Part shown: piece after piece, positions 1-64,000 of the stretch
How positions within the stretch are numbered: position 1 is the first letter of the stretch
Layout: every line of letters begins with the position of its first letter
From: a virus
Lineage: Duplodnaviria > Heunggongvirae > Uroviricota > Caudoviricetes
Reading direction: 5' to 3' (one strand)
Virus record (IMG/VR): IMGVR_UViG_2579778606_000002
Coordinates: 27,981 to 91,980 of that record
Length of the DNA: 64,000 nt
Position numbers and translations under genes: made by a program
Notes under the pieces: generated by a model
Database searches by the model: none
Seen by the model: only the letters and a program-made list of their open reading frames with translations
What the model was told of the DNA's origin: nothing

Positions 1-141
1 CAATGCCTGATATTCCTCTACAGGGAATGCTGGGCGTTTAACAAACTGTTTTACTTGCTGAGGCTTGTTGTATGTCTGAACCGGAGCGCATCCTGATAAT
101 GCAAATGCACAAACAATAGTCGCTAATATTGCTTTTTTCAT
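1..141 (-). CDS. Lipoprotein, partial (C-terminus lies beyond window start)
   Basis: Minus-strand ATG at 139-141 with purine-rich RBS; N-terminus MKKAILATIVCAFALSGC = signal peptide plus lipobox; frame stays open to position 1. Confidence 0.4.
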   Translation of the reverse strand, partial: MKKAILATIVCAFALSGCAPVQTYNKPQQVKQFVKRPAFPVEEYQAL

Positions 142-334
142 AACTTTCTCTTTTCTCAAATAAATAACGCAAACCAATAATAACCAGTGTTATCATTAAC
201 TTAGCGCAACTTAACTTTTCTGTTAGATAATACATTGAATAAAGTTAAAGATGAATGCCGTTTAATAATGTTTGGTGTAATAGAAATCACATTCTCAACA
301 TAGTTATTGCTCTTTTTTCATTCGGAGCATGATT

Positions 335-820
335 ATGATCAATAATGAACCTCGCTGGCTTATTGAAGCCCGTAAAAATATTGGAGTCACCGAAATAAAA
401 GGAGCGAAACACAATCCTGAGATCGTCCAGTTCTGGCGGGATATTAAGCGCGGTGGAATTAAAGACGATGAAACGCCGTGGTGCGCAGCATTTGTCGGTG
501 CAATGCTGGAACGTGTAGGCATCCGCTCAACAAGATTTGAGTCGGCAAAATCCTATCTGGATTGGGGCGAGAAATTAGATACACCGGCATACGGATGTAT
601 CGTTGTATTTACTCGCGCAGGCGGTGGGCATGTAGGCTTTGTTGTCGGACGCCGCGCCAATGGCGATCTGCTTGTCTTGGGTGGGAACCAGGGGGATGCT
701 GTTAATATTCGCGCATTCCCAACATCAAGAGTGTCTGGCTATCGCTGGCCTGCTGGCGAACCACGCAATACAGCTCTGTTACCTGTCGGCGACGCAGCAA
801 CCTCAACTAATGAGGCATGA
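335..820 (+). CDS. Putative cell-wall peptidase (CHAP/NlpC-P60-like)
   Basis: ORF track 329..820; GGAG RBS favours ATG at 335; conserved Cys (TPWCAAFV) and His (GGGHVGFV) in CHAP-like spacing. Confidence 0.5.
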   Translation: MINNEPRWLIEARKNIGVTEIKGAKHNPEIVQFWRDIKRGGIKDDETPWCAAFVGAMLERVGIRSTRFESAKSYLDWGEKLDTPAYGCIVVFTRAGGGHVGFVVGRRANGDLLVLGGNQGDAVNIRAFPTSRVSGYRWPAGEPRNTALLPVGDAATSTNEA

Positions 821-843
821 AAAAGCCCCGGCCAGGCCGGGGC
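821..843 (-). terminator. Rho-independent terminator-like GC hairpin (gccccgg..ccggggc) with flanking A/T tract
   Basis: 7-bp GC stem seen directly; A-run on plus side gives U-tract on minus strand, 9 nt downstream of the Rha-fragment stop. Confidence 0.5.
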
Positions 844-851
844 ATCACACT

Positions 852-1064
852 TCAAGTTACGATCCAATCATTACCGACTGCATCCGCCGTCGATAAATCG
901 ACTTCCCGGATCTGGCATCCATTAATACAAAACCATCCGGTAGTAGAGCAATTATCAGGCCAGATCCATATACCAACACTCCATGCTTTACGGCAGCACA
1001 CTTCAGCCTGTCCTTCCCTGATTTTTTTTACCGCCTGCATGATGTCCATCACTCGCCTCCCCAA
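852..1064 (-). pseudogene. C-terminal part of Rha-family paralog in a shifted frame (apparent frameshift)
   Basis: Translation aligns with the C-terminus of the intact paralog 53648..54589 (both end ..DWIV[TS]) but is out of frame with ORF 1049..1756. Confidence 0.35.
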
Positions 1065-1756
1065 CCGATCACCTGGAATTGTCCCATCCTTGGGTGATAC
1101 CAGCGTTTTCCTCGGTGTTCAGCCTCCGACATCATCAGGGTAAAGGCATTCATGAAGGGAGATAAGGCCACAATAGTACGACGCGACAATACCCCCTCTG
1201 GCGTCAAAAACTCATGCGTATCTGTGGGAATCCGGTAAGCGTTGACCAGGTTACGGCATTTGGCTTCAGTCAGGCCACATTTCGCCGCTAACTGGCGATA
1301 GCCAATGTAACCTTCTGGCATGTTGCCCTTCTTGATCTGCTCGACGGTTTCAGCAACCTGGCTAACCTTTGACTCAACAACATGAAGCCGCTTTTGCTGC
1401 TGAACTGCATTTGCAGCCATTGCAGCGATCATCTCTATTTCGGTCAACGGCTGGCGTACTTGTTCTTCCAGTTCGCGCCAGCGGTCCACCAGCCGGGCGG
1501 TGAATTCGGGAGAGAGCTGCGCAACGACGATAATGCTATCGCGCTTGCCTTGCTCGCCTTCGAAGACGTAAGCCTCAACACTACGTCGTAGTCCTAAGTT
1601 ATTGATTTTTTCGAAAACCTCAATTTGAGGACGAACAATAACGCCACCTTTGTCTAATGTCTCAATAGTGCGTTTCACATTGTCATGACGTTTTCCCACC
1701 AGCTCCGCGATCTCAATGCTGGTCATTGATGGCTTTTCGAGAATGCAGATATCCAT
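1049..1756 (-). CDS. Rha-family phage regulatory protein (antirepressor-like), truncated relative to paralog
   Basis: N-terminus MTSIEIAELVGKRHDNVKRTIE and block FEGEQGKRDSIIVVAQLSPEFTARLVDRWRELE typical of Phage_pRha; paralog at 53648..54589. Confidence 0.65.
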   Translation of the reverse strand: MDICILEKPSMTSIEIAELVGKRHDNVKRTIETLDKGGVIVRPQIEVFEKINNLGLRRSVEAYVFEGEQGKRDSIIVVAQLSPEFTARLVDRWRELEEQVRQPLTEIEMIAAMAANAVQQQKRLHVVESKVSQVAETVEQIKKGNMPEGYIGYRQLAAKCGLTEAKCRNLVNAYRIPTDTHEFLTPEGVLSRRTIVALSPFMNAFTLMMSEAEHRGKRWYHPRMGQFQVIGWGGE

Positions 1757-1980
1757 CAGTGAGACTCCGCAATGCCGGGATTGGTAATATTGCGATACCA
1801 GGGATTGGTGTTTGGTTGTGGGGAAGTAGAGAAACGACCAGTGAGAACGCCATACTGATCAGGGATCAGAGAACGGGCTTCTTTTTCAGTTGCGGCAATT
1901 GCGAAGTGATCGCAGTGTTTTTGCAGGGAGTGAAAACGCCAGATGAATTCTGGACGTGAGCAAGGATTGGCATTAACCAT
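1756..1980 (-). CDS. icd: Icd-like small protein (host cell division inhibitor-like) preceding Rha gene
   Basis: 74-aa ORF, stop/start overlap with downstream Rha gene; motif EFIWRF..EKEARS shared with paralog 54589..54804; arrangement as P1 immI. Confidence 0.45.
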   Translation of the reverse strand: MVNANPCSRPEFIWRFHSLQKHCDHFAIAATEKEARSLIPDQYGVLTGRFSTSPQPNTNPWYRNITNPGIAESH

Positions 1981-2014
1981 AGTTACGGCCTCACTAACAG
2001 GTTTAACAACCTGC

Positions 2015-2200
2015 TACCCGCTGCTAAACAGGTGGCAGGACGTGACGGGGTTAGCAGACTGGCGTTAGTGAAACCAGCAGGCCGAAGCCTCCCCATCACG
2101 CCCCACCATAATTTGGGCGTAACGCGGTTTTACGGACACAAAAATACCGCAATATCGGATATCTGCGGTTGTCCGCACTAACATTCAGGCTGCTAAACCC
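2015..2200 (-). ncRNA. Candidate c4-like antisense RNA / translational control region of icd-rha copy 1
   Basis: Direct boxes CTGCTAAAC near 2021 and 2190 with inverted copy GTTAGCAG near 2050, about 45 nt upstream of icd start; analogy to P1 c4. Confidence 0.25.
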
Positions 2201-2308
2201 GGTCGCAGAATTTGCTACGACGGCATGAATATAAGCCTGAACATTAGAAAGATCAACAGAATTTTTATCAGATGCTGTTTTTTAGTGACGATATAAATCA
2301 TACATTCT

Positions 2309-2340
2309 TGATTAGAAACATCAATTTAATTTTCTAACAT
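2309..2340. promoter_or_regulatory. 32-bp operator-like palindrome (TGATTAGAAA..TTTCTAACAT)
   Basis: Member of a recurring inverted-repeat family seen at about six loci; lies upstream of icd-rha copy 1. Confidence 0.5.
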
Positions 2341-2396
2341 ACATTTTCGAGCGATGAAATTCCCGCCGCACGGTTATTGTACAGTCAATCGCAACA

Positions 2397-3359
2397 TCAT
2401 CCCCGAAAGCCCTCCGGAATTGACCAGTCTTCCCGGTCAAATTCAGACCGATAGCCACGCTGTTTCATCAGGTCAAAGGCTTCACCAATGGTTGCACACC
2501 CCTGGGAGCCAGAATAATCCATTGAGAAATCCAGGGCACTGGATTGTTTAGGCTTATTCACTGCTGTAGCGGCACTACGTATCCATGCAAATTTTTTTGC
2601 CAGCTTTTCAGCGGTACGATACAGAGCCTGCCGTTTTGCGTGCCCCTCATCTGAACGACGCTTTGCAGCTCTCGCTTTTGCCGCCGCCAGGCAGTGGTTG
2701 GTATGTTCTTCCCTGATTACTGGTTTTTTATCCAGACCCCCATTATCCGCTTGAGAACTATCTGCTGGTGAAGCCTTTGGCTGAACCGCGCATGATCTTT
2801 CTCTTCTTTTGGCTATAGAGTGACTCTTATTTTCTATTGGCTGTTCATTTTGAACATGGGGGGACTTGTTCAATTTGAACAGGGGGTTCCCAGTTTCAAA
2901 AAAATAACGAACCTTTGAAATCAACTGCTTAACCAGTTTTGTGGCGTTGGCAAATTTGATGCCCTGCTTACTCCCTATCTCCATTGCTACATGAATGAAG
3001 TGGAGAAATTGTGTTGTAAACCGGTACACGTTACACACCTGAGCATTGTTATTCGCTACCTGATGCTGCTTAACAAGCATTCCGCACTTCGTCGCTTCGG
3101 CAAATGCCCGGCGCACAGTAGAAATACTGCGTCCTGTAATCTCGGACATATCCGCATATGAGCGACGGATCATGTATTCATCGGTAGCTCCTGCCAGGTT
3201 GGCGAACTCGGCAATAATGGCGCTATGTGAAGGGGAAAGAAAACCGCTATGACGAGCAAAAAAACTCAACTGATGACCTTTGATTTTTTTGTGGTATTCA
3301 GTGTTGTTTTTATACTCAGAAGTGTTGAAAGTAACTGAAACTGAATTTAAAATACTCAC
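2397..3359 (-). CDS. Hypothetical protein with predicted HTH (ITGRSISTVRRAFAEATKCGML); possible replication or regulatory protein
   Basis: 320-aa ORF (GTG start in track) flanked by operator-like palindromes; no confident family assignment. Confidence 0.5.
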   Translation of the reverse strand: MSILNSVSVTFNTSEYKNNTEYHKKIKGHQLSFFARHSGFLSPSHSAIIAEFANLAGATDEYMIRRSYADMSEITGRSISTVRRAFAEATKCGMLVKQHQVANNNAQVCNVYRFTTQFLHFIHVAMEIGSKQGIKFANATKLVKQLISKVRYFFETGNPLFKLNKSPHVQNEQPIENKSHSIAKRRERSCAVQPKASPADSSQADNGGLDKKPVIREEHTNHCLAAAKARAAKRRSDEGHAKRQALYRTAEKLAKKFAWIRSAATAVNKPKQSSALDFSMDYSGSQGCATIGEAFDLMKQRGYRSEFDREDWSIPEGFRG

Positions 3360-3420
3360 CAGATAGTTCCGTGAAAAATCTATCTACCGTATAAATCTAT
3401 GCCAGTGGATTTATACACCC

Positions 3421-3453
3421 AAAAGCCGCTACTCAGCGGCTTTTGCTTTTTTT
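3421..3453. terminator. Bidirectional rho-independent terminator (aaaa-GCCGCT..AGCGGC-ttttgcttttttt)
   Basis: Stem 3424-3441 with A-tract upstream and long T-tract downstream, seen directly. Confidence 0.6.
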
Positions 3454-3530
3454 GGCAGTCGCTACCGGAGCAGTGACCGCGATCCTACTCGATCACGTGC
3501 CGTCGGATCAACAGTGTATAAAAACACACT

Positions 3531-3562
3531 GTGTTAGAAAATTAAGCTAGCTTTTAGCTCAC
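3531..3562. promoter_or_regulatory. Operator-like half-site GTGTTAGAAAA plus degenerate second arm
   Basis: Same half-site as the 32-bp palindromes; overlaps 3' end of 3559..4557 and lies upstream of 2397..3359. Confidence 0.35.
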
Positions 3563-4557
3563 ATCCTCTTAGACACAAAGATCAGCGGAGTCACCGTCTT
3601 GTTCTCTTTCACCGGTATTTCTTGTTGTTTATTGGCTGATATTGGCAGACCATAAGTGGCATTAGCCCCCAGGGATTCAAGCATCGCTGCGACAATGCGT
3701 GCATCATCCTCTGACTGCATACGGCAGAGCGCCCGGCGCTGTTCTGCGCTGATAAAAACAGGCATTTCCTGGATAGCATCACGCAAAATACGGCGGCATT
3801 TCTTCGCGTTCTCCCCCTGGCTTTCCATCATCGCGGCCTGGTCGCGTAGTTTGTCGCGAAGCTGCATATTTTCCACTTCAAGATGTATCAGTTCCGACTC
3901 CAGAACTTCACGTTGTGCTGATTCGAATATGGCTTGCTGACTCTTCATTGCTGAAAAGTGGTGAACCAGATCCGTAGCAGCATTATCGGTAAAACCTTGT
4001 TCGATAAGTGCCGCATGAATCGCCGCGTCGCGTTCTTCTGCTGATTCAAGCATCAGGCTTTTCTTGTCGAGGCTGATATAGTTAGGCACAGTTACGTAAT
4101 CAAAACCGTGAAAAGACTTTACCAGGGATACAGAGTAATCTGGACCAGATGTAGCCCATGACCAACCACCTGCGCCAGAATTAATCATACCCTGAACAAT
4201 ACGTCCGGTGTCCGTATCCAGTATTTCCTGTGTATGGGTAACAATGCCGTTGTCGTCAATTGAAATGTCGATAGTCCTGTTTGACGGCACGTTCTCCAAT
4301 ACAACAGGCTTCCCATCTACCATCACAACAGAGACTTCCGGCAAGTCCAGGCTTTTCGTTTTGTTATAGTGCATCGCCCGGCGACCATGACCGTAATAAC
4401 CATACATCTCACCCAGTGCGATACGCTCTTTTGTTTCTGGCGAGTTGAATGTGTCTCGTACCGACTGGATAACGTAATTGCGATTGTTCTGAGGTGTGTG
4501 TTTGCGGATTTTCTCTACCAGGGAGAAGCGATCCGTAACGGTATTCAGTGATTGCAT
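3559..4557 (-). CDS. Putative head processing/scaffold protein (position of P1 pro)
   Basis: 332-aa ORF directly downstream of portal-like gene; coiled-coil-rich C-terminal half; function by position only. Confidence 0.3.
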   Translation of the reverse strand: MQSLNTVTDRFSLVEKIRKHTPQNNRNYVIQSVRDTFNSPETKERIALGEMYGYYGHGRRAMHYNKTKSLDLPEVSVVMVDGKPVVLENVPSNRTIDISIDDNGIVTHTQEILDTDTGRIVQGMINSGAGGWSWATSGPDYSVSLVKSFHGFDYVTVPNYISLDKKSLMLESAEERDAAIHAALIEQGFTDNAATDLVHHFSAMKSQQAIFESAQREVLESELIHLEVENMQLRDKLRDQAAMMESQGENAKKCRRILRDAIQEMPVFISAEQRRALCRMQSEDDARIVAAMLESLGANATYGLPISANKQQEIPVKENKTVTPLIFVSKRM

Positions 4558-4570
4558 TATTTCCCTCCGG

Positions 4571-6256
4571 TTAATTATTGCTCATCACAAATTTTGCAAA
4601 GTTGATTAATTGTTCTTGCGTCCAGTTTTCCGGATCGTCACCGGACGACAACGGCGCGGATTCGTACATACCATGCTCGTTGTTTTGCTCTGATTCATTC
4701 GCTTTAAACTCTTTGATCATTACGTTGAGAGTGTCATCGTCGATACAAAGCTGTTCGGTGAACAGATAACGCATAAACGCGTCGCTACCCGCCAGTTTCG
4801 GGTTGTTCTGGATCTGGTCCATTATTTGCGAGATGACAGCTACGAAGTTGGCGCGCGCATCCAGCTCTCGGTTTTCCTCTTCCTGGATAGCTGTGTTCAT
4901 TGAGTTGAATTGCACGTCATAAGGACGGTTTTTTTCGGTGTAAACCTTCCCGTATTTATAAGCGAGGTGAATGTCATGAAGCCGATAAATAGTCCGCTGG
5001 GCGGCCTGTCTGATCCAGTTCGCGCGTAAGGCGGCCTGGATAGCTGTTTGCTGCCAACCGCCTTCTCCAAGTCCACCACTCATCTGATCAGCCCAGCCAA
5101 GCATTGTTGCGTCAATACCGAGGCTTGCCGCGAGCTGTCGGAGATGAAACATAACGTCTTCGATACCACTGATATCTGCGGGTATAGATTGCGTATCAAT
5201 GGTGATCCCGTTCTTCCCATCCCCCATGACGGGTATCAGATGGTTAAGTACAGATGGGAGAGCATTAGAATTAATCGACCGTTGCGCTACGAGGTCGCTA
5301 TGACGCTTCAGTGCCTGGCTGACCCCGCGCGTATAATTCGCCGCATTTACCGGATCTATCGTGTTCGTTGTGAGTGCAATCAGGCGATCAATTTTTGCAG
5401 CGTTGTTTCGCGTTGCTTTCAGCGCAGCAAGCGCGGCACATAAATTCAGGTAGGGTTCATAACTGTATTCAAGAAATGACGTACCGTAGTTCTGCGTCTC
5501 CATTAACGGCTTGTCCTGCTGTTCACTAAGCAAGGAATAGCCTTTAGTGCCGTAAGTTACTGGCATTACATTATGCTGAGGCGTCCAGTACGGGTTTTTC
5601 ATGGAAACCAGATTCCATGGTTCGGTTATAACTCTGCGCAAAGTATGCGTATCCAGAATGTAATCACCGCTGAATCCGACAAGTTGGCTACCGCGATAAA
5701 ACTCCTGAACGAAATGAGGGAGCGTGTAATAGCTCGACTCAATTCCAGTTATCCCCTTCCCTTGCTCTGCATATGGACGGATATACGACACACCGAAAAT
5801 AGCCATGATCATGGCCCACGATGGCAGGCCATCATTAATCATTGAGCTTAAATCAGCGGTCAATTCCTCACATCGACTTACAGCCTCCTTATCTGCCCCA
5901 TTTTTCGGAGCGAGAATAAATGCGAGGCCTGTTTTTTTTGATGGAGCCAGAGAATGCGCAATGTGAATGTTTAATGCTGTGGAGACAGTCGGACTTTTCG
6001 CCATCGTCTCCAGTATGTTGTATTTTTGCAGGCGGTCGCCGGGCAGTTCTGCCGAAATTGATACTGTATCTGCCGCGCTTGTCATGCCATCGCTATTGCC
6101 ACCCAGGATACCCGGACGTAAAGCAGACAGACCAGAACGCGCAACGACACTATGACCGCTTGTAAAAACGACCGGATCAGCAGGCGTGACATCGCCACTG
6201 TTGAAGGCTTTCTTCAATGCCGACAGAAAGCCTTTGTTTTTGTCTTTCGTTGCCAT
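4571..6256 (-). CDS. Putative portal protein (position of P1 prt)
   Basis: 561-aa ORF of portal-typical size upstream of head-processing candidate; no motif-level confirmation possible. Confidence 0.35.
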   Translation of the reverse strand: MATKDKNKGFLSALKKAFNSGDVTPADPVVFTSGHSVVARSGLSALRPGILGGNSDGMTSAADTVSISAELPGDRLQKYNILETMAKSPTVSTALNIHIAHSLAPSKKTGLAFILAPKNGADKEAVSRCEELTADLSSMINDGLPSWAMIMAIFGVSYIRPYAEQGKGITGIESSYYTLPHFVQEFYRGSQLVGFSGDYILDTHTLRRVITEPWNLVSMKNPYWTPQHNVMPVTYGTKGYSLLSEQQDKPLMETQNYGTSFLEYSYEPYLNLCAALAALKATRNNAAKIDRLIALTTNTIDPVNAANYTRGVSQALKRHSDLVAQRSINSNALPSVLNHLIPVMGDGKNGITIDTQSIPADISGIEDVMFHLRQLAASLGIDATMLGWADQMSGGLGEGGWQQTAIQAALRANWIRQAAQRTIYRLHDIHLAYKYGKVYTEKNRPYDVQFNSMNTAIQEEENRELDARANFVAVISQIMDQIQNNPKLAGSDAFMRYLFTEQLCIDDDTLNVMIKEFKANESEQNNEHGMYESAPLSSGDDPENWTQEQLINFAKFVMSNN

Positions 6257-6439
6257 GAGTCACCGCGAAATGTTTTCAGTTTGCGGCAGCATAGTCAGTA
6301 TGTGATTTTTGATGATGGATCTTTTCAACTAGAAATATTGGCTGGCCCCTCTCGTAACAAAGTGAAGAATAAAACTTGAATATGCACATTGTGCGTATTA
6401 AGATTAAAAAAGTTGACCACTTTGCTGCGGAGAAATTCC

Positions 6440-6742
6440 ATGAAAAGCTCTTTAATTAACTCCAAATTACACCAACTTGCTATCAAAAATCGAGTTCCTG
6501 CATGGTCGGTTTACATGCATATCAGCCACGCATGTCTGAGCAATGAAAACATTTACAATCTGCAAATTCTAAGCCGGGAAGGCAGGACTTTGTTTAGCGT
6601 TGCAGAGGATTCCTATAAGGCCTGGGATATGCTGGATGACGCGTTAAGCCAATACGCGCAAACAGAAGAATGCCAAAAAGAATGGGCCAGGTACTGTGAT
6701 GAAGGGATGCCATGCTGCGGTCTGTTCGGCGCAGCTCTGTGA
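6440..6742 (+). CDS. Hypothetical 100-aa protein, candidate toxin partner of downstream HTH protein
   Basis: ATG at 6440 with GGAG RBS; opposite strand to flanking operons; no recognisable family. Confidence 0.45.
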   Translation: MKSSLINSKLHQLAIKNRVPAWSVYMHISHACLSNENIYNLQILSREGRTLFSVAEDSYKAWDMLDDALSQYAQTEECQKEWARYCDEGMPCCGLFGAAL

Positions 6743-6754
6743 ATCGATTCAACG

Positions 6755-7018
6755 ATGATATACTTCGTTGCGAATCACAGCATTGGCAAAGGGCATATTG
6801 TGAAACAACTCCCACCAAACACCCCGGAAACCATAATTGAAATCCGCCAGCGAATGGGGCTAACGCAAACGGAGTTAGCCCACAAAATGGGGTATCAACT
6901 CCGGGCTTGGCAATTCAAAGAAGATAGAAATAAACCGAGACGCCTTATGGCTGGTGAATTTGAGTACCTGTTATTGCTTGCTGGAGAGCATCCTGAATTT
7001 ATTCTTACACCACGCTAA
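6755..7018 (+). CDS. XRE/COG2944-like HTH DNA-binding protein (HigA/MqsA-type antitoxin-like)
   Basis: Motif ETIIEIRQRMGLTQTELAHKMGYQLRAWQ..KP matches short HTH antitoxins/regulators; 12 nt after upstream ORF. Confidence 0.55.
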   Translation: MIYFVANHSIGKGHIVKQLPPNTPETIIEIRQRMGLTQTELAHKMGYQLRAWQFKEDRNKPRRLMAGEFEYLLLLAGEHPEFILTPR

Positions 7019-7039
7019 AAAAACCCGCCTGACGGCGGG
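7016..7039 (-). terminator. Rho-independent terminator (CCCGCC-tgac-GGCGGG with A7 on plus = U7 on minus)
   Basis: Hairpin and homopolymer tract seen directly between the convergent genes ending at 7018 (+) and 7053 (-). Confidence 0.6.
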
Positions 7040-7052
7040 ATTATCAATCATA

Positions 7053-7346
7053 TCAATTCACATCAATGTCTTGATATGATTCGCCAGTATCGTCTTCGTC
7101 GTCAGGATCTCCTTCCACCTCTGGCCACTCAACCTCCCAGCCAACAGTTTCCAGGCTCCGCAGAACAAACACCCCATCGGCATGAATGGTATTCACGATC
7201 CCCATTGCGGAATTTGTGTTGATAAAGCGTAAATCTTGCGCAATATTTTCTTCCGAAATATCGCCTTCAAATATACGCAATGTGCCGTCATCAGAGCATT
7301 CAACAATCCCTCTAATCCCAGCGGGACTCACAATGCTATACTTCAT
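7053..7346 (-). CDS. Small acidic hypothetical protein (C-terminal DPDDEDDTGESYQDIDVN)
   Basis: 97-aa ORF overlapping the end of the 1013-aa gene; last gene before terminator. Confidence 0.5.
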   Translation of the reverse strand: MKYSIVSPAGIRGIVECSDDGTLRIFEGDISEENIAQDLRFINTNSAMGIVNTIHADGVFVLRSLETVGWEVEWPEVEGDPDDEDDTGESYQDIDVN

Positions 7347-10300
7347 TTTGCAACTCCTTCATACATCCCAAGAAAAATTCCAGCACGCCGTCATTGTTTA
7401 ATACAGAGTTAGTCGCCTGCTCAGGATCGGCATACATCTGCAAGGCCATAGAAAAAATCTCAGTCGCCCTGCAATTGCTTAATGCAGGTGGCTTTGATAT
7501 AAATCTGCCGCTGACAGAACTTACCGTATTTTCCATATAAATTTTAGACATATATCCATGACTTAGGTCGGTTCGCACCAAATACTCAGCACTGCCACGG
7601 CTACCAATATTATGATAAAAAACTTTACCGTTAGTTTTTGATTTAATGAAGGCTTTGGCCCTCTCCAATAGATGGGGATTTGAATGTTCTATATGGTGAC
7701 CTATTTCATGCCATAATACACGCTCGTGATCACTATTAGCATCAATTGTTATATTCCCATTTCGACTTGCAAAAGCACGAACATTGTTCTTGTGGTTAAT
7801 ATTTTTTAATGTAGATAAAGTCCCTCCTGAAATAATATAGGCTTTTTCAATTGTCTCGCGAATACTGTATGCTTTACGGGAGAAAGTTTCATTATCGTGA
7901 CCACTTAACTGCTCTGCTTCATCAGAAATAGCAATCCCACGACTCCATTCCTTAGACTGGTCATGTGACACATTTGACGATTCAAGAATCATGTCAAATG
8001 CGGCTCTGACTTTTTTATGTACTACATTTTCAAGCGCATTAGGATAGGCTTTTTGTCCACGTGTTAATGAAGCTATTTCATATAATTCTGCTTGCAAGTC
8101 TTCCGGTATGTCCAGATTAAAAACAAGCATTTTTTTCAGTTCATATCCAATCCCATGATCATTCTGGTGCAAAACCTCAGCAAGGTAGTCAGTGAGTTTT
8201 TCCTTATTTGACCTAACTTTATTGATTTGTTCTATAGTAAAGTCAACGCGCTCCTTGATTCCGTAATATGAGGAATGCTCTGCTAATTCCACTATCTCCT
8301 TAAGCCTGACAAGTGTCTCAATATACGCATCAGCGATCTCCTCTGCCGTTAGTTCGGAGCTAACTCCGACGCTGGCTGTTATTTCCCTACCAGCCGCCAT
8401 AATATCGTTGATATTATGCAAGCTCTTTTTGAATAACTTCAAAGTATTTTGGATTATGCGCACCATCTCTTCTGCGCTTCCAGCTTTATTCATTTCCTTT
8501 CTAAATCTTAAAGCTGTTTTCTCTGCAATAGACGCTGGAGATTTTAAATAGTTACCTAACCAAACAAGACAACCATTGCGCAATTCATCAATGCTAAAGT
8601 CATCAGGAATATGTTTTGCTGCATTATGTAAAACACGTATAAATTGTTCAGCGGGCACGCCTTCTTCTGACATATTGCAAAACGTTTCAATGTCACAATC
8701 AATATTTCTTTCATCTGCGAGTGAAGGAGCTTCATCTCCTTTTTCAATCGCGTCACGCAGTGCGTTAGCATAAAAATTGCTGCGTTGATAAGACAATAAC
8801 ATCGTTGTTAACACAGCGTTGCTGTATCCATAACGTTTAGCCCACGCCTTAATCTCATTAACGGTGACATTGCGAATATAAAAACCAAGTTCCAAAAATA
8901 CATTGCGCTTTATTTTTTTTGCGGACTCCTTAATTTTTTCTGACGCCTTCACGATTCGGATCAAGTCCTCCACGCTGGTCGCATCAGCAATTAGCTTTGA
9001 AATGTATGGTTCGACATCTCCCGAAACCGATTCGAACATGGCGAAATTAAGCCCTTTACCTTCGCCATACTCAGCCTCAATTTCATCAGAAACGGCAGAT
9101 AAAATGCTACGCAGATCGACATCTCCGCCGCCGAACATATCGCCTAACGCTTGTTGCTGGTGAATAAGTTCATCGTTAATTTTTTGCGCCAGTTTCTTGA
9201 AAGCTGCCCCCATTCGCTTAGCGCTTCGGTTGTTGGCAACAATAAACAGAGCAAGCGCTTCTGCTTCCGGAGTGCTATCTCCAAACAATCCACGCTGTGC
9301 GATCACCTCTTCTACTGCCTGACCGTTATCTTTTGCTTCACGAACAAGGTTAATTGCTTCCTGTAGCGCGGCAATAGCCTGTTTATCCAGACCATTCAAT
9401 TGCTCTATACCGTCTACCAGTCCGGTTACCGTGTCATGGTGAACATCACCTGAAAGCGACTGCATTTGCGCAAAATCGCTGGCTGCCGTATTTAATGCGG
9501 TAAGGATGTTACGCATTTCCGGATCTGGCTCTTCCGCCACCAACCGAACAAGCCTTTCATCCTTGTACGCTTTGGCAAAAATTGCATTCTGGATGCGGTC
9601 GATAAGTTGTTTCGTTGGACGCCCATCGGCTGTAAGCAAACCTGCCGTCGCCGTATCACCTATTTCGCGCAAAAACGCACGAATAAACGCATCATTGGAC
9701 CGCGCCAGTAGATTCCCATCATCTGAAGGATTAAATAGCGCCATGACGCTCTCAGTGAGAAATTGCGCATCCGCATACGCTTTTTCACTTGCAGCCATCT
9801 CTTGCAGATCGCTGATGTTTGAATCGCGGGCGAACTGCGCACGATCAACATCAGTGAGTCTTTCGCGCACCAATACGGGCATAGACATTTGTGAAATGTC
9901 GTCAGGATTCAGACCAAACTCTTTTGCATGATCGATCAGGTACTGGCGATATTCATCCGCCTGCCCTTGCTCATAGGCACGCCAGATACCCATGCTCCTT
10001 CCGTTGCCGGATTCAACAACGTTGTCCGGACCAACTATCGGCGCTCCGTGGCTGCTCATGCCGGAATCCGTTAATTGTGCCGGGCGTAAATTGGAGGCAA
10101 TACGGTTAACCTGGAGTTTGCTGGATAGCCGTGTACGGTCACGTGGCTGGAGTTCTTCCGGGAAGGCCGGATTAATCGTACCGTCAAGGTTGTTCGAAAT
10201 GATCAGACTGCTGGCATCAACGACCTTAAAAGCCGTCTTTACCTCTGCCCCTTTACTGGTGACTACGTAACTACTGCGCCCCTGGCGTGTTTCTCGCCTC

Positions 10301-10377
10301 TCTAATGAAGAAACCAGCGCAATAACACTGTTAATGTCTGCTGCTTCGGATAGCGCGGAAGTAACTGACTTGTTCAA
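7336..10377 (-). CDS. Large multidomain protein with C-terminal zincin-like HEIGH motif (position of P1 ddrB)
   Basis: 1013-aa ORF; WHEIGHHIEH near C-terminus; last large gene of the lydA-lydB-hdf-darA-ddrA-like block. Confidence 0.55.
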   Translation of the reverse strand: MNKSVTSALSEAADINSVIALVSSLERRETRQGRSSYVVTSKGAEVKTAFKVVDASSLIISNNLDGTINPAFPEELQPRDRTRLSSKLQVNRIASNLRPAQLTDSGMSSHGAPIVGPDNVVESGNGRSMGIWRAYEQGQADEYRQYLIDHAKEFGLNPDDISQMSMPVLVRERLTDVDRAQFARDSNISDLQEMAASEKAYADAQFLTESVMALFNPSDDGNLLARSNDAFIRAFLREIGDTATAGLLTADGRPTKQLIDRIQNAIFAKAYKDERLVRLVAEEPDPEMRNILTALNTAASDFAQMQSLSGDVHHDTVTGLVDGIEQLNGLDKQAIAALQEAINLVREAKDNGQAVEEVIAQRGLFGDSTPEAEALALFIVANNRSAKRMGAAFKKLAQKINDELIHQQQALGDMFGGGDVDLRSILSAVSDEIEAEYGEGKGLNFAMFESVSGDVEPYISKLIADATSVEDLIRIVKASEKIKESAKKIKRNVFLELGFYIRNVTVNEIKAWAKRYGYSNAVLTTMLLSYQRSNFYANALRDAIEKGDEAPSLADERNIDCDIETFCNMSEEGVPAEQFIRVLHNAAKHIPDDFSIDELRNGCLVWLGNYLKSPASIAEKTALRFRKEMNKAGSAEEMVRIIQNTLKLFKKSLHNINDIMAAGREITASVGVSSELTAEEIADAYIETLVRLKEIVELAEHSSYYGIKERVDFTIEQINKVRSNKEKLTDYLAEVLHQNDHGIGYELKKMLVFNLDIPEDLQAELYEIASLTRGQKAYPNALENVVHKKVRAAFDMILESSNVSHDQSKEWSRGIAISDEAEQLSGHDNETFSRKAYSIRETIEKAYIISGGTLSTLKNINHKNNVRAFASRNGNITIDANSDHERVLWHEIGHHIEHSNPHLLERAKAFIKSKTNGKVFYHNIGSRGSAEYLVRTDLSHGYMSKIYMENTVSSVSGRFISKPPALSNCRATEIFSMALQMYADPEQATNSVLNNDGVLEFFLGCMKELQNEV

Positions 10378-10470
10378 AATACACTCCCCTTACATAGAAA
10401 GCAGGAAGTGTAAAAAGTGTGTGATTTATGGACTTACAGGAAAGTGAAAGGGGCATTTCAGCCCCTTTGA

Positions 10471-10839
10471 TTACCCTGCATAACCGTTGGCTTTCACCCA
10501 GCTTATGGTCTGCTCTTTAGCCTGTTCCAACGTAAGGAACTCGCCTACATAGTTTGAGATCCCACGTAGCGCATCAATAAATTCCATTTGCGTGGACTTT
10601 GTGAATGCACCTCCAAGGAAGTCTGTCACTATCTTAGGAATGTCACCTGCAACAGTATCTGGCTGCGCCTGCGGATCCGATACTGATTGGGCCGCAGCCC
10701 CAAGCCCCAGTTTAAGCATCACATCAACAATCTGCTTACCAATTGAGACGCGTTGCAATACTGGCGCGGTTTTCTGCGCCTGCATTAAATCTGATAGCTC
10801 TTTACCCAATTTCAGACGGTCTAAAACAGAGATAGTCAT
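10471..10839 (-). CDS. Hypothetical protein (position of P1 ddrA)
   Basis: 122-aa ORF between the 641-aa and 1013-aa genes. Confidence 0.45.
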   Translation of the reverse strand: MTISVLDRLKLGKELSDLMQAQKTAPVLQRVSIGKQIVDVMLKLGLGAAAQSVSDPQAQPDTVAGDIPKIVTDFLGGAFTKSTQMEFIDALRGISNYVGEFLTLEQAKEQTISWVKANGYAG

Positions 10840-12764
10840 TAAGCACCTCCCTGCTGAATTTCAGCCAGAATGTTGATCAGGTAGTCAACTGCTGCGCCAA
10901 CCGTTGCTTCGTTCTCGTCATATCGACCAGCACTGATAAGAGCGTTTGCAGCTTCCTGCACATGATCAAGTTCAGCACTTATGACCGTCAGATCGCGGGA
11001 TGTGAACTGCTCCGGAACGGATTTCAGGTACTCAAGCGCTTTATCTGCTTCCTGGTCAGCTTCGCTTGCTGATTCACCCGCTTCTTCTGGCTCCGGCTCC
11101 TGTTCTGGTGCTGGTGCAGGTTGCGATTCTGGCTCAACTACAGGATCTGTTTTTACTTCGCTTGAATGATTTTGAAGGGCGTTATACACGTCCATAATGA
11201 AAAGGTTCTCCCCATCACCAAGTGGATATGCCACGTTCGGGAACGCTTTGCGGAAAAGAATTTTAACTTGCGCCTTGAATGTTTTCAGGTCACTTCCAAA
11301 CAGATCTACATAGCCATCAATATGTTTTACCATGCTGGACGCAACCAGCTCGTTCGCCATCCCTCTCAGTTCATCGTCATCAGGCAGATAGCGTAATTCG
11401 TACTGACTGACTTCTTCGTCTGTCAGTTTGCGGTCATACGTAATGATTCCGTGACGAGCATATTCGTAATACGGATCAGCCTGATCAGGACGGTCAAGTA
11501 CAGCTTTATTTCCTTCAGGAACCGCACCAACACCCGCCGGGCGAGATTGTAGCGCATAGCGATATTTACCAACCTCCAGGGGATCAGGATGTGATGCTGG
11601 TTGTGGCTCCTGTTCAGGCTGCGGCTGATCAGTTGGCTCAGGCTGGCCCGGCAACACATCCACTTTGTATTGATCAGCATTATGTTCACGATAGGCTTTA
11701 AGTAATTTGGTTGCAGCGTCCGCTGAACTCCCACCTTTAACAGCACTGACATCAATACTGAAATTGCCTTCTGGTGCCTCAATCGTGACAAAGCTATCAC
11801 TGCCTGACGTGACATACTTAACTACAGCACCATTATCCAGCGTTGTTTGGCCTTCTGTAGCAAGATTATGTTTTATGTGTCGCAGTTGATCATTGAAGGC
11901 ACGCTCTTTAGTTCCTTGGCTCTTAGCTGACAATAAATTATCGCGCTTAGCCTGCAATTCCGCGTTAAGGGCTTTTTGTGCGTCTAATTTATTCTGCATA
12001 TCATTGAGTGTTGAGCGTTTCTCTGCCAGCCCCCGCTGTGCGTCTTCAACCTGCTCAATCAGCACAGAACGTTCTTCTGCCAGCTTGTCGGCTTCATTGA
12101 GATACCCCTCAATATCAGCCTTCATTTTGTCCTGGCGCTCCTTTGCTTTTTTGAATTTTGCACTGTTACGCTCAATGAGGTTAGAAAGCGCCTGACACAC
12201 CTGGCTCAGAGATACATCACGCCCACCGATTGGCGCAACAACATGCGTAACGTTTCTTTTGTTAAGAAGAAACTGAAACGCAACCAGCTCGTCATCCCCT
12301 TTAATTCTTGTGCCGTCTGCGGTTGGAGAATGGAAAATTATGCTTGTCGTTTGTCCATCGGTTAGAGGTATTTGTGCTGTTACAACAGGGATATTAGCAA
12401 CCCGGCGCACGCGCCCAATGATTGCCCCACCGATACTATTACGTCCGTCTTCATATTCACCTGCCTCATCCGTACCCGCAGCAATGTCAGTGCCATTCAG
12501 GCCGCGATTAAGCGCCCGGACAAATGCTCGCATTGTTTGCGCTAACCGCAATTTTGTTGTGGTTAAAGCTTCGAACATTGCCTCATTGGTAGTTACCAAA
12601 ATTTCGTTGCCCATATAGGCCAGCTCGATATCTTCCAGCGTCGCAGGCTCGATAAGTAAATCATCCTCGGTGATATCTTCCGCCACCCAACGATTAGGCG
12701 TATATCCAGTGAGCGTATCTGCAAAAGTGGACTGGATATTTATTCGAATAGGTTTCTTTATCAT
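10839..12764 (-). CDS. Putative virion internal/anti-restriction protein (DarA-like by size and position)
   Basis: 641-aa ORF with central coiled coil and Pro/Glu-rich acidic segments; assignment positional. Confidence 0.35.
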   Translation of the reverse strand: MIKKPIRINIQSTFADTLTGYTPNRWVAEDITEDDLLIEPATLEDIELAYMGNEILVTTNEAMFEALTTTKLRLAQTMRAFVRALNRGLNGTDIAAGTDEAGEYEDGRNSIGGAIIGRVRRVANIPVVTAQIPLTDGQTTSIIFHSPTADGTRIKGDDELVAFQFLLNKRNVTHVVAPIGGRDVSLSQVCQALSNLIERNSAKFKKAKERQDKMKADIEGYLNEADKLAEERSVLIEQVEDAQRGLAEKRSTLNDMQNKLDAQKALNAELQAKRDNLLSAKSQGTKERAFNDQLRHIKHNLATEGQTTLDNGAVVKYVTSGSDSFVTIEAPEGNFSIDVSAVKGGSSADAATKLLKAYREHNADQYKVDVLPGQPEPTDQPQPEQEPQPASHPDPLEVGKYRYALQSRPAGVGAVPEGNKAVLDRPDQADPYYEYARHGIITYDRKLTDEEVSQYELRYLPDDDELRGMANELVASSMVKHIDGYVDLFGSDLKTFKAQVKILFRKAFPNVAYPLGDGENLFIMDVYNALQNHSSEVKTDPVVEPESQPAPAPEQEPEPEEAGESASEADQEADKALEYLKSVPEQFTSRDLTVISAELDHVQEAANALISAGRYDENEATVGAAVDYLINILAEIQQGGA

Positions 12765-13402
12765 GCATCTTCCTCCAGGCGCGCTATTTCTTCTTTCAAT
12801 ACGCGAGTTTTCGCCAGTTCCTGCGCCATCTCGGTTCTAATGATTTCAGTTTCTCTTGTTGCGCGGTCTGAATTACCTTGCACCTGATTTAATTTTTCTT
12901 TGGCCCTTTCAATATCCTCGCTGATCGCATCGCGAGATTCCTTTGCCTCTGCTAGTTTCTGCGCATTGGACTTAACGCCTTTTATTTTCTTATTCCCATC
13001 ATCAATATCTTTCGCCGCACGAGCTAACTTACGCGCCAATGATTTCTGAAATGATGATGCGCCTTTATTAAATAAAGCAGCCAGTGATTGCCCTAAAGCC
13101 ATCAGCGTTTTAACTGGCTTGAAAGGAACAATTTTTCCGTTCAGTTTTACACCAGAAATATCACCAGTATCATTAACCTGAACGTCCATCGTCTGCTCAT
13201 CGATTCCGATAAGGGTAAACGTGCGCGTCATGATCCCGTCTTTCTTCCTGCCATTACTGGCGGGGATCACCCTCGCTATCTTGTAGCCTCCTTTACCGAT
13301 TTCTTTGACGAGTTTTGCCAGCCCCTTTTCGTTTAACTCATCATAATTAAGAAGAACATAATTAGATTTATTTGACATTCCAGTCTCCTTCACACTTTTC
13401 AA
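12761..13402 (-). CDS. Hypothetical coiled-coil protein (Hdf-like position)
   Basis: 213-aa ORF overlapping the next gene by 4 nt; C-terminal coiled coil. Confidence 0.4.
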   Translation of the reverse strand: MKSVKETGMSNKSNYVLLNYDELNEKGLAKLVKEIGKGGYKIARVIPASNGRKKDGIMTRTFTLIGIDEQTMDVQVNDTGDISGVKLNGKIVPFKPVKTLMALGQSLAALFNKGASSFQKSLARKLARAAKDIDDGNKKIKGVKSNAQKLAEAKESRDAISEDIERAKEKLNQVQGNSDRATRETEIIRTEMAQELAKTRVLKEEIARLEEDA

Positions 13403-13814
13403 TCATAAACTGACGTTCTATGCAGTCATTGATAGGGAAAATGCGATAAAGCGGATTCAGGCGGCAATTACCGTTAGTCAATGTGACCTTTAGATCCCAC
13501 TTCGCTGGCTCAAGATATTTCGTGTCGATGAGCAAATATTCTTCTCTCTCACCGCGTTTTGATGCGTCAACTGGTCTTGTTTTCCCCGAAATAACCACAG
13601 ATGGATTTTTCAAGTCCTGCAACCAATATTCGATTTGTGCATTGCTTACCCAGCTTCGCTTAACGCGAAGCGACACGGGAAACGCTATAGCAGACTCTTT
13701 CACTACAGCTTCGCCAATGCTCAAAATATCAACACTCTTGCGACGAAATAAGAAACGGTCAATAACGGCAACAAATGCCATGATAAAAATGAAATAATTT
13801 CCAAAGTCACCCAT
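13368..13814 (-). CDS. Putative lysis regulator (LydB-like position) with N-terminal hydrophobic segment
   Basis: 148-aa ORF immediately after the holin-like gene; N-terminal FIFIMAFVAVI helix. Confidence 0.35.
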   Translation of the reverse strand: MGDFGNYFIFIMAFVAVIDRFLFRRKSVDILSIGEAVVKESAIAFPVSLRVKRSWVSNAQIEYWLQDLKNPSVVISGKTRPVDASKRGEREEYLLIDTKYLEPAKWDLKVTLTNGNCRLNPLYRIFPINDCIERQFMIEKCEGDWNVK

Positions 13815-14140
13815 TACTTCTCTCCACCTTTTCCCCCACTCGCTATTACGCTTAAGAGATTCAAGACGTTACTAGCTCTGGACTTCAAGCCCTGTAAAAT
13901 TTCACTTCCGTTGTTACTGGCAATCAGAACAACGCAGTAAATGATGCCTTCCGGCCATTCATAGCTATCAGCCACCCAAAACCCCGCAAGCCCGGCAGTT
14001 ACTGCAGTAAACAATTCACTCGCGAGGTTGAGCAGTGACGCAGAAATGCGCCCGTCTCTAACTCCGAGAAGGAATACGCCGGTTCCACTCAGCAGGGATG
14101 TTATGACTGCTACAGCCAGATTTTCATAATCTGCAAACAT
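13814..14140 (-). CDS. Putative holin (LydA-like), multi-pass membrane protein
   Basis: 108-aa ORF with hydrophobic helices (LAVAVITSLLSGTGVFLLGV; AVTAGLAGFWVA; IIYCVVLIA) and charged C-terminus. Confidence 0.45.
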   Translation of the reverse strand: MFADYENLAVAVITSLLSGTGVFLLGVRDGRISASLLNLASELFTAVTAGLAGFWVADSYEWPEGIIYCVVLIASNNGSEILQGLKSRASNVLNLLSVIASGGKGGEK

Positions 14141-14222
14141 ACCCCTCCAGAAATGACGTTTAACGCGGCTTCAACTTATCCAGTTTGTTATTTCCCGACT
14201 AAATGCCATTCACACAAAATGG

Positions 14223-14441
14223 ATGCATATGATGGCCCGGTGGTCCGTAAACCTCGTCACTCAGAGCGTGGAGGATGCCAAATTCGCGTATCAACAAAAT
14301 GGTCCAAACACGGCTTTAAAGAGAAATACGCTTGAATGCGCAAGATGTGAGCTGATTCTTGAGGACAAAATGATGACATGTGAGTCTTCACAAGCGTCAT
14401 TCAGTGAATATAATGCCCCCCTCTCAGATACCACTAACTGA
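14223..14441 (+). CDS. Small hypothetical protein with CxxC motif
   Basis: 72-aa plus-strand ORF between lysis and tail-fibre genes, followed by its own terminator; weak RBS. Confidence 0.3.
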   Translation: MHMMARWSVNLVTQSVEDAKFAYQQNGPNTALKRNTLECARCELILEDKMMTCESSQASFSEYNAPLSDTTN

Positions 14442-14454
14442 GTGTTCATTTTGC

Positions 14455-14485
14455 CCGCCGTCATTGACTGGACGGCGGCTTTTTT
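14455..14485 (+). terminator. Rho-independent terminator (8-bp GC stem plus T6)
   Basis: CCGCCGTC..GACGGCGG followed by TTTTTT, 14 nt after stop at 14441. Confidence 0.6.
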
Positions 14486-14536
14486 GTACCAAAGGATTGT
14501 ATTACTAAAAAAGGTCACAAAAGCACTCACTAATAA

Positions 14537-14557
14537 AGCCCTCAACAAAAGAGGGCT
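14537..14557 (-). terminator. Terminator-like hairpin downstream of tail fibre assembly gene
   Basis: AGCCCTC-aacaaaa-GAGGGCT with U-rich minus-strand tail; convergent with the plus terminator. Confidence 0.35.
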
Positions 14558-14600
14558 TGAAATATCAAAAAAGCAGTGCTGATTGGATTGTTATGATTGT

Positions 14601-15023
14601 TTATACAGGCATCTCAGGCCATGAGATATCTGCATCAACAGAAGTGTCAACTCTATTAAGAAGAACTCTATACCTCTTTAACTTTGTCAACATTTCTATT
14701 TCCTCATCAGTGGCAATATCCATATCAACAGCATCCTGAAGCGTTGATATTTTTATGCTCACATCATTCATAAGACTACTTTTGGTGTTTTCAGCAATGC
14801 TGACTCTATCCTCTAAGCTCATAGGTTGTGGGTCAGATAACATTGGATAACCATCGCCATTTGCAATTATTATTTTCCCATTGCCATACCCTGATAACAA
14901 TTCATCATATAAGTCATCAGGTATATGTACAGTATCGGACGGCCATGAACCGTTTTTATCGTAATCTTCTTTTAGTCTGTCGTCGTAGAAACCACCAGTC
15001 TCTTTGCTGTAATACTTTGCCAT
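14601..15023 (-). CDS. Tail fibre assembly protein (Tfa/gpU-like chaperone)
   Basis: 140-aa ORF immediately downstream of tail fibre; C-terminal KRYRVLLNRVDTS..DISWPEMP signature. Confidence 0.75.
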   Translation of the reverse strand: MAKYYSKETGGFYDDRLKEDYDKNGSWPSDTVHIPDDLYDELLSGYGNGKIIIANGDGYPMLSDPQPMSLEDRVSIAENTKSSLMNDVSIKISTLQDAVDMDIATDEEIEMLTKLKRYRVLLNRVDTSVDADISWPEMPV

Positions 15024-15054
15024 TTAAGCACCTTCATTCTAATTAACTATATTT

Positions 15055-18000
15055 TTAATACCCATAAGCAACATACTGTGCATATATTTTATCAGTGGAG
15101 CTACTTTTCACTGTAAAACCAGTGGCTGAGTGGTTGTATGTATAAAGAATTGAATTGACAGCATTCCCGCTGTGAGGCGAAATCACAACTACCGCACACG
15201 CCTCAGGAAAAGCAGTCGGAAATTTAACCACGCTTCCTGGAGTTAAATTTGTTATAAACCCCCACTGCATCATCACCTTAGTTGATGTATCCTTATGCCA
15301 TCCATGAATGTTGGCATATGCTGTGTTTTTAGCCTGATATTTCGTGTTGAAATTACTATAGTTACCAGGGGTAATCTGACCAGCGGCAGATAAATTCCCC
15401 ATAACCCTTACATGACCATCAGCACGTCCTAATTCTACGCGACCATCACCGCCATCTATCTTTAATGGAGTGTAAACGACATCACCATTAACATTTTGCC
15501 CAGTGGTTGATATCTGGAAACTATATCCAGTATTAGTTATTAGGAATCCATAGTTATTATTATAAGTTAGGCGTATAGCATTTTGGCTGCTGGATATAAT
15601 TTCACCGGTAACAGTACCACCTGTTGTTGGTAACGCACCAACATGACTTGCCGTTAATCTGATGTCTGCAGAACCATCAAAAGCCACTCCACTTATTTTT
15701 CTGGCAGTTTTTAACTTTGTCGCTGTAGCTGCATTACCACTTGTATTTTGATTTCCGGCAATATTAACGCCCGGAAGATTGATGTTTGCTGTACCATCAA
15801 ACGAAACCCCGCCGATTGTGCGTGCCGTCTGAAGTTTCGTTGCAGTTGCAGCATTGCCGGTAGTGCTCTGATTACCTGTTTTATTCACGCCCGGCAGGTC
15901 GATATTGGCACTACCATCAAATGACACCCCGCCGATTGTGCGTACTGTTTGCAGTTTTGTTGCAGTTGCAGCATTACCGTTCAAACTACCATTGATGCCG
16001 CCAGTAACATTGAGTCCATTACCGATCGTAACAGCACCATTGGCATTGTTAATGATAAGCGGCCTTAACCTATTATAGGTTCCAAGATTGTCACCCGAGG
16101 CGGTCAACATGAAATATGTGTTTGAACCATCGTTTCGGATAAAGAATCCGTAGTTTCCGTAGGCAATGCGCAGACCATTCACCGATCTTGAAATGATCTC
16201 ACCAGTAGCCGTTAAACCGCCGTTGAGATTTCCTCCGGTTATTGGTAATGCGCCGACATCCGTGGCGGTCGGTTTAATGTGCGAACTGTAAATTACATAT
16301 ACAGTTCCATCTGTCAGACCTGTTGGTTTATTCGCTGTATAAGATGGTGATGTATGAATCGTTACGCTGGCGTTACTGGTATAATCCCACTGAATATTAA
16401 CACGTGTGGTGAAATTACCTATTTCAACATAAACATCATAGGTATCACCGGATGTATTCACCCATGCAAAATTAGTAAATCCAACCGATGTCCGTCGCCA
16501 TAACGCACCAGAAAGACCTTTTGGATTCCCATTTCCCGCACGAAGAACAAGTTCAGATATACCAGCCTGCATAGGGGAGTTAACATTATATCCAGAACCA
16601 CCAATCAGGCTTATGTAAACCACGGAACTGGACTGTGGCATGGTTACAGTTGCCAGCTTGAACCATCCAGTACCACCACTAAAAGACATTGTTGTTGAGT
16701 TGATCGTGCCTATAGACCTTGGAGTTAGCTCAATGTTTTTAGAACCGTCAAACAACACCCCATTTATAGTTCTAGCGGTTTGTAACTTGGTCGCTGTCGC
16801 TGCATTACCGGATGTATTCTGATTACCCGCAACGTTAACACCAGGTAAATTAATATTCGCAGTACCATCAAAGCTAACTCCGCCGATAGTTCTTGCCGTC
16901 TGTAGTTTTGTAGCAGTTGCTGCATTGCCAGTTGTATTCTGATTGCCAGTGGCATTCACACCAGGAATGGAGTCCCTTGATGTATATACCTGCGCCCACG
17001 CTGACCATGCCGCATCAGTGTGATCTCTTCGGGAGCGAATGAAAACCGGCGCATGTGCACCGCTCGTACCACTCCAGCCAATAAGCAACTCGCCCTCACC
17101 AGCAGCACTCGCACCTTTCATGTGCAATACGTTGCCATACGCGGTCGGGTAGCTATTGTTGTACGCCTCATACATCTGCAATCCAGTAGCAGCACCTTGT
17201 GTTGTATCGGTGAGCGCAGTAACACGCCCTCTGGACGTAATTGTTGGTATCGAAATGTTCGCAGAGCCATCAAACTTAACACCGTTGATTGTGCGTGCTG
17301 TTTGCAGTTTTGTTGCAGTTGCAGCATTGCCGGTAGTGCTCTGATTACCTGCTTTATTCACGCCCGGCAGGTCGATATTGGCACTACCATCAAATGACAC
17401 CCCGCCGATTGTGCGTACTGTTTGCAGTTTCGTAGCGGTTGCAGCATTGCCGGTAGTGCTCTGATTACCTGCTTTATTCACGCCCGGCAGGTCGATATTG
17501 GCACTACCATCGAACGACACTCCGCCGATCGTTCGAGCTGTCTTGAGCTTTGTGGCAGTATCTGCGTTTCCCGTCAAATTACCAGTAATACCACCGCCAA
17601 CTTTTACGCCGTTACCGATGGACACCAACCCAGTTCTTAAGTTTATAGAAAATGGTCTTAATGGCCCGATGTCACCATTTTCACCCTCCCCTTCATTTGT
17701 CGGGATAAGATGAAGAGATTCCTCGGATCTCCTGAAGATAAGGCCAAAGTCCTGGTTAAATATTCGAAGCGCATTTATTGTGCCAATTTTTAGCTGCCCC
17801 CCCATTGTGTCGCCAGAACGCTGAACTGCGTTACCAGCTTGAGAAGCAATATCCGTTAAGCCAAGATCTTCCGGAGTCAGAGTAATATCTGCCGACCCAT
17901 CAAATGCCACACCGTTAATCTTTCTGGCTGTTTTTAATTTCGTCGCAGTATCGGCGTTCCCGGTCAGCGTACCAGTGATCCCCGCGCTGAAAGTCTGGCG

Positions 18001-19275
18001 TGCACTCCAGGTATTAGCTGTGCTCAACAGGGGGAGCTTTTCTCCGCTGGTTCCGAGTTCTCTTAAACCAAGGTATTGGATAACAGCCAGCGTGCTTGTT
18101 TTAGCAAGAATATCGCGACCGACTGACGTTAAATCAGTCTGGGCTACAGTGTCTGTTCCGGTAAAGTACGGTAATTTATTTGCCCCCGTCGCCAGGCCAG
18201 CGAGCGCGGTTAAGGTTGCGTCGAGAGGCTGCTTACCTGCCAGGGCATTTGTCATTGTAGTCGCAAAGTTCGGGTCATTGCCCAGCGCCGCAGCAAGCTC
18301 ATTAAGAGTATCAAGAGCTTCTGGTGATGAGCCGACCAATGCAGAAATAGCGGCACGAACATAAGCGGTTGTTGCAATCTGAGTGTTGTTCGTACCTTGT
18401 GACGCCGTAGGAGCTGTTGGAACCCCCGTAAATGCCGGGCTTAATAACGGCGCTTTAAGAGCTAAAGCATCATTAATCGTCTGGCTAAACTGGGGATCAT
18501 TGTTTATTGCATCTGCAATTTTTTTCAGCGTATCCAACGCTGAAGGAGAACCATCAATAAGGGCGGTTATAGCGGCCTGAACAAAGGCAGCGTTTGCGAT
18601 TTGTGTACTGTTTGTACCTTGTTCCGGAGTTGGAGATGTAGGGACACCTATAAATTCCGGGCTATCAACCGGAGCTTTAAGTTTATTTAACGTGCTGATA
18701 GCAAGTGGGGTTGCAGCTTTATATTCTTCGTCACTATCCAAAGCACTGGAGAACTCAACACCTACAGCACGATTAGCGCGATATTTAGTGCTAATCATAT
18801 CTGCGGTGACGGCTTGAGCATTGTCAGGCACGATCACTCGGCATAGCTCAATCTGGTTAGATGCTATGCCCTCATCAACGAGAGCTATAATTCTCGCTGC
18901 GCTAATATCCGATGAACTATCTACCTGGCTGGTTTTCACTCCATGTTCGTAATTAGCTTCAAGAACGATGATTGTCGTTACACCTGCTTCTACAGGAACA
19001 ACAACATCACTGACTTGCTGCACGGATATCTGACATTTACCCACGTCAACTGAAGCCGCCCCTCTTCCCTCTGTTTTCTCGGATGTAATCCGCACAAACA
19101 GGCCATCCCCTGGCACCGGTTCAAACCCACAGTACACACCGGGCAGAACGATATTTTTCATCTTCCTGTTTAGAGCTTCGGTGCTATACAGCTCAAAGTA
19201 TTGCATGTCTGCAATTAGTGGAGCGGAAATGTCCGAAGATAAGGTGACAATGTTCTTTACTTTATCTGCGCACAT
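15055..19275 (-). CDS. Tail fibre protein with tandem fibre repeats
   Basis: 1406-aa ORF; about 10 copies of G-N-(A/Q)-x-T-A-T-K-L-(Q/K)-T-(A/V)-R-T-I-G-G-V-S-F-D-G-S-A-N-I; followed by Tfa. Confidence 0.8.
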   Translation of the reverse strand: MCADKVKNIVTLSSDISAPLIADMQYFELYSTEALNRKMKNIVLPGVYCGFEPVPGDGLFVRITSEKTEGRGAASVDVGKCQISVQQVSDVVVPVEAGVTTIIVLEANYEHGVKTSQVDSSSDISAARIIALVDEGIASNQIELCRVIVPDNAQAVTADMISTKYRANRAVGVEFSSALDSDEEYKAATPLAISTLNKLKAPVDSPEFIGVPTSPTPEQGTNSTQIANAAFVQAAITALIDGSPSALDTLKKIADAINNDPQFSQTINDALALKAPLLSPAFTGVPTAPTASQGTNNTQIATTAYVRAAISALVGSSPEALDTLNELAAALGNDPNFATTMTNALAGKQPLDATLTALAGLATGANKLPYFTGTDTVAQTDLTSVGRDILAKTSTLAVIQYLGLRELGTSGEKLPLLSTANTWSARQTFSAGITGTLTGNADTATKLKTARKINGVAFDGSADITLTPEDLGLTDIASQAGNAVQRSGDTMGGQLKIGTINALRIFNQDFGLIFRRSEESLHLIPTNEGEGENGDIGPLRPFSINLRTGLVSIGNGVKVGGGITGNLTGNADTATKLKTARTIGGVSFDGSANIDLPGVNKAGNQSTTGNAATATKLQTVRTIGGVSFDGSANIDLPGVNKAGNQSTTGNAATATKLQTARTINGVKFDGSANISIPTITSRGRVTALTDTTQGAATGLQMYEAYNNSYPTAYGNVLHMKGASAAGEGELLIGWSGTSGAHAPVFIRSRRDHTDAAWSAWAQVYTSRDSIPGVNATGNQNTTGNAATATKLQTARTIGGVSFDGTANINLPGVNVAGNQNTSGNAATATKLQTARTINGVLFDGSKNIELTPRSIGTINSTTMSFSGGTGWFKLATVTMPQSSSVVYISLIGGSGYNVNSPMQAGISELVLRAGNGNPKGLSGALWRRTSVGFTNFAWVNTSGDTYDVYVEIGNFTTRVNIQWDYTSNASVTIHTSPSYTANKPTGLTDGTVYVIYSSHIKPTATDVGALPITGGNLNGGLTATGEIISRSVNGLRIAYGNYGFFIRNDGSNTYFMLTASGDNLGTYNRLRPLIINNANGAVTIGNGLNVTGGINGSLNGNAATATKLQTVRTIGGVSFDGSANIDLPGVNKTGNQSTTGNAATATKLQTARTIGGVSFDGTANINLPGVNIAGNQNTSGNAATATKLKTARKISGVAFDGSADIRLTASHVGALPTTGGTVTGEIISSSQNAIRLTYNNNYGFLITNTGYSFQISTTGQNVNGDVVYTPLKIDGGDGRVELGRADGHVRVMGNLSAAGQITPGNYSNFNTKYQAKNTAYANIHGWHKDTSTKVMMQWGFITNLTPGSVVKFPTAFPEACAVVVISPHSGNAVNSILYTYNHSATGFTVKSSSTDKIYAQYVAYGY
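15700..18000. repeat. Tandem near-identical DNA repeats (about 110-120 bp units) encoding tail-fibre repeat motifs
   Basis: Blocks such as gcattgccggtagtgctctgattacctg..ggcaggtcgatattggcactaccatcaaatgacac recur several times. Confidence 0.65.
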
Positions 19276-19277
19276 AA

Positions 19278-19724
19278 TTATCCCTCGACCTGTTCAATGG
19301 TCATGAGCAAGCTGTATCGCTTACCTTTGAATAAGGTGTCCTGTTGAGTACAAACAACCCCAAAAGCCTGATCCTCTGCATCTACGAGAACCAGCGTATT
19401 GAAATCGTAAGGTGTATCGTCCGGCATCGTTTCTTGTGGAAAAGCGGCATTAATCGTAATGACACCATCGAGGCTGGAAAGAATGAGATTGGATTCAGCA
19501 AAATGCTGTGCATCACTTAACTTGAAGTCGAGCGGAATATCAGAAATAGTCCAGCCACCAGCACTATTTACAGTCACAAGATCGGACTTGCACCAATAAG
19601 CCTTTGTCATAACAAAACGCTCACCTCTGCCGATTGCAGACTCTGCACGGCGAGAGTAGTAGTAAGAAAGGAGTTGCGCCTTGTAAATACTGGAATCGCT
19701 TTGGGATTTTAAAGTTTCAGCCAT
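19278..19724 (-). CDS. Hypothetical tail/baseplate-associated protein
   Basis: 148-aa ORF between baseplate genes and tail fibre. Confidence 0.4.
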   Translation of the reverse strand: MAETLKSQSDSSIYKAQLLSYYYSRRAESAIGRGERFVMTKAYWCKSDLVTVNSAGGWTISDIPLDFKLSDAQHFAESNLILSSLDGVITINAAFPQETMPDDTPYDFNTLVLVDAEDQAFGVVCTQQDTLFKGKRYSLLMTIEQVEG

Positions 19725-19840
19725 ACGAACATAGCCCCTTTAACAAGCAATAAATCGAAGGGCAGTATGTTCAGTTTGTGATTTCCAGTGGTCTTTTGTT
19801 TTGAGAAATGGCCCCACCTAGGTTGGCGGGGCCTGGTTTG

Positions 19841-20683
19841 CTAAGGTGCAAAATTATAATCCAGCGCCCAGGCGTCGAGCGGGAGTTCATCGAGATGAAG
19901 CACTCTTTCCCTCGTTCGGTCTGGCCTTCCTGCGAACTGGATGCCGCCTATTTGAATGATCGTATCGCTAATAGATAGCTCATCGACCATCTCTTGCGTC
20001 GTGTACACCCCCTCAATAAAGGACACTTCCGCAGATAAGCAATTCAGGATCTCCGCCATTTCCGGCAATGTTGCGCTTAACTGGAAAGAAACACCATCAA
20101 ACACGATATGCAATGGCAATAGCGGCGCTATAACCGTATCAAAATCAGCAAGTAGCTTCTGTACAGCAACGTCTCGGTCACCGCTATCATAAGCTCGATA
20201 CAGCTTATTTTGGTTGACGACAACCAGCCCTCTGGATGTCAGGAAAAACTCACCATATTGTGCCTGAGCGGTCGGTATTTCATTTGCGGTCGCGAAGAAT
20301 GAACCATAGGGATGTTTTTCTGTATCGACAGGCGCATACAAAGGTTCCCATGAGACGGGGATTGTGCCAAATTCACGCCAGAACGTTTGCTCTATCGGCC
20401 TTACTGTTCCTTTGAAGTGCACCTCATCCAGTCGTTGAGCTAATAGCATTGGCCTGCGTGTTTTGTCCGTTTCTGTGATAACAAAGAAACGACCATATTC
20501 AGCAATGCGAGTGTCCATATCCTCCCTTGCCATTGTGAAAAACGATTTACGGTTGCTTATTCGCGTGAGAATAGGTTCAACCGATTCATTCCACACGTCC
20601 TGAATCGTATCAACAAAGGCGGCCCACAATTTAGAATCCTGTTTAAATTGCGTCAGACGCTCTTTTAGCCAGTTATTCTGCAT
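19841..20683 (-). CDS. Putative baseplate/tail protein (gpI-like position)
   Basis: 280-aa ORF downstream of baseplate J-like gene. Confidence 0.35.
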   Translation of the reverse strand: MQNNWLKERLTQFKQDSKLWAAFVDTIQDVWNESVEPILTRISNRKSFFTMAREDMDTRIAEYGRFFVITETDKTRRPMLLAQRLDEVHFKGTVRPIEQTFWREFGTIPVSWEPLYAPVDTEKHPYGSFFATANEIPTAQAQYGEFFLTSRGLVVVNQNKLYRAYDSGDRDVAVQKLLADFDTVIAPLLPLHIVFDGVSFQLSATLPEMAEILNCLSAEVSFIEGVYTTQEMVDELSISDTIIQIGGIQFAGRPDRTRERVLHLDELPLDAWALDYNFAP

Positions 20684-20692
20684 TGTGACCTC

Positions 20693-22123
20693 TTACGGAT
20701 AGGTTATGCTGAACGTTGATGATTCCACGTCCAGATAAACAAAATCATTAAAGTACACAGCTTCTTTCATGTTCTGCGTAGCCACGTCATAAGACAGGAA
20801 CATATCCAGCGATTCGATTACTCGCCAGATATCTTTTACTTTGACCTGTGCATAACATTGCTGTGAATCGTCATCACTCTGCAATAGCTGGCTAAATGAC
20901 ATGGAGTCTTTACCGAAGTTCTCCTCCAGTGCCGCTTTAATTGCAGTTAGCGCGTCATCCACCAGCACACTCTTTTTTACGATACCGGTAAATTTGATGT
21001 TGAACGGCTGTTCATTGGTGGCGACGTATTCGAACTTCTTATTCAGCTCATTAGGGATACTCTCAAGGGCTGATAATATCTCTGTTTTCAGAGCTTCCTG
21101 TGTTACGCCGGGCTTGTGCCCACAAAAGAAAATTTTGTTGATATTACGCACATCAAAGCCCGTGATTTTCTCCTGTAGCGCCTCCCCCCACACGTTAAGC
21201 CATGACGTGCCACTGACCACGTTCTGAATGAACTGGCGGTAATCACCGCCCCAAACAACCTGCTCATCGTAGGCCACATAATACTGCGCCCTGTTTCGGG
21301 TTTCCTCGGTAGTTTCCATGCCACCACCGCCAGAAATGATCGAATCGGTTTTTACTTCCAGTGATTCGACATACCCGGAGATGTTCCCTGCTGGTTCAAG
21401 TTTCTGGCCTTCAGCCAGCGTGTAATCACCGAGGCTTGCCATAATATCAATGCGTACCTGACTCCCTGCCGCTGGCATCATCCCCATTGATCCATCACCG
21501 AAGCGCACGCCGATCTGTTCTGTCGGCTTATAAACCAACACATAATGTTTACTGTTATCCCTGGACATGCGGAACAGGGGGTTATGTGTCCATTTTTCCT
21601 CGACACCATTAGTTATCACGACAACTTCCAGGCTGGCGACTTCTGCTGTTAACTCACGGGAAAGTAACAGCGTCAAGAATGGTGTTTCTTGCACCACGTC
21701 GAACGTTACGCTGACTGCTTCATGCTGTTTTACTTCTATGCCGGGTACTGTTTCACCAGCAGGGATAACAACACTACTGCTGGTTGCAATTGGTGTCTGG
21801 TCACTTGTCAGTAATTCAGCCCCTCCGGGTAGCGTAATATCCCTGTCGGTTTTGTTGGTGATGGAAACAGTGCCGTATGACGCATCGACCAAACGACCGA
21901 CATAGCCACGGTCTTCCGCTGCCGCGAGAATACTTGCTCTACGCGTCGCGGTGGAAATGAATCCTTCTGTAAGTGCACGGCTTGCAAATGTACGCGCAAT
22001 ATAAACAATCTGCGCGCCCAAAACGGACTGCATTTGAATAAACTGGCTGTTTACAAATCGCGCCCACCAGGGGTTTTCGTTCAGCTTGGCATTAAACTTG
22101 TCCAGTAATTCGGTAATACTCAC
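20693..22123 (-). CDS. Putative baseplate wedge protein (gpJ-like)
   Basis: 476-aa ORF following gp25-like gene, 4-nt overlap; order W-J-I-fibre typical of myovirus baseplates. Confidence 0.4.
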   Translation of the reverse strand: MSITELLDKFNAKLNENPWWARFVNSQFIQMQSVLGAQIVYIARTFASRALTEGFISTATRRASILAAAEDRGYVGRLVDASYGTVSITNKTDRDITLPGGAELLTSDQTPIATSSSVVIPAGETVPGIEVKQHEAVSVTFDVVQETPFLTLLLSRELTAEVASLEVVVITNGVEEKWTHNPLFRMSRDNSKHYVLVYKPTEQIGVRFGDGSMGMMPAAGSQVRIDIMASLGDYTLAEGQKLEPAGNISGYVESLEVKTDSIISGGGGMETTEETRNRAQYYVAYDEQVVWGGDYRQFIQNVVSGTSWLNVWGEALQEKITGFDVRNINKIFFCGHKPGVTQEALKTEILSALESIPNELNKKFEYVATNEQPFNIKFTGIVKKSVLVDDALTAIKAALEENFGKDSMSFSQLLQSDDDSQQCYAQVKVKDIWRVIESLDMFLSYDVATQNMKEAVYFNDFVYLDVESSTFSITYP

Positions 22124-22494
22124 GCTGTATCTCCGCTATCTTTCTGCATAACAACATTCACGGTGCCTCCTTTTGCCTGGAAGCTAATTAGTAACTGGTC
22201 TTCAGAGACAGTCGCGCAGCGGATCGCCTGGAGTCCAAGCCCTGGTAAGTCCTGCTGTAGCTTCGTCATCATTCGCGCTTCAATCGCCACTTCAACAATG
22301 TGTGACGTATCAGAACCGAAGGGTTCGTGTTTGAACTCCTCCATCGGATTCCCCCATGACGGCAATCCGTAAACGCTGCCATTTGGTGTCCGTAGCCATT
22401 CATCGAGTCGGGCTATCCAGGCGTTTGTGTCGCCTTCAGCGATCACCACCCCGCTCTCGTTTGTCTGAAGGCGGGCATCAATCTCATAAAGCAT
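22120..22494 (-). CDS. Putative baseplate protein (GPW/gp25-like)
   Basis: 124-aa ORF directly after tape-measure gene; weak GPW-like motif GSVYGLPSWGNPM. Confidence 0.35.
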   Translation of the reverse strand: MLYEIDARLQTNESGVVIAEGDTNAWIARLDEWLRTPNGSVYGLPSWGNPMEEFKHEPFGSDTSHIVEVAIEARMMTKLQQDLPGLGLQAIRCATVSEDQLLISFQAKGGTVNVVMQKDSGDTA

Positions 22495-22499
22495 CAGTC

Positions 22500-25400
22500 T
22501 TAATCCTCCAGTAATTTGTCAAGAGATGGGTCATTGATAGTCGTGCTGGCACGCTGACGAGGTTGTGGTTGTGATGTGTTCACAACTTTGTCCTGATCGC
22601 CTTTGCGGTTGTCTTTGCTTACGCCAAGAATCTCTTTGAGAACGGAATAAACGTTCTCCAGTGCTTTCAACATAGCCGGATCGTTATTTGCGGTATCTGT
22701 TGTTAGCATCTGCCTTATTCCGCTTCGTGCGAGGTCCGTGACGGTTGGTAGCTGAGGAGGCATTGCAAGGAACGGTTCTTTAGCAGCCACGCCCGAAGCA
22801 AACAGGCTTTGATTGATTGCGCCAGTCGTGTCCCTGATCGTATCCGCCGTTTTCTGTATGCCACCATTCAGCCAACCGCCAACACTCCTTGTTAACGGAC
22901 TAATAGCGCGAGCAACATCGGTATTCTGTCCAGAGGACTGCAATACAAAGTCATTTAACATTCCGGTGCTATCAATACCGCCCACAAGTCGCGAGAGGTT
23001 ATCTCCAACGGCGGGGAGGACGGCGGAGCCTACCTGGTTAAGCCCTGACACAGTTGAATCAAATAGCGAGCCAAAGAAGCCCCTGTCCTCACCTTCAACC
23101 ACCTTGTAGCCGTTGTCGTAAATCTGCACACCCGCCGGTGTCGATGTGGCACGCTTCTCGCTGATGGTTGCCGGACTCTCCGGAAGCAGGTCAATGGTTT
23201 CTGTATCGCGGTTAACGTTGCGCTTTTGCTGTATAGCCGTAGTGATATCGGCGATCGGTTCCGCCTTCTGGAAACTAAAGTTTTTGCCCGTTGCTCTGGA
23301 TATTTTTTCAACAAGAAACTTATCCAATTGCTTGGCTTTTGCTGCTAACGAGGACATCTCTTCCGGAGAACTGGCAGGGCCGAGATTTAGCCCCATATTG
23401 GGATCTCCCCCAACTATCCCGGCGATGACGCCCCCAACACCGTCTGCACTCATTAACCGCTCCGTCAATCCGGCTGCGGCGGAAGAATTGCCACTAGCTT
23501 TCGCGTGGCTGATCGCTTGGGCATTTTCCTGTTGAGCTGCCTTCGGTTTTTTAGCTGCCTGTGCGTGTTGAACCACGTCAGTAGGGCTAGGCATTACAGC
23601 CTGGGCTACGCTTGACGCAGGAATAGCAGAAGATGAGCCGTTGGCGTATTTGACTTTGCTACCGACACTATATTGGGAGTTGCGAGCGATTAGAGGACCG
23701 CCCTTTTCCTTCTGGATTTTATTAATGTGTTCCAGCGTTTCATTATTGAATTGCCCTTCCCAACGCCCAGTTTTAGCGTTGAATGAACCAAGAGCTGTTT
23801 TGATGAAATTGTTGTTAACCGCCGGGTTACCCCCCTCCTTCGTCGCAATAGCGCGAACAAGGTGCGTCATAACTTCAGGGTTGCTAACGTCTATTTTATC
23901 GTTGGGGGATACCCCTAGATATTTGCTGACGTTTTCAATGTACTGATTGGTGTTGTTCTCTGTTGGTGGTGCCCATTTTGAAATGATGCTGGATACTGTT
24001 TGCAGCTTCTGATACCCAGCGGCAGCACTTGTACCGTTGTAATAACTCGATACCTGGTTTGCCAATGCCCGAATCCCTTCTTCGGGCGTATTAAACCGCG
24101 CAAAACGCTGTTCGCCTTTCGCGTTCGGCGCTTCCAGTACCGCCCCCTCCTGATTTGCAAAAACCAGGTTCCCCAGGTTGTTATTCCGGTAATTCCTGTT
24201 CTTGGCGTTGCTTCCGCCTATATTCAGATCAGTCGTTATTGTATTTTTTTCAGGCGCTTTAAATTCGTCTGGCGATTTGTAGCCGTGTTCACCCACGCCA
24301 TCCTCACCTCTGCGCCCGCCCTGTAGCTGTCGGGCCAGATCATTAATTGCGGCTACCGTTTGCTTGGTGCCATCTTCAACGGCTTTCTTAACCTGCGCAG
24401 TGCCTTCGCTGCTTGATGAGAACGATTCTTTTAGGCTGCTGAATGCGTTCTTCGACGCGTCGATAGAACTATTTATGCCGCGAGCAATATTGCTGGTATC
24501 AAGACTCTGAAGTTTTTGTCCGACACCTTCAAAGCCTAGCGCGGACATCCCCTCGCCAATGAGGTTAGCCGCTCCCGTCACCAGACCGCCCATATCCAGG
24601 ACGTTAGCAGCGGCATAGGCGCTCTTTTGCTGTGTTGTAACGTCCTGCCCTTCCTTCAGGTTATAAGTCGCCCTCTGCGCTTCTGTGTCGCTGTAGCCGT
24701 CTACGGCATCATAACCAACCATAGCCACCTGGCCGATGACTGGAATCGCCCTGAATCCGGCCCTTGCGGCAACACCTCCGGCAGCTTTGAGAGCCACTTT
24801 TCCAGCTTCTTTTTTCGCGATGTTTTCACCAGTGACAACGGCAACCTTACCCGCCTCTTTCCTGGTAAGGCTTTCCCCTGCGGAAGTTGCCGCTTTACCA
24901 GCGTCTTTCCCTGCCGCTCCACCAGCCGCCGTTTTGGCTACACTTTCTTCAGTGACCTTACCTGCTCTGGTTTTAACTGAAGATTTATCACCCGATGATT
25001 TTGGTGAGGTACTACCCTCGTTCCCACCAGCATTTTTTGTCCGATTTTTTTCCTCGCCCGCACTGTTGTTTTTGCCTGGCTGATTTTTTTTCCCCTCTTT
25101 GCCTTCCTGACTCCTGCCCGTCTCAGTAGGTTTGCTGGTGTTTTTTCCCTTCTTGCCCTTGTTTTCTTTACTGTCTCCAGTGCGGCCCGTGTTGCCACCA
25201 CGTGCACTGCTACGACCGCGTGTAGGGGATATTTTGGTACGTAATCTGCCACCGCCGAGGAGGTCGCTCAGTTTTAGCCCACTCTCCTGCGACTTTCGTA
25301 GTTTCCGGATCTCTTCGGATACAGTTTCCAGCTCATCAATTATCTGGCTGTCGTTGCGTTGAAGAACTTTCGTTTGTTCTTCGATCGCACGTACAGATTT

Positions 25401-26363
25401 TTCTTTAACGGCTTCAGTAAATGCCTTTGCTGAACCGGGCGCGTTATCTGGAGTCTTCCTTTCATTGTCAGGTGCCGGGTAAGTAATGGCGGGGGCTTTC
25501 GCGACCACCGGTGCGCCAGCCGCCTTGTCGTTGCCATTATCTATCCATTCTTTCAATGATTTAGCCTTGCCTGTAATCTCGCGGCTGATATCAAATACGC
25601 CCCGTGCTGCCATCCATAGTGGACCACCAGCCCCTACCCCGGCAACATCGGTTACAGCTCCATCGTCGGCTTTCCCTGAACCATCAACCCCCATAATGGA
25701 ACCGAGTTTTCGCAGGAACCCAACCTGTAGTTTTGCCTGTGCGCGTAGCTCATTCTGGCGTGCGAGATCCTCGTTTTTTTTCTGAGAGGCAAATCGTCCG
25801 TTGCTATCCCGTAACGGTGCACCAGCGATGCTCTGGTTTTCTCTAACTGGTTGTTCTTGCCTTGCAGGCTGAATGTCAGGAGTGAGCGATTGAATGCGCT
25901 CAGGTGATGACTTCGTGGCTTTGCCTTCAGCCATCGGTGCTGTTTTTGATTCCGAATGAGCGGTGCGGTGATCTGCTGCTGCTTTTTGCGGATTATCTAT
26001 CTCGCTAGTGTTGTTTATACGTAATCTCTGTTTCTTGGTAGGCAGCCGGTCTTTATACGGCCCCTGAATGAAACTGTTGCGTTGCGCCCCTGCTTTCTCT
26101 GTTCGGGACAGGCGACGACTTACGCGTCCTTGTGGTGCGTCGCTGGTTTCAGGATTGCGTCCGTAAGACTCAAGTGCTTTTATTATTTCTGAAAGCGCAG
26201 CTAGCTCTTTCGCGTTTGCCGTTTGTATTGCGTCGATTATCGCTATTCGGTCTTTTTTATCGTTCAAAATAACCTCACTTACATCGGCGGTGATCACCCT
26301 GTTTTTTTGGCGTGGGCTTTGTATTTCTCTTCCAGTGCTTTTTCCATATGGAGTGCCCGCCAC
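22500..26363 (-). CDS. Tape-measure / injection protein (P1 Sit-like) with embedded globular domain
   Basis: 1287-aa ORF; Lys/Gly/Ala-rich repeats (KEAGKVA..) and coiled coils; upstream of baseplate genes. Confidence 0.55.
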   Translation of the reverse strand: MAGTPYGKSTGREIQSPRQKNRVITADVSEVILNDKKDRIAIIDAIQTANAKELAALSEIIKALESYGRNPETSDAPQGRVSRRLSRTEKAGAQRNSFIQGPYKDRLPTKKQRLRINNTSEIDNPQKAAADHRTAHSESKTAPMAEGKATKSSPERIQSLTPDIQPARQEQPVRENQSIAGAPLRDSNGRFASQKKNEDLARQNELRAQAKLQVGFLRKLGSIMGVDGSGKADDGAVTDVAGVGAGGPLWMAARGVFDISREITGKAKSLKEWIDNGNDKAAGAPVVAKAPAITYPAPDNERKTPDNAPGSAKAFTEAVKEKSVRAIEEQTKVLQRNDSQIIDELETVSEEIRKLRKSQESGLKLSDLLGGGRLRTKISPTRGRSSARGGNTGRTGDSKENKGKKGKNTSKPTETGRSQEGKEGKKNQPGKNNSAGEEKNRTKNAGGNEGSTSPKSSGDKSSVKTRAGKVTEESVAKTAAGGAAGKDAGKAATSAGESLTRKEAGKVAVVTGENIAKKEAGKVALKAAGGVAARAGFRAIPVIGQVAMVGYDAVDGYSDTEAQRATYNLKEGQDVTTQQKSAYAAANVLDMGGLVTGAANLIGEGMSALGFEGVGQKLQSLDTSNIARGINSSIDASKNAFSSLKESFSSSSEGTAQVKKAVEDGTKQTVAAINDLARQLQGGRRGEDGVGEHGYKSPDEFKAPEKNTITTDLNIGGSNAKNRNYRNNNLGNLVFANQEGAVLEAPNAKGEQRFARFNTPEEGIRALANQVSSYYNGTSAAAGYQKLQTVSSIISKWAPPTENNTNQYIENVSKYLGVSPNDKIDVSNPEVMTHLVRAIATKEGGNPAVNNNFIKTALGSFNAKTGRWEGQFNNETLEHINKIQKEKGGPLIARNSQYSVGSKVKYANGSSSAIPASSVAQAVMPSPTDVVQHAQAAKKPKAAQQENAQAISHAKASGNSSAAAGLTERLMSADGVGGVIAGIVGGDPNMGLNLGPASSPEEMSSLAAKAKQLDKFLVEKISRATGKNFSFQKAEPIADITTAIQQKRNVNRDTETIDLLPESPATISEKRATSTPAGVQIYDNGYKVVEGEDRGFFGSLFDSTVSGLNQVGSAVLPAVGDNLSRLVGGIDSTGMLNDFVLQSSGQNTDVARAISPLTRSVGGWLNGGIQKTADTIRDTTGAINQSLFASGVAAKEPFLAMPPQLPTVTDLARSGIRQMLTTDTANNDPAMLKALENVYSVLKEILGVSKDNRKGDQDKVVNTSQPQPRQRASTTINDPSLDKLLED

Positions 26364-26414
26364 TGCGGTAATTGTTCAACGTCACTAACTGGCTGGTAGC
26401 CGTATAACGTCAGG

Positions 26415-27365
26415 TTATTGATAATGGTTAGCCATCCATTCAGATCTAATTGATGGGATAAACTCTCTATTGAGAAATGGGGCGTACAGCGTGGTAGTCA
26501 CGTCTGCACCCTCCTTAGCGTTTTTGCAGCGTTGTGGCGGTAGGATCAGGCGGCTTGTGCCTCGTTCAATAGCCATTTTTAAGCCGTGGCGAAGGTCTTT
26601 CTGCATGAGCTGAATGCGAGCTACCAGAGGGGTAAACTCGGTTTCCAGTGCCATGTTTTCAATGATATCGAATCGTCTGTTTGCAGCTTGTGTGAAGTCT
26701 TCTGGATCGTCGTTCAGAGATGTACACAAGGCCAACTCAGCTATGCGGAGACGAGCAACCTCAGCACTGTACTCTGGAGTTTTCATATCAGGCAAAGTGG
26801 CGCGCATACGTTCAAGCAATTCAGCGCCTTTCCCTGTTAGCGGTTTAAGCGTCCACTCGGTTGGTACTCCGTTTATAGGGACCATAGTTTTAACAAACGG
26901 CGGGACAGTCAGGATTTCTACCGTTTCGGCAAGGTCTGAAAGGTTAATATCTGCGTGATGAACGTTTCCACAGTGACCACACTCATATGAGTAAGTCATG
27001 ACGGCATCAGGCCTGGAATTAACAAAGATCCACCAAAGCGCGGTTCTGCGATCCTGAACTGTCCAGTTTGAGCTGTCGCTAATTTCGCCATCTTGCATAG
27101 CGTTGAGGTATTCTGTTGTGGTTGCCTCGTCTTCTGCCGGATTGATGTCTGAATATTTCAGGGCATCTTTCACAGTAGGTGCATGAAACTGAATTTCTAT
27201 TTCAGGCTGTGAAGGCAATGGGAATTTGGGAATGTTCAAGGATTCCTCCAGAAAAGTCGGTACTCGTTTGGCTGGAGGATAGGGAGTGTGTGATTTTGAC
27301 TTTAACCTATTTATCCACAGGGTAGATCCAATAAATAGATCCCAAAGAGAACCAGTAAGATCCAA
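26415..27365 (-). CDS. Hypothetical protein, first gene of tail operon (CxxC-containing)
   Basis: 316-aa ORF (TTG start in track, true start uncertain) divergent from repA; contains YECGHCGNVHH. Confidence 0.45.
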   Translation of the reverse strand: MDLTGSLWDLFIGSTLWINRLKSKSHTPYPPAKRVPTFLEESLNIPKFPLPSQPEIEIQFHAPTVKDALKYSDINPAEDEATTTEYLNAMQDGEISDSSNWTVQDRRTALWWIFVNSRPDAVMTYSYECGHCGNVHHADINLSDLAETVEILTVPPFVKTMVPINGVPTEWTLKPLTGKGAELLERMRATLPDMKTPEYSAEVARLRIAELALCTSLNDDPEDFTQAANRRFDIIENMALETEFTPLVARIQLMQKDLRHGLKMAIERGTSRLILPPQRCKNAKEGADVTTTLYAPFLNREFIPSIRSEWMANHYQ

Positions 27366-27416
27366 AGAAGATCCCGGATCGCTGCGAGCCGCGCCATCAC
27401 TGGCCTAAATGGCGAT

Positions 27417-27524
27417 CAACATTGACTATGTGCGATTTAATGTTGACTATGTGCGATTTAATATTGACTGTACGCGATTTAATGTTGACTATATGCGATA
27501 TAAACATTGACTGTATGCGATAAT
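27417..27524. repeat. Origin iterons: five direct 21-bp repeats (consensus TGTTGACTATGTGCGATTTAA)
   Basis: Five contiguous direct repeats seen immediately upstream of repA, like P1 oriR/incC. Confidence 0.8.
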
Positions 27525-27544
27525 TCTCTCAGCCGTCAGACGGC

Positions 27545-27553
27545 TGTGGATAA
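27545..27553. promoter_or_regulatory. DnaA box (TGTGGATAA = reverse complement of TTATCCACA)
   Basis: Perfect 9-mer next to the iteron array and an adjacent hairpin cagccgtc-aga-cggctg. Confidence 0.5.
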
Positions 27554-27601
27554 GTATCTTTCATTTGGCTATAAAGCCCCGTCAATCAAGGAAATAACAG
27601 G

Positions 27602-28486
27602 ATGGTAGATGACAAAAAAGGCTTTCTGAATGTTGAGGAAATATCAGGGAATACCGGAGAAATCCACAGCTTAAAGCCTAACAATAATAGTACTATTCAG
27701 CCGATAGCTTTGTTGCGGCTTGGGGTGTTTGTTCCCACATTGAAATCTACCAGTGTTGCTTTACGTCGCAAGAACGCCGGTTTAACTAACTCCACTGATG
27801 CGACAGAAGAGCTGTCCAGCCTGAAGATTGTAGAGCAGGAAGGGTATCAGGGTATTGAGATTCATGGTCCACGCCTGGATATGGATACTGATTTTAAGGT
27901 GTGGATAGGCATTACATCTGCATTGTTTGACTATAAACCAGATAATGATGGTGTGATCACCCTGACATTCTCTGAATTTGTGGATCGTTGCGGTTATCCA
28001 AGGAAGCGGCTGTCCAAGGCTTTTCGCAAGAGCATTGGCGACTCTCTAACGCGTATTCAGCAGACGTTGCTGAAGTTCAACTTGCCCACCAGCAAAGAAC
28101 ATGTTCGTTATATCCAGATGAATTTATTGGCATTTAGTGAACTTGATACTGAAAATGACATTATAAGAATCCAACCGCAGAAGCAGTTGTCTGAGTTGTA
28201 CTACGTTGACTATAAGCGAATATTGAAGCTCAAAATGCTCGATAAACTTGGCAGGAAAGAGACAGCCAAGGTGCTTTATACGTTTTTCGAAGCGTTACCT
28301 TCAAACCCTGCGCCAGTGAGTATTGAGCGCCTTCGTGCCAGATTGAACCTCAAGTCCTCGGTTAGCGTTCAGAACAGTGTGATTCGTAAAGCCATGAAAG
28401 ACTTAGAAGCTGTTGAATATCTTAAATTTTCAGAGATAAAGAATGGTCGGAAAATAGGTTTCCAGATCCATAAACGAAATCCATAA
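27602..28486 (+). CDS. repA: Plasmid replication initiator RepA (P1 RepA-like)
   Basis: 294-aa ORF with AAGGA RBS; segments QPIALLRLGVFVP and FFEALPSNPAPVSIERLRARL recall P1 RepA; iterons on both sides. Confidence 0.8.
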   Translation: MVDDKKGFLNVEEISGNTGEIHSLKPNNNSTIQPIALLRLGVFVPTLKSTSVALRRKNAGLTNSTDATEELSSLKIVEQEGYQGIEIHGPRLDMDTDFKVWIGITSALFDYKPDNDGVITLTFSEFVDRCGYPRKRLSKAFRKSIGDSLTRIQQTLLKFNLPTSKEHVRYIQMNLLAFSELDTENDIIRIQPQKQLSELYYVDYKRILKLKMLDKLGRKETAKVLYTFFEALPSNPAPVSIERLRARLNLKSSVSVQNSVIRKAMKDLEAVEYLKFSEIKNGRKIGFQIHKRNP

Positions 28487-28715
28487 CGTTGACTGTGTGC
28501 GATTCTAAGCGTTGACTATACGCGACAAACATTGGCGCAGGCGGATTTAGTTATTAGCTTTTTCACATGATCAATGGATAAACCAGCTATTTTATTGAGT
28601 ATTTGTCGCTTATAGTCAATCTTTTCTCATTTCTTGTCGCGTGTAGTCAATGTTTTGTGATCGGGATCGAGTACAGTCAACATTAGTTGTAGGCCATTTC
28701 GCCTATAGTCAACAT
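28487..28715. repeat. Downstream iteron array (incA-like copy-control repeats, both orientations)
   Basis: Two direct copies (CGTTGACTGTGTGCGAT, GTTGACTATACGCGA) then four or more inverted copies (..TATAGTCAAT). Confidence 0.7.
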
Positions 28716-29008
28716 TTCTCCATCAGCAGTCTTAAGGGCAATTCTTACATCATTAGTTAGTTGGTTGGATCTTTAACGGCTAACATTATTTGTAATTTAT
28801 TGATTAATAAGGAATGTGTAAAAATCAACCTCAGATGGCATCGTATGCTATAGCTATTTTTATAGCACTACTGTTGAATGTTTTATGGTTGTAACGCGTT
28901 GATTTTGTTGTGATGTGTAAAAAATGCCATCATTGACGTAAACAGCAGGTGTAGATATTGCCCTCAAGTTTGCCCCTTCCCCACCTTCTCGCACTTTAAT
29001 ACTACATT

Positions 29009-29746
29009 TCAAAACTTGATCACGTTGCTGGCGGCGCTTTTAAGTGCGCTTGTTGCTAAACCAGCAGCTCCATTGACTAATGCGGACAGGCCTGAACCAG
29101 CAGATGTGTATCGCTGGAACGTGATCGGATAGGACAAGAATTCGGACACCTGATCACGTGAGCGGCTGATCTCTCCTATCTGAGTCGGAAATACACGCAT
29201 TTCCTCTTCCAGCTCTTTCCCGCCTTCCTGTGTAACGCGGTATAGCCTGATATTCATGAGATAATCTGGCGGCAGGTTTAGCGTACCATCGCTATTGGTT
29301 ACACGGGCGCGGCGCTCCTTGAACCAATTCATTATTTTGCCGTCTTCTGTGTCTCTGACCGTCATTGTTACCGGTCCGGCGGTTACGTGCGTTGGCTTAT
29401 TGAACTCGACGCTACCAATGATTTTGCTTTCTGTTTCAATATTCCCGCTACTGTAAGTTATGTCCTTAACGAACATATCAAAGCCGCTTAATCCGTCTAC
29501 GTCTACCGTCCACTGCCAGCCCTGGGCATAGCGGATACGCATAGCCGTAGCAACTACGTTCTTTCCGTAAGCGATGTCATTGCCGTAGCTCCCACTAACG
29601 CCACTGCCAGACACCGCTCTATCCAGAATGTCGCTGATAAGGTTGCTGGTGAACGATTTCGCGCTAAACGATACCGCACTGGATAGCGTTTGCGTTGCAG
29701 CACTAAAAATACTCACGTAGCCCTCCGTGTTAAAAAATGGTGGCAC
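29009..29746 (-). CDS. Hypothetical structural protein
   Basis: 245-aa ORF at end of sheath/tube operon, overlapping upstream gene. Confidence 0.4.
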   Translation of the reverse strand: MPPFFNTEGYVSIFSAATQTLSSAVSFSAKSFTSNLISDILDRAVSGSGVSGSYGNDIAYGKNVVATAMRIRYAQGWQWTVDVDGLSGFDMFVKDITYSSGNIETESKIIGSVEFNKPTHVTAGPVTMTVRDTEDGKIMNWFKERRARVTNSDGTLNLPPDYLMNIRLYRVTQEGGKELEEEMRVFPTQIGEISRSRDQVSEFLSYPITFQRYTSAGSGLSALVNGAAGLATSALKSAASNVIKF

Positions 29747-30281
29747 CAGGGATAATGGCCCGGTTGGCTGCCATTTTTTCTTCTATCTCCTGAACACGCG
29801 CGTAGAGCGTCGCCTCATCAGGAAGATCGGAGTAATCAAACTTGCCATCAATTGACGCCCTTCGCTGGCGGGCAACGTTGCGGACATTGATTAGTGCTTC
29901 AAGATATTCCTCAAGCATTCCGATAATCGCAGGTGGAACTTGCCACTCATCCAGGTTGCGATCGCGGAGATTTACAAGGTATTGCATCTTGAAAGGCCAG
30001 CGTTCAGAACCGGTAAGCTCAAGTTCGACAAAACCGGCAATCTCGTCGGCGTAAACCAGAAGTCCGTTGTGGTCAGTGACGTGGACCAGAGACAGATAAT
30101 CATCCGGAACAGGGATCGCCGTACCGTCTGCTTTCTCCAGCTTTAATGCCTTCACTACTCCCGCTCTGTCCTGGTAAGTAGTCAATGCTTTGATCAGGAA
30201 TGCTTTCAGTGTCTCCTCTTCCCGTACAAGAAGAGGATTGAATCGCGCTTTAACGCTTTCTAATAGTTCAGAAGGTGTCAT
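29730..30281 (-). CDS. Hypothetical structural protein
   Basis: 183-aa ORF in tail gene block. Confidence 0.4.
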   Translation of the reverse strand: MTPSELLESVKARFNPLLVREEETLKAFLIKALTTYQDRAGVVKALKLEKADGTAIPVPDDYLSLVHVTDHNGLLVYADEIAGFVELELTGSERWPFKMQYLVNLRDRNLDEWQVPPAIIGMLEEYLEALINVRNVARQRRASIDGKFDYSDLPDEATLYARVQEIEEKMAANRAIIPGATIF

Positions 30282-30332
30282 AGATGCTCCGGACGGAGGG
30301 GGATAACCCCGCTCTTTTGAGCGGGATCGGTA

Positions 30333-30824
30333 TTACTCAACCCAGTTGTACACAATACGCAGGGTCGGTCTGACAACCGCCGTTACATCTTCTGATGAGA
30401 AATCAACGGCATCGGAATACACTTTGCAGTGTGAGTAAGTACGTGACAGACCTTTGCTGTCACCGCTGTTAGATTCAGCGGCAGCCTGGAAAGAGATATC
30501 CAGATATTTCTTCTGATAAACCATCTCTTTGACGGCAGCGAGTACAACACCTTCAATCGTCTCCGCACAGGTAACCTGAAATTCACCTGAGTTACGCAGC
30601 GGACCGTGTTGGTTGAACTTCATACCGCCTGGTGCGTAATCTTCTACGTCTTCACGCGTCATTTCCGGTAACTGCGCAGTGCGGATCAGCACTGACAGAT
30701 TTTCGTATCCCTTAATGGTCATCCAGTATTCAGTGCCAATTAATTTTTCGCCTGCTGCCAAGTTCTTGTTGAATCTGGCTTTCAGGAAGGCGAGATCGGC
30801 TTTTGTGTTTGAAAAACCGGCCAT
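30333..30824 (-). CDS. Putative tail tube protein
   Basis: 163-aa ORF downstream of sheath gene, tube-typical size; positional inference. Confidence 0.35.
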   Translation of the reverse strand: MAGFSNTKADLAFLKARFNKNLAAGEKLIGTEYWMTIKGYENLSVLIRTAQLPEMTREDVEDYAPGGMKFNQHGPLRNSGEFQVTCAETIEGVVLAAVKEMVYQKKYLDISFQAAAESNSGDSKGLSRTYSHCKVYSDAVDFSSEDVTAVVRPTLRIVYNWVE

Positions 30825-30832
30825 AATTACTC

Positions 30833-31450
30833 CTAAACAAAAACAGATGAGATATTGCTGCGGTTAATAGATGTGTTGCCACTGCATTGCAGAGTGACCG
30901 TGTTGTGGGTGAAATAGCCTTCCGATGTGCGCGGGGCGTCAAGCTGATAGCTGACGCTTTTGATCACAACGTTCGTTAACATCACGTTCCTGCCGATATT
31001 TATCGTTACGGCCTCCGGGACTCGACCAAAAGGCGTAATGTCGTTTAGTTCTGGCGATGCCATTTTCAGCAACGTCGTGATGGCGTCATTCACCTCAATT
31101 TTTGCGCTGGATGTAGCTAAAAAATCCAGGACAAGGGTAAATTCCGGCGGTTGTTGCCCTTCCCACACGAGGGTGGAGTTGAACCGGCTTTTACTCGTGT
31201 ACCCTGATAATGTCTGCACGATGCCTGCAAGAGATGATGCAGCCTCGCTAATAGCGCCTAACATGCTGCCCATCGCTTTATCTTCAAATGGCGACTGCCA
31301 CAGAGACGATAGTTCGGCAGAGGAACCTTCGCCGATATATCCGACTACCATATCCTCACTTGACTTGATGTAGGCTTTCATTAGCGGGCTTATGCCGTCT
31401 GCCATGATCGCGCCGCAAATCACTGCTATTTCTCCCAAACAGGCCACCAT
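30833..31450 (-). CDS. Hypothetical structural protein
   Basis: 205-aa ORF in tail gene block. Confidence 0.4.
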   Translation of the reverse strand: MVACLGEIAVICGAIMADGISPLMKAYIKSSEDMVVGYIGEGSSAELSSLWQSPFEDKAMGSMLGAISEAASSLAGIVQTLSGYTSKSRFNSTLVWEGQQPPEFTLVLDFLATSSAKIEVNDAITTLLKMASPELNDITPFGRVPEAVTINIGRNVMLTNVVIKSVSYQLDAPRTSEGYFTHNTVTLQCSGNTSINRSNISSVFV

Positions 31451-31468
31451 TACAGGTGGCTTACATCA

Positions 31469-32215
31469 TTACAGACCGCGTTTTTTGCGAATGCGGATAG
31501 ACTTACGGCGGCGAGTGTTAGCTATCGACGTATGTGCCTTACGGCGAGCTTTTTTCAGCGCCTGCTTTTGTAAGGACGTCATGCGACGCGGGCGCGGGCG
31601 TTTGCGGATGATAGTAACCTTGCCATCACGAACGACTTTTTTGCTGACAGCTTCGAGCATTGCTGCATTGCCACCAGCAACGGTGTAAATCGCAATGGCT
31701 TCTTCCATCATTTCACTATCGCTTTCTGACAGTGCGTCAAATACGCGTTCTGCTGCCGCGTCATCTTCGTCATCGATCATCTCGGTGACGTCGTCCTGAT
31801 CAGCGCCCAGGGCCACAGCCGCGTTAGCCAACGCCGCGAGTGCGTCGTTATATGCGTCAACCTGTTCGTCGGTCAGTTCCGTGTCTTCGTCAATGTCGGC
31901 CAGGCCAGCCATTGTGATTGCCAGCGCATCAAATGAATCCGCTTCAGGGTCGCCATCTTCTACCCAGCTCGCCAGCATTGAAGCTGCCAGACTGCGGATG
32001 TCACTTTGTGCACGGGATTCCACCGCTTCCATCATTGCGGCTTCGATATCCGCGCCATCTGTTCCATTCTTGGCACTTTCCAGGATGGCGTTATCGCCAC
32101 TTTCAAAACAACCAGAATCTTTGGCGCTTTCCAGTATGGCTGTATCTGCGTTATCGGCTGTTTTGCCTGCAAATAGCGCGCGCATGAATGGATCAACAAC
32201 AGAATAGTTTTTCAT
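31469..32215 (-). CDS. Highly acidic protein with basic C-terminal tail
   Basis: 248-aa ORF, Asp/Glu/Ala-rich body and RKRPRPRR..RRRKSIRIRKKR C-terminus. Confidence 0.4.
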   Translation of the reverse strand: MKNYSVVDPFMRALFAGKTADNADTAILESAKDSGCFESGDNAILESAKNGTDGADIEAAMMEAVESRAQSDIRSLAASMLASWVEDGDPEADSFDALAITMAGLADIDEDTELTDEQVDAYNDALAALANAAVALGADQDDVTEMIDDEDDAAAERVFDALSESDSEMMEEAIAIYTVAGGNAAMLEAVSKKVVRDGKVTIIRKRPRPRRMTSLQKQALKKARRKAHTSIANTRRRKSIRIRKKRGL

Positions 32216-32258
32216 TAGGAAACCTCATTCATCCCCGCGTTTCAGCGGGGAAGATAAA

Positions 32259-33914
32259 TCAACGCATCAGGATTGGTTTGCCGAGGATTCGACGGGCAGT
32301 GCCTGTTGGGCACACGGACCATTCCACTTCCCACAAGTCGATGTCTTTTTGAGTTACCTTGACCACATAAGGGTCAGAACCTTGAGATTCATCGCGTGGT
32401 GTAACCAGCGCACCAGCCGCATAAAAACGGTCCAGAAGATCTGTCAGTGCGTTAGTCAGACTTTCCTGCGTAACGCCATCAGGTTCATGCTTGATTGCCT
32501 GAGCAACTTCATAGAAATTGCGGGCAATTGCATTCATCAGTGATGAAACGTGCTGGAATCGCAGATAGTTATTTTTGCTGTATGTCGTCAGGGAGTCGTC
32601 GATGTAGACAGAACCATCCGCTGCAACGCTTACAGGGTTAATACGAGCGGTCACATACGCTTCACGATCGATTGTGCCAATTCCGGAGAGTCTGGTGATG
32701 TTCTGGCGATCAATGATTGCCCGAGACAGACCAGCCGGGGCGTAATGCCAGCCGCCTACATCAGACACAAGCGCAACGCCTTTCGCTTTTGCCACGAACG
32801 CATCACAACTGATTCCGTAAACCACATTCATACCGCTGAAAGTGTCACGGCATGAGTACGGGAAGTGATAACGTGCAGCCTGGTGGGATTTGCCGAAACC
32901 ATGTGATTTAGCTTCTGCGATAGCGTTTTCACCAGTCTGAGCACATTTCAGGTCGTAGAACATATCCACGCGAACGTCTTCTGCCAGCGTATTGATTTTT
33001 GCCAGCACGGATGCGTCGTAGCAGCCCAGAGAAAGCAGCGCGGTATAATTAACTTCTGACGCTTCGAGAACCTCTAACGCTTTCAGATAATCATCAGCGT
33101 CAATTGAGGACAGATCGCCATCTGTACCGCCTTCAAACGCTACATCTTCGAAAGTCAGCAAGTGAGCGGAGTCTTCGGCACCATCAGCCAGTACAGCTCC
33201 AAGCCTGGAGGACTGACTTTCTAACAACGCAGGAATCCATGCTGGCTGGCCCATATCGTTCGTTGCATCCGGATCGAAAGAAACCTGGTAGCTTTCCAAA
33301 GTTTCTACAGAACCATCGGTCTGTGTCTCTTTCAGTTCCAGAGTGAACAGGTCATTTTCTTCGTCCTCACGGGTCAGTGATAACGTGCGGTTTGTCGAAG
33401 CATCACCGTCCTTTATGTAGAAAATAGCCAGTTCACTGCCGGAAATTTCAGGTGTTTCGCTTGCAGCGAAAGTTACCGGAGAAGTGGCTCCAGAAACGGC
33501 ACGAACGGTCAGTGTATCGCCGATATTTACCGTTGCTTCGGTCGGAGCAATTTGCAGAGTTTTTGCTGACTTGGTGCTTTTCGACCTGGCCTGAACAGAA
33601 ACGGCAATGCCCGGTACTTTCATGTCTTTTGCGCATACGCGAACCACATAACCGGTGCCGCCTTTTACTGCGCGTTCAACGTGGCGATATGGTTCAAATG
33701 CGGCCCCGGTGCGCGGGTGAAGAGGTGAACCTAACACGCTCTGATAGTTGGCTGCTGTAACCTGCAAAACCTTGCCTGGTGCTCCTCTGCGGGAAATCAC
33801 CAGCCCGGCAAAGACGGAAGCACCGCCAGATGTGTTGGACAGAATAGCATCGGCGTTTACGTCCGCTACCGCAACGCCCGCCGCCTGACCAACAGAAAAA
33901 CCAATTTTATTCAT
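32259..33914 (-). CDS. Tail sheath protein
   Basis: 551-aa ORF; size and C-terminal segments (RFYAAGALVTPRDESQGSDPYVVKV) consistent with contractile sheath proteins. Confidence 0.55.
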   Translation of the reverse strand: MNKIGFSVGQAAGVAVADVNADAILSNTSGGASVFAGLVISRRGAPGKVLQVTAANYQSVLGSPLHPRTGAAFEPYRHVERAVKGGTGYVVRVCAKDMKVPGIAVSVQARSKSTKSAKTLQIAPTEATVNIGDTLTVRAVSGATSPVTFAASETPEISGSELAIFYIKDGDASTNRTLSLTREDEENDLFTLELKETQTDGSVETLESYQVSFDPDATNDMGQPAWIPALLESQSSRLGAVLADGAEDSAHLLTFEDVAFEGGTDGDLSSIDADDYLKALEVLEASEVNYTALLSLGCYDASVLAKINTLAEDVRVDMFYDLKCAQTGENAIAEAKSHGFGKSHQAARYHFPYSCRDTFSGMNVVYGISCDAFVAKAKGVALVSDVGGWHYAPAGLSRAIIDRQNITRLSGIGTIDREAYVTARINPVSVAADGSVYIDDSLTTYSKNNYLRFQHVSSLMNAIARNFYEVAQAIKHEPDGVTQESLTNALTDLLDRFYAAGALVTPRDESQGSDPYVVKVTQKDIDLWEVEWSVCPTGTARRILGKPILMR

Positions 33915-33979
33915 GCTGCTCTTTTCCTCTTTATCGAGCGGATGAGAGAAGTCTCCCCATTAGCATGGGGAGACTTTTA

Positions 33980-34270
33980 TCAGGCTTCGCCGACCGTGAA
34001 TCTGTCACCTACCGTCACTTCTTTGGTTGACGGTTCAACGCTGACGGCGCTTACCTTCTTTGTGGCTTCATTAACCGTTACGGTGCATGTTGCCGTTTTA
34101 TTGCCATCGGTGGTCTTGATAGTGAGCACAGCCTGACCTGCTTTAAGTGCGGTACAGGTTTTGCCATCTACGCTCACAATGTCCGGATGATCTGACTCGA
34201 TAGTGAAAGATTTATCTGTCGCATCGGAAGGTGTAATAGTTACCTGAATATCAGCCATTTTTTCCTCCAT
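33980..34270 (-). CDS. Ig-like (Big_2-like) domain protein
   Basis: 96-aa ORF with alternating beta pattern and Thr/Val-rich strands (TATCTVTVNEATKKVSAVSVEPSTKEVTVGD). Confidence 0.45.
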   Translation of the reverse strand: MEEKMADIQVTITPSDATDKSFTIESDHPDIVSVDGKTCTALKAGQAVLTIKTTDGNKTATCTVTVNEATKKVSAVSVEPSTKEVTVGDRFTVGEA

Positions 34271-34399
34271 ATAGCCCCCTATTCAGGGGCTGGTCTTACT
34301 TCTTTTTGGGTGTTTTTCGTGTCTTTGAAGTGCTTGCGGCGATAGTTTCACCTTCGTTTACTTCAATTGCCGTTGGTGAAACTGACACGTTCGCCACTG

Positions 34400-36097
34400 C
34401 TACTTTTTTTCGTTGATTTGCCCGCTCAACATGTCAATCGCACCTTCTTTCGAACGTGTCAGGCGAAGGCGAGTGAAATAGTTCTCACCGTTGCGCGGAT
34501 GCACATCGTTGATTGCTGTACCCCAAAGAGTGGTGCGGTTTACCAGGGCTGGATTTGTTTCGTGGACATACGGAATAGCAGGCACAGCATCACCAGCGAC
34601 CAGGCCAGCTTTACCAATGCCTTCGCCACGACCATAGAAGTAGATGTCGTCCAGGCCAAAGTCGTAGCCATGTTCCTGGAATTGTTTGCAGATAGGCTTC
34701 GGCACTTCGTAGATACGAATGGAACCAAACAGGGTGCCGATGTATTGAATGTACGGCGACTGTACATAGCCCGGTGCCAACTGGAAGTGCTGCGGCGGTA
34801 AGGAACGCAGGAAGTTAGCAGCATCGCCACCAGCAAAGCCACCACGGATACCGGTAGTCAGGGTGCGGTCAGCCATGTCCTGTGACAGCGCGTTCACTAC
34901 ATGGCGAATTAAACCAACCCACGATTCGTAGTTCTGCGCTTCTGGCAGTGCCACATCAAATTTACGACCGTAAACTGTGTGGAATACCAGAGTGCGCAGG
35001 CGCATCATATCGATTTCGTGGGAAATCCAGTTGCGCATTGCGGAGAATTGCAATGCTGCCAGTTCGAGTCCGTGTTCACGGCTCAGGTCAGATGCTGTCA
35101 TAACCGTATGTTCGGATGCGATCACGTACTGCGACGGGCGCAGGGCGTAATTGCGCATGGACTGGTTAATGACTGGTATCAGGCTCGGATTGCGTTCAAT
35201 GTTGATTTCAACCTGAACAGCGATTTCTGTGCCTTCTGCTGGTGCTTCATTAAAGGTGATATCGATAACGCCGGTATCGTATTTAACTTTTGCTGTAGCA
35301 GAGAAAGAGTTGCCGTTGACGTCTTTGTCGTTGAAATACAGGTTGCCGTCACCATCATCTACTTTGGACGGTTTGCGGTTAATCAGCAGTTTGTTGTAGC
35401 CCTGGCGCAGCGGGCAGGCCTGGCCTTCGAAGTTCTGGATATCAAACTGGAAGGTGGTTTTGCTGCCATCGCCTTTTTCGGTCAGGATGTACAGGCGTTT
35501 CATCTGCGAATACACGCCAGCAGACTGCATGTTCAGTTCATCGCCCTGCTCGAATGTACCGAATTTTGTACCAGCAACGTTGGTCAGCTCGTAAATATTG
35601 GTTTCATCACGATCACAAGGGATAAACGTACATGCGTCGCTGGTGGCTGCGCCGAGAGAAGCAGGCAGGATCAGTGCGGCATATTGTGCAACCTTCATTA
35701 CACCATCGGAGGTGCGCATGTCCTTGGCTACTGATTCAAACATGGCTTTGCCAGCGCCTTCATGCGTCTCTTTAGCGGACTCCATCATCAGGCGCTCAAG
35801 TGCTACATGGGCGTTGGCTAATACATCGCTTGCCGGATAATGCCCATGCTGGCGTTTGTATTCATGAATAGACATGGCCCAGCTACCAATAATCTGGCGA
35901 GCTGCTTCTGGTCCAACGCCTTCAAACATTGGCTCTTTCTGGATAGCTTTTTCCAGGTTAGCCATCATCACTTCGTTGTCGGTAATCATGTTACCGGCAG
36001 CATCAGTGGTTGGATCGACGGTCATAGCCATGACGCTTGCCGCCCGATTCATAATCTCGCGCTCGCGCTTACGAGCTGGCTCAATGTTCTTGTTCAC
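34400..36097 (-). CDS. Putative major capsid protein (position of P1 gene 23)
   Basis: 565-aa ORF (GTG start in track) heading the head/sheath block; assignment positional. Confidence 0.4.
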   Translation of the reverse strand: MNKNIEPARKREREIMNRAASVMAMTVDPTTDAAGNMITDNEVMMANLEKAIQKEPMFEGVGPEAARQIIGSWAMSIHEYKRQHGHYPASDVLANAHVALERLMMESAKETHEGAGKAMFESVAKDMRTSDGVMKVAQYAALILPASLGAATSDACTFIPCDRDETNIYELTNVAGTKFGTFEQGDELNMQSAGVYSQMKRLYILTEKGDGSKTTFQFDIQNFEGQACPLRQGYNKLLINRKPSKVDDGDGNLYFNDKDVNGNSFSATAKVKYDTGVIDITFNEAPAEGTEIAVQVEINIERNPSLIPVINQSMRNYALRPSQYVIASEHTVMTASDLSREHGLELAALQFSAMRNWISHEIDMMRLRTLVFHTVYGRKFDVALPEAQNYESWVGLIRHVVNALSQDMADRTLTTGIRGGFAGGDAANFLRSLPPQHFQLAPGYVQSPYIQYIGTLFGSIRIYEVPKPICKQFQEHGYDFGLDDIYFYGRGEGIGKAGLVAGDAVPAIPYVHETNPALVNRTTLWGTAINDVHPRNGENYFTRLRLTRSKEGAIDMLSGQINEKK

Positions 36098-36176
36098 GGT
36101 TAAACCCTAAATTCGGGCGCGGCGTGAAGATTCTTTTGACGAGGTGACAATACTCACTTTGTTATTTAGTCAATAG

Positions 36177-36255
36177 CATTAGAAAAATAATTTTCGTTAA
36201 CAATCTTGTGTTAGTATGGTCTAATCTTAATTTTCTAACACAAAACATTAGAACA
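36177..36255. promoter_or_regulatory. Cluster of operator-like half-sites and a 34-bp palindrome (GTGTTAGTAT..TTTTCTAACAC)
   Basis: Several TTAGAAAA/TTTTCTAACA motifs in the divergent region between capsid gene and ORF 36257. Confidence 0.45.
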
Positions 36256-36256
36256 A

Positions 36257-36649
36257 ATGGCGTACAAGATCTTCGTTTCATACAAAAATGGTGCTAAAAG
36301 CCATTCTCTGAATACAAGCAGCAGATGCCTTGTAGAAGCTCAACTGTCATCAATCCTTACTGAAAGAGACATTCTTTCCCTGGCTGAACGAATCGTGATT
36401 CTCCATTCAGGAAAGGCTATTCTTAATGTTCCCGCGCTTACCCCGCCTTCTGACGTTTTGGCATCTGTTAAGTGGCCTCAAATTGGCACGCCTGTAAGAG
36501 TGGAAGATCCTGTAACGACCACTCTTTATATGCCGAAGTCAGTAAGGGATTGGCTTGCTGCGGTTGGTAATGGGAAGGTCAGCGCGGGGCTTCGGAAGCT
36601 GGTTGAAATGGCTGATATTCCGGAGCTGAAAAATGCATGGAGACAGTGA
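36257..36649 (+). CDS. Hypothetical protein, possible small regulator
   Basis: 130-aa ORF with ATG directly downstream of operator cluster. Confidence 0.45.
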   Translation: MAYKIFVSYKNGAKSHSLNTSSRCLVEAQLSSILTERDILSLAERIVILHSGKAILNVPALTPPSDVLASVKWPQIGTPVRVEDPVTTTLYMPKSVRDWLAAVGNGKVSAGLRKLVEMADIPELKNAWRQ

Positions 36650-37119
36650 GTAGAGGAAACATGAGTCACGCGAACCCATCGAAAACACAATATCGTTTAA
36701 TGCTGGCTATCGCGTCAGCTATACCAACCAGCCTGAATCCACCCGCTGGCTATCCCGCTATTGTTGATGATTGTTTTCAGTATTACGGTGAAGACATCCT
36801 GAGTCAGTCCAAGGCACTCAAACAGTTATGCAAGGCAGGCATTCTTCACTGCATAGGCGATCCGGATGATTTTGTAGTCATGCTGGCAGATCGTGACTCT
36901 TTTCTGCTGTCCTGGAAAGCCGGGGCGCGCGAAGCGCGTTTGGGTAATGGTATTGGCTACATCGACTATAGCGATTGTCCGCTGGCATTTGCTGGTGGAT
37001 ATATGCATTGGCATGAGCGAAATAGAGGCCGTCAGCGCCAGTATCGCTTGAGTGACTTTAACGTCTGTCACGGTTTCGAAGAAGCTGACAGCCAGGACAT
37101 CTGGCTTCAGGAGCCTTAA
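36637..37119 (+). CDS. Hypothetical protein
   Basis: 160-aa ORF overlapping the previous gene by 13 nt. Confidence 0.4.
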   Translation: METVSRGNMSHANPSKTQYRLMLAIASAIPTSLNPPAGYPAIVDDCFQYYGEDILSQSKALKQLCKAGILHCIGDPDDFVVMLADRDSFLLSWKAGAREARLGNGIGYIDYSDCPLAFAGGYMHWHERNRGRQRQYRLSDFNVCHGFEEADSQDIWLQEP

Positions 37120-37405
37120 CCCCCTTCCCTTCCCAAATCTCCCTATTCCTTTGGTTATTCAGTGCGTTTCGTTGGTTGCATTCATCGATAGTGCTGAATA
37201 ACTGTTCAGTGTATGCCGGATACTTGTTTAACAGCACAGGCGTGTCCTCTGGCACTATGCAAGGGGTATAATCAATCAGATTTCCCTGCGGTTTGCTGGT
37301 GGCTTCTACGGTAATTTGCATTGGCACGCTGATTGATTTCTTTTGCCCGTTCCCGCTGCATCCTGATAACGTCATCAGGCACACGCACATCATTAACCCC
37401 GGCAT
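37058..37405 (-). CDS. o-spanin (Rz1-like outer-membrane lipoprotein)
   Basis: MPGLMMCVCLMTLSGC signal peptide plus lipobox; gene starts inside i-spanin gene in another frame and runs past its stop. Confidence 0.6.
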   Translation of the reverse strand: MPGLMMCVCLMTLSGCSGNGQKKSISVPMQITVEATSKPQGNLIDYTPCIVPEDTPVLLNKYPAYTEQLFSTIDECNQRNALNNQRNREIWEGKGVKAPEARCPGCQLLRNRDRR

Positions 37406-37730
37406 TGCGTAACGCAGTTTCAAGACGATTGATTTCATTCTGGCTTTCCTCCCGTTGTTTGATCAGGCTGGTATTCAGTTCTGCTGTTTTGCGCTGGTAC
37501 TCCTTCTCCAGTGTTTTAATTCTTTCGTTTTCAGCCATCATGGCAGATCGCGATTTTTCACTTAACTGCAATGCGGTAGAAAGCGTGTTGTTCTCTCTTT
37601 CAAGTTGTGATTTTGAGTCTTCCAGGGAACGGATATACCTGATGTGATCGATAACTGCCGCCGTAGTACGGTAAATTCCATAAATGGCTAAAAGCGCAAC
37701 TACTATCAAAATTATCTTTTTCAAAACCAT
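37272..37730 (-). CDS. i-spanin (Rz-like: N-terminal TM plus periplasmic coiled coil)
   Basis: ATG at 37730 with GAAGAGG RBS; MVLKKIILIVVALLAIYGIY TM helix then coiled coil; overlapped by lipoprotein gene. Confidence 0.6.
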   Translation of the reverse strand: MVLKKIILIVVALLAIYGIYRTTAAVIDHIRYIRSLEDSKSQLERENNTLSTALQLSEKSRSAMMAENERIKTLEKEYQRKTAELNTSLIKQREESQNEINRLETALRNAGVNDVRVPDDVIRMQRERAKEINQRANANYRRSHQQTAGKSD

Positions 37731-37800
37731 CCTCTTCAGATTTTTTGTTGGTGTGATATGTGTACCAATTTGCAACCATTTATGGGCTTAAATGGTGTGG

Positions 37801-38595
37801 TTATGGTTCCTTTTTAGTGTTGCTTTGGAGCGCATCGATCACACCTTGTGGCATGATCAAACTGATTGCCGGACTCATTACTTCATCGCCCAGTAGAGAA
37901 CCGGTTAACGTAATAGCTACAGCATTCTCCAGTCCCTGTTTGGCTTTTCCGGTAGAGTCCTTAAATTGCTGTACAAGTGTTGAGAGACTACTGCTCGTGT
38001 TGTTTATTGCATTTATTTGTTCTGTTGCTGCTTCCACAGCGTCTTTTAGTGCTTTGATCTCTTCTTCTGTTAGTGCTGGTTGCTGTGTTGTTCCGGTGGA
38101 ACTTCCGTTGCCTGAAGCCTCCCCGCTTGACGCCTGAACTTTTGCATTTATAGCGGTCATGGCTGAAGTGATTGGCACCAGTTCAAATGCTGCCAACGCG
38201 TCAATAAGCGATTGCGGATGCAGGGTATCTCCCATAACTGTTACGAGAGCAAATTCTGGCGCAGGAGATAACTCATTACCTTTGACGTAACATTCCCAGC
38301 CAATTTTCATCTGAAGTAATTCAGTTGGCGAAGTATACGGAGACAGCGAGTCGGCTAAATTGGTTGCTTCTGCACTGACAGTTTTCAGTTGTTCTGAAAA
38401 GACAGAAAGCTGATTGACCCATGAAACCACCGACGCCGGGTATGCTTTATCCTTCAGGATAAGAGCCTGGATATTCTCTTCCAGAGAACTGGCATTGGAT
38501 GACGCTGTTTTACTTAGCGTGATAGATGCAGGCGTAGTTGTGCCTGATGCATTTAGAATTTTGAATGCATTAACTTCAGCGATTGAATCAAGCAT
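37801..38595 (-). CDS. Hypothetical protein downstream of PAAR-like gene
   Basis: 264-aa ORF, 1-nt overlap with upstream PAAR-like ORF. Confidence 0.4.
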   Translation of the reverse strand: MLDSIAEVNAFKILNASGTTTPASITLSKTASSNASSLEENIQALILKDKAYPASVVSWVNQLSVFSEQLKTVSAEATNLADSLSPYTSPTELLQMKIGWECYVKGNELSPAPEFALVTVMGDTLHPQSLIDALAAFELVPITSAMTAINAKVQASSGEASGNGSSTGTTQQPALTEEEIKALKDAVEAATEQINAINNTSSSLSTLVQQFKDSTGKAKQGLENAVAITLTGSLLGDEVMSPAISLIMPQGVIDALQSNTKKEP

Positions 38596-38879
38596 TATGA
38601 CACCTGAAAAATTGCCTCACCATTGGCGATGACTGAGCCACAAGAAAGGGGATCTCCCACACAAACAACTCCTTTCCCGCCTATTGCAAACCATGAGCGC
38701 GTCGATACGGCTGATCCGGGGTGCGCGCTATTTCCGTCTGTATGGCTGGGGAACGCTCCCCCATCTACAACCACTGGCTTTCCATTTACGGTAAACCAAG
38801 AAACTGTTTCTGCTACAGGTCGCGGAGGGAATCCTCCATGACCAGAACAAACTGTGTCACTGGTCGCTATTGCACTCAT
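38595..38879 (-). CDS. PAAR-like spike-tip protein
   Basis: 94-aa ORF with repeated Gly/Cys motifs (CSGHGG, VNGKPVVVDGG, GKGVVCVGDPLSCG) reminiscent of PAAR repeats. Confidence 0.4.
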   Translation of the reverse strand: MSAIATSDTVCSGHGGFPPRPVAETVSWFTVNGKPVVVDGGAFPSHTDGNSAHPGSAVSTRSWFAIGGKGVVCVGDPLSCGSVIANGEAIFQVS

Positions 38880-38939
38880 CTAACACCTCCTTTTTCTTAA
38901 ATCTTCTCCACTTTGTGATTTTCACTCTTCAGATCTCTT

Positions 38940-39120
38940 ACTTCTCACATTTGTCTCTGATTTGTCTCAAACAGGTGTCGTGGGTACATCATGTATCATC
39001 TAAGTCTCTTTTGTGTCTCTCTTACGTCTCTAGTTTGATGCTTTTTACGCTATCTAACTTCTGGTCTTATTTTGTTTTCTCATATAAAATTCAATTCTTT
39101 CTCAAATGTGTCTCAGAAGT
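38940..39120. repeat. parC-like centromere region with multiple (T)GTCTC iterons
   Basis: Six or more short GTCTC-containing repeats upstream of the ParM-like gene. Confidence 0.4.
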
Positions 39121-39131
39121 GGAGCAATATG

Positions 39132-40088
39132 ATGCGCATTTTTATCGACGATGGTTCTACCAATATCAAAATGCTGTGGGAACAAGACGGGGAAACTCGA
39201 ACCCATATCTGTCCGAACAGTTTTAAACGTGGATGGTCCGCCACATTTGGCGCAGGAAAGCCGTTTAACTACATCATTGATGGCGAAAAATATTCATATG
39301 ACTTGATCTCGCCGGATGTGCTGCCGACGAATAACGTTGAATGGCAATACAGCCCGCTTAATGTGCTTGCTGTTCATCATGCCCTGCTTACAAGTGGCAT
39401 TGAGCCTCAAGAAGTGGAAATAGTTGTCACGTTGCCACTGGCAGAGTTTTATGACGACGACGCACAATACAACATGAAAAATATTGAGCGGAAAAAGGCC
39501 AGCCTGATGCGACCAGTCACCCTTAACAAAGGTCAGGTTTTTACTATCAAAAAAGTGACTGTGCGCCCGGAGTCAATACCCGCAGGGATCGGTCTGTGCG
39601 ACAGCCTTGTGCCAGCGCATTCTGTGCTTATTGTTGATCTTGGTGGGACTACTCTGGATGTGTCGATGGTCGCCGGGCAAATGACCGCCGTTTCTCGCGT
39701 ATTTGGCGATTCTAATCTCGGCGTTTCGCTGGTAACTAAAGAGGTCAGACAGGCACTTGCAAAAGCGAATACCGAAACCTCTAATTATAATGTCGATCAA
39801 TTAATCATTAATCGTGATGATGAGGATTATTTGACCGACAATATTAACGATCCGTCTGCTATTGATGATGTTAAGAAAGCCATTTCGTCAAGCATAGAAC
39901 GACTCCGTACACGCGTACTGGATGTGATCAGTGATTTCAAAGGATACACGCATGTTATGGTCATTGGTGGCGGCGCGCCGCTTGTTGCTGATGCTATCCG
40001 TGAGCAGGTAAACATTCGTGACGATAGGTTTTTCGTTGCTGATGATCCACAACTTGCTCTTGTCTATGGCCTAAAATCTATCGGTTGA
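39132..40088 (+). CDS. parM: Actin-like segregation ATPase ParM/StbA
   Basis: N-terminus MRIFIDDGSTNIK and HVMVIGGGA match plasmid R1 ParM; GGAG RBS. Confidence 0.8.
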   Translation: MRIFIDDGSTNIKMLWEQDGETRTHICPNSFKRGWSATFGAGKPFNYIIDGEKYSYDLISPDVLPTNNVEWQYSPLNVLAVHHALLTSGIEPQEVEIVVTLPLAEFYDDDAQYNMKNIERKKASLMRPVTLNKGQVFTIKKVTVRPESIPAGIGLCDSLVPAHSVLIVDLGGTTLDVSMVAGQMTAVSRVFGDSNLGVSLVTKEVRQALAKANTETSNYNVDQLIINRDDEDYLTDNINDPSAIDDVKKAISSSIERLRTRVLDVISDFKGYTHVMVIGGGAPLVADAIREQVNIRDDRFFVADDPQLALVYGLKSIG

Positions 40089-40098
40089 TGAGGTTGCC

Positions 40099-40464
40099 AT
40101 GTCTCAGGAACGTCGAAAAGTATTGTTTTATCTTCGTCCTGGTCTTAACGCCAGTGAGCAATATGCTGATGCAAAACTTGAGGGCCATCCATTAAGAGAT
40201 CGCAATGATATGGCGCGCACAGCGATGCTTGCAGGTATCGCTCTTGGCGAGGTTGATAGCAGATTACCTCCCATGTTGGCATCGCTTTTATCCGGTGATA
40301 ATAGCCCTGAAGTGATCAGAAAAATGCTGGTTTCATTTCTTGAAATTTCGCCTGAAGTTCGGGAAAACCCTGAAGGAAACCCCTCAGCCTCAGCGGATGT
40401 TAAAAAACCTGGCGTTTCGAAAAGCCGCTCTGCACAGAATTTGGCAAACTCACTCCCTGATTAA
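40099..40464 (+). CDS. ParR-like centromere-binding adaptor
   Basis: 121-aa ORF directly after parM, as in the R1 parMRC cassette. Confidence 0.5.
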   Translation: MSQERRKVLFYLRPGLNASEQYADAKLEGHPLRDRNDMARTAMLAGIALGEVDSRLPPMLASLLSGDNSPEVIRKMLVSFLEISPEVRENPEGNPSASADVKKPGVSKSRSAQNLANSLPD

Positions 40465-40489
40465 CAAATCTACATCTTCAAAGGCTGCA

Positions 40490-40740
40490 ATTTGCAGCCT
40501 TTTTTATACTGTTATGGTTCTAATTTGGTGTTCTTTTAGTACCAAAACGGTGTTGTTATGGTGCTGTTTTGTGTCTGGTTCCACTTTGAGGCTGATTTCG
40601 TGTTAAACAGGATGCAACAGAGGGTAAATTTAGAGTGTTTAGTGTTATACTTTTGCAAAGCATAGTGACTCCACTATAGAGCCAAAACCGCATCAATAAG
40701 GCTTCTGTTTGGAACCAGTTTGATACCAAAATAACACCGA
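40490..40740. repeat. Centromere-like repeat array upstream of parA (GGTGTT / TAGTACCA / TGGTTCC motifs)
   Basis: Short motifs recur here and again downstream of the cassette at 41680-41785. Confidence 0.4.
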
Positions 40741-40749
40741 GGAACGGAT

Positions 40750-41391
40750 ATGATTATATTGGTAGTCAGCCAAAAAGGTGGCTGTGGAAAATCAACCACA
40801 AGCGTAAACATCTGTGCGGAGCTTGCCCGCGAAAATAAGGATGTAGTGTTACTAGATGCAGACAAGCAAGGAACAGCTGCCCGCTGGGCAGCTGACCGTA
40901 ACACGGCAGAGGTTTCTCCTGTAATTCATTGTGTCCAGAAGTTTGGTAATATTCGAGAAACACTTCTCGATCTGGATAAGCGTTATGAATTTGTAGTTGT
41001 TGATACAGCCGGGCGCGATAGCAAAGAGATGCGTACAGGCATAACCGCTGCAGATATTGTGTTAGTCCCATTCAGACCATCTCAACCAGATTTAGACACG
41101 CTGGCACACTTTGTTGAAGTGTTTGAAGAGGCTTTGGACCTGATGCCTAATCCTAGCATTAAGGCGTTCGCAGTCTTAACAATGGCCCCATCCAATCCGG
41201 TTGTGAATGAAACCAATGAGGCCAAAGAGTACCTGGCTGAATATCCGCAACTGAAGTTGCTGAAAACCATCATTCGTGATCGTAAGGTTTACCGCGATTG
41301 CATGGCTGAAGGGAAGGGCGTTGTTGAGATGGACAACGGGAAAGCTAAAGGTGAAATCCAGATGTTGGTTAAGGAGTTATTAAGTGATTAA
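40750..41391 (+). CDS. parA: ParA-family partition ATPase (small type Ib, ParF-like)
   Basis: Deviant Walker A box VVSQKGGCGKST near N-terminus; 213 aa. Confidence 0.8.
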   Translation: MIILVVSQKGGCGKSTTSVNICAELARENKDVVLLDADKQGTAARWAADRNTAEVSPVIHCVQKFGNIRETLLDLDKRYEFVVVDTAGRDSKEMRTGITAADIVLVPFRPSQPDLDTLAHFVEVFEEALDLMPNPSIKAFAVLTMAPSNPVVNETNEAKEYLAEYPQLKLLKTIIRDRKVYRDCMAEGKGVVEMDNGKAKGEIQMLVKELLSD

Positions 41392-41671
41392 GCCTCGTAA
41401 ATCGGTAAAAGCCCCCGAAGTAAAAGACCCCGATCTTGAACGCCGAATTGAGGATTTTGCCAGTAAGGCTGATTTGGTGCCGGGTGAGCAACCAGAAGAC
41501 AACAAAGTGCTCGATAAGGACGCCCCACGTGATTTTAAATCCATTCGTGTTGGCTTCAATGAATACGAGTACCAGGTACTTGATGCGTTAAGCAAAAAGC
41601 ATAATCGCAGCAAATTGAATATGATCCGCCATGCTATCCTCATGCTTGCAGAGTCTGAGGATACAAAATGA
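41384..41671 (+). CDS. Small partition adaptor (ParG-like RHH candidate)
   Basis: 95-aa ORF overlapping parA stop; C-terminal YEYQVLDALSKKHNRSKLNMIRHAILML resembles a ribbon-helix-helix. Confidence 0.45.
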   Translation: MIKPRKSVKAPEVKDPDLERRIEDFASKADLVPGEQPEDNKVLDKDAPRDFKSIRVGFNEYEYQVLDALSKKHNRSKLNMIRHAILMLAESEDTK

Positions 41672-41679
41672 CGCCGGAA

Positions 41680-41785
41680 TAACACCGTTTTGGTTCCATG
41701 TGGTATTTTGAGGCTACTTTGATGCCTTTTTAGTACCAGAATAGTGTTATTAGTGTACCGTAATGGTGTTTGTTTGGTGTTATAA
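41680..41785. repeat. Centromere-like repeats downstream of partition cassette
   Basis: AATAACACCG, TGGTTCC, TAGTACCAGAA and GGTGTT motifs related to the upstream array. Confidence 0.4.
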
Positions 41786-41806
41786 AAGCCCCATGTGGGG
41801 CTTTTC
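41784..41806. terminator. Bidirectional terminator (aaaa-GCCCC-atgt-GGGGC-ttttc)
   Basis: Hairpin between the convergent partition-adaptor and dam-like genes with A-tract and T-tract. Confidence 0.6.
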
Positions 41807-42841
41807 TTAATTAAGCGTGGCTATAATGTCGTTAGCTATCATTCGCGTTGATGCTTTACAGGATACAGAGCGACGGGATGGCATAGGATACACCTTGAAG
41901 CCATTGCCAACGTAAAGTTCGCGAATGTTAGGCGCACCACTGTTTGTTATCACAATTTTCGCTCCGCGTCTGTGGGCATCCACCAGCAGTGACACCAGCC
42001 GTTGTTGATCTTCAAACCTAAAGCTATGCCCTGAGTAATTTGTAAATCCGGTAGTGTCGGGCAATGGTTCATAGGGGGGATCGCAGAAAATCACATCATC
42101 ATTCCCGGCAGCCTCAATTACTCCAGCAAAATCGCCGGACACAAATTCCGAATACTTTGAAATATCGTCAGCCAGGAACGCCTCCATTTCCGCGAGAGGG
42201 AAGTGGGGTGATTTCTGCTTTCCATATCCGACGTTGAACTCTCCTTTACGGTTATAGCGAGTGACGCCATTAAAACAATGACGATTGAGATACAGGAACG
42301 CCGCTGCATGGTGAAGGGAATCATAAGCACCATTGTTGAATGCATTGCGAACATTCAAAAATGCATCAGCAGAGTTGTAATCCTGAAAAAAACGATATGC
42401 CAGTGTGATAAGAGAATGCCCTTCACGCTGCAATGTCTGATAGAAGTTAATCAGGTCATTATTGATATCGTTCAGCAGGTTGCTTTTAAATCCGGCATTA
42501 GTGAAAACAGCGCCACCTCCAACGAAAGGTTCTATCAACCGTTTTCCGTGGGGCAGGTGTTCGAAGATAATGGGCAGTGCAGAAAATTTGCCGCCGACCC
42601 ACTTAAAGACTGGGCGATCAAATTCGTCCTCCGAGCGAATACGTCGCATATGGCTGATAGTGGCTTCCGCCGCAGGACGATGATTGTCGCTATAAGAAAT
42701 AAATTTAGCACCAATATCAGCCACGGATTCCCTCCTTATTTGCTTCAAATACAGCTCTTGCAAAACCGTAAGGTGTCGCGCTACGAAAATTCGCTCTTTC
42801 AGGTCCTGGCGGTGCCTTGTGTATTCGGTTGTCTGGATCAC
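41807..42841 (-). CDS. dam: Dam-like N6-adenine DNA methyltransferase (true start probably internal, near 42649)
   Basis: FKWVGGK and DPPY motifs, alignable to E. coli Dam; track start overlaps upstream ORF. Confidence 0.75.
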   Translation of the reverse strand: MIQTTEYTRHRQDLKERIFVARHLTVLQELYLKQIRRESVADIGAKFISYSDNHRPAAEATISHMRRIRSEDEFDRPVFKWVGGKFSALPIIFEHLPHGKRLIEPFVGGGAVFTNAGFKSNLLNDINNDLINFYQTLQREGHSLITLAYRFFQDYNSADAFLNVRNAFNNGAYDSLHHAAAFLYLNRHCFNGVTRYNRKGEFNVGYGKQKSPHFPLAEMEAFLADDISKYSEFVSGDFAGVIEAAGNDDVIFCDPPYEPLPDTTGFTNYSGHSFRFEDQQRLVSLLVDAHRRGAKIVITNSGAPNIRELYVGNGFKVYPMPSRRSVSCKASTRMIANDIIATLN

Positions 42842-43523
42842 CTAACGACTCGTCGATTCGCGGAGTTGGCATGATGAATCCTTGTCCGCTCCACAGGCAT
42901 GTTTTTTTGGTGTAATTGTCTTCCTTGCAATATGCAGTGAAGTGATAAGGATGGAATATGTGATCAGGTTTACGCCAGAATGTCGATATTTGGCTGACCG
43001 GGTTTTCAATCATGTACGGGCAACCAATCATCTTTGCAATGTCGTAACACTGCCAGACAACCTGCATTGCTTTGAACTGGAAAACCGGATCTTTTTTCGC
43101 TTTATCTGCGAACCAGCGTGCGCCAGATACAGCCAGGTCAGTACACGGAGGGAAACCGGCTAAAAATACAACTCTGTGCAAATTTTTCCGAAGGAAATTG
43201 TAGACCTCATCACTGTCAATAATTGCGCTGATACGTGTGAGTACAGCACCTGACTCCATCAATTGGCTGCCGGACTCCTGGTGTTGCGGATCGACAATGA
43301 CTGCATCAATGCCGTGTTCCAGCCAGGGGGAAACCATATTCCCTGTATAATCACAAAGACTCACCGCCAGCGGTCGGTTATTAATGCTCTGCTTCACCGC
43401 CAATGGCCTCCACCAGCGAGCTAAACATCGCGGATAATTCGCTTGTGAACAGAATGAAGTCAGCATCAAATCGCTGGGCAACATCTTCACGGTCGATGTC
43501 ATCGTTCTGGTCATAGAGATCAT
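42717..43523 (-). CDS. Divergent C5-cytosine methyltransferase-like protein (start uncertain)
   Basis: GFPPC (motif IV-like), MIENPV (ENV motif) and a C-terminal motif-X-like segment; overlaps rdgC and dam ORFs. Confidence 0.45.
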   Translation of the reverse strand: MISMTRTMTSTVKMLPSDLMLTSFCSQANYPRCLARWWRPLAVKQSINNRPLAVSLCDYTGNMVSPWLEHGIDAVIVDPQHQESGSQLMESGAVLTRISAIIDSDEVYNFLRKNLHRVVFLAGFPPCTDLAVSGARWFADKAKKDPVFQFKAMQVVWQCYDIAKMIGCPYMIENPVSQISTFWRKPDHIFHPYHFTAYCKEDNYTKKTCLWSGQGFIMPTPRIDESLGDPDNRIHKAPPGPERANFRSATPYGFARAVFEANKEGIRG

Positions 43524-44286
43524 CGCAAAACGTCAGTGCTTTGATGCTCATGTCATCGTTTAACCTGAAGGTCGCGCGGTCCTGCCAGTTGATTGCAACT
43601 GTTGTTGCAACTTTTCCGGCTTCAATATGAGTCATTATTTCCTCTGACTGTAGGTCTACTTTCTTGCAACGAACTGCGCCGCCGTCATCGAACAGAGATT
43701 TCAATATGGCTTCTTCGCCTGCTTTAAAGCCTTGAGGAAATGTTGACTTGAACCATTCGGTCATAGTCATTTCGAGCGGTTCTATCGGCGTGAATGGAAT
43801 CACTGGCAGGCTGCCAAGTGATTTACGTAAGAGCGCCAGCATTTCTTCTGCTTTTCTGGCGCTGGAAGCTTCTACGAAGACCAGATAGTTGTCGCGATCA
43901 ATAAGGATTCGCGACAATGATTTGCGAGTGAATGCGCGAGGCAACAAAGAGTGGAGAACTTCATCCTTCAGGGTGTTTTTTTCCGACTTCTTCAGCTTAC
44001 GAGATTGCTCATTTTCGAGCTTTTCCACTTTTTTCTGCACTTCCTCCTTAATGACATGAGAGGGCAGGAGCTTAATTTCTCGCTGTTGCTGGAGAAGTAG
44101 AAAACCGTGGTATTCATGGATCAGGTTGTCAGCCAGAACCGGCACCCATCCGACTTTTGCCATTTCTTGTGATGCGCATGGAGTGAATGTGAATTGGCTT
44201 AAGGCATCACTAACGGTGGTTGAGTCCAGTTTTATTTCGCGGGCAAGGCGATAGACGTATATGTTTTTAAAGGCGACTAATCTCAT
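43381..44286 (-). CDS. rdgC: RdgC homolog (recombination-associated protein; P1 hrdC-like)
   Basis: Alignable to E. coli RdgC along its length (LRKSLGSLPV, HIEAGKV, FCDDLYDQNDDIDREDVAQRFDADFIL); ATG at 44286. Confidence 0.8.
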   Translation of the reverse strand: MRLVAFKNIYVYRLAREIKLDSTTVSDALSQFTFTPCASQEMAKVGWVPVLADNLIHEYHGFLLLQQQREIKLLPSHVIKEEVQKKVEKLENEQSRKLKKSEKNTLKDEVLHSLLPRAFTRKSLSRILIDRDNYLVFVEASSARKAEEMLALLRKSLGSLPVIPFTPIEPLEMTMTEWFKSTFPQGFKAGEEAILKSLFDDGGAVRCKKVDLQSEEIMTHIEAGKVATTVAINWQDRATFRLNDDMSIKALTFCDDLYDQNDDIDREDVAQRFDADFILFTSELSAMFSSLVEAIGGEAEH

Positions 44287-44299
44287 TTTTAGCAAAACT

Positions 44300-44331
44300 A
44301 TGTTAGAAAACAAAACTCAATTATCTAACAC
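44300..44331. promoter_or_regulatory. 32-bp operator-like palindrome (ATGTTAGAAAAC..TATCTAACAC)
   Basis: Same inverted-repeat family, about 14 nt upstream of the rdgC start. Confidence 0.5.
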
Positions 44332-44345
44332 AGTTTTGCATTTTG

Positions 44346-45023
44346 CTATCCCTTCACAAAGGAGAAATTGCTCGCTGTTGCTTTTAGCGCGCCACCAGCT
44401 TTCAGGGCTATATCACCATCAGCTGCGACGGTTACATTGCTGCCTTTTACATTAACGTCTCCATCAGAGGATACATTGGTTTTGCTGCTTGATTTGACGT
44501 TAACCTCACCTCCAGCATTAAGCACTATATTCGCCGGGCCGATTATGTAAATCTGGCCGGATTCGTTCATCCCTATCCTTGATCCTGCGGCGGTGTTTGC
44601 TATTTCATAGCCACCGCCAGCCGTTCTTACCTCAAGGATATTGTTTCGGTGAATAACAAAATCTTCAGTCGCCGAAAACTGGGGGCGGGCAGGAGCACCA
44701 TCAACTTCTTCTGGCGACCATCCACTTCCTTGTCCGGAGGCTTCCGGAGGCACATTTGGTACGCCTCCTGGGGCATCCTGCGCCGCGCCAACGATTAAAG
44801 GTCGGCGCGTGTCTATCCTGCCTTTAGCATCCAGATAAGGAAATTCGACCCAGACTAAATCGCCGCTGACTGTAGGTGTAAAGGCGTTACCGATAGGCAT
44901 TTGATACTCTGCCCATGGGAGGTCTTCATCCGGTACACCGTCCCAGTCAGGCAGTATGCGGACCTGCGCTCGCATAAGTCCGGCAGGGTGTTTGGTCCCT
45001 ACGATTTGCGCTCTGCGTTTCAC
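44346..45023 (-). CDS. Putative baseplate central spike (gpV-like)
   Basis: 225-aa ORF; C-terminal beta-helix-like repeats (NIVLNAGGEVNVKSSSKTNVSSDGDVNVKGSNVTVAADGDIALKAGG). Confidence 0.4.
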   Translation of the reverse strand: MKRRAQIVGTKHPAGLMRAQVRILPDWDGVPDEDLPWAEYQMPIGNAFTPTVSGDLVWVEFPYLDAKGRIDTRRPLIVGAAQDAPGGVPNVPPEASGQGSGWSPEEVDGAPARPQFSATEDFVIHRNNILEVRTAGGGYEIANTAAGSRIGMNESGQIYIIGPANIVLNAGGEVNVKSSSKTNVSSDGDVNVKGSNVTVAADGDIALKAGGALKATASNFSFVKG

Positions 45024-46000
45024 TGGTTGGGTACTCCTAATATCATTCGTGTTGTATAGCCGATCCGGTCTTCAAAATGGGCTACGTTTTTCACCAGCAG
45101 CTTACGAGGCAACGATTCGTCCAGCTTATTTTCCTGGTCGTAACGATACACGAGGATCTCAATAACCATTCCCGGCGTGATGTCGGGATTACCCGCGACC
45201 TCAATATCCATTTTGGGTACGAGCGACAATTGCATATTGCGCAGAGTTTCCATATCCGGATCGGATATATAGCATATTGGAAGTGAGCTATCGCCATATT
45301 CGACATAGCCTTCAGTCATTGAATAGCCGGTAAATCGATACTGAGTATTTGCCGTAACGGCATACTCTTGCTGTATAAGCCTCATTTTTGAAATCGTGTA
45401 TTCCGCCCTGGGGTTGTTCCCTTCATAGGTGAATGATGGTTTGGCTTTCATAAGGTCAGCTAATGTATAAAAGTTAAACTGACCACGGCAGGCCCAGCAT
45501 AAAGCGCCTTTGTCGCGGGCCATTTCAGATAGCATTTTGGAGGGTTTTTCCCCGGCGGAAAGATGGTACGTACAGCTTCGTTTCAATGCGCTGGAGGCGA
45601 TTTTCAGTGTACCGGTATACGTCTTGAAAATGGTATCAGGCGTTTTATTTGTATGCAGGTTAGCCCGTATAGCGGGGATCTTAAATATCCGAACGTCTTC
45701 ACTGACTGCAATGACCGTGATGACATCACCAGCCAGCACCGCAGATGTTACGAAAAAAGTTGTTTTAAACGTGCCTGAATTGCCTTGTGGATCTCCCATC
45801 TCTGCAACCAGTGCTGCGCCGTATTTTGTTTTCCAGTCATCAATTATGGTGCCGGTAATGTCGTGAATTTCCAGTTTCAGCAATGGTGCACGCAGGTTTG
45901 CCTTTTCCACATATACGGCAGTGAATATCCACTCCCTGGGTACTTTGTTTCCGTTGATGGTAACGGACTGTAGAAAGTATTGCTGTAGCTCCTGGGACAT
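45020..46000 (-). CDS. Hypothetical baseplate/tail protein
   Basis: 326-aa ORF, 4-nt overlap with the spike gene. Confidence 0.4.
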   Translation of the reverse strand: MSQELQQYFLQSVTINGNKVPREWIFTAVYVEKANLRAPLLKLEIHDITGTIIDDWKTKYGAALVAEMGDPQGNSGTFKTTFFVTSAVLAGDVITVIAVSEDVRIFKIPAIRANLHTNKTPDTIFKTYTGTLKIASSALKRSCTYHLSAGEKPSKMLSEMARDKGALCWACRGQFNFYTLADLMKAKPSFTYEGNNPRAEYTISKMRLIQQEYAVTANTQYRFTGYSMTEGYVEYGDSSLPICYISDPDMETLRNMQLSLVPKMDIEVAGNPDITPGMVIEILVYRYDQENKLDESLPRKLLVKNVAHFEDRIGYTTRMILGVPNQ

Positions 46001-46003
46001 GGC

Positions 46004-46771
46004 TTACCCCATTCTCAGAGAGGTTTCAGTAATAATTCGTTTCGCGTCCAGCTCCCAGGCGGTGATCACGTCTGCTATAACACTAATTGCCGTTTGTGCA
46101 GCATAAATACGCTCTTCCCCAATTGGGGCTGAAACATCAGCAAAACTGATGTCTTTAGCATCCTGAATCGCGCAAATTAGCGGGACGGGTACTCGTACCA
46201 GCGGGGTTGTTGCTTCAAACTGCGTTCCTGCCATCAAGCGAAGACGTGCTCCTAGCGAATTACACATCAGACTCATGGTCGCCTTATCCGTCGCCATTAA
46301 TGTAACGTCATACGTCAGATTTGCCTGGGTGTATTCCAGGGCTACTAAAGGCATACCGCTGCCAGGTTCGCAGAAGTGATCACAGCTTTTGCGGTCTATC
46401 TGCTGGTCATTGTTGATATAGCTGATATCCATTGAGCGCGAGATATTAATCAGAGGGAGTGCATCGCGATTAATGTTCGGATTCTCTGGCTTTCTCCCTT
46501 GCCCGGCATTAGCACGGCGAACCGCTTTAAGGAACTCGACCGCGTTATCAAAACGGGCAACATAAACACGCTCCGCTGGTGGGCGACTCAGGAATGATGC
46601 AAAGCGCCTTTCTTCTTTTGCTGGTTCCACCAGCGTTACGTCAGAAAAAATGTCACTGATTAGCGTAGCAAAAGCGTTATCCACTCTTTCCAGACCAGTT
46701 GTCTGGAATTTTCCAGTACGCGTTGTCTGCCACTCGCCAATGCGGGACAGGAGAGTTTTGTTGGGTGTCAT
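46004..46771 (-). CDS. Hypothetical tail-associated protein
   Basis: 255-aa ORF in the same operon. Confidence 0.4.
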   Translation of the reverse strand: MTPNKTLLSRIGEWQTTRTGKFQTTGLERVDNAFATLISDIFSDVTLVEPAKEERRFASFLSRPPAERVYVARFDNAVEFLKAVRRANAGQGRKPENPNINRDALPLINISRSMDISYINNDQQIDRKSCDHFCEPGSGMPLVALEYTQANLTYDVTLMATDKATMSLMCNSLGARLRLMAGTQFEATTPLVRVPVPLICAIQDAKDISFADVSAPIGEERIYAAQTAISVIADVITAWELDAKRIITETSLRMG

Positions 46772-47571
46772 TCGATCACTCCGTTTTGAGTGGTATCAAA
46801 GTTCCTGGCCGGGATGCAGTAATAAAGGGAGCCGACGTGTTGTGTTCCGTAGCTGAAGATTCGATGCACGTACCACCAGCGGCGGGCGAGGCTATTCGCC
46901 ATTTCTTCGTTCCATTCCAGGATTGAACCAACAGGTACGTTGTTTGCAGCAATACGCAGGATTAGCACTTCATCAGCAAGACCATCCTGTTCTCCATCGG
47001 CATCAATGGCATGAAACGAATCCCTTCCGTCCGGGTTATCCAGGACGTATACGATTTCCGGTTCCAGATAGGTAAGCTCACGCTGGTTGTTGTCCAGTTG
47101 CGTGAAAGACTCTTCACCTGTTTCATCGTTTACGACGCCATAGGTGCCATCAGCCGGGCGGTATAAAAGCGCCTCGAACGCGTCAGGGCTTGATTCAATA
47201 ATGAGCATCCAATCGGCGCGGATCTGGTCGTTGAACGCTTTATGTCCGTTATATCGGGTTTTAAGCTGCTGGTTTGGTTCTCTGTTAGCGAGCGATGCCG
47301 GTAGGGGAGCGATGTCAGGTTCAATCACTTCCGTAACAGAGTCACCAGCATTATCAGGCCAATTATCATGGCTATTAGATTGGGTGGCGGCGTGCTCTTC
47401 CAGAATACTGAATGGCCCTGCACTGACATTCCCATTTTCCGTTGTGCTTCCTTCATTCGCTTCAACCGTCGTTGTCTCTTCTCTCTGCGTGCTGTCATGT
47501 TCTGTTCCCTTTCTCATCAGGCTTGCATCATCAGCAACCCATTCATCAAAACGGCCCATAAGCGTCCTCAA
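46768..47571 (-). CDS. Hypothetical acidic protein
   Basis: 267-aa ORF, acidic N-terminal half. Confidence 0.4.
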   Translation of the reverse strand: MRTLMGRFDEWVADDASLMRKGTEHDSTQREETTTVEANEGSTTENGNVSAGPFSILEEHAATQSNSHDNWPDNAGDSVTEVIEPDIAPLPASLANREPNQQLKTRYNGHKAFNDQIRADWMLIIESSPDAFEALLYRPADGTYGVVNDETGEESFTQLDNNQRELTYLEPEIVYVLDNPDGRDSFHAIDADGEQDGLADEVLILRIAANNVPVGSILEWNEEMANSLARRWWYVHRIFSYGTQHVGSLYYCIPARNFDTTQNGVIE

Positions 47572-47710
47572 AGGTCGATTTATCAGGTATCGAAAGGAAG
47601 ATTTTCGGGAGATTGTGATTTGTTTGCTGACAGGAGATTTATGTAGATTGGGGAGGCGAAAACTATCAGAGGTGCGGTATCATTGCTCGGTTGAAATTTA
47701 AGGAGAGACA

Positions 47711-48250
47711 GTGAGTCAGGAAGTTGAAAAGTGGCGAGCATTTGAACACCCTGATGGTGTTATTCGTGATTTGTCATTTCTTGATGCTCATCAGGCTGTG
47801 TTTGTTCAGCAACAAGAAGGAAAGCAACCGATAGAGTATCGCTTTTGGGTTACGTACTCTTTTCACTGCTTCACAAAAGACTATGCACACCAGACTGAGG
47901 AAGAGAAACTGGCGTTAATGTACCACGCCCCTAAAGAGTCTCGTCCATTTTGTGAGCGTCGCTATAATCTTGCTAAACTTCACTTAAAAGAGGCAATTCT
48001 GTCATTGTCGGAAGGTAAGGTGATCCATGCCGGATACGGAAGCTATGCCGTTATTGAGGTAAATATTGGGGAGGGTAACAAGGAATATTATTTTGTTGCG
48101 TTTAAGGCTTTCAGGGAAAAGAAAAAGTTGCGGTTACACATCACTAGCGCCTACCCGGTATCAGAAAAACCAAATGGCAGGTCAGTGAAGTTTTTCGCAA
48201 TCGCATACAATCTGTTAAGGAACAAACCGCTTCCTAAGCCACCAAAATAA
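47711..48250 (+). CDS. Hypothetical protein; solitary opposite-strand gene (accessory candidate)
   Basis: 179-aa ORF with AAGGAG RBS (GTG start) inside a minus-strand structural block; followed by a GC hairpin. Confidence 0.5.
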   Translation: MSQEVEKWRAFEHPDGVIRDLSFLDAHQAVFVQQQEGKQPIEYRFWVTYSFHCFTKDYAHQTEEEKLALMYHAPKESRPFCERRYNLAKLHLKEAILSLSEGKVIHAGYGSYAVIEVNIGEGNKEYYFVAFKAFREKKKLRLHITSAYPVSEKPNGRSVKFFAIAYNLLRNKPLPKPPK

Positions 48251-48253
48251 CAA

Positions 48254-48273
48254 AGCCCACCTTAAGGTGGGCT
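48254..48273. terminator. Terminator-like hairpin (AGCCCACC-ttaa-GGTGGGCT)
   Basis: Perfect 8-bp stem 4 nt after the stop at 48250; U-rich flank stronger on the minus strand. Confidence 0.45.
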
Positions 48274-48475
48274 TCGCCAGAAATTATTTTCTGGTATTCA
48301 GAACGCCATTACCGGACTTTGCCTTGACCAAGTATCACAACTGGTTTGACCTGTTATGATAGCTGGTTGCGGGATGTCTGAATTTCTTCAGTCTGCTGCA
48401 TCCTCGAAGGTTTGGTTCAACATGTACCATTCCTTCACTGTCATAATAGTGTACTATTCATGTCCTTGCAAACAC

Positions 48476-49681
48476 TTATACATTTTTTACGTTGTTCTTC
48501 ACATACGCCATGAACATCTTTTCGGCTTGTGCTGGTGGTGTTCCTGCCATAACAAGCGCATCAATGAACGCCTGCTTCTTCAGTGCGAACTGATCAGCAA
48601 GGCGTTGCTGAAGTTCCTTGTTTTTCTGCTTCTCCCGTTGCAAAGCAGCTTCTTTTGCCGCTGCCCGTTTTTTCTGTGCGTCGGATAACTTTCTGGCCCT
48701 GGTCAGTTGGTCACGCAGCTTGTCGATCTTACCGTTGTCCTTTGCCAGTTTTGAGCTTAAAGCGGCCTGGCGTTTCTGATAGAGCTTCCATTCACGTTTA
48801 GCTGCCTCAACATTCGTTTTGCTGCTACGGTTTCGATTGAACGCCTTCTCGTCTTCTTTTGTGAAGTGTTTTGTCGAGCGGCGGCGATCGTCACCAAAGG
48901 CAACTTGCGTTGCAGCTTTTTGCAGGGCGCGAGCAATACTCATCTGCCAACTGGCAGACTGTAGTCGTGTCATTGAGTGGATCACATGTTTACAGGCGAC
49001 GCCTTGCAGCTTAGGGTTGCGAACTTTTGGATAGGCGTATTCTTTTGGCGGGGCCAGGGCAAAGTTACCCGCAGTGGCGATGTAGCGATACCAGTATTGA
49101 TGGCGACCGCAGTCACAATCGAAAGACACTCGCCCGGCACACAGTGATTTTGTGACTTTCAGGGCTGATTTATCGTCTTCTGCGATGTCATCGACCATCT
49201 GATCCCATTCTTCAAAACGTACCCGGACAATGTGGTGCTGGTGAACGGATATATCGGACGCTTCCACGCGGATATTAATCACATTGTGACGAAGAGATAC
49301 GGGCGTAGCTCTTTTGATACCAGAACCGTCGTCTACGGCGTTATTTGCTCGCTTAATATCGATAGCCTGGCTGGACGCTACCAGTTGTGCGTATGTAATG
49401 CCACCCGTCTTGCTGTCGTATTTTTCGCGTGCTTTGCTTCGCAGCTTTTCGAAGCCTTTCAGATCGTCACGCGTAAAGAACGTGCCGCCTTTCTTTTTCC
49501 CCAGCTTAAGAATGTCTTCGGCTGATTTATTCCTAAGCCTGCCCGGCGTGAGTGTCCTGTGCGCCTGGCGGCGTTTGCGGTTTTGCTCTTTCCTGATGAG
49601 TTCAAATACGCGTGTGAAATCCTTAGAGGACAGGCCGTCAGTGATATATCGCCCGTCCTGATTTTTCAGGAAGTCAGGCAT
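48476..49681 (-). CDS. Hypothetical protein with CxC...CxH zinc-finger-like motif and long basic coiled-coil tail
   Basis: 401-aa ORF; FDCDCGRH...VACKHVIH; Lys/Arg/Gln-rich coiled coil at C-terminus. Confidence 0.45.
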   Translation of the reverse strand: MPDFLKNQDGRYITDGLSSKDFTRVFELIRKEQNRKRRQAHRTLTPGRLRNKSAEDILKLGKKKGGTFFTRDDLKGFEKLRSKAREKYDSKTGGITYAQLVASSQAIDIKRANNAVDDGSGIKRATPVSLRHNVINIRVEASDISVHQHHIVRVRFEEWDQMVDDIAEDDKSALKVTKSLCAGRVSFDCDCGRHQYWYRYIATAGNFALAPPKEYAYPKVRNPKLQGVACKHVIHSMTRLQSASWQMSIARALQKAATQVAFGDDRRRSTKHFTKEDEKAFNRNRSSKTNVEAAKREWKLYQKRQAALSSKLAKDNGKIDKLRDQLTRARKLSDAQKKRAAAKEAALQREKQKNKELQQRLADQFALKKQAFIDALVMAGTPPAQAEKMFMAYVKNNVKNV

Positions 49682-50003
49682 TTTCTATCTCCGGTGCCGA
49701 GCCAGCGTAATCGCGAATCTTGTTTCTTAGCCATGCTGCGTCAGGAAGAGTTAACGTTGTCCCTACCGGCATTTCTTCCATTTCTGACTCATGGCCCACC
49801 AGCACGCGAAATACCCAGCGCAAATCAGCGTTGCCATAGGCGCGATAGGCCGCCAGGTCTGAGCGATAAACCTCATCAATTTTTATCGTGTACTGGAAAT
49901 TATCGGAGTGGTACTCCGATACCCGCTTGATCATCTCCTGATGGAATAGTGCGCGCAGCACATCGTCTTCAATGCATCGATCGTCGAGCCTGCTGTAACT
50001 CAT
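49674..50003 (-). CDS. Hypothetical protein
   Basis: 109-aa ORF overlapping the downstream gene by 8 nt. Confidence 0.4.
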   Translation of the reverse strand: MSYSRLDDRCIEDDVLRALFHQEMIKRVSEYHSDNFQYTIKIDEVYRSDLAAYRAYGNADLRWVFRVLVGHESEMEEMPVGTTLTLPDAAWLRNKIRDYAGSAPEIENA

Positions 50004-50334
50004 AACAGTTCCTCACAGTCATAACCTGGGGGGAACTGTATGCAGGGTGTGAAATGCGAGAAACAGACAGTCCACCAGTTCAGGGGGATGTGGTTCATAA
50101 ATCCCCTCACTGGTGACAAGTGACTTTCATTAATCTTTATGCGGGGGCCAGCTTCATTGTTTGCTGGCTGTAGATTAAAAATTAAATAGTGTGAATGACA
50201 TGGACGTTATTCTCGAATTGTTAAAGCTAATTGTTCTGTTTATGAACGCCTCGTTGACCACGCAAATACTGGCGTTAGTATTTTTGTTACTCTTCTACCT
50301 GGTATTAAGGGAGTTAACTAAGCTACTGAGTTGA

Positions 50335-50988
50335 TTAAAGTATCACCGTATCTTCATCAATTACTTGCCCGGCCAGCGATTTTGGTTGGGTATTTCCTGC
50401 TTTAGCTTTTTGATCGCTGATAATGGACAGGAACGAGGCCATTATCCCTGCTTTGTTTTCTTTCTCTACCGCTCCTGTCATTTGTTTCAGGTAATCCGCG
50501 CTGGCAACATTGTGGTATACCGTTGCATAGCAGCACAGAATCATCAGGATGTGCTCTGGTCGGATATCTTGCCAGTTAACTCGATAAACCTCTTCACCGT
50601 TGCCGTTGTATTCGGTATCGACGATAGAGTCGGGGATCTCAAATGCCCCTTTGTTCTTGTCAGGCAGGGATAGCAGCCTTTGTAGTTTCAGCTCCCGGTA
50701 TCTCTCCATGCCGACAATGATCGCTGCTCTGCCGTCGGCGTGCCGTGTTTTTAATGTTACCTGGCTGGCACCTGTACCGGCTGAAATGGTTGGCGTGATT
50801 TCGTCAACCAGCACCTTAAATTCACTTTTACGCAGCTCGGCAATTGCTGGTGGAATTTTTCGTTTTTGTTCAATAGCAGATGCAGGGAGCGGCTTTACTT
50901 TGTCAATTACAAGCGCGCCGTCTTTCAGGACTGCCGTAGCCATCAGCGGCTTGTTAGTAGAAAGACTGAATATTGCGATCTTTTGCAT
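50335..50988 (-). CDS. Hypothetical protein
   Basis: 217-aa ORF with GGAG RBS immediately downstream of a strong hairpin. Confidence 0.45.
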   Translation of the reverse strand: MQKIAIFSLSTNKPLMATAVLKDGALVIDKVKPLPASAIEQKRKIPPAIAELRKSEFKVLVDEITPTISAGTGASQVTLKTRHADGRAAIIVGMERYRELKLQRLLSLPDKNKGAFEIPDSIVDTEYNGNGEEVYRVNWQDIRPEHILMILCCYATVYHNVASADYLKQMTGAVEKENKAGIMASFLSIISDQKAKAGNTQPKSLAGQVIDEDTVIL

Positions 50989-51013
50989 GGCTTTTACTCC
51001 ACGATAGCAGGCA

Positions 51014-51039
51014 CAAAAAAAGGCCGCACATGGCGGCCT
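51014..51039 (-). terminator. Rho-independent terminator (A7 + GGCCGC..GCGGCC hairpin on plus = hairpin + U7 on minus)
   Basis: Seen directly; sits between the low-GC plus-strand cargo genes and the RBS of gene 50988. Confidence 0.5.
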
Positions 51040-51253
51040 GCTTTGGCGTTATGACTCCCTACCGCGCATCGGCTGAAAGTTAGTCGTCAAAAGAACCTTC
51101 AACGGGAGCCGTTTGCGCAATGGATTTTGTCCAGATTGTGATTTCCAGAATAGTGTCAACAATTTTTTTGATTTTTTTATTCGCGCTGAATTTGGCCTAA
51201 GTCATTTTGGCGTAGACGTTTGTTTTTGTAACATAAAACTTCAGTTTGTTTAC

Positions 51254-51883
51254 ATGAAGGATGGTTTTGTGAAGTTAAGGGTTTTGGGAGCAGTGCTCGC
51301 GGTTATATTGGGGGGAGTTTCTCTTAATGCTGCCTATGCAGGCGCGTTACCTGCAAAGTATGAGGCTGGGCTGAAGGTGTTACGAAACGCCAAAACAAAC
51401 TATACGCCTGATGAAGTTTCAAACTATTGCCAGAAAGAAAATATCCCACTGAAGCCTGTAGAGCCATTCTTTAAAAGCAACATTGAGTTCTGTGTATTTG
51501 CGTATGCAGCAGATGAAACAGGAAAGGCCATACAAAAGACAGGGTATTCCACCAAAGACACAATGTCAGTGTTAAGTAACGGCGTGTTGCAGTTTGAGCT
51601 TTATCGTCAGCAAGGAATGGGAGATCTATTGCAGCCTTTGTATGTGCTGGCTTGGGTGCCTGAAGGGCAGCAGTTTCTTATCCGGAAAGGGATGCTTCGG
51701 CAAAGTGATGTGGCAGGATTCAATAACATGATGGAACTTGAACGATCCGCGAAGCAAAAACCAGCACCTAAGCAACCTACAGCGGAATGCATTGGTAGTG
51801 AGATCCAAAAGATATTAAGTGAGCAGCCTTACATTGATCGTGGGGTAGCCGAAGTCGCTGCAAAAATGAAATGTACTAATTAA
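51254..51883 (+). CDS. Secreted/periplasmic hypothetical protein (signal peptide)
   Basis: MKDGFVKLRVLGAVLAVILGGVSLNAAYA signal peptide; several Cys; low-GC gene. Confidence 0.5.
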   Translation: MKDGFVKLRVLGAVLAVILGGVSLNAAYAGALPAKYEAGLKVLRNAKTNYTPDEVSNYCQKENIPLKPVEPFFKSNIEFCVFAYAADETGKAIQKTGYSTKDTMSVLSNGVLQFELYRQQGMGDLLQPLYVLAWVPEGQQFLIRKGMLRQSDVAGFNNMMELERSAKQKPAPKQPTAECIGSEIQKILSEQPYIDRGVAEVAAKMKCTN

Positions 51884-51926
51884 AGTCAAATAGAATAACA
51901 AAATGGTAAAGTCTGGAGTTTGTGAA

Positions 51927-52748
51927 ATGTTTTTAAAGAAATGCGGAAACATATTTTGTTCAACAGCGTTTACTGCTGTTATTGCTCTTTCGGTTCCCAG
52001 CATATCTTTTGCTGAAGATTTTAGCAAAATTGACTGTAACGCCACAAAAACAAGGCAGATGTTGATCGATGATTATAACGAACTTTTAAAAGATGAACCG
52101 GAAAAAGTAACAGTAATTGATGCTTACGATCAGATTAATGAAATAAGCGAAAAAAATAAACTCCAATGCCTAGGAACGTATGAGTTCTCTGATGGAAGCA
52201 CGCTTAGAGTTAGGTATAATTTATACCTAAACAGCCTAGGTACACCTATATATAAATTTGTCCCAGTTGAGGATTTAACGCAATATGACGTAAGCGCATC
52301 TATTCATAATGCTCCTGCAACCATTACGAGTGCGCCTGAAAATAATGGAGAAACATACGCCTGTAAGGTCGCTGTAACCTACAATGGAAAACGCTCAAAC
52401 TACATGGGGGATTCTGGTACATGGGACCGTGTGATTACTGATTATGGATCTTACTTCTCATGGGATTTGCCACGCGGAAACAGAGGTAACAGCACTGGGC
52501 AGGATGCTTTTAGTGGTATAGACGTATCAAAGCCTGTATTAGAAAATCAGTTGGTGAGAAAGGAAGTCGAAAAAGATGGTAGTGTGGTTGATGAGTTTAG
52601 GACTGAAGTAAGCTATGGTGAGAGACAATCAGCACATAAGTTTGTATATGCCCGTAGAATAAAACCTACAGGGACGAGAGAATATTATGTCACAGATCTG
52701 ACTGATAAACGGGCATTTATGTTTCTGAATTGTCAGCAAGATTCGTAG
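51927..52748 (+). CDS. Secreted hypothetical protein (signal peptide)
   Basis: MFLKKCGNIFCSTAFTAVIALSVPSISFA signal peptide; AT-rich coding region. Confidence 0.5.
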   Translation: MFLKKCGNIFCSTAFTAVIALSVPSISFAEDFSKIDCNATKTRQMLIDDYNELLKDEPEKVTVIDAYDQINEISEKNKLQCLGTYEFSDGSTLRVRYNLYLNSLGTPIYKFVPVEDLTQYDVSASIHNAPATITSAPENNGETYACKVAVTYNGKRSNYMGDSGTWDRVITDYGSYFSWDLPRGNRGNSTGQDAFSGIDVSKPVLENQLVRKEVEKDGSVVDEFRTEVSYGERQSAHKFVYARRIKPTGTREYYVTDLTDKRAFMFLNCQQDS

Positions 52749-52787
52749 TTGATATAGCAGGCTTAAAGATTAAGCCTGCTATTTGTT

Positions 52788-53144
52788 TTACTCGGTAATT
52801 GTTTTGCAGTTGTTTTTATTTAAGGCCAACCCAAGTTTACTTGAGGCTAACTCATTTTCTGTGTGAGTGCCAGCAAATACAAAGCCTTGTTTTATCTTGT
52901 TTATGGTGAAATATTTGTTGTACATGAAAGCCCAAATAAAAGAGGCGATCCAGGGGCCAATTCCGGCAGTGAGGAATGCCAGTATCAGCATCACCAAGAA
53001 CACCCCAATGAAGGTTATAAAGTCTTTCCTGAACAAAGCAGGAAAAGCACCAAACAAGAATGTAGTCCAAGAAAAACCATAAAAACCGGTTATTGACTCG
53101 CCAGTTTGAGGATTTTCAAGTTTAATTTTAGTAGCCAAAACCAT
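52788..53144 (-). CDS. Small inner-membrane protein (two predicted TM helices)
   Basis: 118-aa ORF with hydrophobic helices FLFGAFPALF / FIGVFLVMLILAFLTAGIGPWIASFIWAF. Confidence 0.45.
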   Translation of the reverse strand: MVLATKIKLENPQTGESITGFYGFSWTTFLFGAFPALFRKDFITFIGVFLVMLILAFLTAGIGPWIASFIWAFMYNKYFTINKIKQGFVFAGTHTENELASSKLGLALNKNNCKTITE

Positions 53145-53269
53145 TCATCCTTTAACATAAAAAACAAATACTTATAAAGCTGTGTGAGTCTGCAATACTA
53201 CTAATTTACACTTTGTAATGCAATGAGTTGATGTATGTCTTGTGACGCTGTTATTCATATCTGTAGGAG

Positions 53270-53608
53270 TTAAGATTTTTCGGTAATGGTGATTTCATCT
53301 CCTAGCCGATAGCGGCGGGGAACGGAACTCTCCATCAGGTCACGAATTGCTCCCGCCTCACGCAGTTCCTCTGTCTCCCAGTATCTGTTTGTCACCAGGT
53401 CAAGGCTGGCAATGACTTTATGCCGGTCATTCGGCATTGCTTCTTTTTCAGCCATTATCATCAGTGAGAACTCTTCATCCAGTAGAATTTGATACCAGAC
53501 TTTTGACAGTTCCAACTCTCTAATGAGGGTGAAGCGCCGCTCAATTGTGGCAGCAGAATAAGTGAAATCTATTTTTTTGGTGGCATACATTTTGCTGTGT
53601 CCGGTCAC
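53270..53608 (-). CDS. Hypothetical cytoplasmic protein downstream of Rha copy 2
   Basis: 112-aa ORF starting right after the post-Rha hairpin; true start possibly at MYATKK. Confidence 0.4.
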   Translation of the reverse strand: MTGHSKMYATKKIDFTYSAATIERRFTLIRELELSKVWYQILLDEEFSLMIMAEKEAMPNDRHKVIASLDLVTNRYWETEELREAGAIRDLMESSVPRRYRLGDEITITEKS

Positions 53609-53620
53609 TTAGTAGTTAAA

Positions 53621-53639
53621 GCCCCGGCATGACCGGGGC
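53621..53639. other. Conserved GC hairpin after Rha gene (GCCCCGG-catga-CCGGGGC)
   Basis: Same stem as hairpin 825-843 after Rha copy 1, but without a clear U-tract here. Confidence 0.4.
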
Positions 53640-53647
53640 AAAAGCTA

Positions 53648-54589
53648 TTAACTAACAATCCAGTCGGTTGCTGCTATATCTTCTGGCTGCAAATCAATCG
53701 CACAGATCTTACCGTCGCGAATGGTGCGCCAGTTTTTCCGTGAGCCTCTTTCGGGCCATACCCAGACACTTTCAGGCCAGGATGCTCGACGGCATACGGT
53801 TGCATACCCTGTTTTAATCTTCTCTCTGGCGGTATGCAACGACAGGTTTGCCTTTGGGCTATCAGGCACAGGGTGGTGAATGGCCTGAAACAGCCCCATC
53901 CTGGGGTGATACCAGCGTTTGTTGCGTGGTTCTGCCTCCGACATCACCTGCTTAAAGGCTTTCCGGAAGGGGGCCAGGGCCACAATTGAGCGTCGCGCAA
54001 GCAAACCGTCGGGAGTCAAAAACTCATGCGTATCAGTGGGTATCCGGTAAGCGTTAACCAGGTTGCGACATTTGGCTTCAGTCAGGCCACATTTCGCCGC
54101 CAGCTGGCGGTAGCCAATGTAGCCTTCCGGAATATTGCCTTTCTTTATTTGCTCGAGTGTTTCAGCGACCATCGATACTTGTGCTGATACCTCGGCTACC
54201 TGGGCATTTACGGCGTTGATCCGGCGTTCATGCTCAAGATGCATTTGCGCCATTTCAGCCAGGATTTCGGCTTTTGATTTTAACTGTACCCGGGCATTCT
54301 CCAGTTCGCGCCAGCGGTCCACCAGCCGGGCGGTGAATTCCGGAGAGAGCTGCGCGACGACAATGATGCTGTCTCGTTTTCCTTGTTCGCCTTCAAATAT
54401 GTAAGCCTTGGAAAATCGACGAGGGCCAACTGATTGTTTATTTTCAATTTCCACAGATTGTGGAAATTGGATCACACTCTTTTTAGCCAGTGTTTCGATA
54501 GTTCTCTTCACACTATCTTGGCGACTTCCTACCAGTTCCGCGATCTCAATGCTGGTCATTGTCGCTTTTTGAGAGATGGACAGATTCAT
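53648..54589 (-). CDS. Rha-family phage regulatory protein (antirepressor-like), intact paralog
   Basis: 313-aa ORF; N-terminal Phage_pRha-type segment nearly identical to copy 1. Confidence 0.7.
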   Translation of the reverse strand: MNLSISQKATMTSIEIAELVGSRQDSVKRTIETLAKKSVIQFPQSVEIENKQSVGPRRFSKAYIFEGEQGKRDSIIVVAQLSPEFTARLVDRWRELENARVQLKSKAEILAEMAQMHLEHERRINAVNAQVAEVSAQVSMVAETLEQIKKGNIPEGYIGYRQLAAKCGLTEAKCRNLVNAYRIPTDTHEFLTPDGLLARRSIVALAPFRKAFKQVMSEAEPRNKRWYHPRMGLFQAIHHPVPDSPKANLSLHTAREKIKTGYATVCRRASWPESVWVWPERGSRKNWRTIRDGKICAIDLQPEDIAATDWIVS

Positions 54590-54804
54590 CAGTGCACCTC
54601 CACGCAGTTCATTGGCAGATTCCAGTAATTGAGGATCTCCATCGCATCAAGAGTGAAGCGTGCGGCAAAAATGCAGGGTTCTTCAGGAAGGTATGAACGA
54701 GCTTCTGCTTCGGTTGCAGCCATGACGCAGATATACAGGTGTTTTTGGCAGGAATAGAAACGCCAGATAAATTCAGAATGAGTTGGGGTAGGGATAGTAG
54801 CCAT
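54589..54804 (-). CDS. icd: Icd-like small protein, copy 2
   Basis: 71-aa ORF with GGAGG RBS; 1-nt stop/start overlap with Rha gene; EFIWRF and EAEARS motifs shared with copy 1. Confidence 0.45.
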   Translation of the reverse strand: MATIPTPTHSEFIWRFYSCQKHLYICVMAATEAEARSYLPEEPCIFAARFTLDAMEILNYWNLPMNCVEVH

Positions 54805-54839
54805 ATTGGCAGCCTCCTTTTGCTAATTTAAGGAGCTAC

Positions 54840-55050
54840 CGCGTGAGGTTCCAATCTCAATGGCGGTAGCACTGACTGGGTTGGAACTACCGGCGCAAAA
54901 GGGAACCGGCCTGCCTTTCGGCAGCCCAGCCAGCACTACCATTGATCTCTGAGCTAAACGCTACGTATGGCTGTGCGATGGCATGACACAAGAAAAGACG
55001 CTTTCGGCGTCTGTGTCGCCTTTTGCATTATCCGGGGTTCCAATCCCGGC
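54840..55050 (-). ncRNA. Candidate c4-like antisense RNA / control region of icd-rha copy 2
   Basis: Direct boxes GGTTCCAATC at 54847 and 55036 with inverted copy GGTTGGAAC at 54879, about 45 nt upstream of icd start. Confidence 0.25.
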
Positions 55051-55117
55051 ACCCGTTTTTCTAAGGTGCCGTAGAAATATACCCCACGATAATGCCAGGG
55101 CGCAACTGTGTGTTTTC

Positions 55118-55285
55118 TTATGCTTTTCTTTTCTTCTTTTGGGCTTGCTTGCAAGCGTAGGCCATTGCTTTAGCTTTCACTTCATCCAGCTTCCCGGTGA
55201 TCACTTCTTTTCCAAGAGTGACAAACCAATCATAGCAACCGCCAGTGATGTTCTGGATTTGAAAGTTGAGGTAGCGAACGGTCAT
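55118..55285 (-). CDS. Small basic hypothetical protein (55 aa), not in ORF track
   Basis: ATG at 55283-55285 preceded by GGGGGTG RBS; encodes MTVRYLNFQIQNITGGCYDWFVTLGKEVITGKLDEVKAKAMAYACKQAQKKKRKA. Confidence 0.35.
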   Translation of the reverse strand: MTVRYLNFQIQNITGGCYDWFVTLGKEVITGKLDEVKAKAMAYACKQAQKKKRKA

Positions 55286-55605
55286 TTTGACACCCCCAGC
55301 GCGAGTAAAGAATGCAGATTATCGCGTGAGTGGCGGACAACGAGTGATGGGAAAAGACAGTAGCTGTTCATAGTGTAGTGACTCCTTGCTTTCGGAGCCG
55401 CCATCGACTGTTCCACGGTCTGGTGGCGGCGCAATAAAGGCTGGAACACCGTGAGTCAACGGGGGCTTTTCAGCCACCTATATTGCACCGCCATTGGTAT
55501 GGCGGCGGCAATCATACGAAAAACCAAACGGTTTGTCTCAAAAAGTTGACCGGTGTACCAATCGGTTGTGAATGTACAACGGTGAATTTCACAATTCAAC
55601 TTAAA

Positions 55606-55637
55606 ATGTTAGAAAACTAATTTATTAATTCAGTCAC
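55606..55637. promoter_or_regulatory. Operator-like half-site ATGTTAGAAAA with degenerate partner
   Basis: Overlaps the ref stop codon; upstream of the small ORF and icd-rha copy 2. Confidence 0.35.
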
Positions 55638-56192
55638 CATCTGATACAACGTCATTTCATCAGCATTGTGCCGCCTGAAATCTGCTTTGCCGCCTATTTT
55701 TCCATCAGCATGAACAGGGACCAACCAGGGGTATTGCTCGCGTATCTCTGCTGGCGCTGCGTGTTGATGGTGCCATTTACACAAAGGGAGAACGTATTTA
55801 TGCGCGTTCTCTGCCGTTCTCCCGAAGATGTGGTGCAGGGATACCACAGGGCTATGCTGTCCGTGCATATGGCAGGCAATGCAGGGGAGAGCACCGATGG
55901 TAGTTTGTATCCGGCGCTCATCTGCTGTGAGTGTTCTGCCTTTCAGGCCGCGTGACGCGCGAGTTTTTTTGACAGGAGCAGAAGCGGCCTTCTCTTTTCT
56001 TCGCTGTTCATATTGCTTCGCTTTTTCAATTTTCTTTTGCCGATATTCAGGCGATGCGGCTTTTTCTCGCGCACGCTGCTGCTGGCGTTGAGCTTGCTGA
56101 AGACGCTTTGCCCTTTGTTCCTCCCGCCATTTCGGATCAGCCAGTTTTTTCAGGGCTTTTTGCGTCTGTTTCTCCCAATAGCTTTGCTTCAT
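55617..56192 (-). CDS. ref: Ref-like recombination-enhancement nuclease (HNH-type core, basic N-terminus)
   Basis: Lys/Arg/Gln-rich N-terminus then LPCIACHMHGQH..HHIFGRTAENAHKYVLPLCKWHH; ATG at 56192 (track start is upstream TTG). Confidence 0.55.
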   Translation of the reverse strand: MKQSYWEKQTQKALKKLADPKWREEQRAKRLQQAQRQQQRAREKAASPEYRQKKIEKAKQYEQRRKEKAASAPVKKTRASRGLKGRTLTADERRIQTTIGALPCIACHMHGQHSPVVSLHHIFGRTAENAHKYVLPLCKWHHQHAAPAEIREQYPWLVPVHADGKIGGKADFRRHNADEMTLYQMVTELIN

Positions 56193-56236
56193 AGAAATAC
56201 CCGGTTTGTCTACATCACCGCTATGGTTGATCAAAT

Positions 56237-56268
56237 GTGTTAGAAAATCAAAATTGATTTTCTAACAC
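56237..56268. promoter_or_regulatory. Near-perfect 32-bp palindrome GTGTTAGAAAATCAA-AA-TTGATTTTCTAACAC (operator candidate)
   Basis: 15-bp arms fully complementary; between divergent ref and the early operon. Confidence 0.6.
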
Positions 56269-56308
56269 AAAATGAAGATACTTTTTTCGGACGCTATATC
56301 AGGAGGTC

Positions 56309-56464
56309 ATGATGCTTGTCGCAATAAGTGCAATCCACCAGCAATCCGGTACAGAAATTGGGTTGCTATATGCCCTGTTTTTCACTGTCCTGGCGTTGTT
56401 TGAGCTGGGTATTGAACTCTTTGCTCTCATTAACTTTTGCGTAACGTTCCTGGGGAAACTTTGA
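56309..56464 (+). CDS. Small hydrophobic membrane peptide (51 aa), not in ORF track
   Basis: AGGAGG RBS then ATG at 56309; MMLVAISAIHQQSGTEIGLLYALFFTVLALFELGIELFALINFCVTFLGKL; stop overlaps next ATG (TGATG). Confidence 0.4.
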   Translation: MMLVAISAIHQQSGTEIGLLYALFFTVLALFELGIELFALINFCVTFLGKL

Positions 56465-57075
56465 TGGCTATACGCATTATGAAAATTTACATCGCGGGTC
56501 CGATGACTGGTTATCCCGACTACAACCGCACAGCGTTTTTTTCGAAAGCAAAAGAGCTGATGGAGGCAGGGCATATTGTTCTGAATCCGGCGCTGTTACC
56601 TGCTGGCCTCTGCCAGAGCGAATACATGGATATTTGCCTTGCTATGGTGCGTTCGGCTAATGCGGTCTATTTGCTCAAGGGGTGGGAGGAATCAGTTGGC
56701 GCTCGTGCAGAGCACGAGCTGGCTCAAAAGCTGGGGCTGAATGTAATTTATGAGTCACCAACCAACATTGAATGCCAGGTTGCTCCGCATATTTACCGGG
56801 AACTGGTCAATGCACTGCGTGATATCGCTGCTGTATATCACGGCACAGAACAGCTTCGTGAGCGTTTAGCCCATACCATTTCCTATTACCTGTCTTTATC
56901 TCATGAGCACAAGCTCCGCCAGAAGGTAATGATCAAATTTATCATGAGGTTATCGAAATCCCTGGCAAACGCCGATCCAAAGAATCCATTACCGAAAGAG
57001 GCAATGAATTACCTGAAGTCCTGCAACGTTGTTTCTGAAGATGGCGTTCTTTTGGTTAGAAGGAGTTCTGCGTGA
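56464..57075 (+). CDS. DUF4406-like (nucleoside 2-deoxyribosyltransferase-like) protein
   Basis: MKIYIAGPMTGYPDYNRTAFF..GHIVLNP motif; track ORF starts at upstream TTG 56437. Confidence 0.6.
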   Translation: MAIRIMKIYIAGPMTGYPDYNRTAFFSKAKELMEAGHIVLNPALLPAGLCQSEYMDICLAMVRSANAVYLLKGWEESVGARAEHELAQKLGLNVIYESPTNIECQVAPHIYRELVNALRDIAAVYHGTEQLRERLAHTISYYLSLSHEHKLRQKVMIKFIMRLSKSLANADPKNPLPKEAMNYLKSCNVVSEDGVLLVRRSSA

Positions 57076-57389
57076 GCTGGCGGGGATGGGGAAGGGCAGA
57101 AATCATGATACTCCGCCAGTGCGCCGGGACTATGACAGTCGAGAGTATTGGGAGGCTGATCGGGCGTACCGGTAGTGCTGTCAGAACCAAAGCGCGGCAA
57201 CTGCGGATCTGCATGATTCTGAAAGGAGACTTTCACCCGTCAGCCAAATACCGGCAGGGCGATATAGAACTGGCACGGCAGCTTCATCGGTGTGGTGTTC
57301 CCCGCCGTGAGATCGCAGAAAAACTCGAAATGCCCCTGGGCATGATTAATCAGTACGTTTATTTCGAAAGGAGAGTGTATGAAGTCTGA
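57072..57389 (+). CDS. Hypothetical small protein (possible HTH)
   Basis: 105-aa ORF, GTG start with AGGAG RBS, GTGA overlap with upstream stop. Confidence 0.45.
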
Positions 57390-57741
57390 AGGTTTAACGC
57401 CCGCACAACTGGCAGAGCGTAACGCTGAATTACTCAGGATTACCCAGGAAAAAGCCTTCCACATACTCGAACGATTAGAGACGCTCTCTACGGAGGAGGA
57501 GATATCCCCGGAGATGCTGGTCGAGTGCAGCCGTGTGATATTGCGTCGCAAGAACGACATCGCGCGGCTGACATCTGGCGCACCATCCGTATCAGCCAGT
57601 CCAACGCTTTATTGCAGCTTCTGTAACAAATCCCAGCACACCGTTAAAAAGTTAATTGCCGGGGACAACGTTTTCATCTGCAACGAGTGCGTGAAAGATT
57701 GCAACAACATTATCCAGGAAGAGCAAAGGGAATCAGCATGA
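57379..57741 (+). CDS. Small protein with C-terminal ClpX-type C4 zinc-finger domain
   Basis: [39 protein letters not shown] is about 70% identical to the E. coli ClpX N-terminal zinc-binding domain. Confidence 0.7.
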
Positions 57742-58385
57742 AATTTTCCAAATTTTCTGAGTTGGTGAATCGTATTTTGTCCAACAACCACAGCCATCGT
57801 CGCGATATGGATGTAACAATCGTTGTTCATTCGCCTGGCAGCATTGGTTCAACACCTTCAGTTGAGGTTCAGTCAATTCACGCTGGTTTTGATTGGGATT
57901 CCGGGAAAGTGCTTATTTTCCCATCACAGCCACTGACCACGCTAACACCAGAACAGATTACTGATATCACTGATAGTGTGCGCAAAGGTCAGTCTTGGCA
58001 CGCATATCAGGAATACAAGAAGCATCAAGAGCAGTTGGAAAAATTGTCGATTGAACTGGATGCCGCAAAACAGCGCATTGCAGAGCTGGAGGGTAATCGC
58101 ACGGCGCTGGCAGTGGAGAATGAGCTGGCTCGTAAGGCAGTTCAGGCATTCTGCGATGTTGTTGGCGACAACACCGAGGTTATCGCTGAGGTGGTTGGGC
58201 GAGATGGCGTTCTGGTTATTTTGGAGGCCATGAAGGCAACAGGAAATATGCCAGCCACCGATGCTTTCCTGGCTGAAGTACGGGCGCAGGGCGTGGAGAT
58301 GTTTGCGGAGTGTGCATACACGCTTGAACATCATGATCACGCAGTAGCCTTCGCCGCTGAGCTTCGCAAAGGAGGCAACCAGTGA
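57737..58385 (+). CDS. Ea22-like family protein (paralog 1)
   Basis: Shares [15 protein letters not shown] and [10 protein letters not shown]-terminal segments with paralogs; ATGA overlap with upstream gene. Confidence 0.55.
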
Positions 58386-58969
58386 GCAAGATTGACTATC
58401 AAGAACTGCGCGAGGCGGCGGAACAGGCAACGCAAGATGAATGGGTAGCATATATTTTGCCGGGTCATAACGGCATTTATCCTGCGCGCACGTCTGAGGG
58501 TAGGCATTGCGGATACTTTATTGACTGGCCTGGCGTCTGTCAGGGGCGGGAGAGCATCAGCATCAGAACCTACGCAGTGAATTGCAATGACGCATGGCTA
58601 AACACCGAAGGTGATGACATCTCCGGCTCATACGTTAAGTACAAAGACCATCAGGAAGTGGTTGCCGCTCTTGAGGCCAAGTGCGCGGCGCTGGCAGTGG
58701 AGAATGCGGCGCTTAAACAGTCGGAGAAGGAATTTAATAACTTCTGTCGTCAGGAGTACTACGGTTGGGAGGACAACTTCACGGAAACCCCAGCTACCGA
58801 CGCTCTCCTGGCTGAAGTACGTGCGCAGGGGGTGGATATGGCTCGTAACGCGATGATTGATTTTGTTGATGGTGAAGTTGGGCCAAACAAGAACGTTCCG
58901 GGGCTGATTAGAGGCGCAGAGATATGCGTAAGTATTGCTGAACAGCTTCGCAAAGGAGGCAGCCAGTGA
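58382..58969 (+). CDS. Ea22-like family protein (paralog 2)
   Basis: N-terminus [14 protein letters not shown] and C-terminus [24 protein letters not shown] shared with paralogs. Confidence 0.55.
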   Translation: MSKIDYQELREAAEQATQDEWVAYILPGHNGIYPARTSEGRHCGYFIDWPGVCQGRESISIRTYAVNCNDAWLNTEGDDISGSYVKYKDHQEVVAALEAKCAALAVENAALKQSEKEFNNFCRQEYYGWEDNFTETPATDALLAEVRAQGVDMARNAMIDFVDGEVGPNKNVPGLIRGAEICVSIAEQLRKGGSQ

Positions 58970-59241
58970 ATATCGACACGACAATAACGATCGATACGCT
59001 CCTAAATACCGGTCTGGCACTTCTCGGTTGGCTTTACATCATGTCCCGTACATGGCGATGGCTGGGTTCCATTTTCCTGAAACAGTGGAAAAAACGGCGC
59101 AAACAGGAACTACGCCAGAAGGCATTAGAAGCGTTCTATGACGCATTTGAGCTTAGCCGCATTGAACCAGGTACAACAGCCAGGATAGCGACAAAAGGCG
59201 ACCTGATGATAGTGATGTTCAGACAGGAGAAAACAAAATGA
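58966..59241 (+). CDS. Small membrane protein
   Basis: 91-aa ORF with one TM helix (LLNTGLALLGWLYIM). Confidence 0.4.
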   Translation: MNIDTTITIDTLLNTGLALLGWLYIMSRTWRWLGSIFLKQWKKRRKQELRQKALEAFYDAFELSRIEPGTTARIATKGDLMIVMFRQEKTK

Positions 59242-59462
59242 CAGAACAGACGATGACAAATCGCGAACTTGTTGATGCCGCGATTGAACTTGCTGGCGAT
59301 TTTTATTCCATGTTGGGTTACGAGCATCGACCTGGTTTTAAGTATTGGGAGTCACCGCATCCGCAAGAACAACAGGTGTTTGAAATGGCCTGCCGTGCTT
59401 TTGAGGTTATTCGCGGTTCTGATGTGATGGAGGCCGTTGCCGACTTGGAGGATGAAGAGTGA
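59238..59462 (+). CDS. Small acidic hypothetical protein
   Basis: 74-aa ORF, overlapping start/stop with neighbours. Confidence 0.4.
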   Translation: MTEQTMTNRELVDAAIELAGDFYSMLGYEHRPGFKYWESPHPQEQQVFEMACRAFEVIRGSDVMEAVADLEDEE

Positions 59463-59770
59463 GCATCATTAAAGAAATGCCGGTAGAACGTGATGAATAT
59501 GGCTGCTGGACACATCCGGAGTATGAAAAGTTTTGCGCAGGTCGTGAATATATATCCACTGAGGAATTTGACGCCTGGATGAAGGAAAATAATCTTCAGT
59601 GGACTATTCGCAGTATGGATGAAGATCATTTTAATCTGGACGCAGATGGTCCCGATATTGCCGCCTGGGAACCAGAGCGACCAGAGGGCGAAGGATGGTT
59701 TGTTGGCTCTATTCATGACACTGAAGATGGCCCGGTTTGTATCTGGCTGCGGGAGAAGGTTGCCGCATGA
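59459..59770 (+). CDS. Hypothetical protein
   Basis: 103-aa ORF in the overlapping early operon. Confidence 0.4.
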
Positions 59771-60453
59771 CCCAGGCGCTGCATGAAGTGAATTTATATA
59801 GCCGTATTGATGGTTCAGGCTACAGAAACATATGGGTTGTTGGTGATCTGCATGGTTGCTACACCAGATTGATGTCTGAACTTCATCGTGTGGACTTTGA
59901 CCCGACACAGGATTTACTGATATCGGTTGGCGACCTTATCGATCGCGGCACCGAAAATGTTGAATGCCTGGAGCTATTGCAGATGCCCTGGTTTCGGTCG
60001 GTTATGGGAAACCACGAGCGATTAATGATCGATGCGTTAAGCCCCGCAGGCAACGTGAATAACTGGCTAATGAATGGCGGCCAATGGTTCTTCATGCTGG
60101 ACGCTGATCGGGAAATATTAGCCAGGGCGCTGGTGGAGCTGGTAAGACGTTTACCCTATATCATTGAGTTGAACACCGGGCATGAAACTATCGTTATAGC
60201 CCATGCCGACTATCCTGATAACGAATACCAGTTTGGTAAACCTGTTAGCGATCTCAATGTTACCTGGCGGCGTGAGCGATTTTATGACGCGGTTGATGGT
60301 GTTGGTGGAATGATCACTGGTGCAGATAGCTTTATTTTCGGGCATACGCCAGTAAACAGCCCGAAATCTTTCTGGAACCAGCACTACATAGACACTGGCG
60401 CGGTTTTTTGCGGAAATCTGACGCTAAAGCAGGTGAAGGGAGGCCAGCCGTAA
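59767..60453 (+). CDS. Ser/Thr protein phosphatase (lambda PPase-like metallophosphoesterase)
   Basis: GDLHG, GDLIDRG and GNHE motifs; alignable to lambda phosphatase along its length; ATG at 59767. Confidence 0.8.
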
Positions 60454-60484
60454 TCCTGAACACATCGTTTATGCACTCAAAACC

Positions 60485-60516
60485 GTGTTAGAATATTGAT
60501 TTTAATTTTCTAACAT
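60485..60516. promoter_or_regulatory. 32-bp operator-like palindrome (GTGTTAGAAT..TTTTCTAACAT)
   Basis: Same inverted-repeat family, about 40 nt upstream of gene 60558. Confidence 0.5.
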
Positions 60517-60557
60517 ATTATTTTACCGCTCGGAACAAAACAGAGTCGGTATACATT

Positions 60558-61553
60558 ATGAGTGCAATAATCACACCTCATTTCGTAAACGGAGCTGGTG
60601 TGGCTGTCTTTCCGGTAGACAAGCCCACCAGCAACTACATTGGCGCAGGTCGCCGTTTCATTATCTCTCCACTTCCGCGCGAACAGGCTGAAAACACGCC
60701 AGATGGCGTAGTGGATCTGAACTATTCGCTGGTTGCCAACCAGTCTCTGAAAGCATTTTTTCAAAGCGAGCGCGTATTTAACGCATTAGGCGGTGAAGAT
60801 TCGCTTGTTCATTGGGTAAGTTCCAATATCCACGATTGCCAGGCGCACGATAAGCGCGATTGCAGCCACCAGCTAACCACTCATTTCTATAACGGCTCTG
60901 CCGTTCGCCTGTGCTGGAAACATGATGCGGAATACATGATGAAGGGGTACGGCAAGCTGGATGACCAGTTATCCCTGAATCGTGCCAACTGGGTTATGAA
61001 CTGGGCTGCGAGCGAGTTAAAACTACCGCCAGAACGCGATCTGAGCATGGTTGAACTCACTTTTTGGGCCATTCGCCGGAATCTGAAAGACGAGCTGCCA
61101 GATGAAGCCGGTCGCATTGCATTTTGTCAGCCAAAACAGGAAATCCCTACCGGCACACTGAAAGAATCGGATATCACCTGGGAGCACAGCACCCGTGAGC
61201 TGGTGGACATAACCGCAGAGCAGATCGTCAACCTGTCTGTAGATGAGGATTCCGGCCTGCTGTATATGCGCCGACCAAAAGCGGTTCTCGGTAAAAGCCC
61301 GGCTTATCTCCGGTTTGTGATTTCTCGTCCGTGCATCGGATGCGGAGGCAAAGTTAATCACCCGTTCATGTACCGCGCCCGCTCGTTAAACGAACACGAT
61401 CGCTGGGCCGTTCCTCTTTGCGATGAATGCGCCAGAAGCGCAGAAAACGATGTCCGGGCATGGGAAAAAGCACATGGCATACGCCTTTACGTAGCCGCCA
61501 ACCAGCTTTTCGACTTCGCCATCGAGCGCGGAGTGATCACGTTCAATAACTGA
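60558..61553 (+). CDS. DUF968-like protein with C-terminal Ref-like Zn/HNH-type motif
   Basis: C-terminus RPCIGCGG..HPFMYRARSLNEHDRWAVPLCDEC parallels the Ref core (PCIxC..VPLC). Confidence 0.5.
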   Translation: MSAIITPHFVNGAGVAVFPVDKPTSNYIGAGRRFIISPLPREQAENTPDGVVDLNYSLVANQSLKAFFQSERVFNALGGEDSLVHWVSSNIHDCQAHDKRDCSHQLTTHFYNGSAVRLCWKHDAEYMMKGYGKLDDQLSLNRANWVMNWAASELKLPPERDLSMVELTFWAIRRNLKDELPDEAGRIAFCQPKQEIPTGTLKESDITWEHSTRELVDITAEQIVNLSVDEDSGLLYMRRPKAVLGKSPAYLRFVISRPCIGCGGKVNHPFMYRARSLNEHDRWAVPLCDECARSAENDVRAWEKAHGIRLYVAANQLFDFAIERGVITFNN

Positions 61554-61569
61554 TGGAGTGGATCAAAAA

Positions 61570-62148
61570 ATGAAAGAACGCGGGATGATTTTTAACGATG
61601 AGATGGTCCGGGCAATTCTTGGCGGGAATAAAACACAGACTCGCAGGATTGTTGAAGAAAAATTCTATGGACGAGCAGTTGCCGCAGAGTTGCTTGCCAA
61701 GCATTGTCCATATGGTCAACCGGGCGATCGTATTTGGGTTCGCGAAACCTACCGGGTACATGGCAAAGCGACGGACGTCGCAACGCTGGTTTATCGCGCA
61801 AGCGTGCGTAACTCCTGGACAGAACAAACGCACCGGGTTCCGGTCGATGTTTGTAATAAACCAGTATCAGAAAAGTGGACGCCATCAATTCACATGCCGC
61901 GCTGGGCATCGCGCATTCTTCTGGAAATTACCGACGTGCGTGTGGAACGGCTGCATGACATGAGCGAGGCAGATGCTAAAGCAGAAGGCGCAACTCCGGC
62001 GACGTACAAGATTACGCCACCTGAAGCTGTTTATCGCGTTGGTTTTGGTGATATCTGGCGCAGTATTTACGGGCAGGATAACTGGCTATCTAACCCGTGG
62101 GTATGGGTAATCGAGTTTAAGCGTATTCAGGGGGCAACCAGTGAGTGA
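61570..62148 (+). CDS. ASCH-domain-like protein
   Basis: MIFNDEMVRAILGGNKTQTRR (GxK..R motif); ATG at 61570 with GGAG RBS (track start is upstream GTG 61558). Confidence 0.5.
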   Translation: MKERGMIFNDEMVRAILGGNKTQTRRIVEEKFYGRAVAAELLAKHCPYGQPGDRIWVRETYRVHGKATDVATLVYRASVRNSWTEQTHRVPVDVCNKPVSEKWTPSIHMPRWASRILLEITDVRVERLHDMSEADAKAEGATPATYKITPPEAVYRVGFGDIWRSIYGQDNWLSNPWVWVIEFKRIQGATSE

Positions 62149-62407
62149 GTCAAAATGCCAAATTAATGGCAACAAGATAGAACCGTGCGCGGCGTTGACG
62201 CAATCCCTGGAACATGACGCTGAATACACGACGCGAAAAGGTCTGCTGAAATACAAAATCTATAACCATGCATTAATTCATTCACAAGACCTGATCATGC
62301 TGCGGTCAGGCGAGTTTTCTAAATCGCCTATTCGAGTTTCATTTTGCCCATTCTGTGGTGAAAGTCTGAAAACGTGGGAAGCGGAGGCAGCCAGTGAGCA
62401 AAATTAA
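62141..62407 (+). CDS. Small Cys-rich (zinc-ribbon-like) protein
   Basis: 88-aa ORF with C..C and CPFC pairs. Confidence 0.4.
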   Translation: MSESKCQINGNKIEPCAALTQSLEHDAEYTTRKGLLKYKIYNHALIHSQDLIMLRSGEFSKSPIRVSFCPFCGESLKTWEAEAASEQN

Positions 62408-63134
62408 CTATCAAGAACTGCGTGAGGCAGCAGAACGTGCAATTCCAGAAATGGAGCTGCTGACGCTTCCATTTGATGCTTGGTTAAGCAAACAGGAGCT
62501 TAAAGACTACGGTGTGGATATTGATGTCATCAACACCTTCAGGCTTCTGGCTGGACCGGAAACCATGCTGGAACTGCTGGATGAAATTAAGCGCCAGGAA
62601 GACACAAATATTGATGCCACGTGCCGAATTTCAGAGCTTGAGACTATTCTAGCGACGCTGGTGGCAGAGAACGCCGGGCTGAGACACGTAATGACCACCT
62701 CCATTGAGCATGAGAATGTGGAGATTGAGCAAACGGCAGGTTGCCCACGTTTTAAGCTGAAAGGCAAAGACAGACTGATTGCAGATCTTAGAAAGCAACG
62801 TGCCGAATGGATACGGAAAGCATTGCGTTACTCTGAAGAACGCGCAGCATTGGCTAAACGAATCGAAGAGATGGAGCAGGCCAACACAAGACAGGACGCC
62901 AATATAAACCACCAGCAGGAGGGCGTGACTCAATCAGTCACCCGATACATATATCACTACAACGCAGTGAATGGTTCTGACTCTATGTCTGGAATTGCGC
63001 GGTTAACTTTCATGATCAAATCACAATCTGACCTTGACGCACTTAAAAGCGCACTTAGCAAGGTTGGTGGTTTCCGTGCAAAAGCAATTACATCTCTTTC
63101 ATATCTTGGGTGTGAGGAAGATAGCAAACGATGA
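62394..63134 (+). CDS. Ea22-like family protein (paralog 3)
   Basis: N-terminus MSKINYQELREAAE shared with paralog 2. Confidence 0.5.
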   Translation: MSKINYQELREAAERAIPEMELLTLPFDAWLSKQELKDYGVDIDVINTFRLLAGPETMLELLDEIKRQEDTNIDATCRISELETILATLVAENAGLRHVMTTSIEHENVEIEQTAGCPRFKLKGKDRLIADLRKQRAEWIRKALRYSEERAALAKRIEEMEQANTRQDANINHQQEGVTQSVTRYIYHYNAVNGSDSMSGIARLTFMIKSQSDLDALKSALSKVGGFRAKAITSLSYLGCEEDSKR

Positions 63135-63664
63135 AAGAAGGATTTAAAGATAATTCAGGTGCAGCGCAAAACACTGGAGAAATCATTGAGGCATTTAATG
63201 GGGAGGAAATGCCCACTTTATTCAGAAAAGAATATCCGCGAAAGAGTAGAGCAATAGAATTGCTGTTTATCATTCTGTTTTTCGTGTTGCTGATACCAAT
63301 AGCCTCAATATTAGTGACTGTTCTAATGGGGAGAGTATTTGAACCGTTAGTTGAACTGTATATCGATATAGTGTGGACCCCATTCAGGAAGCTACACAAT
63401 AAAATTAACCCACATAAGGAAACAGATATGGCAACTTTGACAAAAGAAGATCGTTTTACCAAAAAACAAATCGCCGAGGCAAAAATCCTCGATAACAACG
63501 GAACCTACTTCATCAACGGTTCCATTCTTCCTGTTTATATCAATGAAGATGGAGACACTTACCTTATTGAAGAGTACGAAAAAGGCGAGCCGAGCGAACA
63601 CCTCATTAAAGATTTGTTCGCGGATGGCGTTATTGTTGCTGTTAATCCGATTGGCTACAACTAA
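63131..63664 (+). CDS. Hypothetical protein with internal TM segment (possibly two small genes)
   Basis: 177-aa ORF; hydrophobic stretch LLFIILFFVLLIPIASILVTVLMG; internal Met at MATLTKEDR could start a second gene. Confidence 0.4.
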   Translation: MKEGFKDNSGAAQNTGEIIEAFNGEEMPTLFRKEYPRKSRAIELLFIILFFVLLIPIASILVTVLMGRVFEPLVELYIDIVWTPFRKLHNKINPHKETDMATLTKEDRFTKKQIAEAKILDNNGTYFINGSILPVYINEDGDTYLIEEYEKGEPSEHLIKDLFADGVIVAVNPIGYN

Positions 63665-63674
63665 AGCATAAATT

Positions 63675-64000
63675 ATGACCAGTATTACCAGAGAACAGGC
63701 CAAGAAAATTATTGAAGCTGCCGATGAGGTTATTAGTGCGCTTGCCGGAACTAACGAGGATGTTCACCCTGGTAGCGATAACATGCTACGTCTGTGGGAT
63801 GACCTGAATGACCGTTACGCGCCGCCGGAAGTTGTGCGTGAGCTGGCGCGTATCGTGCTGGCATCGCTGGAAGCGGAGCCTGTAGCGTGGCGATATCGCT
63901 ACGTGAAAAAAGGCGTTACGGACTCTCAGGGGGAGCCGTGGGTTGGTGACTGGAAATATGTACCGACAAAAGAGGATTGCAACGACAGGCCGAGCTATGA
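63675..64000 (+). CDS. Hypothetical protein, partial (runs off window end)
   Basis: ATG at 63675, frame open to position 64000 (MTSITREQAKKIIEAADEV...). Confidence 0.45.
   Translation, partial: MTSITREQAKKIIEAADEVISALAGTNEDVHPGSDNMLRLWDDLNDRYAPPEVVRELARIVLASLEAEPVAWRYRYVKKGVTDSQGEPWVGDWKYVPTKEDCNDRPSY

Follow-up and report, generated by a model that had tools for sequence, protein, structure and literature searches.

What is a lone plus-strand gene doing amid the minus-strand tail genes of a prophage? The window considered here (the whole stretch of DNA that was analyzed, 64,000 nucleotides of IMG/VR record IMGVR_UViG_2579778606_000002) raises this question, and an earlier note on its sequence gave one answer: that the gene is a solitary, insulated moron, furnished with its own RBS and its own hairpin and lying where prophage-expressed genes for defense or exclusion are typically found. 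In part, the description was accurate. A 179-aa open reading frame (GTG start, TAA stop), located within the region 47500-48500 and identified below as a homolog of E. coli yjaZ, does interrupt a run of minus-strand structural genes, and it does have an RBS of its own, AAGGAG at 47700-47705, 5 nt upstream of the GTG. The RefSeq annotation of a 93.9-kb E. coli plasmid, 99.7% identical here, gives the coding sequence the same coordinates.

The window is, to go by its sequence, a D6-like, P1-related plasmid prophage. To the left of the gene lie minus-strand homologs of the P1 tail/baseplate genes 5, 6, 24, and 7 (44346-47559) and to its right minus-strand homologs of P1 genes 25 and 26 (48476-50003), the assignments having been taken from the annotation of phage D6. 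(D6 orf69 is annotated as 'similar to P1 gene 7', and the start of the window's gene 7 homolog was taken from the yjaZ-bearing plasmid L009.) No P1-type late promoter was identified by eye upstream of gene 7. Since the homology shared with D6-like elements that bear other cargo breaks off to the left of the gene and restarts to its right (Table 1), the cargo amounts to about 860 bp; these bounds come from blastn of 47400-48700 against L001, L007, L008, and L012. A promoter scan of the locus found no plus-strand sigma-70-like site for yjaZ, and no credible open reading frame of at least 20 aa that might encode a partner protein flanks the gene inside the cassette.

Table 1. The yjaZ-sroH cassette, its parts, and the adjoining tail genes (positions within the window)
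Feature	Position	Strand	Basis
Cargo cassette as a whole	47622..48484		blastn homology to other-cargo D6-like plasmids stops at 47621 and resumes at 48485-48495
Cassette-specific upstream region with RBS AAGGAG	47622..47710	+	Shared only with yjaZ-bearing plasmids L009 and L011
yjaZ (htrC) homolog, 179 aa, pI 9.3	47711..48250	+	Open reading frame, profile match
sroH small RNA gene, convergent to yjaZ	48245..48437	-	Rfam RF00372, 113 bits; own model R1, 122 bits
Predicted sroH terminator stem-loop (the hairpin of the earlier note)	48251..48276	-	Terminator scan, covariation
sroH promoter-like site, TTGCAA-17 nt-TATTAT	48443..48472	-	Predicted start near 48436
P1 gene 7 homolog (tail protein), left flank	46768..47559	-	78% nucleotide identity to D6 orf69
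P1 gene 25 homolog (tail protein), right flank	48476..49681	-	D6 orf74, 'similar to P1 gene 25'

The junction between genes 7 and 25 evidently holds different cargo in different relatives. In phage D6, it carries RelE, two copies of HigA, and orf73. In other plasmids, although gene 7 is 99.8% identical, the same junction carries RelE, HigA, an HTH protein, and a hypothetical protein, and in still others it carries either HigB with an HTH protein or AlpA. A relative from Raoultella has yjaZ there, along with umuDC, an HTH protein, and a hypothetical protein. Relative to the tail genes, all of this cargo is encoded on the opposite strand, and yjaZ itself is found in about 5 of 120 matching PLSDB records of related elements. 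The presence/absence polymorphism that the earlier note had suggested looking for is thus plain to see, and it supports the reading of a moron in a variable slot while excluding a role in virion assembly: yjaZ is accessory cargo, not a virion gene.

What kind of cargo is it? The protein was said to have no recognizable motif, but from end to end (1-179 of 179) it matches the NCBIfam model NF007263 (the YjaZ equivalog, titled 'stationary phase growth adaptation protein') at 332.9 bits, above the curated cutoff of 324, with a protein E-value of 5e-100. All 120 of the homologs listed carry the Pfam family PF27200, named YjaZ. Residues invariant in the family (H52, C53, R141, H143, S146, and other positions in alignment A1) are kept in the window protein, and the invariant blocks of the family include YSFHCF and RLHxTSAY. 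It is virtually certain that the protein is a full-length YjaZ/HtrC homolog and that the cassette consists of yjaZ and the small RNA gene sroH. The protein matched nothing in a release of Pfam-A predating PF27200, had 0 matches in PHROGs, and matched 0 families among the defense profiles of PADLOC-DB v2 at E values up to 1. In E. coli, the assignment of yjaZ to heat shock (as htrC) was retracted, and the gene is counted as uncharacterized (PMC11551758). Its deletion is viable, the delta-yjaZ::kan allele serving as a neutral linked marker in K-12 (PMC4666387), and among the promoters listed by a gSELEX study is a minor-sigma one located between rpoC and yjaZ (PMC5493296).

YjaZ is an alpha/beta protein, and a basic one. 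A profile search of PDB sequences returned noise alone (SH2B at E 0.17), and a Foldseek search with the predicted model of YjaZ found nothing significant in PDB or among the BFVD viral structures. The predicted model resembles RelE/ParE toxins, weakly but consistently; it is the C-terminal half that, in the model, weakly resembles a nuclease fold of the RelE/ParE type.

The gene is not solitary. Convergent with it, on the minus strand, is the small RNA gene sroH, which the earlier note missed: positions 48437-48252 match the Rfam family RF00372 over model positions 1-161, at 113 bits against a gathering threshold of 80 (E 2.4e-27), and a covariance model built for this study (R1) has its single match in the window at the same gene. 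With the E-value of the protein and those of the covariance models (about 1e-25), the yjaZ-sroH feature is far beyond chance. The hairpin reported directly after yjaZ is real. A perfect 9-bp stem, AAGCCCACC/GGTGGGCTT (48253-48261 and 48266-48274, with loop TTAA), begins 3 nt past the stop codon, and it can be extended to 11 bp. It does not, however, belong to yjaZ. Only on the minus strand is the stem followed by a run of T's (TTTGTTATTTT), a terminator scan scored the hairpin on that strand only, and the hairpin forms the 3' end of the Rfam model of sroH, where it is the sole structure annotated. These observations assign the hairpin to sroH rather than to yjaZ, as its predicted intrinsic terminator. 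The yjaZ stop codon has its complement within the U-tract that follows (minus strand, 48250-48240). Of the insulated moron there remains accessory cargo in a variable slot, composed of yjaZ together with a convergent small RNA gene.

At the other end of sroH, the sigma-70-like site predicts a start where the Rfam match begins, and boxes resembling TTGACA and TATAAT are found at the same place in cyanobacterial copies. sroH therefore looks like an independent transcription unit, with a predicted promoter and a predicted terminator, lying 3' of yjaZ as it does in K-12. The conserved structured core occupies 48406-48245; the segment 48437-48407 is a 5' hairpin specific to the lineage, and helix P2 of the core has a 9-bp extension. 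In pairwise blastn comparisons with Aeromonas, Actinobacillus, and a cyanobacterium, the noncoding DNA after yjaZ is better conserved than the coding sequence. sroH is unannotated in every matching record that was examined. In K-12, SroH is a known small RNA, the primary transcript of which was found to carry poly(A) at its 3' end; deletion of sroH confers sensitivity to envelope stress, and no function has been assigned to SroH (PMC5389530). The deletion is viable, according to a passage in that article citing Hobbs 2010 (PMC5389530). SroH binds kbl mRNA in vitro (PMC6172242) and is modestly induced by AZT (PMC11228462), and phylogroups B2 and D have lost sroH (PMC3318445).

How general is the association between the two genes? 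Eighty yjaZ loci were fetched from species-representative genomes. Their sources are Enterobacterales, Aeromonas, Pseudomonas, Vibrio, Ferrimonas, Psychrobacter, Alteromonadales (Glaciecola/Alteromonas), Pasteurellaceae (Actinobacillus), and Woeseiaceae, along with dozens of cyanobacteria (Microcoleus, Nostoc, Anabaena, Dolichospermum, Pseudanabaena, Calothrix, and others), Deinococcales, and Planctomycetota. When the window's RNA was used as a single-sequence nhmmer query, the RNA proved to be convergent with yjaZ and to abut its 3' end in 84 of 85 loci. Distant copies of sroH score 50-80 bits with the Rfam model, and no other Rfam family covers them. The protein was encountered without an intact RNA in one case only, in Thiomargarita (L090). 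That locus was considered as a possible same-strand arrangement with the RNA upstream and was set aside, the sequence being a 5'-truncated remnant copy, unused as evidence. In complete E. coli genomes, sroH is present in 3,743 of 5,426 and yjaZ in 3,740; sroH is intact (at least 80% covered) in 3,739 genomes and yjaZ in 3,417. There is no conserved third gene: the largest cluster of neighbors extends to 7 of 82 loci, all close relatives.

The reciprocal test began with the RNA. An exact pattern for the RNA alone pulled out 80 metagenome loci, of which 68 had enough flanking sequence, and 57 of these encode a convergent YjaZ. At the remaining 11, several keep remnants of the 3' end of yjaZ, or other genes have replaced it. 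The linkage of yjaZ and sroH is near-obligate across phyla. A literature search found no paper that mentions sroH together with yjaZ or htrC. One might suppose that the two are neighbors by coincidence, SroH being an independent, trans-acting small RNA of the envelope stress response and yjaZ having nothing to do with it. The envelope-stress phenotype of the deletion and the binding of kbl mRNA in vitro (PMC5389530, PMC6172242) are what that supposition would predict. It is, nonetheless, extremely unlikely, as the linkage holds across phyla while the wider neighborhood is not conserved, as the RNA pattern by itself leads to YjaZ in the metagenomes, and as yjaZ and sroH travel as the sole co-cargo of a plasmid of 2.46 kb.

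The reading of the earlier note, a single prophage-expressed protein for defense or exclusion with the hairpin as its own insulating terminator, fares little better. The slot is indeed polymorphic, with toxin-antitoxin cargo in relatives, and the yjaZ family is patchy and mobile in its distribution. Against this, the hairpin belongs to sroH, YjaZ is practically never found without the RNA, no known defense-family profile matches the protein, and yjaZ is a chromosomal gene at a fixed locus in 69% of E. coli genomes. A lone exclusion protein is accordingly an improbable explanation of the locus.

The RNA itself is unusually constrained. An alignment of 68 sequences contains 38 invariant and 29 nearly invariant positions. 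The structure proposed for it, derived partly with RNAalifold and partly by eye, comprises 40 pairs in 9 helices, pseudoknot included. Helix P1 (GGAUG/CAUCC) would stack on a variable hairpin, P1a; in a conserved internal loop, CAGA would pair with a distant UCUG to make the pseudoknot; hairpins P2 and P3 would be enclosed by a long-range helix of 4 bp in which one G is bulged, formed in the window's RNA by CGCA and U-G-GCG; and the 3' part would consist of hairpin P4 followed by the terminator. Standard pairs fill 98.8% of 2,716 alignment cells, whereas shuffling the columns leaves 87.6% and sliding the partners 32-49%, but the observed percentage is favored because the structure came from the same sequences. 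The compensatory changes are the real evidence for the predicted fold. Double changes of this kind are found at 24 of the 40 pairs (292 cells), for example from GGAUG/CAUCC to GAGUG/CACUC, and the long-range helix is represented by five pair combinations. Pairing is complete (100%) in the terminator helices (8 and 9), which also show compensatory changes, and not one of 500 shuffles came up to any of the observed measures. On the alignment, G-U pairs outnumber A-C mismatches by 117:5, which indicates that the functional RNA strand is the minus strand of the window. Hairpin loops are the only places where large insertions are tolerated, and the fold of the window's SroH has a z-score of -6.27. 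Conservation and complexity of this sort, as they appear in the alignment, are typical of an RNA that binds a protein or a ligand, not of an ordinary base-pairing small RNA.

Three other readings of the conserved sequence were tried and rejected. A small protein encoded in SroH does not fit, as the spacings between invariant blocks are spread over three frames and the longest open reading frame has a median of 26 aa. A resemblance of the invariant CAGCAG and CGGUAA(U) to the 530 loop of 16S rRNA, such as an A-site mimic for a RelE-like protein might have, comes down to two ordered 6-mers and is statistically meaningless. In a hammerhead-like reading of CUGAAUA-stem-CGAAG, the nucleotides expected at core G8 and A15.1-U16.1 are absent.

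If SroH is suited to bind something, perhaps it is a ligand. The core would then be the aptamer of a riboswitch-like sensor whose terminator gates antisense transcription into yjaZ. The conservation and complexity of the RNA are aptamer-like, and the layout (promoter, structured domain, and terminator, pointing into yjaZ) is what such a sensor would have. Still, inspection by eye revealed no alternative antiterminator pairing, nor does any covary with the arms of the terminator, which differ between taxa. SroH lies 3' of yjaZ and antisense to it rather than in a 5' leader, and the literature treats it as a discrete small RNA whose 3' end is defined and whose primary transcript bears poly(A) there (PMC5389530). 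A sensor of this kind is very unlikely.

The co-occurrence of YjaZ and SroH could also reflect cis regulation alone. SroH would in that case be a convergent regulator of yjaZ, antisense to it or sharing its terminator, that never makes physical contact with YjaZ; it would act through transcriptional interference or through a duplex at the 3' ends followed by decay by RNase III. The geometry is favorable. The U-tract of the RNA overlaps the stop codon, and among the 78 loci in which both end motifs of the RNA could be located, 60 have the RNA's 3' end offset by 0, -1, or -5 nt relative to the end of the stop codon. Furthermore, because the hairpin has no U-tract in the direction of yjaZ, read-through from yjaZ would be fully complementary to SroH. 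Other evidence is harder to accommodate. For antisense regulation, complementarity is what counts; it does not call for 38 invariant bases, or for a three-way junction and a pseudoknot maintained across phyla, and the overlap between the 3' ends of yjaZ and SroH is merely about 6-10 nt. Pairing in trans with the translation start of yjaZ was considered and rejected, as cognate pairs have no advantage: mean duplex energies are -22.6 for cognate, -21.8 for non-cognate, and -22.3 for shuffled sequences. Intact RNA, moreover, persists where yjaZ has decayed. Cis regulation by either route, with nothing more, is therefore unlikely, though less so than the alternatives already considered.

The pair is mobile well beyond the window. 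Homologs of YjaZ are carried by 557 plasmids in PLSDB, of which 288 are conjugative, 104 mobilizable, and 165 non-mobilizable. The plasmid pEc184_6, of ColE1 type and 2,462 bp long, contains its replication RNAI, yjaZ, and sroH and otherwise one annotated open reading frame of 27 aa. The plasmid pS51A (5.8 kb) also bears the pair as cargo. Five IMG/VR contigs carry YjaZ homologs with the RNA, a P2-like prophage of Aeromonas has a copy of yjaZ at its edge, and in another prophage a copy adjoins a HipA kinase and phage gpD. YjaZ is absent from 50,697 GenBank phage records.

On balance, then, the locus is best explained as a self-contained yjaZ-sroH cassette, accessory in the slot of a D6-like plasmid prophage and possibly acting as a module that resembles a toxin-antitoxin system. 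The several parts of this explanation do not stand equally firm. That yjaZ and sroH are a functional pair is quite probable, because of their near-obligate linkage with no other conserved partner and their autonomy as plasmid cargo; because the constraint on the RNA's fold goes well past what antisense function needs and the protein is basic, with a predicted fold weakly like that of nuclease toxins; and because of an asymmetry, in that the RNA survives without the protein while the protein without intact RNA was seen once. An RNA tolerated as an orphan and a protein hardly ever deprived of its RNA are what is expected of an antitoxin and its toxin. A mechanism of the toxin-antitoxin type, though the simplest model and the one favored here, can be put forward only tentatively. 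SroH may bind YjaZ and restrain it, or it may be a dedicated RNA partner of YjaZ or a substrate that YjaZ processes; if the C-terminal half of YjaZ does have a nuclease fold of the RelE/ParE type, the two would constitute a toxin-antitoxin-like module of protein and RNA. Expressed from a resident prophage or plasmid, the module might function not in the assembly of virions but in maintenance, survival under stress, or exclusion of phages. Toxin-antitoxin genes in the same slot, the adjacent HipA, and the status of sole cargo are all compatible with a toxin-antitoxin or defense-like role. Since deletions of yjaZ and of sroH are both viable in K-12, an essential antitoxin is not indicated. Viable deletion of the antitoxin is also a property of many type I systems. 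The weakness of the fold similarity, the absence of a PADLOC match and of YjaZ in the GenBank phage records, and the negative scan for a yjaZ promoter in the window likewise weigh against the toxin-antitoxin model.

Even apart from mechanism, the locus is a new member, borne by a plasmid prophage, of two known but uncharacterized families, yjaZ and sroH. A hypothetical moron becomes a named cassette, its anatomy corrected to make the hairpin the terminator of a small RNA, and a candidate for maintenance or defense cargo is flagged in phage-plasmids of the P1/D6 type. As one unit, the two genes move among chromosomes, the 557 plasmids, and prophages. Conservation across phyla is unusual for a small RNA, and the deep coupling of a y-gene with a structured small RNA was the unexpected result; the function of both is directly testable. 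Two parts of the E. coli K-12 genome whose functions are unknown, yjaZ/htrC and SroH, now share a direct hypothesis that is cheap to put to experiment, that of a protein-RNA pair, possibly akin to a toxin and antitoxin. It is possible, though rather doubtful, that YjaZ and SroH exemplify an undescribed class of mobile modules, in which a dedicated pseudoknotted RNA either controls a protein of RelE/ParE fold or is the means by which that protein acts. If so, a system of the toxin-antitoxin or abortive-infection type would have as its partner an RNA some 130 nt long, its conservation extending from enterobacteria to cyanobacteria, and unlike either the repeat RNAs of type III systems or the antisense RNAs of type I, and a function would have been assigned to a small RNA and a y-gene at once.

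Among known loci, the closest is that of E. coli K-12, where yjaZ (htrC) and sroH, between rpoC and thiH, have the same convergent arrangement as in the window. The E. coli chromosomal locus is homologous throughout, with 77% identity in nucleotide sequence over 47698-48409, a span that includes the RBS, the coding sequence, the terminator, and the core of the RNA. The window's copy differs from that of K-12 in lying within the tail gene block of a D6-like plasmid prophage and in its upstream (promoter) region, and its RNA differs from K-12 SroH in the extension of P2 and in having a different 5' hairpin. The lineage of the window's yjaZ is distinct, with 93% identity to a copy on an E. fergusonii plasmid and about 75-78% to chromosomal copies. 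As cargo, the pair recalls the moron slots of the P1/D6 family, where opposite-strand genes lie between late operons and vary among nearly identical elements, though the yjaZ-sroH allele is rare among the relatives sampled.

Of the classes of toxin-antitoxin systems, type III (ToxIN, CptIN, TenpIN) offers several points of likeness: a protein of nuclease-like fold (here, a weak predicted likeness) next to a dedicated structured RNA, an association with plasmids and phages, and a terminator between the RNA and the protein gene. SroH, however, has a single copy, which lies 3' of the gene and converges on it, whereas the type III RNA is upstream and on the same strand; a type III-like repeat array was sought, and SroH has no tandem repeats. 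The model of YjaZ, for its part, resembles RelE/ParE rather than ToxN/AbiQ. Type II systems such as RelE or HigB with HigA, the alternative cargo of the slot, differ in that no open reading frame for a protein antitoxin adjoins yjaZ: within the cassette, no credible one of at least 20 aa flanks the gene, and across 82 loci no neighboring gene is conserved. There is no similarity of sequence profile either, and YjaZ is about twice the size, with an additional N-terminal region containing a beta-hairpin. Type I systems would have a small hydrophobic peptide as toxin, held in check by antisense pairing; YjaZ is an alpha/beta protein of 179 aa and pI 9.3, and no cognate-specific pairing with its translation start was found. 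SymE-SymR, a type I system with a cis-encoded RNA and a non-peptide toxin, is alike in that the gene for a soluble protein is overlapped by an antisense small RNA whose deletion is viable. Yet yjaZ and sroH overlap by only a few nucleotides, at the 3' end, and SroH is far more conserved and structured than an antisense RNA requires.

The slot between the homologues of P1 genes 7 and 25 is also occupied in a Raoultella D6-like plasmid, where yjaZ and the convergent sRNA gene sroH are followed by umuD, umuC, a gene for an HTH protein and a gene for a 305-aa protein; the Raoultella SroH has some 100 nt inserted in its hairpin P2. In the window, the SroH terminator has the same orientation as the late tail genes, and it should therefore stop transcripts from genes 26 and 25 that head towards gene 7. 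About 60 nt 5' of gene 7 are common to all cargo alleles, and this conserved segment may be the site of a separate late promoter; no promoter could be recognised in it by eye.

The pair is also found on small plasmids. The whole record of pEc184_6 (NZ_CP072864.1), a minimal ColE1-type plasmid, runs to 2,462 bp and holds only RNAI, a yjaZ homologue and sroH, besides one annotated 27-aa ORF, while the mobilizable 5.8-kb plasmid pS51A (NC_015175.1) has the yjaZ-sroH pair as its cargo. Among the E. coli genome and plasmid matches to the sroH region (H73-H84), the annotated features there are given as 'none' in every listed record, chromosomal or plasmid; thus sroH passes the Rfam gathering score yet goes unannotated in the sampled records.

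Features of the yjaZ-sroH loci compared and of the window
Feature	Record	Position	Strand	Remark
yjaZ homologue	pEc184_6	1090-1632		
sroH	pEc184_6	1627-1789	-	
Gene 7/gene 25 slot	L004 (Raoultella)	8952-12139		
ORF upstream of yjaZ	L005 (Actinobacillus)	7498-8010		170 aa; 10-nt overlap with yjaZ start
ORF upstream of yjaZ	L006 (Waterburya)	7726-7947		73 aa
L090 features	L090 (Thiomargarita MAG)	3752-3865; 4001-4519	+	
SroH terminator	window	48240-48279		
Segment 5' of gene 7	window	47560-47621		
313-aa ORF	window	53648-54589		
ParA-like ATPase (putative)	window	40750-41391	+	translation read
Dam-type adenine methylase (putative)	window	41807-42841	-	translation read
Putative cytosine methylase	window	42717-43523	-	translation read
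RdgC homologue (putative)	window	43381-44313	-	translation read
C4, c4-a1b1 and isrK-like RNAs (joint list)	window	54859-54946; 2028-2113; 2182-2234; 54991-55069	all -	Rfam scan

Four related metagenome loci (L105, L124, L163 and L177) have an intact SroH-like RNA and no yjaZ; in its place, some 190 nt further downstream than the 5' motif of the RNA, lies a convergent 107-aa ORF containing ...FKIKLRASGFRLIYKVIDDEIVIWVVAVGKRE..., which to the eye looks like a RelE/ParE-type toxin. This ORF could be a replacement of yjaZ, or its position beside the RNA could be coincidence. The convergent RNA is missing from one yjaZ locus only, that of the Thiomargarita MAG, where a SroH copy truncated at its 5' end, together with the 3' remnant of a yjaZ gene, precedes yjaZ on the same strand; this arrangement suggests a second cassette, rearranged or decayed. 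Certain copies of yjaZ, such as those of Actinobacillus and Waterburya, have a short unannotated ORF immediately upstream, and a comparison of neighbours over 82 loci found no such gene conserved across the yjaZ family.

The Rfam scan also gave C4 antisense RNA matches (RF01695) at two separate loci of the window, scoring 76.7 and 70 bits. It further found one c4-a1b1 target element and an isrK-like RNA, so that P1-type immunity-I regulatory RNAs are present twice in this element. A 313-aa ORF adjoins one of these RNA loci. Elsewhere, the ORFs of window 40750-44313 were labelled by reading their translations alone, and those for the putative Dam-type methylase, cytosine methylase and RdgC stand in the same order as orf63-65 of the related phage D6.

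Follow-up and report, generated by a model that had tools for sequence, protein, structure and literature searches.

Layout and distribution of the two cassettes

The window, by which we mean the whole 64-kb stretch of DNA that was analysed, carries on its minus strand two cassettes of the same layout, module 1 and module 2 (Table 1). Its sequence marks the window as a plasmid prophage of the D6 type, related to P1, with 92–97% identity to phage D6 and to about 90 E. coli plasmids. Phage D6 and about 90–110 complete plasmids contain both modules, the same accessions appearing in both match lists, and in the D6 record Icd-like and Ant genes are annotated at both places. The two copies, being conserved across the plasmid family, are thus not assembly artefacts. 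The second cassette has already been recorded for the D6 phage family: a 2019 paper noted a second c4–icd region in that family, and PMC6906374 mentions an ant insertion in P1-like plasmids. The cassette type of module 2 also lies, separately acquired, between pacB and c1 in P1-like phages; in RCS47 and JL22 the leader and C4 are 89–93% identical to those of module 2, and the leader of loci L032–L084 is of the module 2 type, not of the P1 type. No c1 or coi homologue was found in the window. A deletion variant of D6-like plasmids, p75, was considered as a product of recombination between the modules and rejected, as baseplate and tail genes had been removed instead.

Table 1. Positions of the features of both cassettes and of the candidate operators in the window
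Feature	Position	Strand	Basis or remark
Module 2, whole	55105–53611	-	promoter, isrK-like leader, C4, a2/b2, icd2, ant2, hairpin, in this order
Candidate D6-type C1 operator AATGTTAGAAAACTAATTT	55605..55623	+	at the end of ref, some 500 bp ahead of the module 2 leader
Small ORF, 55 aa as listed (D6 orf86 shorter)	55282..55449	-	between operator motif and leader; no Pfam, PHROG or NCBIfam match
Small ORF, 55 aa, D6 orf85 homologue, lysine-rich C-terminus	55118..55285	-	phrog_7786 (E = 9e-42), unknown function; annotated in D6
Candidate proximal promoter TTGCGC-18 nt-TATATT	55076..55105	-	placed like P51b of P1; read from the sequence
isrK-like leader RNA	54991..55069	-	Rfam isrK, terminator scan, fold, covariation of a1:a' and b1:b'
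Box a1 UUGGAAC	55043-55037	-	hairpin loop of the leader
Box b1 GCAAAAGG	55026-55019	-	leader
Leader intrinsic terminator (TTTCTTGTGT)	stem 55012-54996, then UUUUCUU	-	terminator scan
C4-2 antisense RNA gene	54859..54946	-	Rfam C4 (RF01695)
Box b' CCUUUUGC	54902-54895	-	second hairpin loop of C4-2
Box a' GUUCCAA	54887-54881	-	single-stranded 3' bulge of C4-2
Target box a2 UUGGAAC	54848..54854	-	just 3' of C4-2
Target box b2 GCAAAAGG	54813..54823	-	overlaps the icd2 Shine-Dalgarno GGAGG
icd2, Icd-like cell-division inhibitor, 71 aa	54589-54804	-	NCBIfam NF033153, phrog_1426
ant2, Rha/Roi family, 313 aa	53648-54589	-	phrog_63, Pfam Rha, identity to Ant1
Hairpin after ant2, GCCCCGG-TCATG-CCGGGGC	53611..53629	-	read from the sequence; weak U tract UUUAAC
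Module 1, whole	2341–825	-	layout as in module 2
Candidate D6-type C1 operator	2323..2341	-	abuts promoter-like TTGATG-16-TATGAT (2324-2297)
P51b-like promoter of the leader	2256-2228	-	promoter scan
a1/b1 leader	2182..2234	-	Rfam c4-a1b1, 53.9 bits (gathering score 46.7); P1/P7 alignment
C4-1 RNA	2028..2113	-	Rfam C4; alignment with P1, P7 and D6
Coding part	852..1980	-	icd1, ant1 and 70-aa ORF
icd1	1756-1980	-	ORF, NCBIfam Icd-like
ant1	1049-1756	-	ORF, phrog_63, Pfam Rha
70-aa ORF after ant1	852-1064	-	ORF
Intrinsic terminator (GCCCCGGCCTGGCCGGGGC, then TTTTT)	825..843	-	terminator/promoter scan
19-nt motif sites	2341-2323, 44299-44317, 55605-55623, 56251-56269, 60499-60517	- (2341-2323), + (55605-55623)	motif repeat

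The module 2 leader matched the Rfam isrK model (RF01394) over its full length (1–77 of 77) with 59.4 bits against a gathering score of 50, and the start of this match lies 6 nt beyond the end of the -10 of the candidate promoter; the promoter is called putative because its score lay under the promoter-scan threshold. A hairpin and U run similar to the terminator of this leader also occur in the leader of module 1 and are invariant in P1, P7 and D6. A terminator placed between a1/b1 and C4 may limit how much transcription reaches C4 and icd, a point that speaks against a working cassette. The sequence-only reading, which had pointed to putative c4-like boxes, proposed a search with a C4-type RNA model, and the Rfam C4 model (cut-off 45 bits) matched both loci, C4-2 with 76.7 bits (E = 3e-13, model positions 1–87, full length) and C4-1 with 70.0 bits. 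The boxes of module 2 lie where that reading placed them, with GGTTCCAATC at 54847–54856 and 55036–55045 on the plus strand and the inverted GGTTGGAAC at 54879–54887, and they fall outside any credible protein gene, overlapping only D6 orf84 on the opposite strand and an ORF called 'ash family protein' by PGAP. The latter sits over the C4 RNA gene; its length is not conserved, varying between 14 and about 60 codons in the C4 variants, and we flag the call as a recurring annotation error.

The icd and Rha ORFs claimed for both copies exist, all on the minus strand, while the 85–90% identity claimed between the copies held only locally, the similarity overall being patchy. Alignment of copy against copy by blastn gave 76.5% over 307 bp in the N-terminal part of ant, 82.4% over 278 bp in its middle and C-terminal part and 75.6% over 82 bp in icd; 60-bp windows in the matching parts were 82–95% identical, the stretch from icd to the terminator only 66% overall, and the leaders and C4 genes of the two modules gave no blastn alignment. 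The post-Rha hairpin is indeed shared, with the 7-bp stem GCCCCGG/CCGGGGC at 843–825 followed by TTTTT and at 53629–53611 followed by TTTAAC; whether the hairpin of module 2 acts as a terminator is uncertain because the terminator scan did not pick it up. Of the proposal that long direct repeats serve as substrates for deletion or inversion, deletion is possible and inversion is wrong for copies in the same orientation; the longest exact run common to both modules is only 41 bp.

Both Icd-like proteins scored above the NF033153 cut-off of 25 bits (Icd2 49.4, Icd1 40.0); they share 45% identity, and Icd2 matches phrog_1426. The stop codon of icd2 and the start of ant2 overlap (TGATG at 54589), an arrangement of translational coupling. 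Ant1 and Ant2 are 67% identical and both match phrog_63, 'anti-repressor Ant' (E = 3e-58 for Ant2), and against Pfam Phage_pRha (PF09669, cut-off 29.9) Ant1 scored above with 36.8 bits and Ant2 just under with 28.1. No similarity to P1 Ant1 was detectable in these Rha/Roi-type proteins, the best BLASTP value for Ant2 being E = 0.35, and many of their homologues are annotated simply as DNA-binding protein Roi. As neither Rha protein is homologous to P1 Ant, we infer antirepressor activity from position and annotation.

Ant2 has a C-terminal extension (about residues 249–313; phrog_7385 matches residues 252–312) which is homologous to the separate 70-aa ORF after ant1. The Tad2-like/DUF2829 family (PF11195, cut-off 25) matched the window copies of this domain below cut-off, with 15.2 and 11.2 bits, and three relatives with 14.0, 16.5 and 23.9 bits, also all below 25. 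These sub-threshold matches cover nearly the whole profile, and PF11195 is the sole Pfam family matched by both window copies and by one relative (P0008), being also among the matches of the other two. An AF2 model of the domain reached a pLDDT of 73; no PDB match was obtained by Foldseek on this model or by single-sequence or profile search, and among BFVD entries ranks 2–4 were Tad2-like/DUF2829 proteins with probability 0.95–0.98 and TM 0.52–0.59, at E values of only 0.08–0.12. Homologues of the 70-aa ORF, 3 close matches in a word-indexed search and 9 in an exhaustive one, were too few for a deep alignment.

Box specificity, covariation and C4 fold

The boxes of the two modules differ completely: module 1 has a = UUAGCAG and b = GUUAGUG, and module 2 has a = UUGGAAC and b = GCAAAAGG. 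In module 2 the complementarity extends over 7 nt (a) and 8 nt (b) at all four sites. The segment GCAAAAGGAGG lies 9–19 nt before the icd2 AUG at 54804, and in the alignment b2 covers the icd Shine-Dalgarno in every module-2-type variant. The spacing of the boxes from the icd start, described in the sequence-only reading as the same, is similar, with b2 on the Shine-Dalgarno in both modules, though not identical, as the distance from the start of the a2 core to the icd AUG is 47 nt for module 1 and 50 nt for module 2. For the exposed a' and b' segments only, chosen by hand and with target structure ignored, the predicted pairing energies of cognate boxes summed to -21.0 to -22.1 kcal/mol, while pairing across the modules gave -9.8 and -12.6 kcal/mol, in the same range as the cross-pairing predicted between the heteroimmune phages P1 and P7 (-9.9 and -14.5 kcal/mol). 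Calculations on whole molecules by RNAduplex and cofold, each C4 against each target, were set aside, since they failed to separate cognate from non-cognate pairs, with long spurious duplexes (-33 to -53 kcal/mol) arising in every combination.

Covariation was examined by alignment of 39 distinct module-2-type leaders. Pairing was 99.0% for a1:a' together with b1:b' and 99.3% for a':a2 together with b':b2, with compensatory changes in 7 of the 15 pairs in each set, and dropped to 25–58% when the partners were slid by 1–3 columns. Taken singly, a':a2 was paired in 100% of the 39 sequences (4 of 7 pairs compensatory) and b':b2 in 98.7% (three compensatory pairs). Module-2-type cassettes thereby display at least four a-alleles and at least four b-alleles in eight combinations, including a = UUGGAAC, UUGAGAC and UUGGUCU and b = GCAAAAGG and GUCAAAGG. 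Among module-1-type cassettes P1, P7, D6 and the window each have matched a1/a'/a2 and b1/b'/b2, and in the P1 record the C4 target sites are annotated. The C4-1 of the window carries a' CUGCUAA, which is of the P7 type, and b' CACUAAC, which is of the P1 type. In the C4 RNA itself, the RNAalifold consensus of 13 variants comprised the closing stem and the first hairpin with 24 pairs, 13 of them compensatory; the second hairpin, which bears b', was taken from the Rfam alignment and not from this consensus. Taken from the alignments, the compensatory evolution of boxes and C4 stem points to selection acting on the RNA. The analogy with P1 versus P7 immI, on which the sequence-only reading had leaned, was borne out by the approximately 91% identity of the c4–icd segment of module 1 to P1/P7, by the covariation at three sites and by predicted cross-pairing as poor as that between P1 and P7.

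Proposed regulation and its alternatives

A 19-nt D6-type motif occurs at five sites in the window against 0.06 expected, all of them between or at the ends of larger ORFs; both modules, as well as ref, have a copy upstream. It was present at -817 from icd with 0 mismatches in 25 D6-like loci, while P1-like loci with the same cassette have P1-type operator-like sites instead, at -335 to -357. No P1-consensus C1 operator was found at the promoter region of either module. The repetition of the motif is what suggests a C1 operator; the site of module 1 matches Op51 of P1 in its position relative to icd, and the putative site of module 2 is separated from its leader by two small ORFs. The claim of two independently regulated circuits stands, as a prediction, only at the antisense level; the same candidate repressor-operator motif lies upstream of both.

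In our view module 2 probably functions as a cassette of the immI type, in which its own C4 gates icd2–ant2 by the mechanism described for P1 C4 (PMC8198154, citing Citron & Schuster 1990). Transcription would start from the proximal promoter at about 55105–55076, and probably also from a repressor-controlled promoter further upstream, and the transcript would present a1/b1 and the terminator hairpin first and the C4-2 RNA next. C4-2 would be cut from its precursor, by an RNase P step if P1 is a guide, and would use the exposed loop (b') and bulge (a') to bind the a2 and b2 boxes just downstream of it; as the ribosome-binding site of icd2 lies under b2, translation of icd2 and of the coupled ant2 would be blocked. 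The upstream a1/b1 would compete for C4-2 and, as a terminated short RNA, may serve as a decoy. If module 1 works alike with its unrelated boxes, each C4 would silence its own operon only, and the prophage would therefore possess two antisense channels without cross-talk. Incoming relatives with either cassette type would be silenced by the prophage, and the Rha proteins may inactivate the repressor.

The leader, scoring above the isrK gathering score and ending in a clear terminator, allows another and rather less probable arrangement, a positive switch in which the short terminated leader opens the ribosome-binding site in trans and turns icd2–ant2 on, with C4 as a cis element or by-product keeping the mRNA closed. 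In Gifsy-1 the short IsrK activates translation of orf45-anrP, and the processed STnc1160 downstream is complementary to IsrK (PMC4825925); in module 2 a1/b1 co-vary with a'/b' as tightly as a2/b2 do. But such a switch does not exclude C4 repression, as a decoy titrating C4 would give an equal outcome, the full P1-like C4 with icd downstream is the layout of P1 and not that of orf45-anrP, and the ORF over C4 varies in length. It is unlikely, by our estimate, that C4-2 acts as in P4 and N15, binding a1/b1 and a2/b2 in the growing transcript and causing premature termination in place of a translation block. The terminator hairpin straight after a1/b1 in module 2, and the similar one in module 1, would suit such control, as would the 'ash family' call on the ORF over C4, a name that originates from the P4 immunity region. 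The placement of b2 on the icd Shine-Dalgarno throughout the variants is, however, predicted by the translational model of P1 and unneeded for termination, and in P1 itself the control of transcription is reported to result from translational repression (Biere et al. 1992). In favour of termination, IsrK is also a structural homologue of P4 SeqA according to the IsrK paper (PMC4825925).

The cassettes could also gate an early lytic function other than antirepression, with Ant1 and Ant2 being Roi/Rha-type DNA-binding lytic regulators and Icd and the terminal domain further payloads. This we hold possible though doubtful: the two proteins do not resemble P1 Ant1, they have HTH-type Pfam matches, their homologues in Stx- and HK-type phages are labelled Roi or DNA-binding as often as Ant, and repL lies directly upstream of module 1, yet their position equals that of ant in P1 immI, the annotation of phrog_63 is anti-repressor, and AnrP, encoded downstream of isrK in Gifsy-1, induces the prophage (PMC4825925). 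A reading of module 2 as a functionless copy in decay, or as an artefact of assembly, is very improbable. The ant genes do share 76–82% identical stretches in direct orientation, but every ORF is intact, both modules occur in D6 and about 100 complete plasmids, boxes and C4 stem show compensatory changes (the boxes at three sites), and P1-like phages acquired the same cassette type separately, between pacB and c1.

Relation to known immunity systems

P1/P7 heteroimmunity is the textbook case of immunity specificity set by antisense RNA, and it has been treated as a single locus with two alleles. Two P1-style immI cassettes with mismatched boxes are an extension of this system: the known mechanism is unchanged, but natural P1/D6-type plasmid prophages carry two cassettes with unrelated specificities and many alleles with matched changes at three sites, which offer a ready natural allele set for testing. 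The a and b boxes may assort independently, module 1 being a hybrid of P7-type a and P1-type b, and cassettes are shared by the P1-like and D6-like lineages. As a tentative suggestion, mobile cassettes may provide P1/D6 immunity with a combinatorial RNA code of two boxes, in which orthogonal cassettes are stacked, the decoy leader sets a threshold and a Tad2-like anti-defence domain is possibly released with derepression. If so, stacked cassettes would widen both the range of relatives silenced and that of superinfecting relatives able to induce. Because E. coli, Shigella and Salmonella commonly harbour phage-plasmids of this kind, the specificity of silencing and induction bears on the spread of these elements.

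Like immI of P1 and P7, the modules consist of a promoter, a1, b1, C4, a2, b2 on the ribosome-binding site, icd and a coupled downstream gene, with the same C4 fold and with specificity residing in a pair of short boxes, each changing in concert at its three sites. They differ from immI in their downstream effector, which is of the Rha/Roi family and has no sequence relation to P1 Ant1/2, in the isrK-type leader of module 2 with its clear terminator and the operator candidate off the P1 consensus about 500 bp upstream, and in the presence of two cassettes per genome against one in P1 and P7. With isrK-orf45-anrP of Gifsy-1, module 2 shares a leader at the isrK gathering score with a rho-independent terminator, followed by a structured or processed RNA and an antirepressor-like gene reached by read-through (PMC4825925); in contrast to Gifsy-1, a complete C4 (76.7 bits) together with an Icd-like gene separates its leader from the effector, no AntQ-type antiterminator is known to be linked to it, and it resides in a plasmid prophage and not in an integrated lambdoid one. 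The second c4–icd(–ant) region of D6 and pYU39_89 and the ant insertion of RCS47 and pTZ20_1P represent the same cassette, and the available excerpts of those reports describe it without boxes, orthogonality, allele diversity or an isrK-like leader. The P4 CI RNA and N15 CA RNA are likewise small RNAs processed from the leader of their own operon with complementary sites upstream and downstream, but they act by premature termination, whereas in module 2 the downstream box lies on the ribosome-binding site as in P1.

Layout and conservation of the two modules

Module 1 (2341-825) and module 2 (55105-53611), the two leader-C4-icd-Rha/Ant cassettes on the minus strand of the window, have the same layout, and their parts are collected in the table, where the boxes are named after the P1 record (a1, b1, c4, a2, b2 and icd in transcript order). 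Rfam, run at gathering thresholds, found C4 in both modules, as the sequence-only reading had anticipated, and the boxes proposed there, GGTTCCAATC at 54847 and 55036 and GGTTGGAAC at 54879, were read in the sequence at these positions; all parts of module 2 are transcribed from the minus strand. A PGAP 'ash family protein' CDS sits on the C4 gene (window 54823-54942 (-); CP057047.1 29802-29921), while D6 orf84 overlaps this gene on the opposite strand. Across C4 variants the 'ash' ORF measures anywhere from 14 to ~60 codons, whereas the stems of the RNA co-vary; probably, therefore, an RNA gene was annotated here as protein-coding, and the boxes do not lie in a credible protein gene. One of the two small ORFs upstream of the module 2 leader belongs to phrog_7786 (function not annotated) and has a KKKRK tail; both are missing from P1-like versions of the cassette.

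Features of the two modules and sites of the 19-nt motif in the window
Feature	Position	Strand	Basis or remark
Motif site	2341-2323		directly 5' of module 1 promoters
c4-a1b1 leader	2234-2182	-	Rfam
C4-1	2113-2028	-	Rfam
icd1, ant1, separate 70-aa ORF	852-1064 (70-aa ORF)	-	module 1 coding part
Strong terminator	843-825	-	end of module 1
Motif site	44299-44317
Motif site	60499-60517
Motif site	56251-56269		before ref
Motif site	55605-55623		~500 bp 5' of module 2 leader
Two small ORFs	55282-55449, 55118-55285	-	between operator-like motif and module 2 leader
Promoter-like TTGCGC-18-TATATT	ends 6 nt 5' of first base of isrK match	-	putative, as too weak for the promoter scan
isrK-type RNA	55069-54991	-	Rfam, 59.4 bits
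a1 UUGGAAC	55043-55037	-	within hairpin loop
b1 GCAAAAGG	55026-55019	-
Intrinsic terminator	stem 55012-54996, then U run	-	terminator scan
C4-2 antisense RNA	54946-54859	-	Rfam, 76.7 bits (cut-off 45)
C4-2 b' CCUUUUGC	54902-54895	-	second hairpin loop
C4-2 a' GUUCCAA	54887-54881	-	3' bulge
a2 UUGGAAC	54854-54848	-
b2 GCAAAAGG	54823-54816	-	runs into icd2 GGAGG
icd2 (71 aa)	AUG at 54804	-	Icd-like NCBIfam model match
ant2 (313 aa)		-	start overlaps icd2 stop codon
Last ~65 residues of Ant2	53648-53845	-

The identity of 85-90% claimed between the copies holds for short stretches, 60-bp windows reaching 82-95%, but the whole icd-to-terminator stretch is only 66% identical. By blastn the Rha/Ant gene aligned at 76.5% over 307 bp and 82.4% over 278 bp and icd at 75.6% identity over 82 bp, and the leaders and RNA genes of the two modules gave no mutual alignment; the longest exact run common to both is 41 bp. 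The hairpin described after Rha was recovered as an identical 7-bp GC stem closing both operons. As the repeats are direct, recombination between them would lead to deletion, splitting the plasmid, and not to the inversion that had also been suggested.

Escherichia phage D6, a circular, P1-related plasmid prophage, matches the region 53400-55700 at 92% identity, and there are ~90 full-length matches at 91-97% among plasmids (89-97 kb) of E. coli, E. marmotae and Shigella. The module 1 region (800-2400) gave the same picture, with 110 plasmids at a coverage of at least 80%, and 7 of the 12 accessions listed for it recur in the module 2 match list. Since both modules recur in D6 and the plasmids, and each module position in the D6 record has an 'Icd-like' gene with an 'anti-repressor Ant' gene after it, the two copies are genuine and the two-cassette state is a conserved family trait rather than an assembly artefact. 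The module 1 c4-icd segment is ~91% identical to P7 and P1, and in the remainder of the phage the DNA resembles that of P1 only distantly. We also noticed an Rfam sroH match (113 bits against 80) at 48252-48437 (-), in a cargo slot flanked by tail genes; judged by coordinate offset, D6 has a toxin-antitoxin pair rather than sroH at roughly this site.

Box alleles, predicted pairing and covariation

In an alignment of module 1 with P1, P7 and D6 the cassettes were near-invariant outside the boxes, and the boxes shifted jointly, a1 with the complementary C4 segment a' and with a2, and b1 with b' and b2. The P1 cassette has the a box UUUGACAG and the b box GUUAGUG, and that of P7 UUUAGCAG and GAUUGUG; in window module 1 the a box is of P7 type and the b box of P1 type, and in D6 module 1 an a box of P1 type stands beside a new b box, ACUUACG, so that a and b boxes assort independently in nature. 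The module 2 boxes, UUGGAAC and GCAAAAGG, are unrelated to every module-1-type box. Between b1 and C4 a hairpin followed by UAUUUUUGUGU (window 2118-2175 (-)) is invariant in P1, P7 and D6, so that P1-type cassettes, too, may give rise to a short a1/b1 RNA that ends at a terminator.

Pairing energies, predicted from the exposed a' and b' segments only, as chosen by hand, summed to -21.0 to -22.1 kcal/mol for cognate pairs, against -9.8 for C4-1 on the module 2 target and -12.6 kcal/mol for C4-2 on the module 1 target, these weak pairings being off-register. By the same measure P1 and P7, which are heteroimmune by experiment, gave -9.9 and -14.5 kcal/mol. The unrelated boxes and weak predicted cross-pairing thus back, at the RNA level, the suggestion that different boxes mean independently regulated circuits.

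Scanning IMG/VR with Icd2 returned 80 loci, all with a module-2-type leader and C4, and their 39 distinct leader sequences fall into eight box-allele combinations. In the alignment of these leaders a1:a' together with b1:b' were 99.0% paired, and b':b2 together with a':a2 99.3%, with both-side changes in 7 of 15 pairs in the upstream and downstream tests alike. No column shuffle reached the observed covariation score, and since that control is inflated by kinship among the sequences, the case for covariation rests on the slid control, in which moving the partner by 1-3 columns lowered pairing to 25-58%, and on several independent pair types, a single a1:a' position upstream showing up to five standard types and its a':a2 counterpart downstream five. 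Compensatory changes were also found in 13 of 24 pairs of the C4 stem. At one locus (L036, 1701-2006) a1 UUGAGAC mismatches its own a' and a2 (UUGGAAC type); this leader is probably a recombinant, which points to weaker constraint on a1 than on a2.

Candidate operator and effector proteins

For the 19-nt motif, with ATGTTAGAAAAYTAAWTT as approximate consensus, five sites were counted in the window where 0.06 would be expected; judged by coordinates, each of them falls between the larger ORFs or at the end of one. In P1 both c4 and ref are under C1 control through operators; that of c4 is annotated in the P1 record. Upstream of module 2 the motif has 0 mismatches in 25 D6-like loci, and it is absent from 53 loci with the same cassette type in a P1-like backbone, where there is instead an operator-like site of the P1 type, at -329 to -358 relative to icd. 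This swap between backbones provides good circumstantial evidence that the motif is a candidate operator of a D6-type C1 repressor and that the cassette comes under the resident repressor wherever it lands. No c1 gene was found within the window.

Ant1 and Ant2, 67% identical to each other, each have matches to phrog_63 'anti-repressor Ant' and to the N-terminal domain of Rha. As neither showed likeness to P1 Ant1, and the names Roi, DNA-binding protein and Ant are about equally common among their phage homologues, it is from position that we infer an antirepressor role; the Gifsy-1 protein downstream of isrK induces its prophage (PMC4825925), which lends this some support. The last ~65 residues of Ant2 are homologous to the 70-aa ORF after ant1 (35% identity; phrog_7385 in common), so that the terminal gene is fused in module 2 and free in module 1. 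The only Pfam family matched by both window copies was Tad2-like/DUF2829, which was also among the matches of three relatives; at 11-24 bits, every one of these matches stays below the cut-off of 25. Among the top BFVD fold matches of the terminal domain several were Tad2-like proteins (probability 0.95-0.98, E ~0.1), and a comparison with PDB gave no match. An anti-defence payload is thus a possible, unproven role for this domain.

Proposed control and relation to known systems

We propose that control is of the P1 type: C4-2 would be cut from the leader of its own operon, and its b' and a' would pair with b2 and a2, hiding the icd2 ribosome-binding site, so that icd2 would be shut off together with ant2, to which it is coupled. 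Competition for C4 would come from a1/b1, which in module 2 end in a terminator and therefore probably also exist as a short, IsrK-like decoy RNA (PMC4825925). Module 1 would act alike with unrelated boxes, so that no cross-talk is expected between the two channels at the RNA level, and both modules appear to answer to one repressor acting on DNA. Incoming relatives with a cassette of either type would thereby be silenced by the resident prophage, which could be induced by those whose cassettes escape both RNAs.

Less probable alternatives to pairing at the icd2 ribosome-binding site are an activating switch of the IsrK type, which the module 2 leader would suit, and termination by C4 as in P4/N15. 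The effectors, too, may be Roi-like regulators and not antirepressors, the mixed annotations standing against the Gifsy-1 precedent. A dead duplicate or artefact at module 2 is excluded by conservation and compensatory evolution. The observation is real and its first reading, two antisense circuits with distinct boxes, is supported; a more novel, plausible reading is that immunity would run on a combinatorial and mobile code of two boxes, in which orthogonal cassettes are stacked and the leader serves as a decoy.

Of known systems, P1/P7 immI comes closest (PMC8198154, citing Citron & Schuster 1990), and the nearest relative of the module 2 leader is Gifsy-1 isrK. The second cassette is already on record, its proteins being annotated in D6. 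As far as compared, with the D6 genome paper outside the comparison and the sources available in part, earlier accounts do not contain the box analysis with its predicted orthogonality, the allele diversity with three-site covariation, or the isrK-like terminated leader and operator swap. The lambdoid Stx phage phiP27 (NC_003356.1 9510-9713) matches the module 2 leader and C4 at 72%, which hints at a lambdoid origin of the cassette. In pTZ20_1P and RCS47, according to PMC6906374, ant is inserted between pacB and c1. We found a module-2-type leader, C4, icd and ant between these genes in RCS47 (L085 1304-2903) and JL22 (L086 1234-2927), and the same cassette type in the same place in further P1-like phages (L032-L084), with a divergent Icd (~68% identity); two cassettes per genome are therefore not limited to D6-like elements.

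Follow-up and report, generated by a model that had tools for sequence, protein, structure and literature searches.

The palindrome that recurs ahead of early operons in this phage DNA is very probably the operator set of a D6-type master repressor of the C1 family. This repressor would be encoded outside the window (the whole stretch of 64,000 nucleotides analyzed here) and would act by occluding promoters. The first-pass annotation had read the palindrome as the likely operator set of an immunity repressor, and every element of this reading that can be tested in silico supports it. From the arrangement of sites, genes, and promoter-like hexamers we infer that C1 is the binder, that the promoters are real, and that occlusion is the mechanism. 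The recognition sequence would add a new specificity to a type of control system already known from phages.

Origin of the Window

By megablast, positions 54000-62000 match Escherichia phage D6 (NC_050154 / MF356679), which is annotated as a relative of P1, at ~92% identity, and also many ~90 kb plasmids from E. coli, Salmonella, and Shigella at up to 97-98%. The window is collinear with D6 positions 19,282-83,605 at 72-92% identity. These matches and this collinearity identify the window as part of a D6-like, P1-related plasmid prophage, a kind of element exemplified by pYU39_89. It is a mosaic variant relative to D6. A search for an identical replicon among complete E. coli genomes found none; the closest plasmids in these genomes match 85-90% of the queried 24 kb (window positions 40000-64000) at ~98% identity. 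Plasmid prophages of the D6-like type occur commonly in E. coli, Salmonella, and Shigella, and 149 plasmids in PLSDB carry a D6-type C1.

The early operon between two of the palindromes described below (56300-60450) is highly mosaic among relatives (loci L036-L062). It measures 1.3-5.3 kb and contains ead/Ea22, DUF4752, and other lambdoid-like genes in these relatives; the predicted operators on both ends are kept.

Sequence and Distribution of the Motif

The recurring palindrome reported by the first-pass annotation is genuine. Its perfect copy, GTGTTAGAAAATCAA-AA-TTGATTTTCTAACAC, occupies positions 56237-56268, and near-copies with 11-nt arms and a 10-nt spacer lie at 2309-2340, 44300-44331, and 60485-60516, with additional half-sites elsewhere. 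Allowing <=1 mismatch, the 11-mer matches 14 times in the window versus 1.49 times expected, and none of 100 shuffles reaches 14; the 30-nt dyad pattern matches four times versus zero expected. All eight exact copies of the 10-mer TGTTAGAAAA in the whole window are non-coding and fall into seven intergenic regions, in a sequence that a rough ORF map divides into 90.9% coding and ~9.1% non-coding DNA.

An unbiased k-mer search, in which the word shared by the largest number of intergenic segments ranks first, gave the same result. In the window this word is TGTTAGAAAA, with eight copies in 7 of 41 segments (null maximum 3). The same search of D6 returned TGTTAGAAA (11 copies in 11 segments), and P1, which served as positive control, returned ATTAGAGCA (11 copies in 9 segments), which forms the core of its annotated C1 operator.

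The half-site unit is asymmetric, spans ~15 bp, and reads (G/A)TGTTAGAAAA(T/C)(T/C)(A/G)A. Inverted pairs of this unit occur at four loci (2309, 44300, 56237, and 60485), all with 20 bp between the half-site centers, and single strong half-sites occur at three (3531, 36231, and 55606). Positions 36208-36241 had been counted earlier as a full or near-full copy. The arm at 36231-36241 is indeed perfect, but the partner arm is degenerate (8/11) and the spacing is 12 nt; we therefore treat this locus as a single half-site. Further weak PWM matches at 39074-39084, 220-230, and 36176-36186 were not counted because they are either unconserved in D6 or within the null score range. The sites and their P1 counterparts are as follows.

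56237-56268, unstranded: predicted paired operator, a perfect 15+2+15 palindrome at the junction of ref (minus) and the divergent early operon (plus; DUF4406 ... ppp); P1 counterparts Oref and Oppp
60485-60516, unstranded: predicted paired operator between ppp and the DUF968 (pdcB-like) gene, ahead of the DUF968 operon; no P1 counterpart assigned
44300-44331, unstranded: predicted paired operator between baseplate gene 5 and hrdC(rdgC)-dam, in front of the genes for RdgC/HrdC and the Dam methylases, forming part of a longer inverted repeat (44293-44338); P1 counterpart Odmt (Op68)
2309-2340, unstranded: predicted paired operator, one arm of which is weak (2309-2319), ahead of a1b1-C4 RNA-icd-Rha/Ant and ~230 bp upstream of C4; P1 counterpart Oc4 (Op51)
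3531-3541, plus: single strong half-site ahead of the repL homologue (2397-3359, minus); P1 counterpart OrepL (Op53)
36231-36241, minus: single strong half-site in the stretch divergent from the major capsid gene, with ORF 36257-36649 starting 16 bp downstream; degenerate partner at 36208-36218
55606-55616, plus: single strong half-site adjoining the 3' end of ref, upstream of a second isrK-like/C4-icd-Rha/Ant module; P1 counterpart Omat
51223-51233, minus: weak candidate half-site between mat and a simB-like gene; its PWM score of 17.3 taken alone is within the null range

The weak candidate at 51223-51233 is conserved in relatives and, at the orthologous position (72197-72216), in D6.

Two statements about the neighboring genes were revised. 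The gene at 2397-3359, listed previously as an HTH gene, encodes a homologue of the lytic-replication protein RepL (29% identity to P1 RepL, E 2e-28). The claim that copies stand before non-structural genes only is largely correct, in that the sites are intergenic and ahead of early or non-structural operons, but 36208-36241 also fronts the major capsid gene across a divergent region. Structural operons are preceded by a different, late-promoter-like motif. Two of the sites precede modules that resemble P1 immI, in each of which the C4 RNA is followed by icd and a gene for a Rha-type antirepressor.

2028-2113, minus: C4 antisense RNA belonging to the first immI-like module; the 2309-2340 site lies upstream of it (Rfam RF01695, 70 bits; RF03163, 53.9 bits)
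2182-2234: a1b1 target of the first C4 RNA
54859-54946, minus: C4 antisense RNA belonging to the second immI-like module; the 55606 half-site lies upstream of it (Rfam RF01695, 76.7 bits)

In the second module (54859-55069), an isrK-like RNA (54991-55069) precedes the C4 RNA in place of an a1b1 target.

Comparison with P1, D6, and Lambdoid Phages

The scatter of the sites mirrors that of the P1 C1 operators, as had been proposed on first inspection: the sites match Oc4, OrepL, Odmt, Oref, and Omat as annotated in the P1 record NC_005856. In P1 and P7, the C1 operators (immC; Op2, Op51, Op53, Op68, Op72, Op94, Op99, and others) are likewise scattered over a ~90 kb plasmid prophage, front the same genes (c4-icd-ant, repL, hrdC/dmt, ref, the 3' end of ref, lpa, and c1), and include both single and paired sites. 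P1 contains 22 dispersed operators with a 17-bp asymmetric consensus (PMC8546580). There, ref, ssb, dmt, kilA, and ban are under C1 control (PMC4713147), and C1 represses ref, dmt, kilA-repL, and lpa (PMC4713147, PMC8546580). The arrangement of pairs differs. Paired loci account for four of seven here versus 1 of 14 listed P1 operator loci, and the pairs here are 20 bp apart from center to center in opposite relative orientation, whereas P1 Obanab overlaps, with centers 11 bp apart.

Like lambdoid CI/Cro operators, the predicted ones are inverted-repeat sites that would overlap promoter elements and repress by occlusion. In contrast to lambdoid operators, which are grouped in two control regions and recognized by HTH dimers, the sites described here are dispersed over the genome, some are single half-sites, and the presumed repressor comes from an unrelated family.

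Phage D6 carries the same motif at the same junctions, with 16 half-sites at ~13 loci. Beyond the span of the window, the D6 motif is also found 28 bp upstream of c1, in front of lpa, on the flanks of pmgS/pmgR, and immediately 3' of cre. Neither the GenBank nor the RefSeq record of D6 contains an operator annotation, and a full-text literature search for the motif, and for D6 together with C1 operators, returned nothing relevant; the sites may already be described in the literature on the D6 genome.

The motif persists in ~30 IMG/VR relatives and in D6 despite diverged flanks. In the c4, hrdC, and capsid-divergent regions, the window and D6 are 54-80% identical overall, and the arms are conserved; the capsid-divergent half-site (36231), for example, is kept in D6 at 54203-54222. 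Across 28 D6-cluster IMG/VR contigs, the early-operon-side arm and the dyad center of the ref/early palindrome are invariant, and the flanks fall into distinct lineages. The ref-side arm of this palindrome, which is perfect in the window, has decayed in some lineages including that of D6. The palindrome ahead of DUF968 (60485) is kept in nearly all 28 contigs at distances of 1.3 to 5.3 kb from ref, and in 27 relatives the half-site at the 3' end of ref lies between +568 and +574, counted from the start of ref.

A Probable C1-Family Repressor and Its Operator Types

The first-pass annotation had found no repressor gene in the window, and our search of the window for a C1 homologue was negative as well. 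Its suggestion to look for a C1-like repressor elsewhere was followed in relatives: a gene for such a protein (PHROG 1678) was present in all complete relatives examined, a few kilobases beyond the position of the right end of the window, with the same motif 28 bp upstream of the c1 start. By synteny with relatives that are 97-98% identical, the c1 gene of the present element should also lie a few kilobases past the right end. Scanning genome contigs with D6 C1 identified no relative.

In D6 this repressor is gene 1 (227-1264), annotated as "prophage repressor similar to P1 C1". It is 21% identical to P1 C1 over 240 residues (E 2e-8). PHROG 1678 matches D6 gene 1 with an E value of 3e-170, P1 C1 with 1e-139, and a homologue from Leclercia with 5e-74. 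P1 C1 lacks the last ~65 positions of this profile; the D6-type C1 is ~60 residues longer at the C-terminus. Searches of Pfam and PDB with C1 gave no match, and the family is without a Pfam model or a solved structure.

The operator sequence differs from that of P1, as the first reading had suspected. The P1 consensus ATTGCTCTAATAAATTT has no matches at <=3 mismatches in the window or in D6 versus 17 in P1, and the D6 PWM finds 16 half-sites in D6 and none in P1. The sole match to a P1-type operator in the window, at four mismatches, was rejected. The P1-like contig L063 (Ref 50% identical) carries P1 operators, and the D6-like loci L065 and L068 carry the D6 motif. Across C1 alleles that are 68-100% identical, the motif is kept 28 bp upstream of c1, with a slight variant (TGTTAGAAAT) in the 70% C1 group.

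A third clade of the P1/D6 group is represented by the Leclercia plasmid NZ_CP042508 (L067, L069), whose C1 homologue is 30% identical to D6 C1. Its top dispersed motif in the unbiased search is ATTCTAAGG, found at the ref/early, rdgC, capsid-divergent, cre-3', c1, and pmgS junctions. GTGATCA(C) repeats had been considered as the operator of this plasmid and were dropped because the search ranked ATTCTAAGG first at orthologous junctions. These GTGATCA repeats occur near c1 and parM, and 30 kb of the plasmid contain 12 Chi-like GCTGGTGGA copies. The P1, D6, and Leclercia motifs have a TCTAA core in common; aligned on this core, the P1 operator and the present motif agree at ~9/14 positions, a count made by eye and suggestive only.

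Operator types thus track the C1 clade. The same covariation holds with the rest of the genome, and hence it does not single out C1 as the binder. Another DNA-binding protein of the phage, such as a Rha/Ant-type protein, the HTH regulator by the toxin-antitoxin genes, or an unrecognised early regulator, could be the true ligand. Candidates exist, since the element encodes Rha domains with a winged helix and D6 a "transcriptional regulator" (orf72). Still, we consider such a protein an unlikely binder: the regulated set (c1, lpa, repL, c4-ant, ref, and dmt) equals the P1 C1 regulon gene for gene, and, unlike the motif and c1, which stay the same, the accessory regulators differ from one relative to another.

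If C1 is indeed the binder, the operator sequence would define the immunity group of D6-like prophages and would allow cross-repression between co-resident P1-like and D6-like elements to be predicted. It would also mark early promoters, which helps annotation and engineering. For a repressor family with unusual asymmetric recognition and no solved structure, it would provide a second operator specificity, or a third if Leclercia is included. The general picture of P1-type immunity is unchanged.

Candidate Promoters and Proposed Mechanism

The center of the paired sites contains a -35-like TTGA(T/G)T hexamer. In three paired sites, this central TTGAT(T/G) is followed, 16-17 bp downstream toward the regulated operon, by a -10-like hexamer. 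The resulting promoter candidates, listed below, are 8-9/12 consensus matches of a kind that is common in AT-rich DNA.

56254-56282, plus: candidate sigma-70 promoter of the early operon, TTGATT-17-GATACT (8/12 consensus match), with the -35 in the dyad center and the right arm filling the spacer
60496-60524: candidate promoter, TTGATT-17-TATTTT, by consensus match
2324-2297, minus: candidate promoter, TTGATG-16-TATGAT, by consensus match

At the distance that matches the 56254-56282 candidate, D6 keeps a -10-like TAATAT. The perfect copy at 56237-56268 contains two central TTGATT hexamers, which face ref and the early operon, respectively. The half-sites at 3531 and 55606 are located 7-20 bp upstream of a candidate -35, not over it, a placement that counts against the occlusion reading. 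P1 operators also overlap or abut -35 and -10 elements, as predicted here.

These positions suggest how repression may work. The conservation of single sites suggests that the half-site is the functional unit, which would be used alone at three loci or as an inverted pair at four. At paired sites one arm would fill the spacer between -35 and -10, and therefore a bound repressor would block RNA polymerase. In the lysogen, this would silence both c4-icd-antirepressor modules, repL, hrdC-dam, ref, the ppp-containing early operon, and the DUF968 operon.

The fixed center-to-center distance of 20 bp suggests that two protomers bind on one helix face. In the C1 family, to our knowledge, only asymmetric recognition by a monomeric repressor is known. 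A possible but rather doubtful extension of the C1 operator reading is that the D6-branch protein, with its ~60-residue C-terminal extension, binds as a dimer to the 32-bp dyad around the -35, and that the hrdC copy also forms a covarying stem-loop that separates late from early transcription. If true, this would represent a symmetric-operator mode in a family with asymmetric recognition.

Stem-Forming Potential and the hrdC Copy

Instead of binding a protein, the palindromes could act as nucleic acid hairpins and serve as terminators, cruciforms, or sites of RNA processing. The perfect and near-perfect copies do fold strongly as RNA (-18.8, -18.7, and -10 kcal/mol; z -6.8, -6.2, and -4.5), but the 2309 copy folds no better than shuffled sequence (z -0.9) and three loci consist of single half-sites. 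A terminator scan of the 55606, 56237, and 60485 regions called no terminator-like site; the stems are AT-rich, and in the sequence read the gene strand shows no T run after them. At divergent promoters the palindrome is situated upstream of the likely transcription start sites. Conservation argues in the same direction: the arms are conserved in sequence beyond complementarity and decay independently, as at the ref/early palindrome in the 28 contigs, where the partner of the decayed ref-side arm shows no compensating change. A hairpin function as the general explanation is therefore highly improbable.

Also in its favor is the hrdC copy, which is embedded in the inverted repeat 44293-44338. 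Its core arms are invariant across 15 distinct sequences, and the outer 5-6 pairs differ between lineages and stay complementary (CAAAAC/GTTTTG, CCATTT/AAATGG, CCAATT/AATTGG). Based on 3-4 independent lineages, 22 alignment cells are changed on both sides versus 6.9 +/- 1.9 in shuffles (0/500 reach 22), and the covariation score is 0.268 versus <=0.094 with the pairing slid. No T run follows this repeat. The covariation could reflect a stem-loop situated between hrdC-dam and the late baseplate genes, or homogenization of the arms by template switching, and it points to an added or different role at this locus.

Probable Late Promoters and Other Features

Recognition of the sites by a host factor, either a nucleoid protein or a global regulator, or a role as Lpa late-promoter boxes is very improbable. 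In favor of this reading, the sites are AT-rich and intergenic, and P1 ref is also bound by H-NS (PMC4713147). Against it, P1 and D6 have a common host and P1 contains no copy of the motif, which makes a host factor unlikely as the binder; the motif changes with the phage clade; and a separate motif, AAATCACAnACTnnnnTAnnCT, stands ahead of structural operons and never overlaps the palindromes. A search for a LexA box found none. The palindrome was also considered as a P1-type late promoter (AAGTGACTT followed by a -10) and rejected, since the P1 boxes differ from it.

The motif AAATCACAnACTnnnnTAnnCT is probably the D6-type late (Lpa-dependent) promoter, related in sequence to the P1 -22 box AAGTGACTT. 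Copies are found at 6301, 10420, 19777, and 27289 (minus) and at 284 (plus), ahead of the portal, darA-block, tail-fibre, pmgB/sit, and lysozyme-like operons. One exact P1-type late box is present at 50118-50136 (plus).

A strong Rfam match (113 bits) locates an sroH sRNA at 48252-48437 (minus), near a region that matches the toxin-antitoxin genes of D6. Iterons of the form TTGACT(A/G)T(A/G)(T/C)GCGAT occur in opposite orientations at 27430-27520 and 28483-28720, on both sides of the replication initiator gene (27602-28486).
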